A stretch of 64,000 nucleotides of DNA, taken from assembly GCF_006345805.1 (NCBI RefSeq), contig NC_043007.1, positions 67,084,001 to 67,148,000 on the forward strand. Reading direction: 5' to 3'. Source of the stretch: Octopus sinensis. Its lineage: Eukaryota. Below the pieces are notes generated by a model. It had not been told where the DNA came from. It made no database searches and was given only the letters and a program-made list of their open reading frames with translations. The stretch's first letter is position 1, and every line of letters starts with the position of its first letter. Below, one piece after another: positions 1 through 64,000 of this stretch. A program made the position numbers and the translations under genes.

Positions 1-317
1 GGTGTCATTTACTAGAGGGTCAACTACAAAAGCATGTCCAGGTTTTTTGAAATGTCTTGATATGTTGTATGGTCTTTGTAAACAAAAAGCCTATTCAGAC
101 TGTCATTGTTTCCCTGTTCACCATATATCTATGTACAGGCTATTCATTGTTCATTAGACAAGGGAGTTATTACTTGACTTGGAAACAGGTGAGGGTTGGT
201 GACAGGAAGGACATCTGACTGTAAAGAATCTGCCACAACAAATTCCATCTGAACCATAAAGGCTTGGAAAAATGAACGTTAAAAAAAGTTGATGACTGAT
301 ATATATATATATATATC

Positions 318-1015
318 ATCATCATCATCATCATCATCATTTAGCGTCCGTTTTCCATGCTAGCATGGGTTGGACGGTTCTACTGGGGTCTGTGAAGCCA
401 GAAGGCTTCATCAGGCCCAGTCAAATCTGGCAGTGTTTCTACGGCTGGATGCCCTTCCTAACGCCAACCACTCCGTGAGTGTAGTGGGTGCTTTTTACGT
501 GCCACCCGCACTGGTGCCAGACAGAGCTGGCAAACGGCCACGAACGGATGGTGCTTTTTATGTGCCACCGGCACGAGGGCCAGGCGAGGCTGGCAACGGA
601 CACGAAACGGGGCGGTGCTGGCAACGGTCGCGAAACGGAAAGTTCTCTTACATGCCACCGGCACTGGTAACACATCTGCAATTTCCATTGATCGATTTCC
701 ATTGATCGATTTCGATTCTGATCCTCACTTGCCTCAATGGGTCTTCACAAGCAGAGTTTCGACATGCCACCGGCACTGGTAGCACATCCGCAATTTCCAT
801 TGATCGATTTCGATTCTGATCCTCACTTGCCTCAACACGTCTTCACAAGTAGAGTTTTGTGTCCCAAGAAGGGAAGGTATGCATACGTAGGCTGGCTCCA
901 TCCCATGTAGAAGGCCACGGGTTGTGGACTCACTTGTCCTGCCGGGTCTTCTCGCGCACAGCACACTTCCAGAGGTCTCGGTCTCTAGTCATTTCCTCAG
1001 TGAGACCTAAAGTTC
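318..1015 (-). mobile_element. 3' end of an RTE-type LINE / LINE-tail repeat with (GAT)n tail and an internal ~110-bp tandem duplication
   Basis: Minus strand encodes [24 protein letters not shown]; the same tail recurs many times in the window; segments ~651-760 and ~764-855 are duplicates. Confidence 0.75.
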
Positions 1016-1184
1016 GAAGGTCATTTCATTATTATTATTCTTTTTGCCTATGTGAGTTACAAATATTGTTATATGTGGAATAATATCTGTAGTAAAAAAG
1101 AATGAGCTGTCTTTGGCTACTATTTCTAAATTTTCGGTATGTGGTGAAGCAACTTGTTGCTTAACCCTTAATTATAATTATATT

Positions 1185-1226
<42 letters not shown>

Positions 1227-1296
1227 GTGGTTAGGGAGTTAGCTTCATTGTCATAAGGTTGTGAATAACCCACAACCTTATGATCATGAGGTGCAT

Positions 1297-1610
1297 AGCT
1301 TAGTGGTTAGGGTATTCAGATTATAAACGTAAGGTCATGGGTTCAATTCCCAGTGACGCACTGTGTCTCTGAGCAAGACAATTTCACATTGCTCCAGTTC
1401 ACTCAGCTGGCAAAAATGAGTAGTACCTGTATTTCAAAGGGCCAGACTTGACACACACTGTGTCTCATTGAATCTCCTTGAGAGCTATGTCAAGGCTACA
1501 CATGTTTATGGAATGCTCAGCCACTTGCACATTTAATTTCATGAACAGGCTGTTCCATTGATCGGATCAACTAGAACCCTTGTTGTCGTAACTGATGAAG
1601 TGCCAGTTAT
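1297..1610 (+). mobile_element. tRNA-derived SINE
   Basis: A-box TAGTGGTTAG and B-box GGTTCAATTCC followed by a non-tRNA body. Confidence 0.7.
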
Positions 1611-2194
1611 GATCATGAGGCCAATACTCCAACCACTGGATGGTGTGCCGTGTCCTTCAGCAAAGCACTTCATTTCATGTTGCTCCAGTCTGCTCAGCTA
1701 CAAACGAGCAAAACTAACCAACTGCATATAGGGTAGCTCTCTGCCACTTCAGCCGTCACATTCTCAATATTCTGCTTGAACTAGAGTGGGAGAACCAAGA
1801 AGGTGTTTATATTTGTTTACAGCTATATAGATATCTAAAACAACTAGCAAAAATATAGTACTTGCTACCAAGTCATGCTTGTTTGCAAGTGGTGGCTTAA
1901 TACACCCACACACATATTAGATATCATAAACACCAACATAACATTCCAGAGTATATGCAAGACTAGTGTTCCAGAGTATATGCAGGGCTGACATAGTATG
2001 TACACCAGAATATATAGAGGAGTAACCATACACTGGGATAAACAGAGGGGTAAGACAGTACACTTAAATATAAAGAGGGGCAACATGATACAGAAGGGTA
2101 GCACAGTACACCACAATATAGAAAAAAATACCATTGATACAGAAGTATATTTATATAAGCACATGACAGTTAAAATTGCACAAGCAGCATGTTA

Positions 2195-3349
2195 TCAGGT
2201 CATCCCTTAAATTTCTGTCAGAATTTTGAATAAAGAAGACAACTGTAATATTTAATTGAAATTTCATCATCAATGTACTTTCCTTGATTAATTATGACTT
2301 CCTTCCATCTGTTTACAAGCTTTTTAATCCCATCAATGTAAAACTCTTTTGGTTTCAAAGCGAAGAACTCTGAAATGTCAGTTTCAGCCTCCTCCTGGCT
2401 TGCGAAAGTTATGTCCCCAAAATGATTCTGTAAACTACAAAACAAATGGTAATCTGAAGGAGCAGGGTCGGAAGAATAAGGTGGATGAGGAATTTTTTTC
2501 CCAACCAAGATCTTCAATCTTCTGTGATGTGATCTTTGCAGTGTGGGATCACGCATTGTCCTAATGAAATATCACTCCTTATGGATTCACTAAAGCAGAT
2601 CTTTTTTTCTTCAAAGCTTGATTCAAATACTAATGCTTGAGCACTGATTGCTGCATTAGGTGGTAACAATTCAAAGTGAATTACTCCTTTGGAATCCCAC
2701 CAGATAGAGAAAAGAATCTTTTTTCCCATGAAGTTCCTTTCTCGGTTGTGGTTGAGCTTTTTCCCTTTTACCAAGCCACTGTTTACGACATTTAACATTT
2801 CGATAGAAGATCCATTTTTCATCACCAATCACAAGTCTATCCAAAAATGGTTGTTGAAGATGATGATCAACAGGTGTATGGTTTGAACTAAGCTTTATAG
2901 CCAATTCTTCAACTGACAATGCAGAATTTTCTTCAAATAATACCTCAAGGAGCTTATCAAACTCAACTGGACATCCTGTTCGATCTTCATCTTCAAAGCT
3001 GAAATCTTCACTTCTGAATTTTGCAAACCATCTTCTGCAAGTTCTTTCATTCAAGCATTCTTTCCCATAAACTGAGTGTATGTTTCAAGTCGCTTCAGCT
3101 GCAGAGTTTCCTTATTTGTACTCATAAAGCATTATGTGCCTTAAATGCTCTTTGGATACTTCCATGTTAGAAAGGGTTTTAATCAAAGAAATTTTAATTC
3201 TATTATTCTGTAAAATAATATTTAATTATTTTGAATGTACACAAATGCATAAAAATAATTTTTAATTCCATTAGACATTCTAAAATACTATTAAATTTCA
3301 TTTAATTTTTAAAAATGTAAAATCAGACAGAACTTATGGGATGACCTGA
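2195..3349 (-). mobile_element. Decayed mariner (DD34D-type) DNA transposon with terminal inverted repeats
   Basis: TIRs tcaggtcatccc...gggatgacctga; 5' TA flank. Transposase remnant from ATG 3165 (MEVSKEHLRHIMLYEYK*, GDEKW, HPPYSSDPAPSDYHLF) has stops and frameshifts. Confidence 0.93.
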
Positions 3350-3611
3350 CAGAATACTATGACTAAAGAAAGATTTGTAAGAATAATTTTAAATGAGGAG
3401 AGGGTTACAACAATAAATAAAACAAAAATAAATAGAAGTAAAAATATTAAAAATAAAATGAATAATGAACAGCAAAGAATTGGAGACATATTTTGCAAGA
3501 GTAGGGGATGAGAGGAAGAGATAAAAGAGAGAGAGACAAAGGGAAATGAAAGAGAATGGAAGGAGAAATTTAAGAATATGAATGTGGGAGAAGGTGTGGG
3601 TGTGTGTAGTG

Positions 3612-3975
3612 TGAGAGAGAGTAGATATGGAAGAGAGAGAGAGAGTAGATATGGAAGAGAGAGAGAGAGTAGATATGGAAGAGAGAGAGAGAGAGTAGAT
3701 ATGGAAGAGAGAGAGAGAGAGTAGATATGGAAGAGAGAGAGAGAGAGTAGATATGGAAGAGAGAGAGAGAGTAGATATGGAGAGAGAGAGAGAGAGTAGA
3801 TATGGAAGAGAGAGAGAGAGAGTAGATATGGAAGAGAGAGAGAGTAGATATGGAAGAGAGAGAGAGAGAAGATATGAAAGAGAGAAAGAGAAGATATGAA
3901 AGAGAGAAAGAGAAGATATGAAAGAGAGAGAGAGTAGATATGGAAGAGAGAGAGTAGATATGGAAGAGAGAAGTA
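3612..3975. repeat. Compound minisatellite (GA)n-GTAGATATGGAA
   Basis: About 15 units with variable GA tract length; it generates the spurious 278/280-aa ORFs. Confidence 0.95.
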
Positions 3976-4242
3976 GATGGAAGAGAAAATATGAGGGGAA
4001 GTATAAAGTATGAAGAATATAGAGAAAGTATGAAGAAAGGACAAAAAGAATGAGGAAAAGAGATGGATAAATAAATGAGTGAGTGATATAAAGAGAGAGA
4101 GTGAATGTATGTGAAAGTGAAATAAAAAATAAAAAATAAAAGAAAAAGAAAACAGCAACACTAACAACATCACCACATTGATGCCTTCTATTTCTATAAA
4201 GCAGTGTTGGGCAATGAGGTGGCACAGACGTGGAGGGAACTA

Positions 4243-4375
4243 TTACACTGACTGACCTGTTGCAGATGTGTCTGGAAAGACTGGCGCAAAGACATTAGCA
4301 GCAAAGTCCTCAAACATGGTCAGTTCTATGTGTTTCTGGATGATGTTGCCCAGGCACTTAGCACGTTCTTCATAG
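4243..4375 (-). CDS. RALGAPA: RALGAPA last traced exon: [15 protein letters not shown]...[11 protein letters not shown]...QSV*
   Basis: Conserved YEERA and FEDFAA motifs; stop TAA at 4245-4243. An internal GTCAGT donor would end the exon at 4257 instead. Confidence 0.92.
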
Positions 4376-7300
4376 CTGAGGAAAAAAGGCAGTCAAGGGA
4401 AAACTCAGAGGAAATCTTTATATATAAAAGTCAAGTTGTGTGTCTGTCTCCTACGATTTAGATTCCTAACTACTCCCACATTTTGCAGTGCAGTTAAACC
4501 AAAAGCGGGTATCTTATAGTCGTGATTCATATCGAGCCCTTCTGGGTATTAGCGTGCGTCTACGATGAGTCTACAATGAAAAATTTACCATAATTTTTCC
4601 GCATTTTTAATGCATTTTCGCTCGGTTTATATAAGGGAAGTAACTCTCTATAAATGCTTATATAGTTATTTCCCTTACAAACCCAATCAACGCTGGGCGA
4701 TATTGCTAGTGATGAATAAAAAACAATAATTAATAATGATGATTTTTAACATAGCCACAAGGCCATACATTTTGCAGGGATAGTTTACACTATTGTAGCG
4801 GCACAAGCAGCCAGCGCGATATTGGATGAGATCTCACGGCAGCCGTTGCCATCTCCGAGTCTGGAGCGAGACCTCACCTGCATCCATTTGCCATGCGCGA
4901 GATCACAACGAGGCTTGCGATGGAAACTATATAAAGGGAAAACCCTCTTCAAATCTCTTTTTGGCGCCACTACACAGCAGCGCTTGCTGAACATACCACT
5001 GGCTGGAGGCAATTTGCACCCGCACTATTGGAGCTTAAGGTGGTAGCTGAGAGCAGCACACTTCACCTTTCCTGTAAATAAACCAGTTGTAAATAGCAGT
5101 TGTACTTGAAGTCTTTTCTCTTCACCTGCCAGATGCCTGAACTACACGAAGAACAAAAAGATGATGGAAGAAGATGATATTCCTCCAATATCATAAACCT
5201 TGCCTTCCATTATTAAACTATTATATCTATCTCGACACTTGACGGTACTCTGAGGAACAAATGGCAAAACTAACTATTATTATAATGAATCTCACATTGA
5301 CTTAAAGCTATCTGTTTTGTACAGTTGATTGGTTCAATCACAAAATATCGCTGAACTACAGTATTTACATTTGAGGGATATTTGTCCTCATCTTGTTTGT
5401 TGTTAACATAACATTTCGGCTGATATACCCTCCAGCCTTCATCAGGTATCTTGGGGAAATTTTGAACCTGGGTTCTCATTCCTAAGGTATTTTTCGATGT
5501 TGCCATTGTTGTTGTTGTTATTATTATTATTAATAATAATAACATTATTATTCAGGTCACTGCCTGGTATTGAACTTGGAATCTTGGGGTTAGTAGCAAG
5601 CGCTCTTAACCACTATGCCATATGCCCGTGGTATAGTGGTTGAGCGCAGGCTACTAACTCCAAGATTCCGAGTTCAATACCAGGCAGTGACCTGAATAAT
5701 AATAATAATAAAAATAATAATATCAAACAACAAGATCATTTTGGTAAGAATGTTGTTCTCTTCTTGGTCCTCTAGTAAAAATGAACACCTTGACATGGTT
5801 ACTAACTCTGAGAGTGCCAAACACAAACCCTGTATGTTCTTAAGAAGAAAAAGATGACCAAATCAATAAGGTAGTAGAAAGCCAATAAAAACATTGGAAG
5901 TTCATATCCTATCATTAATAGTCTATTTGATGACGTGAACAGTCTATTTAATCAAGAGATTTGATTTGCAAGTGGCTTTCACTGACAAGTTGGAAATAAG
6001 AACTACACTATGTGGGAGCAGAGAGAGGAAGACATTCTCTTCATCTTTTACATTTGAAAATGGATAAAAACAGCATTTCAACACAGCTAATAAAAAGATA
6101 CTGGGAATGGTAGAGGGGCATCAGAGCCCGCTTTGTTCTGCTCGCATTGATGGCTGTGGCTCGGACTAGACAAGGGAGGACTTTGGAATTGACTATTGCA
6201 CCATCAAACAATGGGCCAAAATGAATCTGAAATTAAAAAGAAAACAACATTAATAATATTACTACCACTAATAATTTCCTTGCATTAACACTAATAATAA
6301 TAATAATAATCCCTTCTACTATAGGCACAAGGCCAGGAATTTGTGGGGAGGGATACAGTCAATCACATCAACCCCAGTACTTGACTGGTACTTAATTTAT
6401 TAACTCTGAAAGGAAGAAAGGCAAAGTTGACCTTGGTGGAATTTGAACTCAGAACATAGCGACAGGCAAAATATCGTTAAGCATGTCATCCAGTGTGCTA
6501 ACAATTCTGCCAGCTCACCACCTTCTTAATAACAATAATAATAATGATGATTTTGTTTTCCACAAGTATATAAAAACACAAAAACACTAACAGTAGGGGG
6601 CTACAAAAAAAATTTTAAAAAACATCTGCATGCAATTAGACTCAGAAAGTTTGTGAGGAACCCATCAACCCAATTTGCTGACTTTTCCAATGGCATGCAG
6701 GTGTCACTAAATGGTTGAATGACCAAATCCAAGCTTCTCTGATAGTTCAACAGTTACAATAAGATTTTGTTCAACCAGGGTTTGCAGGATGTCCTCATCA
6801 AGCTCTACAGATCTTCCAGGACGAGGCTCGTCTTCTAGGCTGTAGTTTCCAGCTCAGAATTTCTGGAACCCCCACTGACACAGGCTTATGTTTATTGTCC
6901 AATCCCCATATACTGCATTAATATTCCTTGCGCTTTTCATTGTGTTCCTGCCTTTATTGAACTCATAAAACAAAACGTGCCGAATATGCTCCTTTGTCAC
7001 TTCCATTATAGCTTTGAAAAAATAACTTAAAATCGAACTGCACTCTTCAAAACTTGCACTAAAAATAAGTTCACACTAAAATTACTACCTGCTTTTATAG
7101 CAAGATGATGCAGGTAGTTTATCCTGATCCCTCCAACTTTTAGTTAATGCAATTGATAAAAAAAACCACATTATTTATGGGATGACCCAATATATCTGTA
7201 TGTCTATATGTCAGTATTAGTCCCCACCTCACAGCTTGACAACCAGTGTTGGTGTGCTTATGTCCCTGTAACTTAGCAGTTCAGCAAATGAGACCGATAG

Positions 7301-10300
7301 AATAAGAACTAGGCTTTGATAAAAAAAAAAGCCCTGCAGTTGATTTGTTCGGCTAAAATCCTTCAAGGCAGTGCTCCAGCATGGCCACAGTCAAATGACT
7401 AAAACAAATAAGAGAATAAAAGAACACTTGACTAGACAATACAAGCCTCTGTAGCAAAAGATCAGCTCTGATGGTTCATGGAATGAGATTTCTTCAAGAA
7501 ATCAGGACCCTACCTCATTTATGGTACACAAACCTATCTTACATTCCTAAATTTTATTGAAAGCAAAGCATAATTAGTTCCTTTGGACTCTAATTGTTAT
7601 TTTCTTTTTTTTTTTATAATGAACAATAAAAAATACAAGAACATTCTTTTAAAATTATACAATAAAAAACAAGAAAATATATTTTAAAAATGTTCCTTAC
7701 ATCAGGTTTCTTGTTAATGTGAATCCTAAAAAGTCCATTTGGAAGTGGGTAAATAATGATGAGAATATCCCCAAATTCTGTCGGAATAATGTTCCTGCGA
7801 TAGTCTCGACTATGTTCTGACCACACTATATGGACCTCATCATTCCCAAGATGCCTCATCTGTAACAACAATTTGGTCAAAATTAGCAAATAAAGGAGTA
7901 AAGTACAAAGTAATAAAAAAAACAGTGGCTACAGGATTGTGTTCATAACCTGTAACATGCACAAAAACAGAATGCCAAAATATGAATACAAAACAGTTGT
8001 GAACACAAAATCTACTCCTGGAAAGGAATAACATATGTAAACTAAGTGGTTAATGAACTTAAATCAGTGAATGTATGAAATATCTCAACTAGGAGGTAAG
8101 TCATGTGATCACATGGCCGACCAGGCTATATTGTTAAACATCACTGGTCACAATGCGCTTTTGCATTGTTTTAGGTTTCAAATAAAGCCACCCTACTGGC
8201 TAGGTGAGCAGGTCAACAAGATTGAAAAGGGAACAGGAACAATGTGAATTGAAGTGTTTGGCTCAAAAATACATGCTGCCCAGTCAGGGAATTGAACCCA
8301 CAATCTAGCGATCGTGAGTGCAACAGCCTGACCACTAGGCTACATACATTCACAGGAAGTAGGGAAGCAAAAAGATACTTTCATACAGGAATCCAAAATA
8401 TTTAGCCTTTTAGCATTCAAACCAGCCATATCCAGCCAAAATATTTAACCAGTTTTATGTTGAAAAACTGGCCAGATCTTGCCTCTCACCTCAACCCTAC
8501 AATGTCCTTCTAAAACTAAACAATCACATCACTGAAATTTCTAATTTACAAGATAATTCAAACCAATATAAATAAATATTACATCTGACAGAGTAATCTA
8601 AATACTAAAGGGTTAGAAGACACATGAAGCCAAGTGAAATAAATCACAGTTGTGGCCAATGTTTGTGTAACGTAACTGGCACCCATGCCGGTGACATGTG
8701 AAAAGCACTCTTCAAACATTAGGCTGGCCTCATAGATGCAATAACAAGTGACTGAGACCTTTGGTGATATGCCATGCTTAACCCTTTCGTTACTATATTT
8801 CTGACCAAAATACACCCCTTATGTGTTTCAATTAATTTCTAACGTAATCATAAATTTAGTCTGGTTTCATTAAACAACTATAACTTTTTTATTTATCAAT
8901 CTATTAATCTGATTTTTGGAAGATAATTTAATGAAATATTCTCAACCAATTCTATACTATAATTTTTGTCACAAAGTGACTCTAATTGCAGGTAGATACA
9001 GGTAAATTCAACAAAATATAAAATTATTAAAATTTTGTTCAAATATCGCTATAGAAAATGGGTTATTAGCTAATATTCAATTGGGTATATAACAAAATTT
9101 TACGATAGAATTTGTTATTCTGGGTAACTTTCTGATACCCATAATAATATTTATGGCAAAATAGTCTTAATTTCATTTAAGGTTGTGGGAAACCACAAAC
9201 TATCGTTTCTTTCGTTTTGTTTACGTTTAGCGTAACGGTTCGTTTCTGCCGTAATGATTTCAAATAGGCTCATTCGAAAAAGTAAAAAGAAATAGTCTAA
9301 GGCTTTATTCTCCTGGGAAAGTCTGTGGCTTGGTCCAGTTTCTTCAGAAAAATCACCGAAAGAAACAGTTTTTAAATTTTCACTCCATTCAGGTGCCAAT
9401 TCATTTTCTTTATCGCTGTCGGAGCTCTCGGATTCACTGTTTTCACTTTCGGAAAATGAAACATCAGATTCATTATCAAATACCACATGCTTTTTTTTTT
9501 TCAGTCATAGAGTTAGATTTATGAAGGTCTTCAGTAGAAAATCCTTCGAATTCTGACTCGCTGCTTGATATAATGAAATTTGTATCCATTTTTTGTCAGA
9601 ATTACAAATTTTGAAAACACAATAGGAACAAATTTCGGAAAAAAATCTCCCAAAATTCACGGAATTAAAATTACACTTCGATTATTGTACAAAACTGTAG
9701 TTGAACTGTTTACGAAGTATAATACGTGTTTTCACAAATGTACTAAAGAGATTTGCTCTGATATTCTCATTTAAATATGAATAGGTAAATTCGGGCGGCT
9801 TTGGGCAGTTTGGTCACATTAACCAAAATTTTTTTCGGGCGGCTTTGGGCGGTTTGGTAACGAAAGGGTTAAGAAGATCCATCAAGTCAAGTGAAATCAG
9901 ACGTAGCCAATGCTGGTGTTACCTAACTAGCAGTCATGCCAGTGGCATGTAAAAAGCACCCATTACACAGAGAGAGTGAGAGAGTTTGTGCATAAAGGAG
10001 AGCTGTTTTCAAGGTAGAAATTGGCTTGCATTTGTTTTTTGGGTTTTTTTTTAAATCTGAAATAGAGTCTAAAGGAAAACCATGACAATAATCTAACAGA
10101 CTAGAATGTAAGGGTCAAAGAAAATTTGTAAAAGCATTGTTGAAAGGTGAAATGAAACAACTCTAGCTTGAAGACAAACATCAAATATAGTCATTTATGG
10201 ATTAGCTAGGGATGGAATCCCTATGATCATAGGTCTAAACTGATCAGGGCTAAACAAGAATTCAGATACTATTACTTCTGGTGAGACAATTCCAAGATGA

Positions 10301-13300
10301 TAAGTTAGTTATTCAATGAAAAGCAGCTCTTTTACATTTTACAATCCACAGAAGGCCTTTTTCATGTCCCATTCTTACCATAAGCCTGTACTGGCTGAAT
10401 CATAATTGACAAATAAATGAGTTCCTACAACCATTCTCTCTCCACAAAAACAGAACTAAAACCTTTACAGCACAGACAAGAGAAAAGAAAACAAAAATTC
10501 TGTAAAACATACACACCTTGATATGCATAGCTGCATCATTACCAGTTGGCATGCGAGTGGAAACGTGGTAAATAACTTCACATGTTGAATTAGCATAATA
10601 GGGGGCAGTCTCTCCTGTAGTCTTGTTCTGTTGCAATCCTCCAAGAAAACCAACATGTTGTTCAAGATCCACCTGTAACATACACAAAAACAGAACACCA
10701 TATTATCATTATTGTTGTTGTTATCATTATTATTCATAATAATAAGGTGGTGAAGTGGCAGAATCGTAAGCATACTGGGTGAAATGCTTAGCAGTTTTCG
10801 TCTGCCACTACATTCTGAGTTAAAATTCTGCTGAGGCCAACTTTGCCTTTCATCCTTTTGGGGTCAATAAATTAAGTACCAGTGAAACACCAGGGGTCAA
10901 TGTAATTGACTAGTCTGCTCACACCAAATTTCAGATCTTGTGCCTTTAGTAGAAATGATTATTATTATTATCATCATTAAGATGGTGAGCTGACAAAAGC
11001 ATTAGCATGCCAGGCAAAATGCTTAGCAGAATTTCACCCTTGTCACACTGTGTCACACTGAATCTCCCTGAGAACTATGTCAAAGGTACACAGGTCCGTG
11101 GAGTGCTCAGATACTTGCACGTTCATTTCATGATCAAGCTGTTCCATTGATTCTATCAGCTGGGACCCTCAGAGTACTCCTTTTCCTTCCTTATGTCATA
11201 TCTAAATGCAAGTCAAAATATTCAACGTTTTATGTCCAAACTAACCAGATCCAGCTTCTCACACCTATTCTATAAGGTCCTTCTAAAATTAAACAATCAC
11301 ATTATGAAAATCACAAAGCTACAAGATAATCCATGATTAATTCAAAACAATGTGAATAAATAGGCATAACATTTGATAAAATAATCTGAATACTAAAGGA
11401 TTAAACTTCAGCTGCCAAGAGATTTTGTGTGAATAGTAAACTGTAATAGAATCAATGTTGATGGTTTGTAGTTAAGAGCAACTAAAAGATGATGGTGAGA
11501 AAACATTTTGTGATTGATAGTAAGGATGTGATTAAACAAATATTTTAGTATCAGCTATTTAACAGATATGTGAAAGTGGTGTCTGTTCTTTTAACAAAAT
11601 TGTATAACATAAAATAAGATGCTTTGTTCAAGACTCCAATATTCCTTGATATTTTGAGAATTGTTTTTAAAGCAAGAGAATTCAGATGCTGATTATCTTG
11701 TCCTCATGCTAACCACTCAGTAAGATCTTGTAGTTTACTAGAAGTACTATTATTTAACTGTGAACAGCAGAGCAAAAAGAAACAAGATAGTGAAATACCA
11801 AACAAAAAATTGACAAATCTTGTTTTCAATGAAACATGAATGAGAAAATGTATTTGTGACAGAAGAAATCTACAAGTAGTAGTGGTGGTGGTGGTGGTGG
11901 TGGTAGCAACAGCAGTGGTGGTGGTGGTGCAACAGCAGCAGCAGTGGTGGTGGTGAAAGTAAGTGGTTGATGGGAGACCTAAGGGATAGGTGAGATACTT
12001 CAACGAAGCCTTGCAGTTAGTGAATAGAATAATCGTTTAAATGTGATCAAAAACAATTAGAAGACAAGATTTGAAATATAACATAATTATTGCTCCATGA
12101 ACCAACAATTAAATACCACACACACAAAGCCTTTTCACACATTCAACAATGATATTTAGCAAAGATTCAACATGCAATACATCTTCCTCCAAAACATTTG
12201 GCAAGTCATTAAACATATACTTACTTCCCAGCCTAAACCACTAACAAAATCTTCATAAGCTTTGCTTCCTCCACAGTTAGCAAGTATTGAGTGTTTATCT
12301 TCCTGACCTTCAGCGACATATATCACAGCAACTTTGTGGGTGTCACGGCTAGAAAATTTTTAAAATTTATATAAATTATTAACTCACATTTCGTATACTT
12401 TAATAAGAAAGAGATAATGGGATTAAAAGAGATACATATACAATATTATTCGTTACTAAAACAGAAGCATACATTGTAAAGTTCCATACATCATTAATTT
12501 ACCATAATGCCATGAAAGTTACTCCCAAAAAAATTCTCTGTAAATTATTTTTGTTTATTCTCTTCTAAGTGTTTTTTTTTATATCCATAGCCAACCTTTC
12601 AATTCTATATTTTTGAATGATTCTTTAAATCTAAACATTTACATATAACCCCCATCTAAGTGTCTTTGTTTGGTGTCTTTATTTTATAGCTGTAACAGCA
12701 TGGAAAGCTGAGTGAATAGAACAGCAGACATCAGGCTTAGAGGTTAGCAATTTATCTCCCATCACCAGTACATAACTCCCAAATGGACAAGACTGTCTAT
12801 CAGTAAACAGCTACTTCAGGGTGAAATTAACTTGGCCCTATAAACAGTGGCATCACTAAAAGTGTCCTCATTCATTCTTTGATGAAGGAATCAATATTAG
12901 CTTGTGACCATGTTAACTCAAGCACAATGTCAGGTAACTTCACAATCAATCAATAAATAAATATTATACCAAATATTTGTTTTACAATTACTCTATTGAC
13001 ATGGTTACTGAACAAAATATCAAAAGAAAAAGACAAAAAAAGAAAAAGTAAAACAGAACATAAAATGAAAAAAGTCAAGAAGAAAGAATAAAAAAACAGG
13101 CAGAGAGTAAGAAATCACAAAAAAAAAAAGCAATGAAACAAGAATGTAACAAATATATCCTAAAATAGAAACATACCATTTTTGGCTGTCCAAATTTTTC
13201 AGTTCTCGTAACAATTTGTCACTTTTCTTCAATAAATCAAAATGACATCTGCCAAAGGAAAAGAAATTCTTTAAATTAAAAAAGAAAGAAATTTCCCACA

Positions 13301-16300
13301 CCCTAGCATCATCCACATGCAATTAAGACACCTTATGCTAAACCAGCACTGGCTCCAGTTACAGAGAGCTCAGAAAAACTCTCCAAATTTGATTAAAGGA
13401 TCATACTAAACTTATTACTTTCAACAGCACAAAGACACAAGAACTATACCAAAGAAAAAAACTTAGTAATATACCATTCCACTCCCAAACATGAACAGCA
13501 CACAACAAAAACCCTCAAAGCTGCAACAAGTGTTAGACCTAATCATTACTGAGGATCTCTCTTGCTGGGCATAATAAAGGCTTCATCACTGAGACTTCAT
13601 CCCATATCAGCTATTAACCCTCTACAAAACTCAATAGACACTCACAATAGAATATTGATTTTTTGCTCCAGGAAATTTAATTTGAACACAAACAATTGCA
13701 GTGTGGAAGGTGTTTGTAAGCCATTTAAAAAACACACAAAAGCCGTTCGATTCACTTCAATATTTAAGTTTAATTTGTCAAAATATATATTCGTGCTCGG
13801 ATTTTTGTCAGTGAACAGGTCGTGGTCTTAAAGTGACGAAAATATTTTGACAAATTAAACTTAAATGTTGAAGTGAATCGAATGGCTTTTGTGTGTTTCT
13901 TAAATGGCTTACAAACACCTTCTACGCTGCAATTGTTTTTATATCAGCACACGATCTCAGATCAAATCACTTGCTATGCAAGTACATCACCATAAATCTA
14001 ATTTGAATTTGAAGTAAAACCTAAGTGTAGAACTACTAAACATAATTGCCAAAAATGCAGCTCAGAAAATCCAAAGACTCAGTTTTCAATTATGTGACAA
14101 TGTCAATAATTTTTAGTGCTTAAGTCACAAAAGTGCTAAAGTGCAATATGACAGCCTGCTACATTTGAAATGCATATCTAAAGTGGCTGAGAACCATATA
14201 CCATTAGACAAATATGGTAAAAATACCATAACCTTTCTTCAAGTATTATTATTAGTGGTGATGATGATAATTAGTTCTGAAGCCTTAGGCAAACAGAATA
14301 ACACTGTTTAGTAATCTCTAAAATATTATCTCTTCTCACCCACCCACTGACTGCATTCACAATAACAGCAACAATAACAAAAAAACTCCATCACCTTCTC
14401 TCCCAAGACAGCAGGCCCATCTGATCAAGTAGTGACCGGGAGATTTGAAATGGGGACACAGGATCTTTAATTTCAGTAGTCATCTGAGGATTAGCTACCA
14501 TACTGTAAAACGAAAACAAAAAAAAAAAAAGAAGAAAAGAAAAAGATTAATCATTTGTTTCACATTACGTACAGCTACAATAAAACTGAAAATACAGTTG
14601 AGATAAGTATAAAAAAAAGTAAAGGATGTCAGCATATGAAGAAAGTAGAAGTTAATATATGAAAAATAAAAATGGGAGGGCATATCAGCACATGAACAAT
14701 GGAGTTTGTCATGGTAGGGAGATATTAGCATATGGACAATGAAGATGAAAGGATATCAACACATGGACAATGGAAATGAGAGGGGATATCAGCATATAGA
14801 TAACAGAGATGGGAGGTAGGGTATCAATGCAATAATAATGAACATGAATTCTTTCCAAAAGAAAGATTTATCCAACCCTTTGCAGCCCTTTAAAGCTAAA
14901 GAGGCATTTCTGTTTACTGTCAGTGGTTCCTTGACATGGAGTAAACAGTTCAAATACTGTTTCATCCACGGTCAATTTCAATATCTAATGTGAGCCCTAT
15001 CATCTTAGGATAGTGGTCATGGTTTGGGGATCTAACATATAAGGTATTAAGTGGGTAGAAGTACCAAATTTTCCAGTGTTGGAATTACCTTCTGTAGCAT
15101 CAGGTGATCCACATTACTGAATAATACTATGGAGTACAGATCACAGAAGATGAGGTGTAAAGCTAGAGATGACAGCAGAACAAGAGGGGAAAAAAATAAG
15201 AATCATTTATTTACCATAACCAATCAACAAAATTAGTTCTTTTTGCTTTATATTTTACTAACAAGAAAGATGGATGTGTTTTGCCTGTCAAAAACACACA
15301 CATATGGATAGGATGGGATGGGGGGGGCTACATCTTGAGAAAGATAGGCAAAGATAAAACCAGTACAAATTATTACATGGACCTGAAAAAGTTGGATAAT
15401 GTTAGTATAATGTAAATAAACAAGGCCGAGATAAAAGATTGTCAGAGAGTAGTAGTTCTTGTATAAAGACTTTTCATATAATGATTGGTGTTTTTGGGAA
15501 GAACATGAACCATGAGTGAAAAAGAAAGAGGGTGGGGACAAAGTTAATTTAAACTAGGATGGGATGTTTGTAACAAAAACTGAAAAAGCAAAGTTTGTTC
15601 TTGTGACACTAAAAAGAAATCAAGTAGAGTCAACAAATTAAAGGTCAATTGAAACTTAGCTCACTAAGTTTTTGTACTGCTTAAGATCTCCATACACTCA
15701 GCCCAAGTTTGTACTGTAGTACCACTACAAAAGGCAGCAGCAATTGTATGCTCCTTCAGTGTTGGCCTGCAGCTCAAATCCTGACAGACCATTGTTTCTT
15801 TTGAGAGGTGACTGCCAAAGAAGCCAAAACATTACACCATGTCCACAGCCAAGACACATAACTCCCTATAACCAAATACCCCTAACTCCAAGTGCATACT
15901 GTGGGTTGGCAAACTTCACCACCATTAGCAGCAGCTACACTTTAAAAGTAACACAAGGAAAGAAATTATAATTTGTGACACAGAATGGTGTCCACCTACT
16001 AACACAGAAACCCTCCTTGTAAATTCCAAAAGTTCATAAATGGAATGATGGCTGAGTTAAAATGATAATGTTCCCAGGCTTTGTGGAAAATGAAGTGTAG
16101 AAAGCAATAATAGAATTAGGTTCAAAGTATAGTTAGAAAGTTTATGGTTGGTAGGAATAATACCGTTCTCCCTTGCATCAAAAACAACCCAGAGATACCT
16201 TTACCAATACCAACACCAATAGGCAAAATGCTCCAATATGCTACCACCAACACCAATACCATCACCAGCAGTAGTTAATAAATATTGCTGGAGGACAGAG

Positions 16301-19300
16301 AAGAACTTTAACACACTTTAATAAACTGATACTTAGAGCAACAATTCTGTGGTTTGGCACACAAGGCCATAGTTTTGTAGCTATAAAGTTACTGGATGGA
16401 GACTAGTACCATATCTAGTGCAATCTAGTACATATTTTATGAACTGTAGAGGTGAAGGAAATCATCACAAGATTTACAATCAGAATGCAGAGAGAGAGAG
16501 ACAGGGGTTGATAATGATATTGCACGCACTCATTCACACAGCTACCAGCTCCAAACCTAACAAGGATAGAAGCATATAAACAGCTCAGAAACAGCAAGCC
16601 TGATATATATTACACAATAGAAATAATGTAATAATAATAAAAGTAGTAGTAATGATAAACTTTACTACACCAAATGTCTAAAATGTGCTAGAGAAGCAAG
16701 TTCAGAAGCTAAGAAATAATGTCAATTTAGATTTAAAACTGGAATATAATTATCAAGTAAGAAACACAGTCCAATATTCTGATTGTAAATTGTTACAACG
16801 ATATACAATAGCTATTGTGAAGATATGAACAGGTTATTATTAAGTATTAAAGAAAGGAGAGCTCCAAAAATTTGTAATGTTAGGGCATGTGTTAATGCTG
16901 TAAGATGGTTCTTTCAAAACACCTCTTAGCCATTGCTACTTCTATATGTATTTTCCAAGACATGCTTAACTTTTGTATAGTATTATTGATATCAGTAAAA
17001 TACTGAAGCACTTCTATCAACCCCAAAAGGATAAAAGGCAAAGCTGACCTCAGAGGAATTTCAACTCAAAAAGTAAAGATGAACTAATTATCAGCGAGCA
17101 TTTTGTCTGGTGTGTGCTAGTGATTCTGCCAGCTCACCATCTTAATAACAATAATGTTTTTAAATTTTGCAACAAGGCCAGCAGTTTTAGGTGTTAGGGT
17201 AGTCAATTACATTGATCCCAGTGTTCAACTGATAATTATTTCACCAACCCCAAAAGGATGATGGGCCAAGTCAACCTTGGCAGCATTTGAACTCAGAACA
17301 TAAAGACAAATTACTTAGTGGCATTTTGTCCAGTGTGCTAATGAGTCTATCAGTTTACCATGGTAGTAGTAGTAATAATCCTTTCTACTATAGGCACAAG
17401 GCTTGACATTTTGGGGAAGAGAGCTAGTCAATTACATTGACCCCAGTGCTTAACTGGTACTTTTCACCAACCATGAAAGGATGAAAGGCAAAGTCAACCT
17501 TGGCAGAATTTGAACTCAGAACTTAAAGACCGACAAAATGTTTAGCAGCATTTGTCCAGCATGCTAACAATTCTGCCAGCTTGCTGTCTTAATAATAATA
17601 CTAACAACAACAATAATAATAATAATAATAATAATGATAATAATAACAACCACAACAACAATAATAATAATAATAATAATGATAATAATAACAACCACAA
17701 CAATAATAATAATTTCTGACTTAGGTTGAAAAGAGGGGCTTAATCGATTAATTGATATGACAGACCCCAGTACTTGACTGGTACATTATTTTATCAGCCC
17801 TGGGGGGATGAAAAGCAAAGCTGATCCAGACAACTTAGAGAACTGGAATAAACACAACAAAACATCTTTTCCAAAGCTCTAACAATTCTACAGGCTCAAT
17901 TTGAAATTTTGAGGAAGCAAGGAATTGGTCAATGCAATAAAGCCCAATCAGTACTTGACCAGTACTTTATTTTATCGACTGCAAAGGGATAAAATGCAAC
18001 ATTGATCTTGGTAGGATTTTGAACTCAAAGTGAAAAAAAAGCCAGGAAAAATTGCTTTGCAGCATTTGTTTCAAGTTTTTATGCACTGGGTTTTCAGCTT
18101 AATCCACCAATAATAATCATTGTAGTTTAACTGACTGGTGTAAAATGGATCTTCTTTGAAAAAGTGCTGTGTGATCTACCTAATGTATGACCTACATATA
18201 CAGATATACTGTTAGTCATAGCTGATAAAAAATTTTAAATAGAGAAATTAATACAAGAAATGATATTCCTTAAAATTCAAGTCATACACCAAACAATGAT
18301 GTATTTTTTATTCTTCAAGGAAAAAAAAGTTAAAATATACACATTATAAAAGTAAATATACAAAGATTTCAAGAGAACAAAACTGTAAAAAAGAAACAAA
18401 AAGCAGCCCCAGAAACAATAGCAAGGAGAAAGAAAATAAAAATAATCTAAATACAAGAGAAGTAAAACAGGACATTGGTAAATTTAAAAAAATAGAGTTA
18501 TCCACACACACACACAGGGTGCGGTGAGTATATTGTCGTCTAAATTACGCAAAAATGAAAATAACACTGACATCTCATTTTAAAAGACATATTTACCAAA
18601 ATTACATAAAATATCATGGAATACTAATGAGTAAATCTTCAATAAAATTGCCACTGGCTTCAACCATGGCCTCTAGATGACTTTGAAATCTCCTGCAACT
18701 CTTCTGGACAGTCTCCTTGTTTAAGTTGGTGAATGCTGCCATAATCCTTGCCTTCAGTTCATTTTTGGTGTTACCAGGAGTTTTGTTGGTCTCTCGTTCA
18801 ACTGCATCCCACACATAATAATCAAGGGGGTTGCAGTCTGGGGAGTTAGGTAGTCAGATGTTAGGGGTGATGTGGTCGCAGAAATTGTCTGACAGCCATG
18901 ACTGGGTTCTCCTGCTGGTGTGGCATGGTGCAGAGTCCTGTTGCCAGACAGGGTCTTCCAGCAGCCATCCTCTTGACTCAGGGCAGCACTACCTCCTCCA
19001 GGAGGTTGAGTCTGAAGCTGTGTGGGAAGATAAAAGGAGGCATAACATCACCATCACTAGTGATCACTCCAAACACTATGATGTTGACTGGATGTTTGAT
19101 TTTTATCACTCTCGGTACATGTTTTGGGGACATGGCACACCAACGGTTGTTCTGTGTGTTCATCATCTGTGTTTGTACTAGAGCTTCCAGTGTGAATGCC
19201 AAACAGCACAGCATGTTGTTTCCAAATTTCTAGCAGAGTGAATTGCATCACGGTACTGTTTGTCTCACAGACGGTGCCCAACTGACCATACTGTGTCGTT

Positions 19301-19390
19301 GACAAAATCAAAAACAGTGCACGTGCACGAAATTAAAAATATGAAATAGCGACAATTTAGCCATCGCATCCTTTATATATACACATATAA

Positions 19391-19423
<33 letters not shown>

Positions 19424-20258
19424 CATGTATAAAAATGCATACACACATCTTTTAGTAGTTTCAGTCATTAGATTGTGGTCATACTGGAGTACTGCCTTGA
19501 ATTTTTTAGTCAAATGAATCAACCCTAATACTTACTTTTTAAAGCCTAGTACTTATTCTATTGGTCTCTGTTGCCAAGCTGCTAAGTTACAGGGATGTAA
19601 ACACACCAACACCAGTTGTTAAGTGGTGATGGGAGAAAAAAACAGACAAAGGCACGCACACACACACACACAGATTATATCATCATCATTTAACATCCGC
19701 TTTCCATGGACAGGCTTCTTTCAGTTTCCATCTACCAAATCCACTCACAATACATATATACACACACAAACACATGAACATACATACACACACGTGTACC
19801 TACATGTTAACACATACATCTGTATACTTGCATGTTTGTGTATATGTATATACATATATATATATATAGGTGTAGATGTACTGTGTTGTAAAAACGTTTG
19901 CATCACAACTACATGGTTTCAAGTTCAGTTCCACTGCATGGTACCTTGGGCAAGTGTCTTGTACTGTAAACTCCTAGCTAACCAAAGCCTTCTGAGTAGA
20001 TTTTAGTAGACAGAAAAGGCCCAGTGTGTGTATGTATATACACACACATATATTTATATATATATATATACACAAACACATGTGAGAGTGTGTATTTTAT
20101 GTATACATATACACTAACATACACACAGTCATATTTATATATCTTTTATCCTTTACTTGCTTCAGTCAGACTGTGGCCATGCTGGAACACCACCTTGAAG
20201 AATTTTAGTTAAATGAAGCAGCCTCAGTACTTATTTTACTATATATATATATATACAC

Positions 20259-20289
<31 letters not shown>

Positions 20290-20291
20290 TT

Positions 20292-20331
<40 letters not shown>

Positions 20332-23300
20332 TTTACATATATACACACACACAAACACTATATACATCCACACACATGTATACATATATGTCCAGACATA
20401 AATATACACACACGTGTATGTAAGCAAGAATAATTATATTCATTGGCACACCACATAGGCATAAATTTCAAAATATACATAGAAATACAATGACTAAGGA
20501 AACAAAGAAGGATAGGAAGATATATGGACAAAAACAAAATAAAATATAAGGAATCCAAGAGGAATTTTTGTAATAGAGACTTGAAATATTAGCACAAAAA
20601 CTATAAAAAAAAAATCACTGTTTTACAAAACTGACAAAACCATCATAGCAGAACAAGAGGAGTAGAAAAATCAAATAAAATCAATATACATATATGTACA
20701 CACACACACTTATATACATACATGTATGTATATAATGCTTTCACGGCTTCATTTTGAAGATAGTGTGGTTGGATGAGGTGGACAAGTAGCAAAAGAAAAT
20801 AATAATAATTATAATAATAATGCAAAAGTGTAAAAAAAAATTTTAAATATTTCTACAAAGTGCAAAGAAGGAAAAATATAATAAGGAAGGATGGTGGTTA
20901 TGTTACGTGTGACACAGGCAAAAGGACCCAGAAATTAAGTGTGGCCTTAAAACAATGAAACACTTACGGTCTCTCCTCGGTTCGTCTGTACACAACAAAT
21001 GAAGTAAATCAGGCATTGCTTTATTTACAATTGAATTACATGTAACATAATAACAATAACGATTATAATAATGATAATGATGATGATGATGATGACGATG
21101 ATTTCAAATTTTGGCACAAGGCCAGCATGTTCCAGGCTGGAGATAAGTCGATTACATCGACCCCAGCATTCAACAGGTACTCATTTTATCAACTTTGGAA
21201 GGATGAAAGGCAAAGTTGACCTCAGCAGACTGAACTCAGAATGTAGCATTTTGCCCAGTGTGCTAACGATTCTGCCAATAATAATAATAATAATAATCCT
21301 TTCTAGTATAGGTACAAGGCCTGAAATTTTGGAGGAGGGGTTAAGTCAATTACATTGACTGCAGTACTCAACTAATTAATTTTTTATCGACCCTGAAAGG
21401 ATGAAAGGCAAAGTCAACCTCGGCAGAATTTGAACTCAAAATGTAAGGACTGACAAATGCTGTAAGCATTTTGCCCAGCATGCTAATGATTCTGCCAGTT
21501 CACCACCTTCAGTCATAGGCACAAGGCCTGAAATTTCGGGGGAGGGGGCCTAGTCAATTACAATGAACCCAGTGCTAGGCTGGTACTTATTTTATTGACC
21601 CCAAAAGGATTTAACTCTTTAGCATTCAGATTTCTTTGTCCAATTCATTGCATATCTATTAGTATTGTTTTGAATTAATCAGGTATTATCTTGTATCTTG
21701 TGACTAAATATTTTTATAATGACATTGTAGAGTAAGTGTGAGAGGTTGAATCTGGTCAGTTTTAACTTAAAACACGTAGAATATTTTGGCCAGATATGGC
21801 CAGTTTAAAATGCTAGAGGCTTAAGGCAAAATTGACCTCAGTGAGATTTGAACTCAGTATGTAAAGATGGACAAAATGCCATTAAGCATTTTTGTCTGGT
21901 GTACTAACAATTCTGCCAGCTCACCACCCTTAATAATAATCTGTTCAACTATACTCACAAGACCTGAAATGTTGATGTGGAGGAGGCTTGTCAATTACAG
22001 TGAGCCCAGTGCTAGGCTGGTACTTGTCAATTACATCGACCCCAAGACTTGACTGGTGCTTATTTCATTGACCCCCAAAAGGATGAAAAGCAAAATCAAT
22101 CACAGCAGAATTTTCAGCTCAGAACATAAAGCCAGATGAAAAGCCAAGCATTTTGTTTGGCATGCTAACAATTCTGCCAGCTCATCACTTTGTATTATAA
22201 AGATAATAATAACCATAGCTTCAAATTTTGGTAAAAGGCCAACAATTTAAAAGGAGCAGGCAAGTCAACTACATCAACCCCAGTGCTGAACTGCTACTTA
22301 TTTCATGAAAGACAAATCCAACCATTGCAGAATTTGAACTCAGAACACGGAGACAGGTGAAACGCTGCAAAGCATTTTGTCTGGCATGTTGACAATTCTG
22401 TCAGCTTACCACCTAATCCTTTTTTATTAAAGGCACAAGGCCTGAAATTTTGGGGGAGGGACCAGTCAATTACATTAACCCCTCAACCCCAGTGTTTCAC
22501 TAGTACTTAATTTTTCAACTCCAAAAGGATGAAAGGCAGTGTTGACCTCAGTGGAATTTGAACTTGAAACGTAAAGACTAATGAAATACCATTAAGCATT
22601 TTACCCAGCATGCTAACAATTCTGCCAGCTCACAGTCTTAATAATAATAATAATAATAATATTATCATCATTATTATTATTATTACATTTATGTATTTGT
22701 TTTGCAAGATTCCTGATGTGAAATTGTGTGTTGAAACAGATACTGTTATACTTAAGAATGGTCATCTTTTGCCAATCAATTGGCAAAGGACAACCATCCC
22801 CAAGTATAACAATAATACTAATAATGGTTTCCCATAAAGTTACAAAACCTGAAATTTTGAGGGATGGGGACAGTCAGTCAAACTGATCCCAATACTTCAG
22901 TGGTGCATTATTTCATAGACCCCTGAGGGATGAAAAGTTAAAGTTGACCTCAGAGGGATTAGGACTCAGAGCATCAGACAGAACACCTTGTGGGATCTGT
23001 TCTGGCACTTAATGCTCTAACAATTCTGCCAATCCACCACCAAATAATAATGGTTTCTGACAGACACAGGGCTTGCAGTTTTGAGGAGAGGGAGTTAGTT
23101 GATACCTTCAATTCCAGTACTTGAATAGTACCTCATTTCATCAACCTCAAATGTATGAAAGGCAAAATTGACTTTGGGGAGATTTGAAATCAAAATAAGG
23201 CACAAGGCCATAAATTCAAGGAAAGCAAACAAGTGATAAAACTGACTCCAGTACCTGATTGGTCTTTTTGCTTTTTTTAATTGATCCCAAAAAGGATGAA

Positions 23301-26300
23301 AGGCAAATTTAACCATGGAAAATTTCACACAGTTTTAGAGAAGGAACGTAGGTGGGTCAGTCAACCTCAGTAATTTGTTTTAAAATTTTTTCCCAAGGAC
23401 ATCAATATCAATAAGGGTCATAGTCACAATAGTCATTTCAGACATTTGACTGGCACAAGGCCAACTTTTGACAACATGCAACTACTTACAGCTGCTCATG
23501 ATAATGAAACAGATTTCTTACATGGAGCCACAGAGGCTTCATGTTGATAAGAGAGAAATATCAAGACTCCAGCTGCATATTTCATAATCAAAAACTCTGG
23601 GGCATTTTATTACAGCTCGACAGGTGACCCCTCTAGCCCTACTTTGTAAAAAGAAGTTGTGGAGTACCAATTTTTCAGCAATAATGATTGAGGCAATAGT
23701 AATTTTTAAGACCATTTACTTTAACCAAAACACTTTAAATTAATTTTTAGTTTACTTAAGAAATAATTATCAATTACAATATTCAATATCCAATTCTCAA
23801 TACAAAAGTTGGTAAGATACTATTGTAGATTTGTACATTATTTAAAGCAAAAAGTTTTTTACATCAAGATGCCCTTCCTATAGTTAACTATTCAATTATA
23901 AAGTCAAAATGGTACCTGTTAGCAGCTAATGAGTTTGAGACAAGGCAGAGCAAACATGAAATTTAATTATATAAAATTTGACTGGATATTTATATAAAAA
24001 AGCAGGCACAGCTGTGTGGTTAAGAAGTTTGCTTCCCAACCACATGGTTCCAGGTTCAGTCCCACTGTGTGAAATCTTGGGCAAGTATCTTCTATGTTAA
24101 CTCCAGGCCAACCAAAGCCTTGTAAACGGATTGGTAGACAGAAACTTAAAGAAGCCTTCACTAACTCATTCACTAATGGGGAGGTTAGGTTTCATTGTCT
24201 TGGCAGACATTTGCACAAATTGTTGGAGAATAAGCATCACTATCATACAAAGGGTGTCCTTTGTTTCCAATTTTCTGTGAAAACATGCCCAGTTATGGGG
24301 AAACAATACCTTATTTGGAAACAGAGAAGGGTTGGTAACAGGAAGGGCATCCAATTGTAAAAAGAAGTCTGCCTCAATGAATTATATCTTTCCCATACAA
24401 GCATGGAAAAATGGACATTAAAACAATGCTGGTGATAATAATGATACTAATATAAAATATTTCTGCAATTTTACCTTATCAGAGTAGTTACCCTTCCTAA
24501 GTCTAAACACATCATCTTTATAGTGAAAGTGGCTCTTTTAAATCAACAAAGTCAACAGAAGTTTGCTTAACACTTGATACCAAACCACCTAAGACACTTT
24601 TCTAGTTCTATAATACAAATATGTTTTAAAGATTATATTATTATAATAGAACATTTTGCCAAGTTATGCTCAAATGTCAATTCAATAATGAAAATGTTTA
24701 TCATTCCACTAAATGCCTCAAAATTCCTATTTGGAAAAATAATAGAAATAGGCAGAGTACTTCCTTAGAAGATATAGTCATAGGAGAATTATGGACATAA
24801 CAATGTCCATGGCAGGTTTTGAATTCAAAATTTGTTGGCTCAATTAACCATAACCACAGCTGACCACAACCATGGCCACTCAATCACTATGACAGCAACA
24901 AAAATTGTCAATTTAAATTTTAAAACAAAATGCCATCTTCTGTGGTTTTAAATTTGTCATTTTCAAGACATCATTTGAACAAGGTGACAAAATTTAAAGT
25001 ATAACAAGGCAGTCCACTAAAGAGAACATCCAGTCCTCAAACATAGGTGAAGACAATCAATTTCAAGAAATGGCTTTAACAAACGTCCAGTAATAGAAGC
25101 TGGTAAAAAAATGTAATAAAATCTCTTAAACTATAAAGATATACCCTCTCTATCAGCAAGTCCAGACAAACAGCATTTAGATGTGGTCCACTTGGGACCT
25201 GTAGTTAATACTAAGAAAAGTAATCAAATGTGAAATTCAAAGCAAACTAACTTAACAGAAATTACTAGATAAACCAAGAAAGTTGCATGAGGTATTGCTT
25301 ACCGTGGATCAGATTTGTGCTGGTAGTAATAATCTAGTTCTGCCTCTTTTTGTTGCAGGACTAGGTTTGTCATCATTTCCTCAGCTTGAGTGCTCAACTT
25401 CTCAGGAATTGGTGCTGCTATGTTAAGAGGTACTCCAGGCATTAGTAGGCACTCAGGACTTGCATAACCAATATACCGGAGCAGCTATAAAGATATCACA
25501 ATCATACAATAGATTTGTGCAGCTGTAGAGATATCATAATGCTTCAGCATAAAAGATACCACAATTTCACAACAATATACAAGAGCTTCTACAAAAATTT
25601 ACACCAAGTTAATGTCTGCTATACCAGAATAGCTGTAACGATGTCGAAATAAAACAACAAATATTGAAAACTAAAATACATTTTATCATCCCTACCGATC
25701 AGTATTTTACAGCTCATATTAGAAGTTTGGCATTAGATAATTAATGGACTTCAGGCCTAGTTTGATTCCAGAAAGCCTTGAAAATATTAAGTATCAAAAT
25801 AACTATAAAATCCATCTTTGCTGTCAACAGTTTTTTCCTACATTGACAGACACAATTTTTTGGCTTTTGTAATCTTTTCATTTTCACAGAGGGCCAGTTT
25901 AAGTTTTGCAAAGTTTATCTCACTTGTGTCTTAACCTTTGTGACACAATGCAACAATAGTGATGTAATATGAACCACCAACTTTTATTTTGTTATCCATG
26001 TCTCTTTTTAATTGCTATAGACTTAAATTTCTTTCGTAGAGACACAATGACTGCAAAGTTCAAATGATACTTAACTACTGTTTACAGAATGATGAGTCGA
26101 GACTTTTATAAAAACAGAAGAGCCTTCAGACAAGGACCACTTTTAGGCAGCTTGCCTTCCTTCAGCAAGTCTATATATTATTACCAATCCAGAAACAAAG
26201 TGATCAGTAGCTGATCACTTAAAAGAAAATTTAAGTATGTGCAAACCACTCCATGGATACTAACACAAGAAAACAATGTAAAAATACTATATACAAGCAA

Positions 26301-29300
26301 TTCTATACAAATGATTCCTTTCAATTTGGTTTAATTGCCTGTTTTGGCAGTGGTCAAACACACACAAAACATGGAAAATGAAATAGGCATAGCAGTATCT
26401 TCTTTATACTGATGCATGGAAATAGCTGAAGAAAGAGAAAAACAGACAAAAAAAAAATCACAGTAGTCAACATTATATGGCATTCATGCAATCAAGGCAT
26501 GAACCTTTTAACAATATCATATCTTTATTTCATCCAGTACAAGACTGCTTTAGCAGAAGAAAAATAACAGTTCAAATAAAGGACTAAATCGAGTAACTAA
26601 CTATTCTAACCAACACAGTCTCCAAGGCAAAGAGTTACAACACTGATGCAAATGTTCCACTTCACTACCATATATTTTGAACATGGCGTGGCTGTGTACT
26701 AAGAAGCTTGCTTCGAAACCATATGGTTCAGTGTTCAGTCCCACTGCATGGCACCCTGGGTGTCTTCTTCTATAGCATAAGAGCCTTGTGGGAGGATTTG
26801 GTAGACAGAAACTGAAAGAAGCCCATCTTGTGTATATATATATATTTGCATATTGATGTATATTGTTTTGTTCGATTTTCATGTTCCTATTTATATAATT
26901 AATAAATAATATGAAATGGTAATATCTGTAAGTTGATGATTGAAAGGAATTTGTTCCTCCATTTTCTTATTTGTATTACAAATATATGTATGTGTGTGTG
27001 TGTCCCCTCCCCCATCACTGCCTGACAACCAGTGTTGGTGTGGTTACATCCCCATAACTTAGCAATTCAACTAAAGAAACCGATAGAATAAGCACTATGC
27101 TTAAAAAAGTCCTGTGGTCGATTTGACTAAAGCCCTTCAAGGTGGTGCTCCAGCATGGCCACAATCAAATGACTGAAACAAACAAAAGAATAAAACAATC
27201 TGTTTATGATGTCACAGCTTATAGTGGTGAGTACTTCCTGTATTGTAGAACATTTTTAGAGTCAGGTGGGAAGAGCTTGAGAGAGAAACCTGAGACACTT
27301 AATAACTGTAACAATAGTTAATAACTTTAAAACAAACTGCCAACTTTCAGTTGGTTATCCATTGTAAAAATTCTTTTTTTTTTTCCAATTGGCCCTTATC
27401 TAAAAATGGAGGGGGGGAAGGATCACCTTGTGTTTGATACCTTATGGTCAAGAGATCCCTTTACTTTTTAATGGACAGGTGCATAGGCATTACATTTGTC
27501 CTTCTCTACTTGGGCTCCACAATCACAAAGGTTCACTGAATCTGTTGTTAATTAACCAAATAGTTAGGTATACCTAATCATCAAATATTTAAATAACTAC
27601 CACATCAACTAAGCTGCATGTAATTATCAGTAAACATCACTCCCTCTAAAAAAAAAATTAATTCAGTTGATTTTTCCAACTTCTATAACTGAAAACAGAC
27701 TTAACAGAAACCAATGGAGGATAATCTACAGGGTCACTCTAATGATAGATATAGCAATTAAACCACCCATTACCATCTCTTAGAACAGAAAGGACACACT
27801 GAGTAATGTAGTCCTGGATATATTAAGTCTGAAAATAAGACAAAGTCACAGTTGGAATGCCTTTCATCAGAAATTTGTTCAATCAGGACTTGGGATTAAT
27901 CAGTAATAACTAATTAGAAAAGGAGATGAATAATTTCATACTTGATCCAAATTATCAAGGTCTGGAGTGTGGCCTTCAGGTAGTTCTACAACTTCAGGAT
28001 GAGGTGGCCTCAAATCCTGAGGCTTGCTATCACAGTTCTCTTGGTTGGTATGTGGTTCTGCTTCCATCTTGACGGATGAAAATTGCATATTGGACGGGCC
28101 ATTAACAAGAGGGGATTCAACTGTAATGGAAACAAAAAAAAAAAATTAACAAAAATCTGAAGAAAAGAATTCGTAAACAAGGCATTGATGTTTCCGCATC
28201 AAACACAGAGATGACAATAATCAACTTGCTAACAAACAACAATGAATAAAGCATAGTGTCACTTTATCATTAAAGGAAGTGTCAGTATGACAGAATGAAG
28301 TTTGATATGTATCATTCATTGTCTTTTAATATCTGTTTACACATACTGCTATATGTTAGGCAAGTCTGCAATACAGTTTTCTTTTACTGTGTTGAATGCT
28401 TCACCTATTATCTGAGATACAATATATATGCACCTGTATTCACACTGCAAAGCATATACACATGGACACTACCTACCAAACAAACATACAACTTAATGAA
28501 TGAATGAATGAATGAATGAATGAATGAATGAATGGATGGATGAATGGATGGATGGATGAATGGATGGATGGATGGATGGATGCATACATACATACATGCA
28601 TGCACACACACACACACAAACTGTTGCTCATCCATACATGTTTCAATCCATTATACACCTATATATATATTTATTCACTCACTCAAACCAGCACTCCTTC
28701 ACATTGCAATGTATAAACATTGGCACAAACCTTTTTTAACCTGTGGCGTTGGATCCTTCTGATACCATGGAGGACCATAGAGCACAGAGTTCTCCCAGCA
28801 GTATTTTCCACTCAGGTCTCGAATGATCACACGGCACACGGTTTTGGCAGTGGTCAAACCAGCAGTCACACTTCTTCCAGATGAATCAGACTAGAAGAGA
28901 TAAATAAAGATAAATGAAAAAAAAAAAATTGGAAGTAAACTAAAAATTAAAACTATAAACCGTCTCCATGCCTTTCCTATTCCATGGATTTAAAACAATT
29001 CTTCTCAAACCTTTCTTTTAACTATCACCCTTTTAATTTTACTAACACTTTTTCAGTTCCCTCTAGCTACAACCTAATGCCTCCTAGCCCCATTTTCCAT
29101 GTGCATACAGGAAATATCAGGCCAGGGTAATTTAGTTCCAGGTGCTAGTCTGTTAGAAGTAACTACTTACCACAACAACACTATAAGCATAGGTGACATA
29201 TATTCAGTTTTGCTAATTTACTTATTCACATTTTAAAGTCTATTATTATTGTTAATGTTGTCGTTATTGCTGTTCTAATTGCTGCTAACAAGCAGATTAT

Positions 29301-32300
29301 CAATTTTTTTTTTTTTTTAGAAAGCTAATATTTAAATAAGAACCAATGACTAAAAGACTGTACAGATACACCTATTAACACCATCCACTATAACTCCCTT
29401 TCTCTCCAGTACCCATATAAAATTCCCCAGCCAGAGAACAGTATTGGCTACTATGAGAGGTACTGTTCAATTACAAAGGAAATGATACACGAAATACACT
29501 GTGTAATCATTAACTCTGATAAAGATGAATGCTTCACAACAATGATCACAAGGACTAAATACTAAAACTGGTAACAAAACCAGAGATTAATGGATGACCA
29601 AACACCAATGGTAATGGTAGTCATAGCAAAAGATAGATTCTTCAAGCCAAGTCAATCAGCAGGAGACCAAGGGATAGACCAAGAATGAGATGGTTGGATA
29701 ATATCCATGGTTTCAGTTGGTCATGCTTAGGAATCCAGCTGGAAAGTTTAATGATAGTTGCTTTTGATAGGAAGTAATAGAGAAGGGAACCTGAGGACTA
29801 TGCCTCCACAACCCTCCCAAGAACAGTGGGCATAGAAGATGGATGGACAGATGAGTACTACTTACCAAAGCAGGTAGCTCAACAAAAGATATCAGTGACT
29901 GATGATTAAGGACAAAGAACTGAAAAATGAGACAGAAATAAAAAAATTCAGTATTAAAACAACCAATGAATGGAATATTGGTCAACAAACTGAAAATGCA
30001 GCTAATAACAATGGTCAATATTAACAGCAAGGTGAGATTACTAGCTAGCTTTCACCCTTTCTTGACAGTCAAATTTATGCTCAAGTCAACCCCACAACTA
30101 TCATCTCAAGGTCCTAAAATTTTGTTTTTATCTCTTTAACTGCTATACTCACCATCCCCATACTGATTTCTACTACTTCCCCTAATTATTTACCTTGTAC
30201 ATCAACCTCTTTGTAACATTAGTATTGTCTGCTCATTTGAGGGTCACTGAAAGTAGGTTCATCTACATTTCAGTTCCACTTCATCCAAATGACTTCAAGA
30301 TTCACCTCAACAGTTGTGGCTGTCATTGTTTAACCCAAGGTCAACCCCAATCAAACAATCAAACACACTTATGATCAAAAGCATTCCAACCATAACTGCC
30401 ATATATTTTGAGGTCTATCTAAGACTACATTATTCAGTGTGGCCTTCCTTGTTTAAAATAGTAGCATGTTATTTCAGGAAGATTTGACTGCTATCTCTAG
30501 CAGACCAAACGACTATGTATAAACAACCTCATTATAATAGCAAGCCACTGTGTTGTATCCTTGAGCAAAGAACATGTATTTTCTTATCTATATTTGCCTA
30601 GCTAACAGAGAGGTACTATCCAACCACTTTGTTATTAAGTGGTTGGCAAGAACAAAATATTAAAAGTAATATGTATATGCAGCAGCATTGTTTTAATGTC
30701 CCTGTTTCCAGGTTTCCATGGGTAACACAGAATTCATTGAGGCAGATTTTCGATAACCGGATGTCTTTCCTGTCCCCAATCTTCACTCATTTCCAAGCAA
30801 AGTATTCTTCCACATTGGCTAAACATGTTTACAAGGAAGATTGGAAACAATGGACCCCACATGTATGATGGTGATGCTCATTTACAACTATTGTACAATG
30901 ATCATCACACACACACCTATACATATATGATGGGCTTCTTCCAATTTCTATCTACCAAATCCACTCTCAAGGATATAGTAATCAAAATTTAAATAAAACC
31001 AGATTATTTATAAAAAACAAAAAAAATGAATAACACCCAAATACAGCAAGATATCACTGCATAGCATAGACCCACCCAGACTGAGCCACTTTAACTGAAA
31101 TAATAAAAACAAAAATAACAGAGTAGTATCATAACTGCAATAAAACTCACCTGCACATTCGTTGCTTGGAAGATTTCCGGTTTCAAATCATTGTCACAGA
31201 ACTCTGGCAGATCATGATGTTCTTGTACACAACTGCTCAGTTTAGCAGCACCATCACCCATTGGGAAATGGCTCAGGTGGTTAACTAAATGGGTCATTAA
31301 CTGTCCACAAAAGAAGAGGGTAAGGAAACATGAATGAAATGAAAAACAAACGAACCTATTTTCCTAATTTTTTTATATTCCATGCTATTGAGATTGATTA
31401 TATATTATATTATATTCATATATTCCTTTCTATTATAGGCACAAGGCCTGAAATTTGGGAGTGGGATGGCTAGCTCACTACTACACATACATTATATGTA
31501 TGTGTGTGTGTGTATACATATATGTGTGTGTGTATGTGTATACATGTGTGTGTGTGTAACAATATACATACATATATTAAATATGCATACATCCATTTAA
31601 ATCTTCAATGTTGTCTTATGGGGAATATTAAACTGAACCCTGTACTTGACAAGTACTTGATCTACTTTGACTGGACGTAAAGCAGAAGTGTAACACAAAT
31701 TAGCTCATTTTCACACTTATCAACTGAAGCAATTAGATTACATCAATACATTTTGAATCCATGATACTGAAATCAAGAGTTCAACTACTTAGAGGCACAG
31801 ATTCCAAAGAAAAGAGACAAGTAGAGAAGTTTCAGTATCTCAAGGCCATTTTCACAAGTGATGAGAGACAGAAAGCTGCATTAGAGGCTAGAACTAGAGG
31901 TGCTGGCACAGTAATGTGACAGATCCAGTAAATGTACCCCAAAAGTGGAGAGGTTCATAAAAAAGCCAAACTCGCTATCTCCAATTCAACTTTCATGTCT
32001 ATTCTTACCTATGGCCATGTATGTTGGCTAATGATCAAAAAAGTACCATCACAAATTCAAGCAACCATAAGGGGGCGCCTCCCAAGGGTCTCTTGAGTAA
32101 CATTACTTGGTAAGGTGCATAGCTCAGAGATCAAAGAGTCTGCCTAAGTCAAGCTGCTACTTCTCCACATTGACAGCACAGCTATGGTACTAAAAAGTAA
32201 AGTAAAATTACCTTCTCAAGTCATATCAACTCTTAAGATCCAATTTCCTAGTTTCATGGTGTATATATTCCCTACCTGGACAGGATGCCAGTCCATCGCA

Positions 32301-35300
32301 GGATTATTTAATTTTGCCAGCTGAGTGGACTGGAGCAACGTGAAATGAAGTGTTTTGCTTAAGAACTCATCACGTCACCTGGTCCAGGAATCAAAACTAC
32401 AATCTGCCAATCATTAGTCCAACACCCTAACCACTAAGCCACAGGCCTCCACAGCTCTGATACTACAGACATGTGATTAGAATGTCACAGGAAAGAATTG
32501 CAAGACAAGTTCTTAAAGCTAAGCGAACTGGCAGGAGACCTAGGAATATACCAAGAATGTGATGGTTGAACAATATCCATAATCTTGGTTGTGCTTGGGA
32601 TTCCAGCAGGAAAATCAGATGATGGTTGCTTCTGATAGAACCCTATGGAGGGGATACCTGAGGACTCTACCCCAACAACCCTCCCAAGAATATAGTAGGT
32701 GGAAAAGATAGATGGATGGATTAACATAGACCAAATGTGTCTATAAAAATATTCTCCAGTTTCAACTATTTTACTTACCGTTTTAGCTGCTAGTTTAAGA
32801 ATATCTGTTTCTTGCTTTACTGGTGCTTCAAATGGGCAAAGGCCTTTTGGGTTTTCAACATTTGTGTTCTCAACTGATTCTGCAGGAAACAGTTTCGAGC
32901 CACTCGTGCTGCCTAGTAGTGCCTCTCTGTCCATGTCCATTTCTGAGACAAAGTCAGAGAATGAGTGGCTACCTCTTGAAAGTGATGCCGTCGTCTGTCC
33001 CGTAACAGCAGCATTCAGAACCTTTGGGAGGCACAGAAAGAGAAGGAAAGCAACAAAACTTAAATTAAAGCAACAAATTGATTTTAGTCAAGGTTAAGTC
33101 AGCTTTCTAACATGACTACTTAATTACACATTACAAAACACAAATGACAGTACAAAACAACAGAGTGCAAACATATACATAAGCACATACCTACATCCAT
33201 ATTACATACAATGTTAACATTCATGTAGCAAACTTTCAACTAAGCATTATTTCATATACTAAAATATGCTTCAAAAATACTTTAACCTGTTAGCGATCAG
33301 ATTACTCTATCCAAAGTAATGATTATTTATTCATATTGTTTTAAATTTATCATGTATTAACATGTTGCTTTGAGATTTTAATGATGTGATTGCTTATTTT
33401 AAGAATGACTTTGAAGTGTAGATGTGAGAGTCTAGATCTGTCCATTGAAATCTCAATACTATGAGATAATACATGATCAATTCAAAACAATGTGAATAAA
33501 TAAGCATTACATTTGACAGAATAATCTGAATGCTAAAGGGATGAACAAAATTTTTAAATATACACAGGTGGGGAATTGTTGTAATGCTTCTAATAACAAA
33601 TATAATTGATCAGAGCTGATCTCACCCTAAATAACACTGACATACACACACTTACGCAAACATGCATATTAACACTCACACACACACAAGTCTGTATACA
33701 AATTCAAACAAGCATACACACATATGTACAGAAAATACTTACTTGAAATACTTTATGAAGTAAAGGTTTCTCATTTTCAGTTGGTTCCAACAGAAGATGC
33801 ATTGGCATCTGCATACACCACTCAACAGTTGTGAACAACATAGACTCCAGTAACTGCAAACAATGATAGAGGATTATACTGTACATATTTATATATTTAA
33901 ATGAAAAGAGCACAGAGAAAATAGATATTCTGAAATATCCGGAAGGCTCCCTAGAAGTAGTAGATAGTTTCTGTTATCCAAATTTTGTAAAGAATATAAG
34001 TATACCGAAAGTAAAAAAAGGTTGCAAAGCACTGGTATAGACTGCAGGGATAAGAAACTGATCAGACAGTGGAGGAGGATGCTCTGAAAGTATAGTTGCT
34101 GGAATAAAAACCGGATGGAGAAAATTCAGAGAACCTTTACCTCTGTTGGTAATAAAAGGCTTCTATCTCAGAATGAAAGGCAGACTGTACAATGCCTGTG
34201 TACAAAGAGCAATGCTACATGGTTGTAAAACTTAGGCTGTGAATGCAGAGGATATGTGAAGACTGGAAAGAAATGAAACTGGCATGCACCAATAGATTTG
34301 CAATGTCAGTGTTCATGTACGACAAAGTAGAAATGTACTGAGAGAAAAATCAAGCATAAGAAACATCAGATATGGTGTGCAGGAGAGAAGACTATGCTTG
34401 TATGGTTATGTGATTGTGATGGATGAGGCCATCATTATGAAGAAATGCCAATCATTACACATGGAAGGAACTTGTAAAAGAGGAAGACCTAGAAAACAAG
34501 GGATGATGTGGTGAAGAGTGACCTCAAGAAAATGAGCCTCTCAGAGTAGATGATGAGGGACCAAGATAAATGGTGATATTCTATGCTTGAGAAGACCTGT
34601 CCATCTCAGTAGAATTGAGGTTCAGTCAAACCTCCTCCTACCACTACAGCTCATCTTCTAACACTCACTCTTTTATCACTCTTCTATGTTACCATATTTT
34701 CTTCACTTCTCCATTCACTGAACTGATATCCACAGTGTCCAATTTGTTCCCTACCTCTAATTATCTGTCACACTATTTTCAGTCAGTGCACTTACCTACA
34801 CATCCACTTTTTCTAATCTTCTATCCTATTCTGTCTTATATTCATATTGTACTTGAACCTAACACACTCACTCTCCCCACCCCCTCCAGGTGAGAAAACC
34901 ATGTAGTCACCTCTTCAGCAAGTCACCTGTTCCTGTCCTTTCATAGTTTCTCATCCCTGCAGTTTATACTAGTGCTCCACAACCTTTTTCCACTTGCGGT
35001 ATACTTATATTCTTTTCAAAATTCAGCAGCACACCTGAATTAAAAATATAACTAAGAATATAAGGGAAAAAATTATATTCAGGTTACACTGCAACACACC
35101 TGGCACCGTCTCATGGCACACCAGTGTGCTGCAGAACACCAGGTGTGGAGCACTGGTCTGTACCACACTCAGTTAAGGTACCTCATCTTGCAGGTACTTG
35201 GTGATATCACTAGTGCCACGTAAAATGCACCCAGTACACTTTGTTATATGGTTGGTGCTAGGAAGGACATCCAGCCGTTGAATCCATGCCAAAGCAGACA

Positions 35301-38300
35301 CAGAGCCCAGCACAGCCCTCTAATTTGCCTGTTCCTGTCAAACTGTCCAACCCATGCGAGCATGGAAAAGAGGATGTTAAAAGATAAAGATGATGAACGC
35401 TTGAGGGAATGGAATGGAACGGTGGACCAGGAATGCTATACAAATGTTTTGTCTGCCCACCCCACATTATTTTTTTCTTTTGTCATTAGCAAACACGGAT
35501 TTGTATGTGCAATAGATCCGGCAATATGCATTCAGAATTCCTAGAGCAGAAAGTTTAATTTCAAATCTTTTTTTTTTTAAACAATCAATGTAAATATGTG
35601 AAAAGGACGAATTAAAAATAAAAACGGAAATTCAGTCATCTTAACAAAAGGAAATCAATGTCAAAACGATAAATTTGGAAAGCTAATAGCTAGGGGGAAT
35701 AACTCCTCATACGCGCGCAAGCTAAAAGGGGAGATAATTCTTCCCAAATTTTTTAACTAAGGGAGATAATTCTGATTTTATCTTCAGTCTTGACAAGTTA
35801 AATTACAGCTAAGCTGGGGCACCGCTTTGACAGGTCTAGTCAAACAAACTGACCCCAGTAACTTATTTTGTTATGTCTGGTACTTATTCTATCGGTGTCT
35901 TTTATCAAGCAACTCGTTTACCGAGACGTAAAAACAGCAACGGGGGGCACACACACACACGACATACAACTGGTTTCCACAGTTTCAAATCAACCAAATT
36001 CACTCATAAGACATTTGGCCAAGATGCTGGAGAGTAGAACTGAACCAGAAATCACATAGTTGCAAAAATGAGATTCTTAACCATGCAGCCAAGCCTAAGC
36101 CTATATGAATGAGAAATTTATGTTAACATATGAGAAATTTCATGGAATGTATTTTACCCGCTTTTGGTCTTCATTGCATGGTTGATCCGGACTTGGCATG
36201 ATCTCTGTAACAGTTAAGGCAATTGCCTGAAAAAGATAAAAAAATATATGTATTAATTTATAAAATCTATTTTATACAACAATTTATAAACAACTGCATT
36301 GTTGACTGCAGGTTTCCAGCAGCTCAATCATCTATTCAAGGTTCTTCTGGAGGCAAGAGCAAAAGAGCAGTGGTTACTTGGCTTTCTTGCTTGTATACAT
36401 TTTTCCAATATATAACAATAAAACATACACACACACAAAGGCCATCACACAAATGAGAATTACTTGGTAGCATGTATTTTTTAGATGTCAACCAAATTAC
36501 TATCATAAAGCTATGAAAAAAGATATTTCCCCAAAATGCTTGCAACCACATGGTGCAAAACAAACTTTTTAACTGCACAAACATGCTTCCACCCTCAAGC
36601 AAGCAAAAGTCAGTTTTGCAGAGGAGAGTGGGCAAATATTGTGTAAATAATATCTGTTATACAACAGGTTCTTGCTTGGTTTCAGTTTTAAATAAATCAA
36701 CTCTGGTAAAATTTAAGCTCAGAACAAAAGGACTTCAAACCACAAAGATAAAACAAAACTAAGCAATAATAAATATTTCTAATTTTGGCACAAGATCAAA
36801 CGTTTATCTCCAGGTATTTAAGTAATAATAAAATTATTGATTTAGTAAGATGAAAAATCAAGTCAATCTGAGATGAATTTAAACTAAGACAGAGCAATAA
36901 TATAGTTGTCAGCCTGCCTAATTGTAAGTGGTGCCAATAATGATTTTTAACATCATATGCAGGTATGTGGAGAAAGAGAGAAAGAGATGAGGGGATAGAG
37001 AATGAAAGAAGTGAGGGGAAAGAGAAAGAAGGCAAGAGACAAGGAGATTAGTAGCAAGAAACAGATAGAGAGGAGATTAGTGGAAACGGAGAAAGACAAA
37101 GAGAGAAAGAGGAGATTAAGGGAGAGAGAGATGGCGAAGGAGAGACAGAGAGAGGGAAATATTAGAGAACAGATGGAGAAACAACCAGACAGAGAAAGAT
37201 GGAGAATTAATGATTAGGGGTATAGAGACCTGAGGATTTGGAGCAAAGAAACAGAGAGAAAAGGGGGCAGAGAAACAGAGATAAGGGGGAAGAGAAACAG
37301 GGAGATAAGTGGACAGAGAAACAGGAAAATTAAAAGCTGTGGAAACCCAGATTGAAGAGCAGAGACAAGAAGTACTATAAAACCAATAGAGAGACTTACT
37401 TCAATGATCTTCTTTGGTAAATCCGGCAGATAGCTGAGAAACGTGTCAACATGATCACAGAGCAACATCAACATATCTGATGCCACCTTGGCCACCATTT
37501 TAGTAGAACACTATCAAAGAACAATAAACATTTTACAGTTAATTATATACTCTTAAAAAGGAAAAAAAAAAGAAAAGAACAGTGAACTGTATTTGTTTCA
37601 TAATGAATTACAAAGAAGGCTGGTATTCTAAACTTCTCACTAAACTCATTGCCAACCCTCACCTTACTAAAAGAACTCACTGATCATAGCTCTCACATTT
37701 CTTAGTGACCACCAGACTACAAGGCACAGGATTCAATTAACACTTTAGCATTTAAACTAGCCATATCTGGCTAAAATATTCTACCTGTTTTGTATTTAAA
37801 CTGACCAGATCTGGCCTCTCACAACAACCCTACACTAAAAGTTACATCATCAGAATTTCAAAGCTTTGAGATAATGCGTGATTAATTCAAAACAATGTGA
37901 ATAAATGAGCATTGCTTTTGACAGATTAATGTGAATGCTAAAGGGTTGAATTATTTTTGTGCAAACATAAATGCAAAATAAGAGTGAATTATTTATAGTT
38001 GTTTGAGTAGAAATATCTGTGCTTTAACACAAACCAAAATTGTATCTATTCCAAGCTAATCCATCTTCAATTAACACAGCTGAAATTCTCTTAGTCTCAA
38101 ATTTAGTCAATCCATTTGAGGCCCCTATAACTGGCCTTTCCAGTGATATTTGCTTTGGTGTTGAAACTATAACTGGAAAGGCCAGTTATGGGGGGCTTCA
38201 AATGGATTGGCTAAATTTGAGACTGAGATAGTTTCAGCTGTGTTAACTGAAGATGGATTAGCTTGGAATAGATACAATTTTGGTTTGTTTTAAAGCACGG

Positions 38301-38367
38301 ATATTTCTACTCAAACAACTATAAATAATCCACTCTTATTTTGCATTTATGTTTACACACACACATT

Positions 38368-38426
<59 letters not shown>

Positions 38427-41400
38427 CAGTGATATTTCTCTTTTACAATCATACTAACATTGATAACACCTCTCTCTCTCTCTTCCCCTCCCTCTCTCCC
38501 TCTTATTTTCCTTCCCCCTCTCACTCTCCCCCCTTCCTTCAAAGAAACACTCAAATGAAATGATTGAGTGGATAATGTATTAGAAATATCACTTGGCTTG
38601 ACAGGTTTTCTCAAGCACAGCATATCATCAAAGGTCTCATCAAAGGTATCATTGCCTCCATGAGGCTCTATGTCTGAAGGGTGCTTTTTATGTGCCACCA
38701 GCATGGGTGCCAGTTATGTGATACCAGCATAGGCTACAACAATGATTGATCCACTAGATTAATTGCAGGAATAAACTATATGGAAACAAAAAAAATTTTA
38801 CAGTGCTTCAAGTTTTGGGCCTCATGGAGGCAATAACCAAGACCTTTGGCATCATGTCATGCTTGAGAAGAAGACCCATCAAGCCAAGCAAGATTGCAGT
38901 CATGGCAGATACCTGTGTCACACAAATAGCACCTGTCATGCAAATGGCACCCATTACACTCTCAGAGTGGTTGGTGTTAGGAAGGGCATATAGCCGTAGA
39001 AAACCATGCCAAATCAGACTGGATCCTGGTGCAGCCCTGTCAAACCATCCAACCCATGCCAGCATGGACATTAAATGATTATGACAATGATGTATACAGA
39101 ACTAATAAAATAAAAACAAGAAAAAAGAAAGGGAAAAAACCAACCTTCAGAGCACCAAGCAATACATTAATAGCTTCTTTAATTTTTGGATGTAGTGTAC
39201 CATGTACCAATTCTTCATACAGGAAAATACCTAAACTGCTCAAAGCTATACACCTGGAAATGAAATAAGCCAAACATTAGAAAGGTGTTAGTATTTTCAA
39301 TACTCAATATTACTGGAAATAATTCTAAACTAAACATCAGTAACTCCATTAAAACTATCAACCACCACCACAACCACAACCATCTGGACAATACACTTCA
39401 TCTCATATCAAAAACTTTGACATTTCAAAACTGTTTCTACACAACTTCATGATGCCAAATAAAAATGACTAACCAACTGTAAATGTAACTCAAACTTCCC
39501 ATAAAAATTGCAGCTATTAAATATTATTGTAAATATTCTACTCTACTCCATAATATAACAAAAGTTTCAATATCTCTTCAAACAACAATGGAAGGGCTAA
39601 GCAGTTACTCAATCCGCTAGAAATAGCAGCTAAATTTGACTCAACCTACCCAACCATCATAAATGGATAATGTGGTCATAAACAAACACTGCTAGAAAAA
39701 GACAGCATGATCACTGCTTGAACACCCTAGATGAGAGAGTCTACTCATTTAGAGCTAACCAAGAGCTAAACAACAACTACTGGATCCTTAAAATTGGTGA
39801 CAACAATAACAAAAACAATTAGGTGATGCAAGCTTTTCATAAAATGTGAAATTGTCTGCTTGATTTCATTAATATTGGTTTCAAATTTTGGTACAAAGCC
39901 AGCAATTTGGGGAGAAGGGTGTAAGTCAATTACATTTACTTCAGTGCTCAACTTATTTTATCAACTCTAAAAGGAAGGCAAAGCTGACCTCAACGGAATT
40001 TGAACTCACAGTGTAAAAATGGGCAAAACGCCACAAGCATTCTGCCCTGGCGTACTAATGACTCTGCCAACTCACCATCTTTGATTTAACCCTTTAGCAT
40101 TCAGATTATTCGATCAAACGTAAGACTTACTTCTTCACATTGTTTTGAAGTAATCATGCATTATCTTGTGGCTTTGAGATTTCAAAGAAATGATTGTTTA
40201 CTCTTAGAATGATAATGTAAAGTAGGTGTGAGAGGCTGGACATGGCCAGTTTGAACAAAAAAACTGGATAGAATATTTGGGCCAGATAAGGCCAGCTTGA
40301 ATGGTAAAGGGGTAGTATTATTGTTGTTGTTAAGGCAGTAAGAAGTCAGTATCATTAGCTCACAAGGCAAAATGCTTAGCACCATTTTGTCCATTTTCAT
40401 ATTCTAAGTTCAAATTCCACTGAGATCAACTTTGCCTTACATCATTTAAGGGTCAATAAAATAAGTACCAGTTGACAACAGGGATTAATGTACTTGACTT
40501 ACCACCCTCCCCAAAACTGCTGGCCTTATATACCAACATTTGAAACTAATATTATTGTTGTTGTTATGCTATTGTCATAGTACATGGATATGCCCAGATT
40601 TCTCTTCTTGTGAAGAACAATTGGATAAAATGTATAGTATGTGAAGTATAGGGTCTGGACAGCAACAGTTTCTTCATGAGCAACTTCTTTTGTCTCAATC
40701 CTTTGACTGCAGCTATGCTGGGGCACTTGCCTTGAAGAGCTTAGACATCATCGTCATTTCTTCATCTGCTTTCCATGGTGGCAGGGGTTAGACGATTGAA
40801 CTGGAACGGGTAAACCAGAGAGTTGTACAAGGTTCCAGTCTTATTCTGGATTGGTTTCTACAGCTGACTGCCCTTCCTAATGCCAACCACTCAAAGAGTG
40901 TAGCGGGTGCCTTTTACGTGTCACCAGCACAGATGACTCTACAATTGAGTATTTTTTTTTTCTAAACCTGGTACTTATTCTATTGGGCTCTTTTTGTTGA
41001 ACCACTAGGCTACGGGAATGTAAACAAACCAACACTAGTTGTCAAGTGGTAGTGGGACAGACAATTGGATGGATAAACACATATACACGACAGGCTTCTT
41101 TCAGTTTCTGTCTACCAAATCAACAGACAAGGCTTTGGTTAGCTTGGAGCCATAGTAGAAGACACTGTACTGAGGTGCCACATTACTGAGGTGGAACTAA
41201 CCCCAGAACCAGATGGTTGGGAAGCAAAATTCTTACCACACAGCCATGCCTGCACCTATAACCACATCAGCTTACAAATTCAGTGAATGCATTGTTTGGA
41301 TTCGCATGATTTTCTCGATCCAAATGAGTAAAAGACTAAAATAAACAGGAAGATAAATATTGGTAATAGTGGTAACAATGAATCTTACCTTGCTGAGCTT

Positions 41401-44400
41401 ACCGAGTCTAGTTTTCCTGCCTTCAATAGCTGGTCAACTATAAGATCCTGTAAGGTAACAAAGACAAAAACCAATTTTTAAAAAATCAGAGTCATTTATG
41501 ATAAATATTATTGTTAATAACAGTTAAGTTGATAATAGTACATAAACTTACCATTATTGATTTTAAATTTTGGCACAAGGCCAGCAATCTAGGGGAAGGG
41601 GTAAGTCATTTACATCAGTCCCAGTCTTCAACTGGTATTTATTTTATCAGCCTTAAAAGGATGAAAAGTAAAATCGATCTCGGTGTAATTTGAACTTAAG
41701 ACCATGAAATATCGCTAAGCATTTCACCCAGCATACTAATGATTCTGCCAGTTCACCACCTTAACTTACCATAAGTATATTGTTCATTATCCTCATCATC
41801 ATTTAAAGTCCACCTTCCACGCTGGCATGGGTTGGATGGTTTGACAGAAACTAGTCAGGCAGAAGACTGTACCAGACTTCTGTGTCTATTTTGGCATGGT
41901 TTTCACAAGCTGGATGCCCTTCCTAATACCAACCACCAAGCAGAATGGACTGAGTGTTTTTTATGTGGTATCAGCACAAGCAAGGTCAGTTTTCACATGG
42001 TTTTTACAACTGGATGTCCTTCCAAACACCAACCACTTTACAGTGTGGACTATTACTGAATTATCAATGGCAGTAGAATGAATATCAAGGTTGGCTTTAG
42101 CAAAGGCACTGATGCACCAAATCCATACTCTTGGGCATTTCTGTCTGAGCCAACTGCTCTACCATCACACCATCATCAATAACAACATTAACAATGTCTT
42201 TATGTTGACACAGAATTTTGGAGTAAGTAGTACAGTCGTTTTAACTGACATTACAGAGTACTTATTTTGCTTTTATCAAGCTCAACAGAATTTGAGCTGA
42301 AAGTGTAGAGGGAAAAAAATACATGCTCTAAGACTTTAATAGAAATCTTAGACAAAACTAAACATTTAGAACATTGCTCTAATTTTCTAAAACTCCATCA
42401 CATTTTTGAAACAATAACAGGAATAATTTCTTACAGAAATTTTACAGAGATAGATTAACAATGCTCAAAGTTGAACTTTGCCTTTCATCTCACTAAGATC
42501 ATTAAAATAATGTCAAGCCAGGTGCATTTTAACCATTTAGCATTCAAATTACTCTGCCAAATCTAAAGCTTATTTATTCAAACTGTTTTGAATTAATCAT
42601 GTATTGTCTCATAGCTTTGAGATTTCAATGATGTCATTGCCTAGTTTTAGAATGACATTTAGGGTAGGTGTGAGGGGCTAGATATGGCCAGTTTGAACAT
42701 AAAACAGGAAGTATATTTGGGCCAGATATGGCTGGTTTAAATGCTAAAGGATAAAACCAACAATATATCCCAATACTACAAGGTATTTTAGTTTAACTCT
42801 TTGCTAATTTTCCAACTCTTTATAGAAAAGAAAATTCTCAAAATGATTTCAAACGGGTATAAAAACAGAAGCTGGTTCTATCAACTACAGAACTTGACTG
42901 GGTACTCTGTTACCAACAATAGACAGATAAACAGCAGAGCTGACCTTAGCAGGATTTGAGCTTAGAATATGACGAGATCTAATTGAATATCACAGGAAAT
43001 TCTAACCACCACCCTACTAATTCTGTCATCCACCATTATAACAATAATGATGATGACAACGAAGATAATGGTGATGATAATAATAATAATCCTTTCTACT
43101 AAATGCACAAGGCCTGAAATTTGGCAGGAAGGGACTAGTTGATTACATCAACCCTAGTGTTTCACTGGTACTTAATTTGCTGGCCCCTGAAAGGATGAAC
43201 AATAAAGTTGAACTCAGCGGAATTTGAACTCAGAACAAAGATAGACGAAATACCGCTAAGCATTTTGTCCAGCACGGTAACAATTCTGCCAGCTCACTGC
43301 CTTAATAATAATAATAATAATAGTGGTTTTGAATTTTGGCACAAGGCCAGCAATTTCGGGGTAGGGGGATGAGTCGAATACATCAACCCCAGAAATCAAC
43401 TGGTACCTATTTTATCAACCCAGAAAAGATGAAAGGCAAAATCAACCTTGGTGAAATTTGAACTCAGAACATAAAAAACAAACGAAGTGCCACTAAGCAC
43501 TTTGTCCAGCATGTTAATGATTCTGCCAGCTCACTGCTTTAATAATAATAATAATAATAATAATAATATATAACTACCTTGAATTCATTAGCAGCTATCT
43601 GTGTACAGACCAACGTCTTGGGCTGCAACACCCGTAGATCACCAAAATGATTGGGGAAGCAAATCAACGCACCCAACAGAGCCACAGCTTCAGTTTTGGG
43701 CACCTGTGAAAGATGGTAGAGACAACAAGAGTTAATATGAAGAGAAACAAGAAAATGTACATGAGAAACAAGAAAATATACAAATGTGCATGGCAGTTTT
43801 ATAAGTGTGTTTACCTGGAAGTATGAAAGAGTGCATAAGTGTTTTGTATGCATATGCACACATGTCTAAATGTTTATTTACAGCAAAAATAAGTACACTG
43901 TTACATGTGCATAGCAACTAAAACCATAATGTTGGACCTTAAGGCTTCAGTACTAATGAGTGTACATATTTTAGTAGAAGATGAGGTTAAACACTGCGTA
44001 GTAATCCTTGACACACCACACACACACACACACACACACACATATAAATGTTAATGACCTGTAAGAACACAGTATTTAGTTATGCAACCATAATATACAA
44101 CAAAGTGTATTAAACACTTTTATAAGTCAATACTGTGTTAGCAGTGATATTACATCACTTTTTAAGGTTATCTCGACAGATTTTTTAATAAAAATTATAG
44201 CCAGCACTGACTTTGTTACAATGTTTCGTATCCCAGGTACCTGATACAAACAGTGAAATCAAAGATGAAAAATGGGTAATGGGTGCATATACCATATTTC
44301 AAGAGTTTTTGTTCCTTCATCAGCACCCATCCAACCCATTAAACATCCATGAACACACTGCATATATGGCCACTAAATATAGTGGTGTCACATTATTGAA

Positions 44401-47400
44401 TATACAAATTTTACATATCAAACTCATTCCTGGAAGCGAGTATGTAAATATTAATGACTTGCATGGGCACACTGTATTTCGTTACACCGCTGTATTTAGT
44501 GGCTCTATAAGCAATGTGTTTGTGGATGATTAATGGGTTGGATGGGTACTGATGAAGGAGCAAAAACATCTGAAAAAAGATGTATATGCCCATTTCCTAT
44601 TTTCCATCTTCGATCTCATTATGATTTACATCAGACATCTCGGATACGAAACATCATAAAAAAATTAATGCTGGTTATAATTTCTATAGTAATTACCCAT
44701 TTTTCATCTTTGATCTCACTGTGGTTTACATCAAGTGTCTCGGATATAAAATGTAACAAAATCAGTGCTGGCTATAATTTCTACAGAAAATCTGTAGAGA
44801 TAACCTTGATAAGTAACATAGAGATGTGTTTGTAATTCACTTACCTCTGGATCAGAGCTAGAGATAATAGTTCCAGCAGCATGGATCGAATCTAATATGA
44901 GCAGTGTTGAACCTGGCAGAGGGGCGGAAAAAAACCAAGGCCCACAGTGTTTCACTAAAACATTTACCATATCCTGTAGTGGAAGAAATACAGAAAACAA
45001 TCAAGAAAAATATATCAAGATTATCAAGGAACAATGGATGCATGAATGATTACGAGCTTAAATTTTACTACCCAGTGCCATAAATGAAATATGTAAGCAC
45101 TAAACTCTTGAGCATATACAGACTTGAAAATAATTGCAATCATTTTAGTACAAGTCTAAGAGGTCATAATTTTATATGGTATTTTAAATCTTGAAGATGG
45201 AGTTTCGTAAACATGATGTTAAATTTAGCAATTTAATTGCTGCAAGTTAAACCCTGCACCCACTTTGAACAAGTTGTTTTGTATATATTTAAAAATGAGT
45301 GTTGGTTACATAACACATGAACACACTGGTCATTTTTATGGGTACATTGTCAATTTTTTCAAGCAGAAGTAAGAAGAGACTGATTACAAAATTCAGTTAG
45401 GTACACTGCTGTTGTTAATGACCTGTTTGTATGTTTATGATGAAAGACTTCAATACAAGCTAATAAAAGAATGAATACAACAGCGAGTATATATTGACTT
45501 AACTAGCCAATATGACCTCACCAAAATACAAAATATTGTTGCTTCATATAATTCAAGATCAAACCATTTTCCAAACATGTACAAGAAATCAAATTCTGTA
45601 AATCATCAACACCATCCTTTAACATCTCTTTTCCATGCTGGCACAGGTTGGACTGTTTGACAAGAACAGACAAGCCAGAGGGCTCTGCCAGGTTCTATTT
45701 CAGTTTTGTCATGGTTTCTACAACTGGATGCCCCTCCTAAAACCAAATACTTAACAGAATTTGCTGGGTGCGAGCTGGCAGAAATGTTAGCACGCCGGAC
45801 GAAATGCTTAGCGGTATTTCGTCTGCCGTTACGTTCTGAGTTCAAATTCCACCCAGGTTGACTTTGCCTTTCATCCTTTCGGGGTCAATTAAATAAGTAC
45901 CAGTTACGCACTGGGGTCAATATGATCGACTTAAGTCATTTGTCTGTCTTTGTTTGTCTTCTTTGTGTTTAGCCCCTTGTGGGTAGGAAAGAAATAGGTA
46001 TTTCGTCTGCCATTACATTCCAAGTTCAAATTCCACCGAGGTCGACTTTGCCTTTCATCCTTTTGGGGTCGATAAATTAAGTACCAGTTATGCACTGGAG
46101 TCGATATAATCGACAATCCCTTTGTCTGTCCTTGTTTGTCCCCTCTGTGTGTAGCCCCTTGTGGGTAATAAAGAAATAAGAGTTTGCTGGGTGCTTTCTA
46201 CATGCCACCAGCATGGGTGCGTTACACAGCACTGGCACAGGTGTGTTTACACGGCACCAACATGGCTGCATTTATGTGCCACCAACACCTGGAAGGACAA
46301 GCCTGTATGTATGAATGACAGGGCTTTTACTTAGCTTAACACATCTTTTCAAATACAGTAAATTGCCACAATTCCCAGTCCCTTGTCATTTCCTCAGTGA
46401 GGCCCGCATCTAAAGATCCTTCTCACCACTTCATCCCACATCTTCCTGGGTCTATCCCTTCCACAGCTCTCCTACACAATAAGAGCTTGGCAATTCTTTA
46501 TGCAGCTGTCCTCATCCATACACATCACGTGAATAAATGAACACAGTCTTCTCTCTTGCACACAACATCTGATGCCTCTTATACCCAGTTTTCCTCCCAA
46601 ATCATTTACACTCTGCCATGCATGCACTGCACATTATAAGCATTTTCATACTCTTGAAAAAATAAATAATGAAATTATTACCTGCTCCTGGGAAACCAGT
46701 CCCAAATGCAAGGCCTGATAGAAGTGAGTGAGTGAATCCAAAGGTAAAAATGTATTGTCACGACGTACAAACATTTGGCAAAGGAGTTGATATGCTATCA
46801 ATTTGCTATTTTTGTATCTGTTCGGCAACTGCAAACACTGTAAAAACACAGAAACATTAAAAATATAACTTAAAGCTTAATACTGCGTCATCATCATCTT
46901 TTAATCTCTGTCTTCCATGCTGACATGGGTTACACAAAGAAGGAAAACACATAAAAACACAAATTTAAATTAATAACTATAATCATTTTTCTATTATTAA
47001 ACAATAGGCAATTGTTTAATCAAAAATAAGAAATCAAAAATATAATAATACATTCCTACCCCTACATTATTTGAGTGGTTCTTATTTTATCAACCCAAGA
47101 AAGATGACTGGTGGTTGGGAAGATAAATTGAATTTTGGAAGAAGAAAAACATCTTTGTGCCAAAAGAGCAACAACTCTTTAGCATTTAAACCATATCTGG
47201 CCTAAAATGTTCTACTTGTTTTATGTTCAAACTGGCCAGATCTGTCCAGTCACACCTAACTGACAATGTCATTTAAATCAAACAATCACATCATTGAAAT
47301 CTCAAAGCTACAAGATAATGCAAGATTATTTCAAAACATTGTAAATGAATAAGTATAACATTTGACAGAATAATCTGAATGCTAAAGAGTTAAAGGTTTA

Positions 47401-50400
47401 AAAGTAACTTACTTCAAATAACCATGAAGAAAATATGGCGAGAGGTGGAATCAACTCTGGAGGTGCTGGAGAACATTGGTTGTCTAATGTCACTCCAAGA
47501 TTTTCTCTCATCTGAAATATCAAATTGTCACACTGCTGAGAAAAAGGATTATTTTTATGATAGCTTAATAAAGTAAAATGATGGGGAATCAAACCCATAT
47601 ATCTTGATTAATAAATATAGTTTACATTTTTCTTCTGTGTTCAAGTATCACCATTGTTATTTCGTATGTATGAATACACAACAGACACACAAACTAAAAT
47701 GCACCAACACTCACACACACACACATACTGTGTGCACATGCATGCACACAGACACCTGTGTTACATCACTATTTACCTTAATCATTGTCTCCATGAGTCC
47801 TTGGAGACACTTATAGACGGATGTGTGGATTTCAGTACTTTCTATTTCATTGACATTGCCTAACACTCCCAGCATCCTCCGCCACAGCACCACAGCAACG
47901 TCAGGTGTCCAACCCATGATATAGCCACCAGCCAGTACACTCTTGTACTCCTCAAAATTGTCCACTCCAGCAATAGACTCTGGAAGAGAGTTAAATATAC
48001 ATTTATTATTATTACTATCACTACATCTTCAGGTCATTACACTGCATGACAATTTTTTTTTTTCTTTTGTCTTTGGTCAGTAAGTGTTATTTCCTATCTG
48101 CTTCTATCTGGAAATCAAAGGCAATTACTACTATTCCCTTCAAACTTTGCTTCTGTGATCTGGACAACAATGTTTTGAAACTGACCAATTTTCCAATACA
48201 TCTCAGAGAGATTCGGCACTGAGTTGCTGAAACAGAAGAATCATTATAGCAAATATTCTGCTCAATAACAGGTTTGCTTGTCAGTTGCTTCACCATAACC
48301 AGTTGAGTATGTTCCTTAATGGCTGACAATACGTGCATCTCTGATCATAAGTAGGTGTAGTGGGGAAGCACCACAGCCATGTGTTGATAGGGATTCTTTG
48401 GGATTTGAATACATGTAACAAAAGCAAAGTTTGAAGGAAATATTAGCCATTTTCCATAGTTTCTAGAGGTAAACAAATAGGAAATAAAATTTGCTACTCA
48501 AGGACAAAAATAGTGTTACACAAGGTTATCAATTTGTAGTTAATCACCACACAACCAAAGGTAGACTATAAAGTCTTGCTGTGAAGGTTAATTCAAGTTA
48601 ATTTTTATAAATAATCAGCATACCTGACTCTTAGAGTCAATTTAAATAGATGAGTAAGATCTAAAATCACAATAAATGCATTCTCATTAACTTGGATTTC
48701 AAATCAAAACTCTCCATAGCAAAACTAATTTTATAAGCTTATGCTATGTTCCGTGTGATAATAGATAAAATAAGTAACAGTGAATGTCCATCAAATCATC
48801 ACTATACTCTGCTATACATCAACAGTTTAATATCTGCACCTAACTGGAGAGTAGTTAATCAAATATAACAGATTAGAGGAATCTAATATGAAGTGAAAAA
48901 CAGAAATACAATAGTGCAGTTCTTGATCATGTGCACTTGATAAACTTGGGTTTATGAACAATCTTCATAAGATTAAGTATGGTTCCATACACAAAATAGA
49001 ATTATTATCTATATCCCACATCTTTTGATGTCACAATTCTTCCTACAATCATCTTTTTCAGTCATCCCAGTCATCATAATGAACATGATCATATAACACT
49101 TTGGGTAAGACCCTTACTATTATTAATACTACTAATTATAACCGTAGTTATAATTGTCATAATCACAGCAGTAACTTATACCACATCAATGATGTACAGT
49201 TGCTATTTCAGATGTAAATACAAGACAACTGAAGGCAAAATTAGTTAAAAAGTAAACCTACATGGTAGCCATGCAGGCTAACAGTAAAAAGTTAAAAGAT
49301 AAGTAAATTTTTACCTCGATTTATGGGGCCTTCATCTGCCCCCGATCCAGCCACAACATCAATATGTAAGCTATCACGATCTGGAGTAGGACTGTCTTTT
49401 GGATTGAGTTCCACAGCCAGTTCACTTGTTGGTGACTGGCTACGAGAATCTGACTTAGAATGGATTGACATTATTGACGGCGTCCGCGACACTGCAGAAA
49501 GAAAGAGAGCAATATTTGAGGTAAATAAAAGAGGTTACATTAACACTAAAATCTTAATCACATACTGTCAATAGCAACAAAATATTAATTGGTCAAAATT
49601 CTTTTATTGTTGATAAAAGCGATATTTGCCCCTTACATCCACACCTGTCTTCTTTTTTATTTCTAATTCATCTCCCACCTTTTCAGCTGAACAGTATCCT
49701 GCTACCTCTTCAACCCCCTACTCTACAATTTACTTCCTCCCACATTGTTACTGACCTTTATAAACTGCTGAAAGTCTGGGGCATTATCATCACACATTTT
49801 AACATCAGTTTGGGTTGGACAGGTGTCTCTATAACAGCTTATTTCAATGTACCTCAATATTGTGTCATACTGAATTCAAATTTATGCACAAAGCCAGCAA
49901 GTTTGGAAGAGGAGTTAAATTGATTACATCAACCCCTGTATTCAACCAGAACTTAGGTTATCAAGCCCAAAAGGATGAAAGGCAAAGTTAATCTTGGTGG
50001 AATTTGAATTCAGAATATAAAATCAGACAGATGAAATGCTAAACAAATTTGCAAATTTCTGAAGAAAGAGAAGCATCCAAAGTGATAGACTTCAGTTCTT
50101 TCTCATGGTATGAAGCACATTTAACTATTTAAACTATTGTTACCAGCGTCGCCTTACTGACACTTGTTCCGGTGTGCAGGTGACGTAAAAAAAAAAAAAA
50201 CACAATTTTTCGTGGCCGTTGCCAGTACCGCCTGACTGGCCCTCATGCACCCACTACACTCTCTACACTCTCAGAGTAGTTGGCATTAGGAAGAGCATCC
50301 AGCTGTAGAACTCTGCCAGATCAAGATTGGAGCCTGGTGCAGCCATCTGGTTCGCCAGTCCTCAGTCAAATCGTCCAACCCATGCTAGCGTGGAAAGCGG

Positions 50401-53400
50401 ACGTTAAAAGATGATGATGATGATGATGATAAAAATAGTCTTAAAGAATCCTTTGACAGACTTCAGGTACTCCAAAAACACATAATATATTTAGAATATC
50501 TCTGGCTGAGACAGAGTTTGAACCAAAAGGTTTAAAAATATAAAAGAAGGAATAAAATAAAGAATCATTAGCAAATCCCACAAAACAGAGGGACAAAAAC
50601 TTCAATAATAAAAACCAAGCAAACACTTACACCTTCCGGAATTCTCCAAGTCTGACTTTTCTAAGCTGATAGCATCGAGCATGGAGTCTGTTGATGGCAA
50701 TAATGCAGTACATGTAATGTTTTCGCTTCCGTTACCAGTACTACTGTCACTGCCTTCGATTTCATGTATCACAGTTGTTGATGATGAGGATGATGTAGTT
50801 GTTGTTGTGGTGGTGGTGGTTGTTGCTGCTGTTGTTGTCGTCGTCATGGTTGTCGTCGTGGTGGTGGTTATCACAGCTACTTCATGGTCCTGATCCTCTC
50901 CTCCAGACAATGATGTGCGTCTCCCTGCAATAGACAGAAAAGTTCAATATGGAACAGCCAGCTATGAACATCTGCTAAATATTAGGCACTCTTTAATATT
51001 TCATTTTCCTTTGTTACCTCATTGACACATCTCCAGAATTTTACCAATACTTCTTTTATCAGAAGCTGAACCAAGAAAAAGGTTATGGTAATCAAAGCAG
51101 AACTTTAACTCCGAAATGAAGAAGAGAAAAAAAAAAAAAAGAAAAAAAAACACAATTTTTCGTGGCCGTTGCCAGTACCGCCTGACTGGCCCTCATGCAC
51201 CCACTACACTCTCTACACTCTCAGAGTAGTTGGCATTAGGAAGAGCATCCAGCTGTAGAACTCTGCCAGATCAAGATTGGAGCCTGGTGCAGCCATCTGG
51301 TTCGCCAGTCCTCAGTCAAATCGTCCAACCCATGCTAGCGTGGAAAGCGGACGTTAAAAGATGATGATGATGATGATGATAAAAATAGTCTTAAAGAATC
51401 CTTTGACAGACTTCAGGTACTCCAAAAACACATAATATATTTAGAATATCTCTGGCTGAGACAGAGTTTGAACCAAAAGGTTTAAAAATATAAAAGAAGG
51501 AATAAAATAAAGAATCATTAGCAAATCCCACAAAACAGAGGGACAAAAACTTCAATAATAAAAACCAAGCAAACACTTACACCTTCCGGAATTCTCCAAG
51601 TCTGACTTTTCTAAGCTGATAGCATCGAGCATGGAGTCTGTTGATGGCAATAATGCAGTACATGTAATGTTTTCGCTTCCGTTACCAGTACTACTGTCAC
51701 TGCCTTCGATTTCATGTATCACAGTTGTTGATGATGAGGATGATGTAGTTGTTGTTGTGGTGGTGGTGGTTGTTGCTGCTGTTGTTGTCGTCGTCATGGT
51801 TGTCGTCGTGGTGGTGGTTATCACAGCTACTTCATGGTCCTGATCCTCTCCTCCAGACAATGATGTGCGTCTCCCTGCAATAGACAGAAAAGTTCAATAT
51901 GGAACAGCCAGCTATGAACATCTGCTAAATATTAGGCACTCTTTAATATTTCATTTTCCTTTGTTACCTCATTGACACATCTCCAGAATTTTACCAATAC
52001 TTCTTTTATCAGAAGCTGAACCAAGAAAAAGGTTATGGTAATCAAAGCAGAACTTTAACTCCGAAATGAAGAAGAGAAAAAAAAAAAAAGAAAAAAAAAA
52101 CTGGTCTAGGTTTTTAATTTTAGTACCAGTACTATCAAACTACACGATACACAGACACATGATACCACTAACATTGACTCAAGTAACAAGTGTCACTAAT
52201 ATATAATGTGAGAGAGGGATGTGACAGGAGAGGAGATATGGATAGAAAGTGAGACATACAGGGAAAGAGTGTGAGACTGACATAGTGGGAGAGAGTGAGA
52301 GACTGACATAGTGGGAGAGAGTGTGAGACCGACATAGTGGGAGAGAGTGTGAGACTGACATAGTGGGAGAGAGTGTGAGACTGACATAGTGGGAGAGAGT
52401 GTGAGACTGACATAGTGGGAGAGAGTGTGAGACTGACATAGTGGGAGAGAGTGTGAGACTGACATAGTGGGAGAGAGTGTGAGACTGACATAGTGGGAGA
52501 GAGTGTGAGACTGACATAGTGGGAGAGAGTGTGAGACTGACATAGTGGGAGAGAGTGTGAGACTGACATAGTGGGAGAGCGTGAGAGACTGACATAGTGG
52601 GGGAGCATGAGAGACTGACATAGTGGGAGAGCGTGAGAGACTGACATAGTGGGAGAGCGTGAGAGACTGACATAGTGGGAGAGCGTGAGAGACTGACATA
52701 GTGGGAGAGCGTGAGAGACTGACATAGTGGGAGAGCGTGAGAGGCTGACATAGTGGGAGAGCATGAGAGGCTGACATAGTGGGAGAGCGTGAGAGACTGA
52801 CATAGTGGGAGAGCGTGAGAGACTGACATAGTGGGAGAGCGTGAGAGACTGACATAGTGGGAGAGCATGAGAGACTGACATAGTGGGAGAGCGTGAGAGA
52901 CTGACATAGTGGGAGAGCGTGAGAGACTGACATAGTGGGAGAGCATGAGAGACTGACATAGTGGGAGAGCGTGAGAGACTGACATAGTGGGAGAGCGTGA
53001 GAGACTGACATAGTGGGAGAGCGTGAGAGACTGACATAGTGGGAGAGCGTGAGAGACTGACATAGTGGGAGAGTGTGAGAGACTGACATAGTGGGAGAGT
53101 GTGAGAGACTGACATAGTGGGAGAGCGTGAGAGACTGACATAGTGGGAGAGTGGGAGAGACTGACATAGTGAGAGAGTGTGAGAGACTGACATAGTGGGA
53201 GAGTGTGAGAGACTGACATAGAGGGAGAGTGTGAGAGACTTACAGGCTGGGAGATTGTGAGAGATTGACAGACTGGGAAAGTGTGTGAGATGGACAGACT
53301 GGGAGAAGGTGCGAGATTGACAGACTGGGAGAAGGTGCGAGACTGACAGACTGAGAGAAGGTGCGAGACTGACAGACTGGAAGAAGGTGCGAGACTGACA

Positions 53401-56400
53401 GACTGGAAGAAGGTGCAAGACTGACAGATGAGGAGAGAACATGAGACAGATAGGTAAAGAAAAATAGAGTTAGACAGATAGAGAAAGCAACAGAAAGTTA
53501 GACAGAGAGGGAGAAGAATGTCAGATACTGGGTGTTGGAGAATCAGAGAGAGGAAAGAGAAATAGAGAGAGTCAGTAGTAGATTTGGAGATAGGCTAATA
53601 GATTAGGAGATAGTGAGGGAGTCAAAGAGAGAGAAAGAGAATTATACGTGGTAAAAAAGTTAGAGTTAAACAGGGAGAAATATGGAGAAAGTCAAACAGA
53701 GCAGAGAGTGAGTAAAAGATGACGACACAAAGTGACAGAAATAGAGAAACAAGGAGACATAGATGCTTTGTCTTTCAAAATATTTGTGCAAGTGAAGCAT
53801 TTGGTAGTTCTCTTAGCAGAGAAAGATATTAGCTCAAAATATCAGAAAAACGTTCGGTTATTTTTTAAGAGAAGCTAAAAAAAAAAATTCTACTATTTTA
53901 AGCTATAGATTCCAGAGAAGAAATATATTATAGGAGTTTTAGTGCTGTTATTAGGGCAAGATCTAGAAGTCCTAACTTAAACATGCCTTTCTCAAGAATA
54001 TTTCAGTTATTCTTCATGATGGCAATATTAATTAAAGCATAGCATTGCAGCAATATATGTCTCTTGACTGAATAAGCAATGACTGAATTGCAAAGCAGTA
54101 TGGTATCTAACAATTTTGCATTGAAATTTAACTATAATTGATTTGAAATGTTATCTGACAGAGTCAATAAAATAATCACCAGCAGTAGACATAGAAAAGT
54201 ATTTATAAACATACAATCAGTTGAATGTATTCACATAGTTTATAAGCCTTGCTTGGCCTGTTCAAACCATTCAGTAAACATTTTAGGAGTAACTTTGACG
54301 GATGTCTAACTTTGATGAATGTCTGCAACCTGAGTAAACATCAATATGGATCAACTGTGAAAGAAAGGTAGGTAGCCACTGAAATATTTCTTGATATCTC
54401 ACAAACATTGAAAACTACTGTCAGTTTCCAAGATATAATAACCAAGTTTATGTTGGAATGGTCTGAAGTATGATTTTATAACTTGGGGAAAAAAAAGAGT
54501 GTGTGGCGCACTCTGCATAAAAGAAATTCTCAAAAATTTTTCCAAATCAAACAAAAATGGCTGGACATCAGACACTAATTAGAATGTCAAGACAACAATA
54601 ATTCCCTCTCGTTCCAGAAATCCATTTTTGCAGGGTGTAACTTGCAGATTAATGAGGTGTATCACATGTACTTTGAACTTTTGAATACTAGAATAATGAA
54701 TCATCAGTTTCAGTCTTTCAATAGTTTCAGCCATTCTTGGGCACCACTATCAAAACCAAAGAATACTCATGAAGCAAGAAATCAAATCCTGTTTCCAAAC
54801 AGATTTAACATGATTATTATACTAGCTATCATGTTAAAATATTAGTATTTATTAAAAAAATAGATGTTCAGTTAAGTAGTAAAATTGATATAATCAACTA
54901 TGTCCACCTTTTCCCCATGTTTTGGCTAGGTATATAAATAAAGTGATCAATAATGATACCCTGCAACAAGATTTAATCAACAGACACTGGGAAAAGATAT
55001 AAGGCAAGAAAATAAATTTGTCAGAGTAAAAAAGTTATACAAAATATTTTAAAATATAGTGAAGTTAAGAATCATAAACAGGCTATAGATATTGCTAGGC
55101 TAAAAATTCAATACATGCAACAAATACAGGAGGGTTAAAATCACAAGGCACTAGTGAAAGAGAGAGGAAGATCAATATGCTAAATGCTACGGGGAGGTAA
55201 AACCTAGCAAAATTACAGACAAATGGAAGGAGAAAACTCACTAAATTATTAACACATGCAGAATGGTAAAATTATGGAAGCTTCAGGCAAATGTTAGAAA
55301 AGGTAAAACATTATAACACTACAAAATAATCAAATTTATAAAGACAATGAAAGGCAAACACAAAAAAGTTAACTGTTAGTTACTATGATCAAAATCACAC
55401 AATACTACAAATGGCAATAACATCATCATCTGACTGCAGCAGTAAATGGCTGCAACCCTCCACAATTAATTGTGGTCAAATAATTGGGAAACTGCTTCTG
55501 GCCATTGATGGGATTTTAATCTTTAGACAGAATTTAAACTCAGAATGCAAGGAGCTGGAACAGATGCAAGGCATTTCATCCAACACAAACAATTCCACAA
55601 ATCCACTGATTTGGATTGGTGTTCCGTTTATCAATCTCAAAAGGTTACAAAGAAAAGTGAACTTCAGTGAGATTTGAACTCAGAGCACAAAGACCAAAGA
55701 AAAAATACTGTAAAGGCACTTTAGCCAATGCTCCAACAATTCTACCAAATTGCCAACAGTAACATTGTCATAATAATAATAATCCTTTCTACTATAGGCA
55801 CAAGGCCTGAAATATTGGGGGAAGGGGAAAGTCAACCACATCAACCTGAGTACTCAACTGGTACTTAATCAACCCTGAAAGGATGAAAGACAATGTCAAC
55901 TTTGGCAGAATTTGAACTCAGAACATAAAGACGAACAAAGTGCTGCTAAGCATTTTGTCCGGTATGCTAACGATTCTGCCAGAATAATAATAATTATAAA
56001 CCATATCTAGTTTGACATGAAGTTGAAACACAGTTATGGCAACCCACCAGACAAATTAATACTCAGAATTATACTGTAAAAATTATCATTAAAATCGAAA
56101 ATAATACAAAAAAGCATGCCTCAAAAATATACTCATTTGGGTTAGGTCAGGAACCATGCAAATGTGATTGGGTTCAGTGAATAACTAATTAATTATCAAA
56201 CAAGACACAAATGCAGAACAAGCAAAAGCTATATTCTCACCTGCAGCAGCAGTGTGAAAGTCTTCATTATCTGTGATACTAATTTCTTTCTGATCAGATT
56301 GGCAACTGGCACCTGATAAGCAAGACAAATATCCATCTTCTCAACAACCATGCAAGAGTGTAGCCACATTGTAACACACACACATACACACACACACACA

Positions 56401-59199
56401 AAATAAAAAAAAAGACCAATATAAACATAACCAAATCACAAAAAGCCATTTGCAAAAATTAACAATCCTCAGAAAAAGAAACAGCTACTGAGTTAGAATT
56501 GGGTAAATATTTTATACTCCCCATTTCCTAGTGAACTAAGAAATTGGGTTACTAATTTAAATGATTGCATGTTAATTATTAAAAAAAAGATGGTCATGAC
56601 AATGAGGGTGAGTAAAAAAGTAAAGCAAATGAAAATTGCATTACTTTCCGACTACCCCTCATAACTTTGACCATTCATCTCTGAGGTTAATCACAATAAA
56701 CCTTCAGCTGAGTTTGGTAAAGGGCCAAAACAACAGTGGCAGTAGCAGTATCTAACCTATTAATATAACTATGCATGTATCATATTTGATTTTAGAGTTT
56801 TCTGCTGTTCTATTACTTCAGTGTTCATGCCATAGAAACAATCAGGAGTGAGTGAGTCGAGGGGGGGTGTCCCTGATATTTGTTAGTACAAAACTGGAAG
56901 TAATGAAACAGTAGTCAACTCTAACAATAAAAAAGAAATATAATATACAACAGATTATTCTTACTACTTTTGAACCACTATTTGAAAACAAAATACCTAT
57001 ATATACTCATGCAGGTGTGCTCCTTTTAAAGTAACTTTACTCATAATAAAAAAAATAAAGCTGCCAAGTTATATGGTGTACAAATTATCTTGTAACAATG
57101 TGCAACAAAAATTGCTTAAGTACCATGATGTAATCATGTGTGATAAGTGTACAGTAAATGCTTAAAAGGTATAGTGAGTAGCATTCTACTTGAGTGACAA
57201 TGTATAAATAAAATGTTGCAAGTGATCAAAGTTTGTGCAACCAATTCTGTGTAAGAATATACCTTTAGTTTTACTCAAAAATAATTTCTGAGTTATAACC
57301 TCCACAGAAAGAGAGTGTGTGTGTGTGTGTGTGTGAACCACTATGCAATTGTTCGACCTTCTTGAAACAATAGCCAAATTTGCTTTGAATTATACCTGAC
57401 CATTTTAACAAAAGACACACACACACTGGTATAGTAAGCTTATATTGTATATAAGTTTACTATAGCAACGTGTCTTTCCTTTGATAAAATAGTCAGGTGT
57501 AATTTCAAGCAGAATTGGTGGTCGTTTCAAGAATAAAAGATGGATGGCCACAGCTGGAAAACTACTGATCATAGGTCTGTTTGATGACGCTGACAGGAAG
57601 CTTTAACAGTAACAAGAGCAGTGAAAATCATTTAACGGCCTTCAATCCATAGTTGCTGATGCTATTAGCTACTCTAGTGCATGTTGCACAACTGAAGTGC
57701 TGTAAATATGTTAATCCTACTTTAACAAGGGACTCGATATATAATTCATAATTAGTTTATTGACCTGTACAGGAATGAATGGCAAAGTCTCAATATGATT
57801 TGAACTTAGAATGTCATGACTCAATACTTAAATGCTGTTAGATATTGGTCTCCATGCACTAACAATTTTATCACTCCCACATCCCACTTTCCTTTCATAC
57901 AATAATTACACCTTTGTTATCTAGTTGTATAACAGTTCAGGCTCTCCTCATCTGTTCAATCATCTTTAAAGTATGATTGTAAATATTACAACTGTCAAAT
58001 TTATTATCACTGGCTGCACACAGAATTATACTCCTATATTTCATCCCAGCTACATAAATTATGCTATGCAGCCACATCTTCGATAATATAGCCGCTTCAC
58101 CCCAGTTGAAGAAATATCACTTAGTTGGAAGAATGTACACCTATTCTTTCTTCCCATCATTGTAGCTGATAAACTTTTCCACTTGGTTTCACATATGTAA
58201 GATGTCAAGTTATCTATGTAACACTTTACAACCCTATCTCTCAATTCCAAGTTCAAATGTTATCATCAGTCGGTATATTCTCAACACAAGTATATACTGT
58301 AAAATATTGAGAACATCAGTATATTACTGGTATATTTTATATATATTATGAACTTTTATGTACACACATACACATGAAAACAATACAAGCAACAAGAAGT
58401 GTTTTACTTCTTTTTGTTTTAATCTAAACATGATACCTTGAATTATAAGAGAAAAAGGTAGAGGAAGAGCAAATAATAATTTCCTAAAGGGGCAGGAAAT
58501 CTCAGAAATAATAGATTAAGTTTATGCCTTCCCAAGGACATAAAATTTTAAACTGAAACAGTCCCAACAGAGCCCTTAAAACGTGTTACAAAGTGTTCCC
58601 CACCACCACTGAAATCATTTCATAAGATTAGAGAAATCTTTTACTTCCAACTACTTCCATTCCATCAAATACCAGTTACTGAATATTATATGAACTTCAA
58701 AAAATAATTAAAGCTAACAGTAGTAATTTATACAAATATAGACACAGCAATTGATAGAAGCCTAACAAAATATACCATTACATAACAAAAAAAATACACC
58801 AAATACATGTCTTCCATCTGCCAAATAAAATGTGAAAAAGCATTGAAGCCTCTATTTACATTCATACACAGAACTGTGTTAGAATGACAAAGCATAAGTA
58901 GTAAACAGCTTTAAAATGCAGTAAAAAAGGCAAAGAACAAAAGGCAGAAAAAGAAAAAAAACAGATTGTCAATGGTGTGCATTAAATATTTTATCACTAG
59001 TTTGAATACACAGGTTGTCAATTTTATATGCACTGATTCTTTTAGCAGACAAATTATTTATTGAGTAGATTAATTAAAAGCAAGAAAATTTAGACTAATA
59101 AAGAGCCTCAGGTAAAGGCTTGATCAAATTGCAACTCTTGATTACTTGATAAACATTAACTGTTGTATTAAAATATTTCAACTGATGGACAAATAAACA

Positions 59200-59236
<37 letters not shown>

Positions 59237-60721
59237 AAGTTCAGTTCATAGCCATGCCTTCTTAAATGAAAATGTCATCTGAAACTGTATGTTTAGCCCA
59301 CCAACTAAACATAAAGACATTAGCAATACACAAGAGTACAGTAAAAACTTACTGAGTATTGCAACAACATATGTAAACAAACATTTTTTTTTTGTTTGTT
59401 TGTTTTTAAAAGTGTCAAATGTGTATTGTATCATACGGACAAGAAAGCAATATTTCAAACGCAGCATAGGTGTGAAAACAGCAGAAAGATTGGGTATTAT
59501 TACCTTTATAAGACGGAAACCAGTTATCAACAGACAGCCATGGAACAGTCCCAAGGTGTCTGTTGACAAATTTTTTTCTGTTTTATAAGGGTGTTAACAC
59601 CCAATCTTTCTGCTGTTTTCACAGATATACTGCATTTGAAATATTGCTTTCTTATCTGTATAATACAATACTGAGTGTTATTTGAATTATTTTTTTTTAA
59701 AACTCTGTATAGGTTTACTCAACATTACTAGCTCTAGTAGGATTTGAACTCATGAATTTTTCAAAGCGGTGAACGACAAAATGTCAAACTTTACAAAGAT
59801 ATGAAATCAAACTAGTAACATGTTCAACTGTTTATTCCAATTAAGTTCTAATACATGAAACTCATGACCTTAAGTATGAAGACAAGTGTTTGTAAAGAAT
59901 GAGTCAGACAACTGGGTCAGCTCTAGTATGTTGCTGACATTTCTTAACACTGAAGAATTGGAAGGTAACATTAGTCCCGGAAAGATATGCAACTCCGTGC
60001 ATAGAGAACAAAAGGAAATGAAAGACTATAAAGGTACTTCACTATTTCTATCAAATCACTACCCTTCCGTCATGCTAATGATAAGTACATAGTTGTACAT
60101 AGAAAATATAACCTAGATTTGTTGGAAGAGATAACACAGAGAATGATTTATGTTCAAACTTTTCTCAACATCATTACATTAGTGATACAAGATGATAGTT
60201 ATAATACTAAAAGAGAATTTTTAACATTGACAAAAGTCTACAAATTTACAGAAGTGATTCCATAGACAGCTCCATGGACAACTTGTGTATTAGTGGGACT
60301 TTACCAGCCCCAGAGGGATGAAAAACAAAGTCAACCTCCACGAGAATTTGAACTCACAACCTAACAGGGAAACTAATGAAACACTGTAAAGCATTATTCA
60401 GGTATTCCTGTTTCTGCCAATCTATTACCTACTTAGTAATTACAGAAAATTGAAAAAAAATCAAAGCCATTTTATTTCCTTTTTTTTTCTTTTTTGCCCC
60501 CGAGAGGAAGCATAATAAAAGAAGCAGGCACAAAAATACAAATAAAACCATACCTTTTAACCTTTCAGCCAGTTCCCGAGGATCGGCTAAATTGCCTTCA
60601 CTGCTGCTTCTGATCATTGAGTCAGAAGCAACAGAGGCAGTGCGCGAGTGGCAAGGAGAGGGCTCTCCGCTCAGCGAACGCTGCTTATGTAGCTCGGTCC
60701 GGCTTTTTAGTCCTCCTGCGC
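4243..60721 (-). CDS. RALGAPA: Ral GTPase-activating protein subunit alpha (RALGAPA1/2 ortholog), spliced, 5'-partial; 27 exons traced, about 1240 aa
   Basis: GT-AG exons join in frame with consistent phases. Translated motifs match vertebrate RALGAPA as I recall it: [117 protein letters not shown]. Confidence 0.97.
4415..4709 (+). mobile_element. Non-autonomous Helitron (~295 bp)
   Basis: 5' TCTTTATATATAAAAG; 3' hairpin CCCAATCAACGCTGGG followed by CTAG; inserted between A and T with no target-site duplication. Confidence 0.8.
4794..5146 (+). mobile_element. Probable solo LTR
   Basis: TGTAG...CTACA termini, TATATAAA at 4928, AATAAA at 5077, CpG-rich. No intact target-site duplication seen. 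Confidence 0.45.
5350..5706. mobile_element. tRNA-derived SINE (minus) with Penelope-like tail, head-to-head with a second SINE head (plus)
   Basis: Arms 5544-5620 and 5629-5706 are near-perfect reverse complements; tail reads CCTGATGAAGGCTGGAGGGTATATCAGCCGAAA on the minus strand. Confidence 0.7.
6102..6226 (-). CDS. RALGAPA: RALGAPA exon (125 nt): [30 protein letters not shown]...
   Basis: Conserved motif; acceptor tttcag; U12-type donor gtatcttt. Confidence 0.96.
6640..7190 (-). mobile_element. Truncated mariner (5' TIR plus N-terminal HTH remnant)
   Basis: TIR ttgggtcatcccataa; [19 protein letters not shown]...[11 protein letters not shown] with internal stops. Confidence 0.85.
7701..7859 (-). 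CDS. RALGAPA: RALGAPA exon (159 nt) with catalytic Asn thumb: [16 protein letters not shown]...
   Basis: RHLGND motif of the RapGAP/TSC2/RalGAP family; acceptor ttacag and donor gtaagg. Confidence 0.98.
8782..9868 (-). mobile_element. Internally deleted piggyBac element
   Basis: TTAA target-site duplication on both sides; TIRs CCCTTTCGTTAC / GTAACGAAAGGG. ORF 9151-9486 has an acidic N-terminus and DYFFLLF...[10 protein letters not shown]...W...EIK, typical of PGBD/DDE_Tnp_1_7 N-termini. Confidence 0.9.
10517..10672 (-). CDS. RALGAPA: RALGAPA exon (156 nt): [20 protein letters not shown]...[11 protein letters not shown]...
   Basis: Rap_GAP domain motif; acceptor ttacag and donor gtgtgt. Confidence 0.97.
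12225..12348 (-). CDS. RALGAPA: RALGAPA exon (124 nt): [41 protein letters not shown]
   Basis: Rap_GAP domain motif; acceptor ttctag and donor gtaagt. Confidence 0.97.
13177..13248 (-). CDS. RALGAPA: RALGAPA exon (72 nt): [23 protein letters not shown]
   Basis: Start of the GAP region; acceptor ggcag and donor gtatgt. Confidence 0.96.
13690..13938. repeat. Foldback inverted repeat (~97-bp arms)
   Basis: 13690-13786 is the reverse complement of 13842-13938 with few mismatches. Confidence 0.9.
14395..14502 (-). CDS. RALGAPA: RALGAPA exon (108 nt): [36 protein letters not shown]
   Basis: Conserved motif; acceptor ttacag and donor gtgatg. Confidence 0.94.
18515..19373 (-). mobile_element. Decayed Tc1/mariner-superfamily DD37D (maT-like) element
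   Basis: Imperfect TIRs; WQQDSAPCH...[13 protein letters not shown] with 37 residues between the last two Asp; one internal stop. Confidence 0.85.
20030..20420. repeat. (TA)n/(CA)n compound microsatellite region
   Basis: Visible directly. Confidence 0.9.
20968..20985 (-). CDS. Candidate 18-nt microexon of RALGAPA (RTEERP, phase 2-2)
   Basis: Minus strand reads ttgttgtgtacag|ACGAACCGAGGAGAGACC|gtaagt; in frame between the flanking phase-2 junctions. Confidence 0.55.
21105..23330 (-). mobile_element. Head-to-tail cluster of about 9-10 tRNA-derived SINEs
   Basis: Recurrent unit GGCACAAGGCC...GGATGAAAGGCAAAG...GAATTTGAACTCAG...TTCTGCCAGCTC, separated by (AAT)n. Confidence 0.9.
25303..25484 (-). 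CDS. RALGAPA: RALGAPA exon (182 nt): [25 protein letters not shown]...
   Basis: Conserved LLQYLG.TSPECL motif; acceptor ttatag and donor gtaagc. Confidence 0.95.
27942..28120 (-). CDS. RALGAPA: RALGAPA exon (179 nt): [13 protein letters not shown]...[10 protein letters not shown]
   Basis: Acceptor ttacag and donor gtatga; open in phase 1 to 0. Confidence 0.88.
28497..28620. repeat. (TGAA)n/(TGGA)n/(CA)n compound microsatellite
   Basis: Visible directly. Confidence 0.95.
28731..28890 (-). CDS. RALGAPA: RALGAPA exon (160 nt): [41 protein letters not shown]...
   Basis: Conserved motif. Donor gtttgt chosen because it gives the phase the next exon needs; an alternative GT would end the exon at 28741. 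Confidence 0.9.
29866..29919 (-). CDS. RALGAPA: RALGAPA exon (54 nt): [18 protein letters not shown]
   Basis: Matches FFVLNNTTLVSC; acceptor tttcag and donor gtaagt. Confidence 0.92.
31151..31300 (-). CDS. RALGAPA: RALGAPA exon (150 nt): [27 protein letters not shown]...
   Basis: Conserved motif; acceptor gacag and donor gtgagt. Confidence 0.96.
31795..32170 (+). mobile_element. RTE-like LINE RT/C-terminal fragment
   Basis: Degenerate [13 protein letters not shown] and KAKLAI...LTYGHVCW motifs. Confidence 0.6.
32779..33021 (-). CDS. RALGAPA: RALGAPA exon (243 nt): VLNAAVTGQ...DILKLAAKT
   Basis: Polypyrimidine tract plus ccaaag acceptor; donor gtaagt; ends like vertebrate IAART. Confidence 0.92.
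33743..33853 (-). CDS. RALGAPA: RALGAPA exon (111 nt): [24 protein letters not shown]...VFQ
   Basis: Acceptor ttgcag and donor gtaagt; aligns to the LLLCLLDWIMALP region. Confidence 0.92.
33925..34610 (+). mobile_element. RTE-like LINE 3' fragment
   Basis: Degenerate [27 protein letters not shown] motifs with frameshifts. Confidence 0.75.
34970..35154. mobile_element. hAT-like MITE
   Basis: TIR pair TAGTGCTCCACAACC / GGTGTGGAGCACTG, resembling CAGTG-type hAT ends. Confidence 0.55.
36158..36226 (-). CDS. RALGAPA: RALGAPA exon (69 nt): [23 protein letters not shown]
   Basis: Acceptor tttttcag and donor gtaaaa; fills the expected homology gap. Confidence 0.9.
37400..37510 (-). CDS. RALGAPA: RALGAPA exon (111 nt): [20 protein letters not shown]...LPKKIIE
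   Basis: Conserved motif; acceptor tgatag and donor gtaagt. Confidence 0.93.
37737..37948. mobile_element. ~210-bp piggyBac-type MITE (representative of about 8 copies: ~8405, ~11230 partial, ~21610, ~33283, ~37737, ~40086, ~42530, ~47175)
   Basis: Consensus ends TTAA-CCCTTTAGCATT...AATGCTAAAGGG-TTAA; shared internal sequence among copies. Confidence 0.8.
37958..38359. repeat. Long foldback inverted repeat (~186-bp arms, 29-nt loop)
   Basis: 37958-38143 is the reverse complement of 38173-38359. Confidence 0.92.
39145..39253 (-). CDS. RALGAPA: RALGAPA exon (109 nt): [36 protein letters not shown]
   Basis: Conserved motif; acceptor ttccag and donor gttggt. Confidence 0.95.
41389..41447 (-). 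CDS. RALGAPA: RALGAPA exon (59 nt): [20 protein letters not shown]
   Basis: Acceptor ttacag and donor gtaaga; phase 0 to 2 fits both neighbours. Confidence 0.9.
43578..43703 (-). CDS. RALGAPA: RALGAPA exon (126 nt): [21 protein letters not shown]...
   Basis: Conserved motif; acceptor tcacag and donor gtagtt. Confidence 0.94.
44190..44790. repeat. Foldback inverted repeat with duplicated right end
   Basis: ~44190-44400 pairs with ~44480-44690; a second copy of the right terminus lies at ~44696-44790. Confidence 0.85.
44845..44973 (-). CDS. RALGAPA: RALGAPA exon (129 nt): [28 protein letters not shown]...
   Basis: Conserved motif; acceptor ctacag and donor gtaagt. Confidence 0.95.
46682..46837 (-). 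CDS. RALGAPA: RALGAPA exon (156 nt): [20 protein letters not shown]...[12 protein letters not shown]
   Basis: Conserved motif; acceptor ttacag and donor gtaata. Confidence 0.95.
47413..47511 (-). CDS. RALGAPA: RALGAPA exon (99 nt): [33 protein letters not shown]
   Basis: Conserved motif; acceptor tttcag and donor gtaagt. Confidence 0.96.
47777..47979 (-). CDS. RALGAPA: RALGAPA exon (203 nt): [31 protein letters not shown]...
   Basis: Strongly conserved motif; acceptor cttccag and donor gtaaat. Confidence 0.97.
49315..49491 (-). CDS. RALGAPA: RALGAPA exon (177 nt, phase 1-1): [24 protein letters not shown]...
   Basis: Acceptor ttctgcag and donor gtaaaa; SRSQSP resembles vertebrate SRSQTPS. 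Confidence 0.88.
50631..50924 (-). CDS. RALGAPA: Identical duplicate of the 294-nt poly-Thr exon
   Basis: Same sequence and splice sites, offset by 950 bp. Confidence 0.5.
51581..51874 (-). CDS. RALGAPA: RALGAPA exon (294 nt, phase 1-1) with poly-Thr/Ser tract, copy 1 in transcript order
   Basis: Acceptor tattgcag and donor gtaagt; ORF 51552..51860. Confidence 0.85.
52247..53430. repeat. 26-bp minisatellite, about 45 units (GTGGGAGAG[AC]GTG[TA]GAGACTGACATA)
   Basis: 26-nt period read directly; the 26-aa periodic ORFs equal three units. Confidence 0.97.
56241..56312 (-). CDS. RALGAPA: RALGAPA exon (72 nt, phase 1-1): [23 protein letters not shown]
   Basis: Acceptor cttatcag and donor gtgaga; open in the required phase. 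No recognisable homology. Confidence 0.75.
59423..59671. repeat. Foldback inverted repeat (~110-bp arms)
   Basis: 59423-~59535 pairs with ~59557-59671. Confidence 0.88.
60554..60721 (-). CDS. RALGAPA: RALGAPA exon (168 nt, phase 1-1): [46 protein letters not shown]...
   Basis: Acceptor ttgacag and donor gtatgg; open frame; RSSSEGNL resembles the RSSSTSDI-type motif of RALGAPA. Confidence 0.85.
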
Positions 60722-61674
60722 CTGTCAAGGGGTAGAGAGATATGGGGAATTGCAAACAACACCAGGGAAGAAGAAGAAAGGGTCTGTGACTTGAAGTTAA
60801 AAGACAGAGCAGATCATAAATTTATTAAAGAATACTGTTTTATGCATGTATCTGTGTGTATGTTTGTATGCTATATTGGTTCCTATTAAGTCCTGACATC
60901 ATGCTCTTTAAAAGATTACAAATTAGCTTTTGGATTTTGGGGATTTTTTTTTTCTTTTTTGTAAGCTTTGTGTAAGTGCATGCACACATTCTCTTAAACA
61001 TGATATATCAAAGGTTTCCTTGATTTAAAAATATCACAAGAGAATTTGAGTATAAGAAATCACATTCAATATGCAATCACTTCATTGCTCCTGTTTATTT
61101 TTCTCACTATTTTTTTCTAGGAAATTTATATAACCCCCTTGGAACAATTGCTCAACATATGTTTTCATCTTTATAATGGGAAAATTCAGAAATTTTGGCT
61201 TGCTTGCCTTCATCAGACAGTGATTTACTTTTTTTTTTTCTTCTTTTGGGTTATATAGTTTTTAGCAGGTAGAGAGCTATGTGAATGATAATTAGGTGTG
61301 CTGTAGGTAGGCAGAAGAACTTGTGCAGGAAGAGGAAGAATAAAGGAGGATCAGAGCAAAATTGTTTGACTGAACTCTAAACAATAACAAAATTCTCACA
61401 TCAAACCAAAATAAGTCATAATACAACCCACACCCTACAAACAAACTTTCTTCCTACACTCATCGAACCCTCTTCCTACACAACTAGCTCTCCCTGCCTA
61501 CTTACACCACACCTAATTATCATTTGCATAGCTCCATCTAACCAAACACAGTCTGCCAAAGACTATATAAAGCCACTCAAGTGAATCACAGCCTGATGAA
61601 GGTAAGGAAGACAAAACTTTGGAGTTACTATCAAACATCTCCTTGTAAAAGTTTAGAGAAGGGGAGAGATGGAG

Positions 61675-61915
61675 TGAGAGAGAGAGAGAGAGAAACAGAG
61701 ACAGACAGACAAACAGACAGACAAGCACAGACAAGCAGACAGACAGACAAGCAGACAGACAAGCACAGACAGACAGACAGGCATACAGAGGCAAACAGAC
61801 TGACAGAGACAGACTGACAGACAGAGACAGACTGACAGACAGAGACTGACAGAGACAGACAGACAGGCAGAGACAGACAGACAGGCAGAGACAGACAGAC
61901 AGACAGAGACAGACA
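61675..61915. repeat. (GA)n/(GACA)n compound microsatellite
   Basis: Visible directly. Confidence 0.95.
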
Positions 61916-64000
61916 TCTTTGCTGGGCTCGTTTTCCCTTCTGGAAGCTTTCAAATAACTAATCAAATAATTGCATTTTGTTTACTTTTTACAAAACGTAA
62001 ACTATTTTATGTACATGTCTTTACAGCTGGAACAAAATCACTCAACATACTAGAATTAGTAGTCCTAAATTCCCTATAACCACATGCATAACACAGACAT
62101 GCACACATGGATAGACAGAAAAACAGAGATGTAGAGAGAGAAAAAATTGGAAAAACTTGTATTTTGGTTTATTATTCACAAAAACAAAAATGCCTCTACA
62201 TATGTCTGTATCTTTATAGCTAGAACATGATCAGTTGGCCTTCAAGAAATATCTAACACCCTGAATAATTGCCATGTCCCTTCCCATCATTGTATCTAGA
62301 CATTCCCACTGACTCCAGAATTGAGGGAATATTTACTCTCATTAGGGCTCCAAAAATAAAATAAGTTTTAAAAACACACTTGACTACATAAATACATGTA
62401 ATGCAGGAGAGGGATTGGGGTTACTTGATTGGATCTTATTTCATTGTCCCCAATTGGCAAAGTCAATCTTCAACAAGATTTGAATTCAGAACATTAAAAA
62501 ATACTCTAAACCGTTTATTGACACTCTGCAGTTCTGCCATTCCTTTATATTATATTCTAACTTCATACATAACCTGATTTTATGGACATTTTACAATATC
62601 TTTCTTGCCAAAATGACAGAAAATCTAACATTAAAATAACCTTCAATGAGTAAAGGTGCATTAATACAAGTCCACTAAATTAACAATACGTTCAAAGAAC
62701 ATGCCAGTAGTATGAGGCGAGGGACAAGGCGGTGAAGCATGATCTTTGTATGTTGGGCTTCATGGAAGCGCTAACAAATGACTGACACCTCTGATGATAT
62801 GATGTGCTTGAGAAGACTAGTCAAGCCAAGTGAAATCGTAATCATGGTCATTACCAGTGTTATATAAATGGTACCCATGAAATCATAGTCGTGGTTGTTG
62901 CCAATGTTGTGTAAATGTAAAAAACCATGCCTAATCAGACTGGAACCTGGTGCAGCTCTCTGGCTTACCAGTTCCAATCAAACTGTTTAACCCATGCCAG
63001 TATGGAGAGTGGACGTTAAATGATGATGATGATGATTAATGTCATATTAGGATATTTACTACAATTACTACTGTTGTTAATAGGGTTGACATAAATCAGA
63101 GATTTGAAAGAGAGAAATGATTTGCATTTATCTTCTCATGTTTTTAAATTTAACTCCTGATTCAGCTTATCTCCCAAACTACTTCAATTAAAAGAAGTAG
63201 CAGAAATATCTAAAGTTAGGAGAGACCTATACTCAGTCCAATTACCATAACTGTTTTTGTTTTAAATCCATTATGCTTCAGTCATTACTACTAATTATTA
63301 ACAAATGCCAAGTGACAGCAAGGGTTATAACTATAGTGGTAGACAGTGTTAAGATCAAGTATAAGATACTATTGAGAAGTTAAGCGGAGATAGAGTGAAG
63401 AGGATAAAGCATTAGGATATTATGAACACAGAAACACAGATTGAGATATAAAAGTGTTATATATATTATGTATGTGCACACGTGTGTGCATAGTGGCATG
63501 AGAAAGAAGGCACATGCACAAATTTGAAAACAATTTCCAGTGGGCAGAAGAAGCAAGAGCTCTGTAAGTGAGTAATAATAATAAAAAAATTTTATAAAAA
63601 ATAAAATAAAACCAATAACCAACTGCTTTGTGTTAAAACTGAACAGGGGAAGGAGCATTATAGGGAGAAAAACCTAATATAGAAATATCAATTAATCAAT
63701 AGATAAAAAAAGGAGTTTTTTTTCTAAAATAAAAATAATTATAAAATAAATAATAACATATGTTTATGCTTATAGTTTAAAAATTCAACCATGATCCAAG
63801 TTCTATCTTCATATGTCCACAGAATCCATTCAAATTAATATCTGATAGATATCAGCATGAATATATAGCAAAGATGTACTGTTATAGTTTCCAGAATGTA
63901 AATATATACAATTATACATACACATCAAATTATACACACTTCTTTACATGTACAAATTGAACAGTTTGATGTTTTCATAGGTTAAAATCAAACACCCATA

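Follow-up and report, generated by a model that had tools for sequence, protein, structure and literature searches.

The window, that is the whole 64-kb stretch of DNA that was analysed, contains 23 exons corresponding to Lottia residues 742-1974, and by homology the gene is RalGAP-alpha, coding for the catalytic alpha subunit of the RalGAP complex. The two exons that flank the intron described here align without gaps with human RalGAP-alpha-2, and the gene matches residues 938-1899 of PDB 9qwp_A (E = 2.6e-85) and the Pfam Rap_GAP domain (1.5e-39), which bears out the identity given in the original prediction. An exon at about 7853 encodes RHLGND, the Asn-thumb motif of the RalGAP catalytic alpha subunit. 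Used as the query in a full-length alignment, the window gene showed 92% identity with the O. sinensis protein; the exon peptides of the window were 100% identical to O. sinensis and O. vulgaris proteins, with an exact match of the upstream-exon peptide in both species. When the spliced 103-aa peptide was searched against a word index of proteins, which prefers targets of a length similar to the query, a single JGI exon fragment was returned.

The intron between the exons ending at 25303 and starting at 14502 is in phase 2 and measures exactly 10,800 nt, in agreement with the 10.8 kb first noted, and a transposase-like remnant is located at 18791-19226 in its downstream part (Table 1). On the minus strand the sequence is ...aatgcctgatttacttcatttgttgtgtacag/ACGAACCGAGGAGAGACC/gtaagtgtttc, with ...tgcctgatttacttcatttgttgtgtacag directly on the 5' side of the 18-nt segment and gtaagtg on its 3' side. 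The segment, bounded as cag/.../gtaagtg, is within the length of AG/GT-bounded microexons (at most 27 nt). Together with the split codons it is translated as R/RTEERP/M, giving DPR-RTEERP-MVA upon inclusion with the frame kept and no stop, and the insert corresponds to residues 1717-1722 of O. sinensis RalGAP-alpha-1 isoform X1. The phase-2, stop-free fit between the two exons had been worked out correctly from the letters. A 51-nt extension of the microexon to an upstream AG contains a TGA.

Table 1. Features of the RalGAP-alpha intron and its flanking exons, in window coordinates.
Feature	Position	Strand	Description
Upstream constitutive exon	25484..25303	minus	Ends with QHKSDP plus CG of an Arg codon; donor CG/gtaagc
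Intron part upstream of the microexon	20986..25302	minus	4,317 nt; many SINE-like repeats and microsatellites
3' splice region	20986..21015	minus	AG at 20986-20987, moderate U-rich tract, branch-like CTGAT, UGCCUG
18-nt cassette microexon ACGAACCGAGGAGAGACC	20985..20968	minus	Read from sequence, frame and exact octopus peptide
5' splice site GTAAGTG	20961..20967	minus	Read from sequence; GTAAGT in 6/6 orthologous loci, GTAAGTG in 5/6
Intron part downstream of the microexon	14503..20967	minus	6,465 nt
Downstream constitutive exon	14502..14394	minus	Starts with T of the split codon; acceptor ttttacag/T

The weight-matrix score of the microexon donor, of which the exon-side ACC departs from consensus, was 6.1 compared to 7.4-13.3 for the real donors of the gene, below every real donor scored, and the acceptor, with a score of 4.0, was in the range of the real acceptors (-4.4 to 9.9). 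Upstream of the acceptor, a TGC is found at -30 to -28 (21015..21013) as part of a UGCCUG element at -30 to -25 (21010-21015), followed by the branch-like CTGAT at -27 to -23 with its A at 21009, and the first AG is at -35/-34, leaving an AG-exclusion zone of 32 nt. The 18-mer, the GTAAGT donor, the CTGAT and the TGC 28-30 nt upstream agree with their earlier description. The acceptor described as U-rich does have such a tract, yet a moderate one, with 70% pyrimidines and 55% T over 20 nt.

Other readings of the segment were rejected. The 223-bp segment 20823-21045 is single-copy in the window (word size 7, nhmmer), which excluded membership in a repeat. A tRNA-derived SINE, considered for a plus-strand GGTTCG resembling a B-box, was supported neither by ARAGORN, which detected nothing, nor by Rfam, where no match was meaningful. 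A 13-nt inverted repeat around the exon, with a plus-strand fold z of -3.1, was considered as a MITE or foldback, and since eight such repeats occur in the intron it was not significant. The microexon does not start with GT, as a recursive splice site would, and being in frame and stop-free it is not a poison exon. A codon-degenerate scan of metagenomes with the microexon and its splice sites gave one match, on a bacterial-type contig of 57% GC, and this was attributed to chance.

Octopus isoforms and the level of chance

The peptide ...QHKSDPRRTEERPMVANPQ... has exact matches in O. sinensis XP_036363518.1 (X1) and in isoforms X2, X5 and X8-X14, that is, RTEERP is carried by 10 of the 11 O. 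sinensis RefSeq isoforms listed, a count of models that does not give inclusion levels. Isoform X4 (XP_036363521.1) lacks RTEERP, and this deletion is its sole difference from X1. In O. vulgaris, the exact RTEERP-bearing peptide is present in CAI9730076.1 and CAI9730078.1, with CAI9730077.1 being the skipped form. The insert was absent from the O. bimaculoides RefSeq model and from the single isoform obtained for Argonauta, where the gene extends over 115 kb. In these gene models the microexon is alternative, and the reading of the 18-mer as a microexon holds to the residue, since the predicted DPR-RTEERP-MVA is exact in RefSeq and the skipped isoform differs by six residues only. The original prediction had also called the exon hidden and expected that gene predictors would miss it; both points were mistaken, as the exon is real and already annotated in the public RefSeq models, X1 included, in those of O. 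vulgaris and even in the 2013 JGI Lottia model.

We considered whether the segment might be a chance pseudo-exon, an AG...GTAAGT pair that is accidentally in frame and never spliced. Of the 230 in-frame, stop-free AG..GT pairs that the intron contains, the candidate ranked first, and equally good pairs occurred at 4 per 64 kb on the antisense strand of the window. Markov-simulated introns gave 0.26-1.0 equally good decoys per intron for lengths of 3-27 nt and 0.16-0.59 for 12-27 nt. About 40% of decoys had also a TGC in the corresponding upstream range, so the TGC is uninformative, and the repeats at 21046-21400 come to within 60 nt of the acceptor. By its splice signals alone, the candidate is no better than chance. 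The composition and the comparison with other species argue against an accident. The microexon has 61% GC vs 33% locally and 3 CpGs within 18 nt, the densest CpG cluster of an intron with a CpG o/e of 0.16, and equal splice scores combined with at least 2 CpG were obtained in 0 of 1000 simulated introns; such a CpG/GC island fits purifying selection. Among the 451 18-nt AG..GT pairs of the whole window, the candidate ranked first by junction-anchored identity to the Lottia exon, a measure used in place of raw local DNA alignment. The raw alignment of octopus and Lottia segments placed it top or tied one way and third, depending on scoring, the other way, and was not robustly significant. With the exact peptide in the models of both Octopus species and exons of matching length and phase at the same junction across molluscs, a pseudo-exon is extremely improbable, and the 18 nt at 20968-20985 are almost certainly a real cassette microexon in the RalGAP alpha-subunit gene of octopus, as given by RefSeq and other models, which are computational and RNA-seq-guided.

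Orthologous exons and upstream signals in molluscs

At this phase-2 junction an exon was found in cephalopods, gastropods and bivalves, as had been proposed for verification, usually with a length of 18 nt. In Lottia, ACAAAGGGAGATAGAGCT/gtaagtgt forms an 18-nt exon of its own, with the same phase as the octopus one; the orthologous exon is 18 nt in the Pomacea, Haliotis and Ostrea loci and 21 nt in Pecten, and scallops and heterobranch snails have lengths of 21-27 nt. All six genomic loci encode Glu at the third codon, and Glu3, nearly invariant, is the sole well-conserved residue. Included and skipped isoforms were both present in Pomacea, Mytilus, Ostrea, Crassostrea, Dreissena, Biomphalaria, scallops and Gigantopelta, giving both forms in at least eight mollusc genera besides octopus; Magallana RNA assemblies contained the two forms, and in Haliotis all isoforms listed included the exon. 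The exon was absent from the brachiopod, nemertean, annelid, arthropod and chordate isoforms seen. Judged from these loci and models, the microexon is old and common to all major mollusc classes sampled, and it appears to be mollusc-specific.

The octopus exon might be effectively constitutive, with the skipped models reflecting rare or noisy skipping, as inclusion in 10 of 11 O. sinensis isoforms and two of three O. vulgaris models would allow. This is improbable, since skipped forms were annotated independently in the two Octopus species, in one Argonauta isoform and in the other mollusc genera, and the human and other non-mollusc proteins work without the insert.

Across the six mollusc orthologues, 14 UGC were observed upstream of the exon against 4.7 expected, a three-fold enrichment (P ~4e-4), and five of them have a proximal UGC at -7 to -18. 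A single UGCAUG, which is the Rbfox motif, is located at -43 in Lottia, -43 in Pomacea, -44 in Ostrea and -49 in Pecten, where 0.28 would be expected in the orthologues (P ~2e-4), and the corresponding place is occupied by UGCCUG in octopus and Haliotis. Regulated splicing is plausible because UGC is enriched over the six orthologues and UGCAUG is present in four. UCUC showed no enrichment over the orthologues (P 0.17). In octopus, the upstream region exhibited one UGC, at -30, vs 0.88 expected, no proximal UGC, no UCUC or CUCU, and no UGCAUG within 80 nt upstream or 300 nt downstream. The octopus cis features cited for eMIC regulation are at chance level.

Neuron-specific inclusion driven by the SRRM234 eMIC domain acting on the upstream UGC, the full claim of the original prediction, remains tentative. 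The exon is 18 nt long, frame-preserving and alternative, in a long, exon-rich gene coding for a signalling GAP, and the enrichment of UGC with its proximal copies in the five orthologues points the same way, as does the ancestry of the eMIC programme, which is shared by bilaterians. Published comparisons list very few microexons common to bilaterians, and a literature search did not find RALGAPA1 or RALGAPA2 tied to any microexon. Exons of the eMIC type have a long AG-exclusion zone, a UCUC-rich pyrimidine tract and UGC near the 3' splice site (PMC8797185); the octopus exon, with its single UGC at -30, its short exclusion zone and no UCUC tract, is unlike them, and the hexamer conserved in other molluscs is the Rbfox site. 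Inclusion in most RefSeq isoforms also means that a rare tissue-restricted form is not required. In octopus, neural or eMIC regulation is a weakly suggested prediction.

Regulation mainly of the Rbfox type through the conserved upstream (U)GCAUG is a rather unlikely alternative, in which, by vertebrate analogy, upstream binding would favour skipping and octopus, having lost the exact site, would include the exon by default. The UGCAUG at a nearly fixed distance in four species and the UGCCUG of octopus and Haliotis in the corresponding place are in line with it, and the exon is included in most octopus and all listed Haliotis isoforms, although counts of isoforms are no measure of inclusion. 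Position-dependent action of Rbfox is known in vertebrates and flies, and its transfer to molluscs would be an extrapolation. Since UGCAUG contains UGC, the eMIC and Rbfox models are inseparable by sequence.

Place in the protein and possible mechanism

The data show that the exon exists, that gene models use it alternatively and that it is conserved. The RTEERP insert falls in a linker of poor conservation at the C-terminal end of the alpha-subunit hug domain, the arm embracing the beta subunit, 159 residues N-terminal of the catalytic Asn and about 80 before the Rap_GAP fold. Splicing from 25303 to 20985 and from 20968 to 14502 adds RTEERP, and direct splicing from 25303 to 14502 leaves it out, both mRNA forms being annotated. 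Recognition of so short an exon may depend on the GTAAGTG donor together with an element with UGC in the intron upstream, which is UGCAUG in most molluscs and UGCCUG in octopus and might be the target of a splicing regulator that reads UGC, SRRM234-eMIC or a protein of the Rbfox type. We infer that the six charged residues could tune the geometry of the hug domain with the beta subunit or of the GAP domain and not catalysis itself. We suggest, with less than even confidence, that the microexon bordering the RalGAP-alpha hug domain is specific to molluscs and dates from the Cambrian, that it has stayed alternative in cephalopods, gastropods and bivalves, and that it is controlled via the conserved upstream UGCAUG/UGC by Rbfox and/or SRRM234-eMIC; in octopus it would be a tissue-regulated, possibly neural, switch tuning the contact of alpha and beta subunits and hence Ral signalling. 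If true, invertebrates would offer here a clean case of an ancient, lineage-specific microexon whose regulatory element can be traced.

Genome annotation is unchanged, since RefSeq models of the matching species already contain the exon; the analysis contributes, for an annotated exon, a description of its genomic setting, an estimate of chance and a comparison across molluscs. The case also serves as a calibration, in that a true 18-nt exon was picked from the raw sequence of a 10.8-kb intron despite chance-level splice signals; the right pointers were a CpG/GC island standing alone in an intron depleted of CpG and the cross-species agreement in length and phase. Presence in all sampled major mollusc classes and in no other sampled phyla, the conserved Glu and the positionally conserved upstream UGCAUG/UGC make it a tractable case for the wiring of lineage-specific microexon programmes beyond vertebrates and insects, with the RalGAP hug domain as a possible regulated interface.

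Comparison with known systems

The exon is identical, without any difference, to that of the O. sinensis RalGAP alpha-1 RefSeq isoforms, included in X1 and left out in X4. From Rbfox cassette exons with flanking UGCAUG it differs in octopus by having UGCCUG and no UGCAUG within 300 nt downstream, and it resembles them, as far as the letters tell, by one UGCAUG at a fixed upstream distance in four of six mollusc orthologues. The SRRM3/4 (eMIC) neural microexons of vertebrates and Drosophila have a proximal UGC, a long AG-exclusion zone and a UCUC-rich tract, all lacking in octopus, where a neural role is putative, and the RalGAP exon is restricted to molluscs and not common to vertebrates or insects. 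It shares with them a length in the range of 3-27 nt, the preserved frame, the alternative use, the location at a domain edge of a signalling protein and, in the mollusc orthologues, the enrichment of UGC upstream. The microexons of APBB1/2/3 and MADD have been inferred to be ancestral to bilaterians (Mantica et al. 2026 preprint). Compared to these, the RalGAP exon is found in molluscs only, drifts in length (18, 21, 27 nt) and has only Glu3 well conserved; like them, it is very short and in frame, and has stayed at the same place in the protein for hundreds of millions of years.

The RalGAP-alpha microexon and its annotation

Reading of the minus strand bore out the sequence description of the original prediction, an 18-nt microexon in RalGAP-alpha, and the two claimed flanking exons were found to be real, with splice sites and a phase-2 frame as described. 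The host intron is of phase 2 with a length of 10,800 nt, and inclusion of the 18 nt gives the protein reading DPR-RTEERP-MVA. The assignment of the gene to RalGAP-alpha also held: the pair of flanking exons aligned without gaps with human RalGAP-alpha-2 (PDB 9qwp_A 1549-1645), the Pfam Rap_GAP domain begins about 80 residues beyond the junction, and 23 exons were placed in the window by tblastn with the Lottia protein as query. The 3' part of the gene, equivalent to 9qwp_A positions of about 938-1899, lies on the minus strand.

The last homology search, in which the reconstructed octopus protein was aligned with full-length relatives to form the query, retrieved the Octopus sinensis isoform X5. 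Among the O. sinensis RefSeq isoforms listed, 11 in all, RTEERP was present in ten (X1, X2, X5, X8-X14) and absent from X4, and it is all that distinguishes X1 (2108 aa) from X4 (2102 aa). In O. vulgaris, two models contain the insert and the third skips it. The peptides of the window exons were found exactly in O. sinensis and O. vulgaris proteins, and not in O. bimaculoides. The exact peptides and the included and skipped isoforms show that the octopus exon is real, alternatively used and already annotated. The prediction of a real RalGAP-alpha microexon was thus confirmed; its description as hidden and missed by gene predictors was wrong, because the exon is present in RefSeq and other public models. 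The O. bimaculoides RefSeq protein XP_052827944.1 (retrieved model P0253) contains neither the microexon nor the MVANPQ exon, ...HKSDSR being directly joined to LHVDDAW..., which corresponds to an intronic open frame ahead of a small exon; it looks like a mis-joined model.

RTEERP corresponds to residues 1717-1722 of X1, in which the catalytic Asn (RHLGND) follows 159 residues later, with an equal spacing in the human chain. As the catalytic Asn of alpha-2 is N1742 (PMC12311180), the junction falls at about native human residues 1583|1584, within the stretch 1498-1593 deleted in the alpha-2 'delta-hug' construct and at the C-terminal end of the beta-contacting arm (PMC12311180). The 20 residues around the junction are poorly conserved. 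The insert might conceivably alter the alpha/beta geometry or the positioning of the GAP domain.

Splice signals, composition and genomic setting

All frame-preserving, stop-free AG..GT pairs were scored using simple weight matrices, with metazoan frequencies for the 5' site and the pooled acceptors of the RalGAP-alpha gene itself for the 3' site. The candidate ranked first of 230 pairs in the host intron. Equally good pairs occurred four times per 64 kb on the antisense strand of the window, and 0.26-1.0 (3-27 nt) or 0.16-0.59 (12-27 nt) times per Markov-simulated intron, so that against the antisense strand and the simulations the octopus splice signals alone showed no excess over chance. 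The donor score of 6.1 was below those of all seven real donors scored (7.4-13.3), the acceptor score of 4.0 was mid-range among real acceptors, and about 40% of decoys likewise had a TGC at such an upstream distance. A second stop-free in-frame pair of the same intron, adjoining a transposase remnant, contains CpGs and a GTGTGT donor with much weaker splice scores; its peptide was absent from every protein isoform seen.

Unlike the splice signals, composition pointed the other way, towards more than chance. The GC content of the 18-mer is 61% versus 33% for its neighbourhood, and it holds three CpGs (counting the CC|GT junction) in an intron with a CpG o/e of 0.16 (0.42 in the real exons of the gene). 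No other of the 43 GC-rich patches of the intron has three CpGs, and the 18-mer is the sole isolated, single-copy, non-exon CpG cluster of the window. None of 1000 simulated introns matched the splice scores together with at least two CpGs; the composition-based likelihood ratio is only about 4.

The microexon sits in 223 bp of single-copy DNA, flanked on one side by a multi-copy SINE-like element with a microsatellite tail and on the other by an (AAT)n tract. The sole mismatch of the inverted repeat around it is a CpG transition, and the plus-strand 151-mer there has a folding z of -3.1; its significance is doubtful because the host intron contains eight comparable repeats. About 29% of the window has a match elsewhere within it. 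The DDE-transposase-like remnant within the same intron is frameshifted and gave no Pfam match, and the mariner/Mos1-type remnants belong to other introns or to the 3' region. The two longest open frames of the window were rejected as genes, being tandem-minisatellite artefacts, one with a 26-aa (78-nt) period and strong GC skew. CpG clusters recur at equal offset within the tandem duplication.

Features of the RalGAP-alpha window (window positions)
Feature	Position	Strand	Remarks
Upstream flanking exon	25484..25303	minus	3' end ...GAT CCA CG, donor gtaagc
Microexon	20985..20968	minus	ACGAACCGAGGAGAGACC; upstream ...aaagcaatgcctgatttacttcatttgttgtgtacag, downstream gtaagtgtttc
Downstream flanking exon	14502..14394	minus	acceptor ttttacag, 5' start T ATG GTA GCT
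Second AG..GT pair	18516-18539	minus	24 nt, ACGACAATATACTCACCGCACCCT
Inverted repeat	20898-20910 and 21038-21050		13 nt, TTATGTTACGTGT / ACATGTAACATAA
SINE-like element and microsatellite tail	21046-21400		single-copy segment flank
(AAT)n tract	20798-20822		other flank
SINE-like dispersed family	21099-21400 and at least 12 other sites		(AAT)n/(ATG)n tails
SINE-like example copies	17154-17480, 43034-43448, 6289-6460, 55770-56011
DDE-transposase-like remnant	18791-19226	minus
Mariner/Mos1-type remnants	6785-6994 and 3016-3084	minus	Pfam HTH_48, E 4e-14, 8e-9
Intronic open frame (LHVDDAW...)	13023-13322		small exon at ~13179-13250
Longest ORFs	52168-53442 and 3334-4225		424, 280 aa
Tandem duplication	50147-51860		~950 bp; paired ORFs 50441-50910 / 51391-51860

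Orthologous exons in molluscs

With the upstream exon as query, full-length RalGAP-alpha proteins were recovered in an exhaustive HMMER scan. Lottia gigantea XP_009063937.1 (...HKADVR-QREIEL-MLAKPE...) has six additional residues precisely at the octopus microexon junction, encoded by a separate 18-nt exon of the same phase, ...ttaatgctaag|ACAAAGGGAGATAGAGCT|gtaagtgtatc, 862 nt into a 3.1-kb intron. In a junction-anchored comparison, more robust than the raw local octopus-Lottia alignment, the candidate was the best match to the Lottia exon, alone at the top of 451 18-nt AG..GT window pairs.

The check proposed for other molluscs showed counterparts in gastropods and bivalves at the same junction. 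Inserts of six residues were found in Lottia (QREIEL), Haliotis (QLESGH or RLETGH), Gigantopelta (QTETYH), Pomacea (QVESQN), Nucella, Babylonia and Littorina (RVESWN), Mytilus (HVENVN), Dreissena (RMEDDH), Ostrea (SLELQN), Crassostrea virginica (SLEFQN) and Magallana (SLGFQK), of seven in scallops (RKETLI[NH]) and, with various sequences, Aplysia and Elysia, and of nine, also various, in Biomphalaria and Lymnaea. Of 11 six-residue versions, 10 have Glu at position 3. The annotations of Pomacea, Gigantopelta, Mytilus, Ostrea, Crassostrea, Dreissena, Biomphalaria and scallops contain isoforms with the insert as well as isoforms that skip it, and the two forms are likewise found in Logan RNA assemblies of Magallana. 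The insert was absent from three full-length Lingula isoforms, all six Lineus isoforms, one model each of Owenia, Capitella, Lamellibrachia and Tubulanus, and from amphioxus, hemichordates, fishes, insects, ticks, spiders and Hydra. On present sampling, the exon appears mollusc-specific and older than the cephalopod/gastropod/bivalve split.

In a third variant of C. virginica (models P0307, P0308, P0310-P0312) the 12-residue ENFQIPECQDNC stands in place of the six-residue SLEFQN, pointing to a further, alternative exon within the same intron of the eastern oyster. All four Nymphon striatum models (P0026, P0114-P0116) carry at the junction a 32-residue hydrophobic, junk-looking insert, SAVLKAKVMNSFIIIIIGGVF..., probably an intron retained in the annotation. 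A 975-nt contig of JGI metagenome 3300021792 (L001) holds a mollusc downstream RalGAP-alpha exon of caenogastropod type, MLAKPQMPTEIEDPVSPFQMCR, with intron position and phase as in octopus: animal DNA within a metagenome assembly.

Upstream elements and known microexon programmes

Comparison of six genomic loci (octopus, Lottia, Haliotis, Pomacea, Ostrea and Pecten) showed a GTAAGT donor in all six, GTAAGTG in five, and GAG or GAA as third codon throughout. The 60 nt upstream are enriched in UGC, with 14 copies observed and 4.7 expected on the basis of the respective introns (P about 4e-4). A single UGCAUG occurs in each of four species, at -43, -43, -44 and -49 (P about 2e-4, with 0.28 expected), and the corresponding position holds UGCCUG in octopus and Haliotis. 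A proximal UGC at -7..-18 is present in all loci except octopus, in which TGC lies at -30..-28 from the acceptor, CTGAT at -27..-23 and the closest upstream AG at -35/-34. This upstream comparison makes regulated splicing of the family through a UGC-containing element plausible, with SRRM234-eMIC, Rbfox or both as candidate readers. What goes modestly beyond the existing annotation is the conservation of the exon across molluscs and the UGCAUG/UGC element upstream of it.

For the octopus exon, the original prediction of neural, eMIC-dependent regulation is weakly supported. Published eMIC exons combine a strong branch point and a long UCUC-rich tract with a long AG-exclusion zone and UGC near the 3' splice site (PMC8797185; PMC10551640), whereas in octopus there is a single distal UGC, the AG-exclusion zone measures 32 nt and UCUC is absent. 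None of the papers searched mentioned a RalGAP-alpha microexon. The eMIC programmes of fly and mammal have only four exons in common, and a 2026 preprint including O. bimaculoides (Mantica et al.) traced just two neural microexons, those of APBB and MADD, to the bilaterian ancestor by inference; with so few shared exons, the literature fits a lineage-specific exon.
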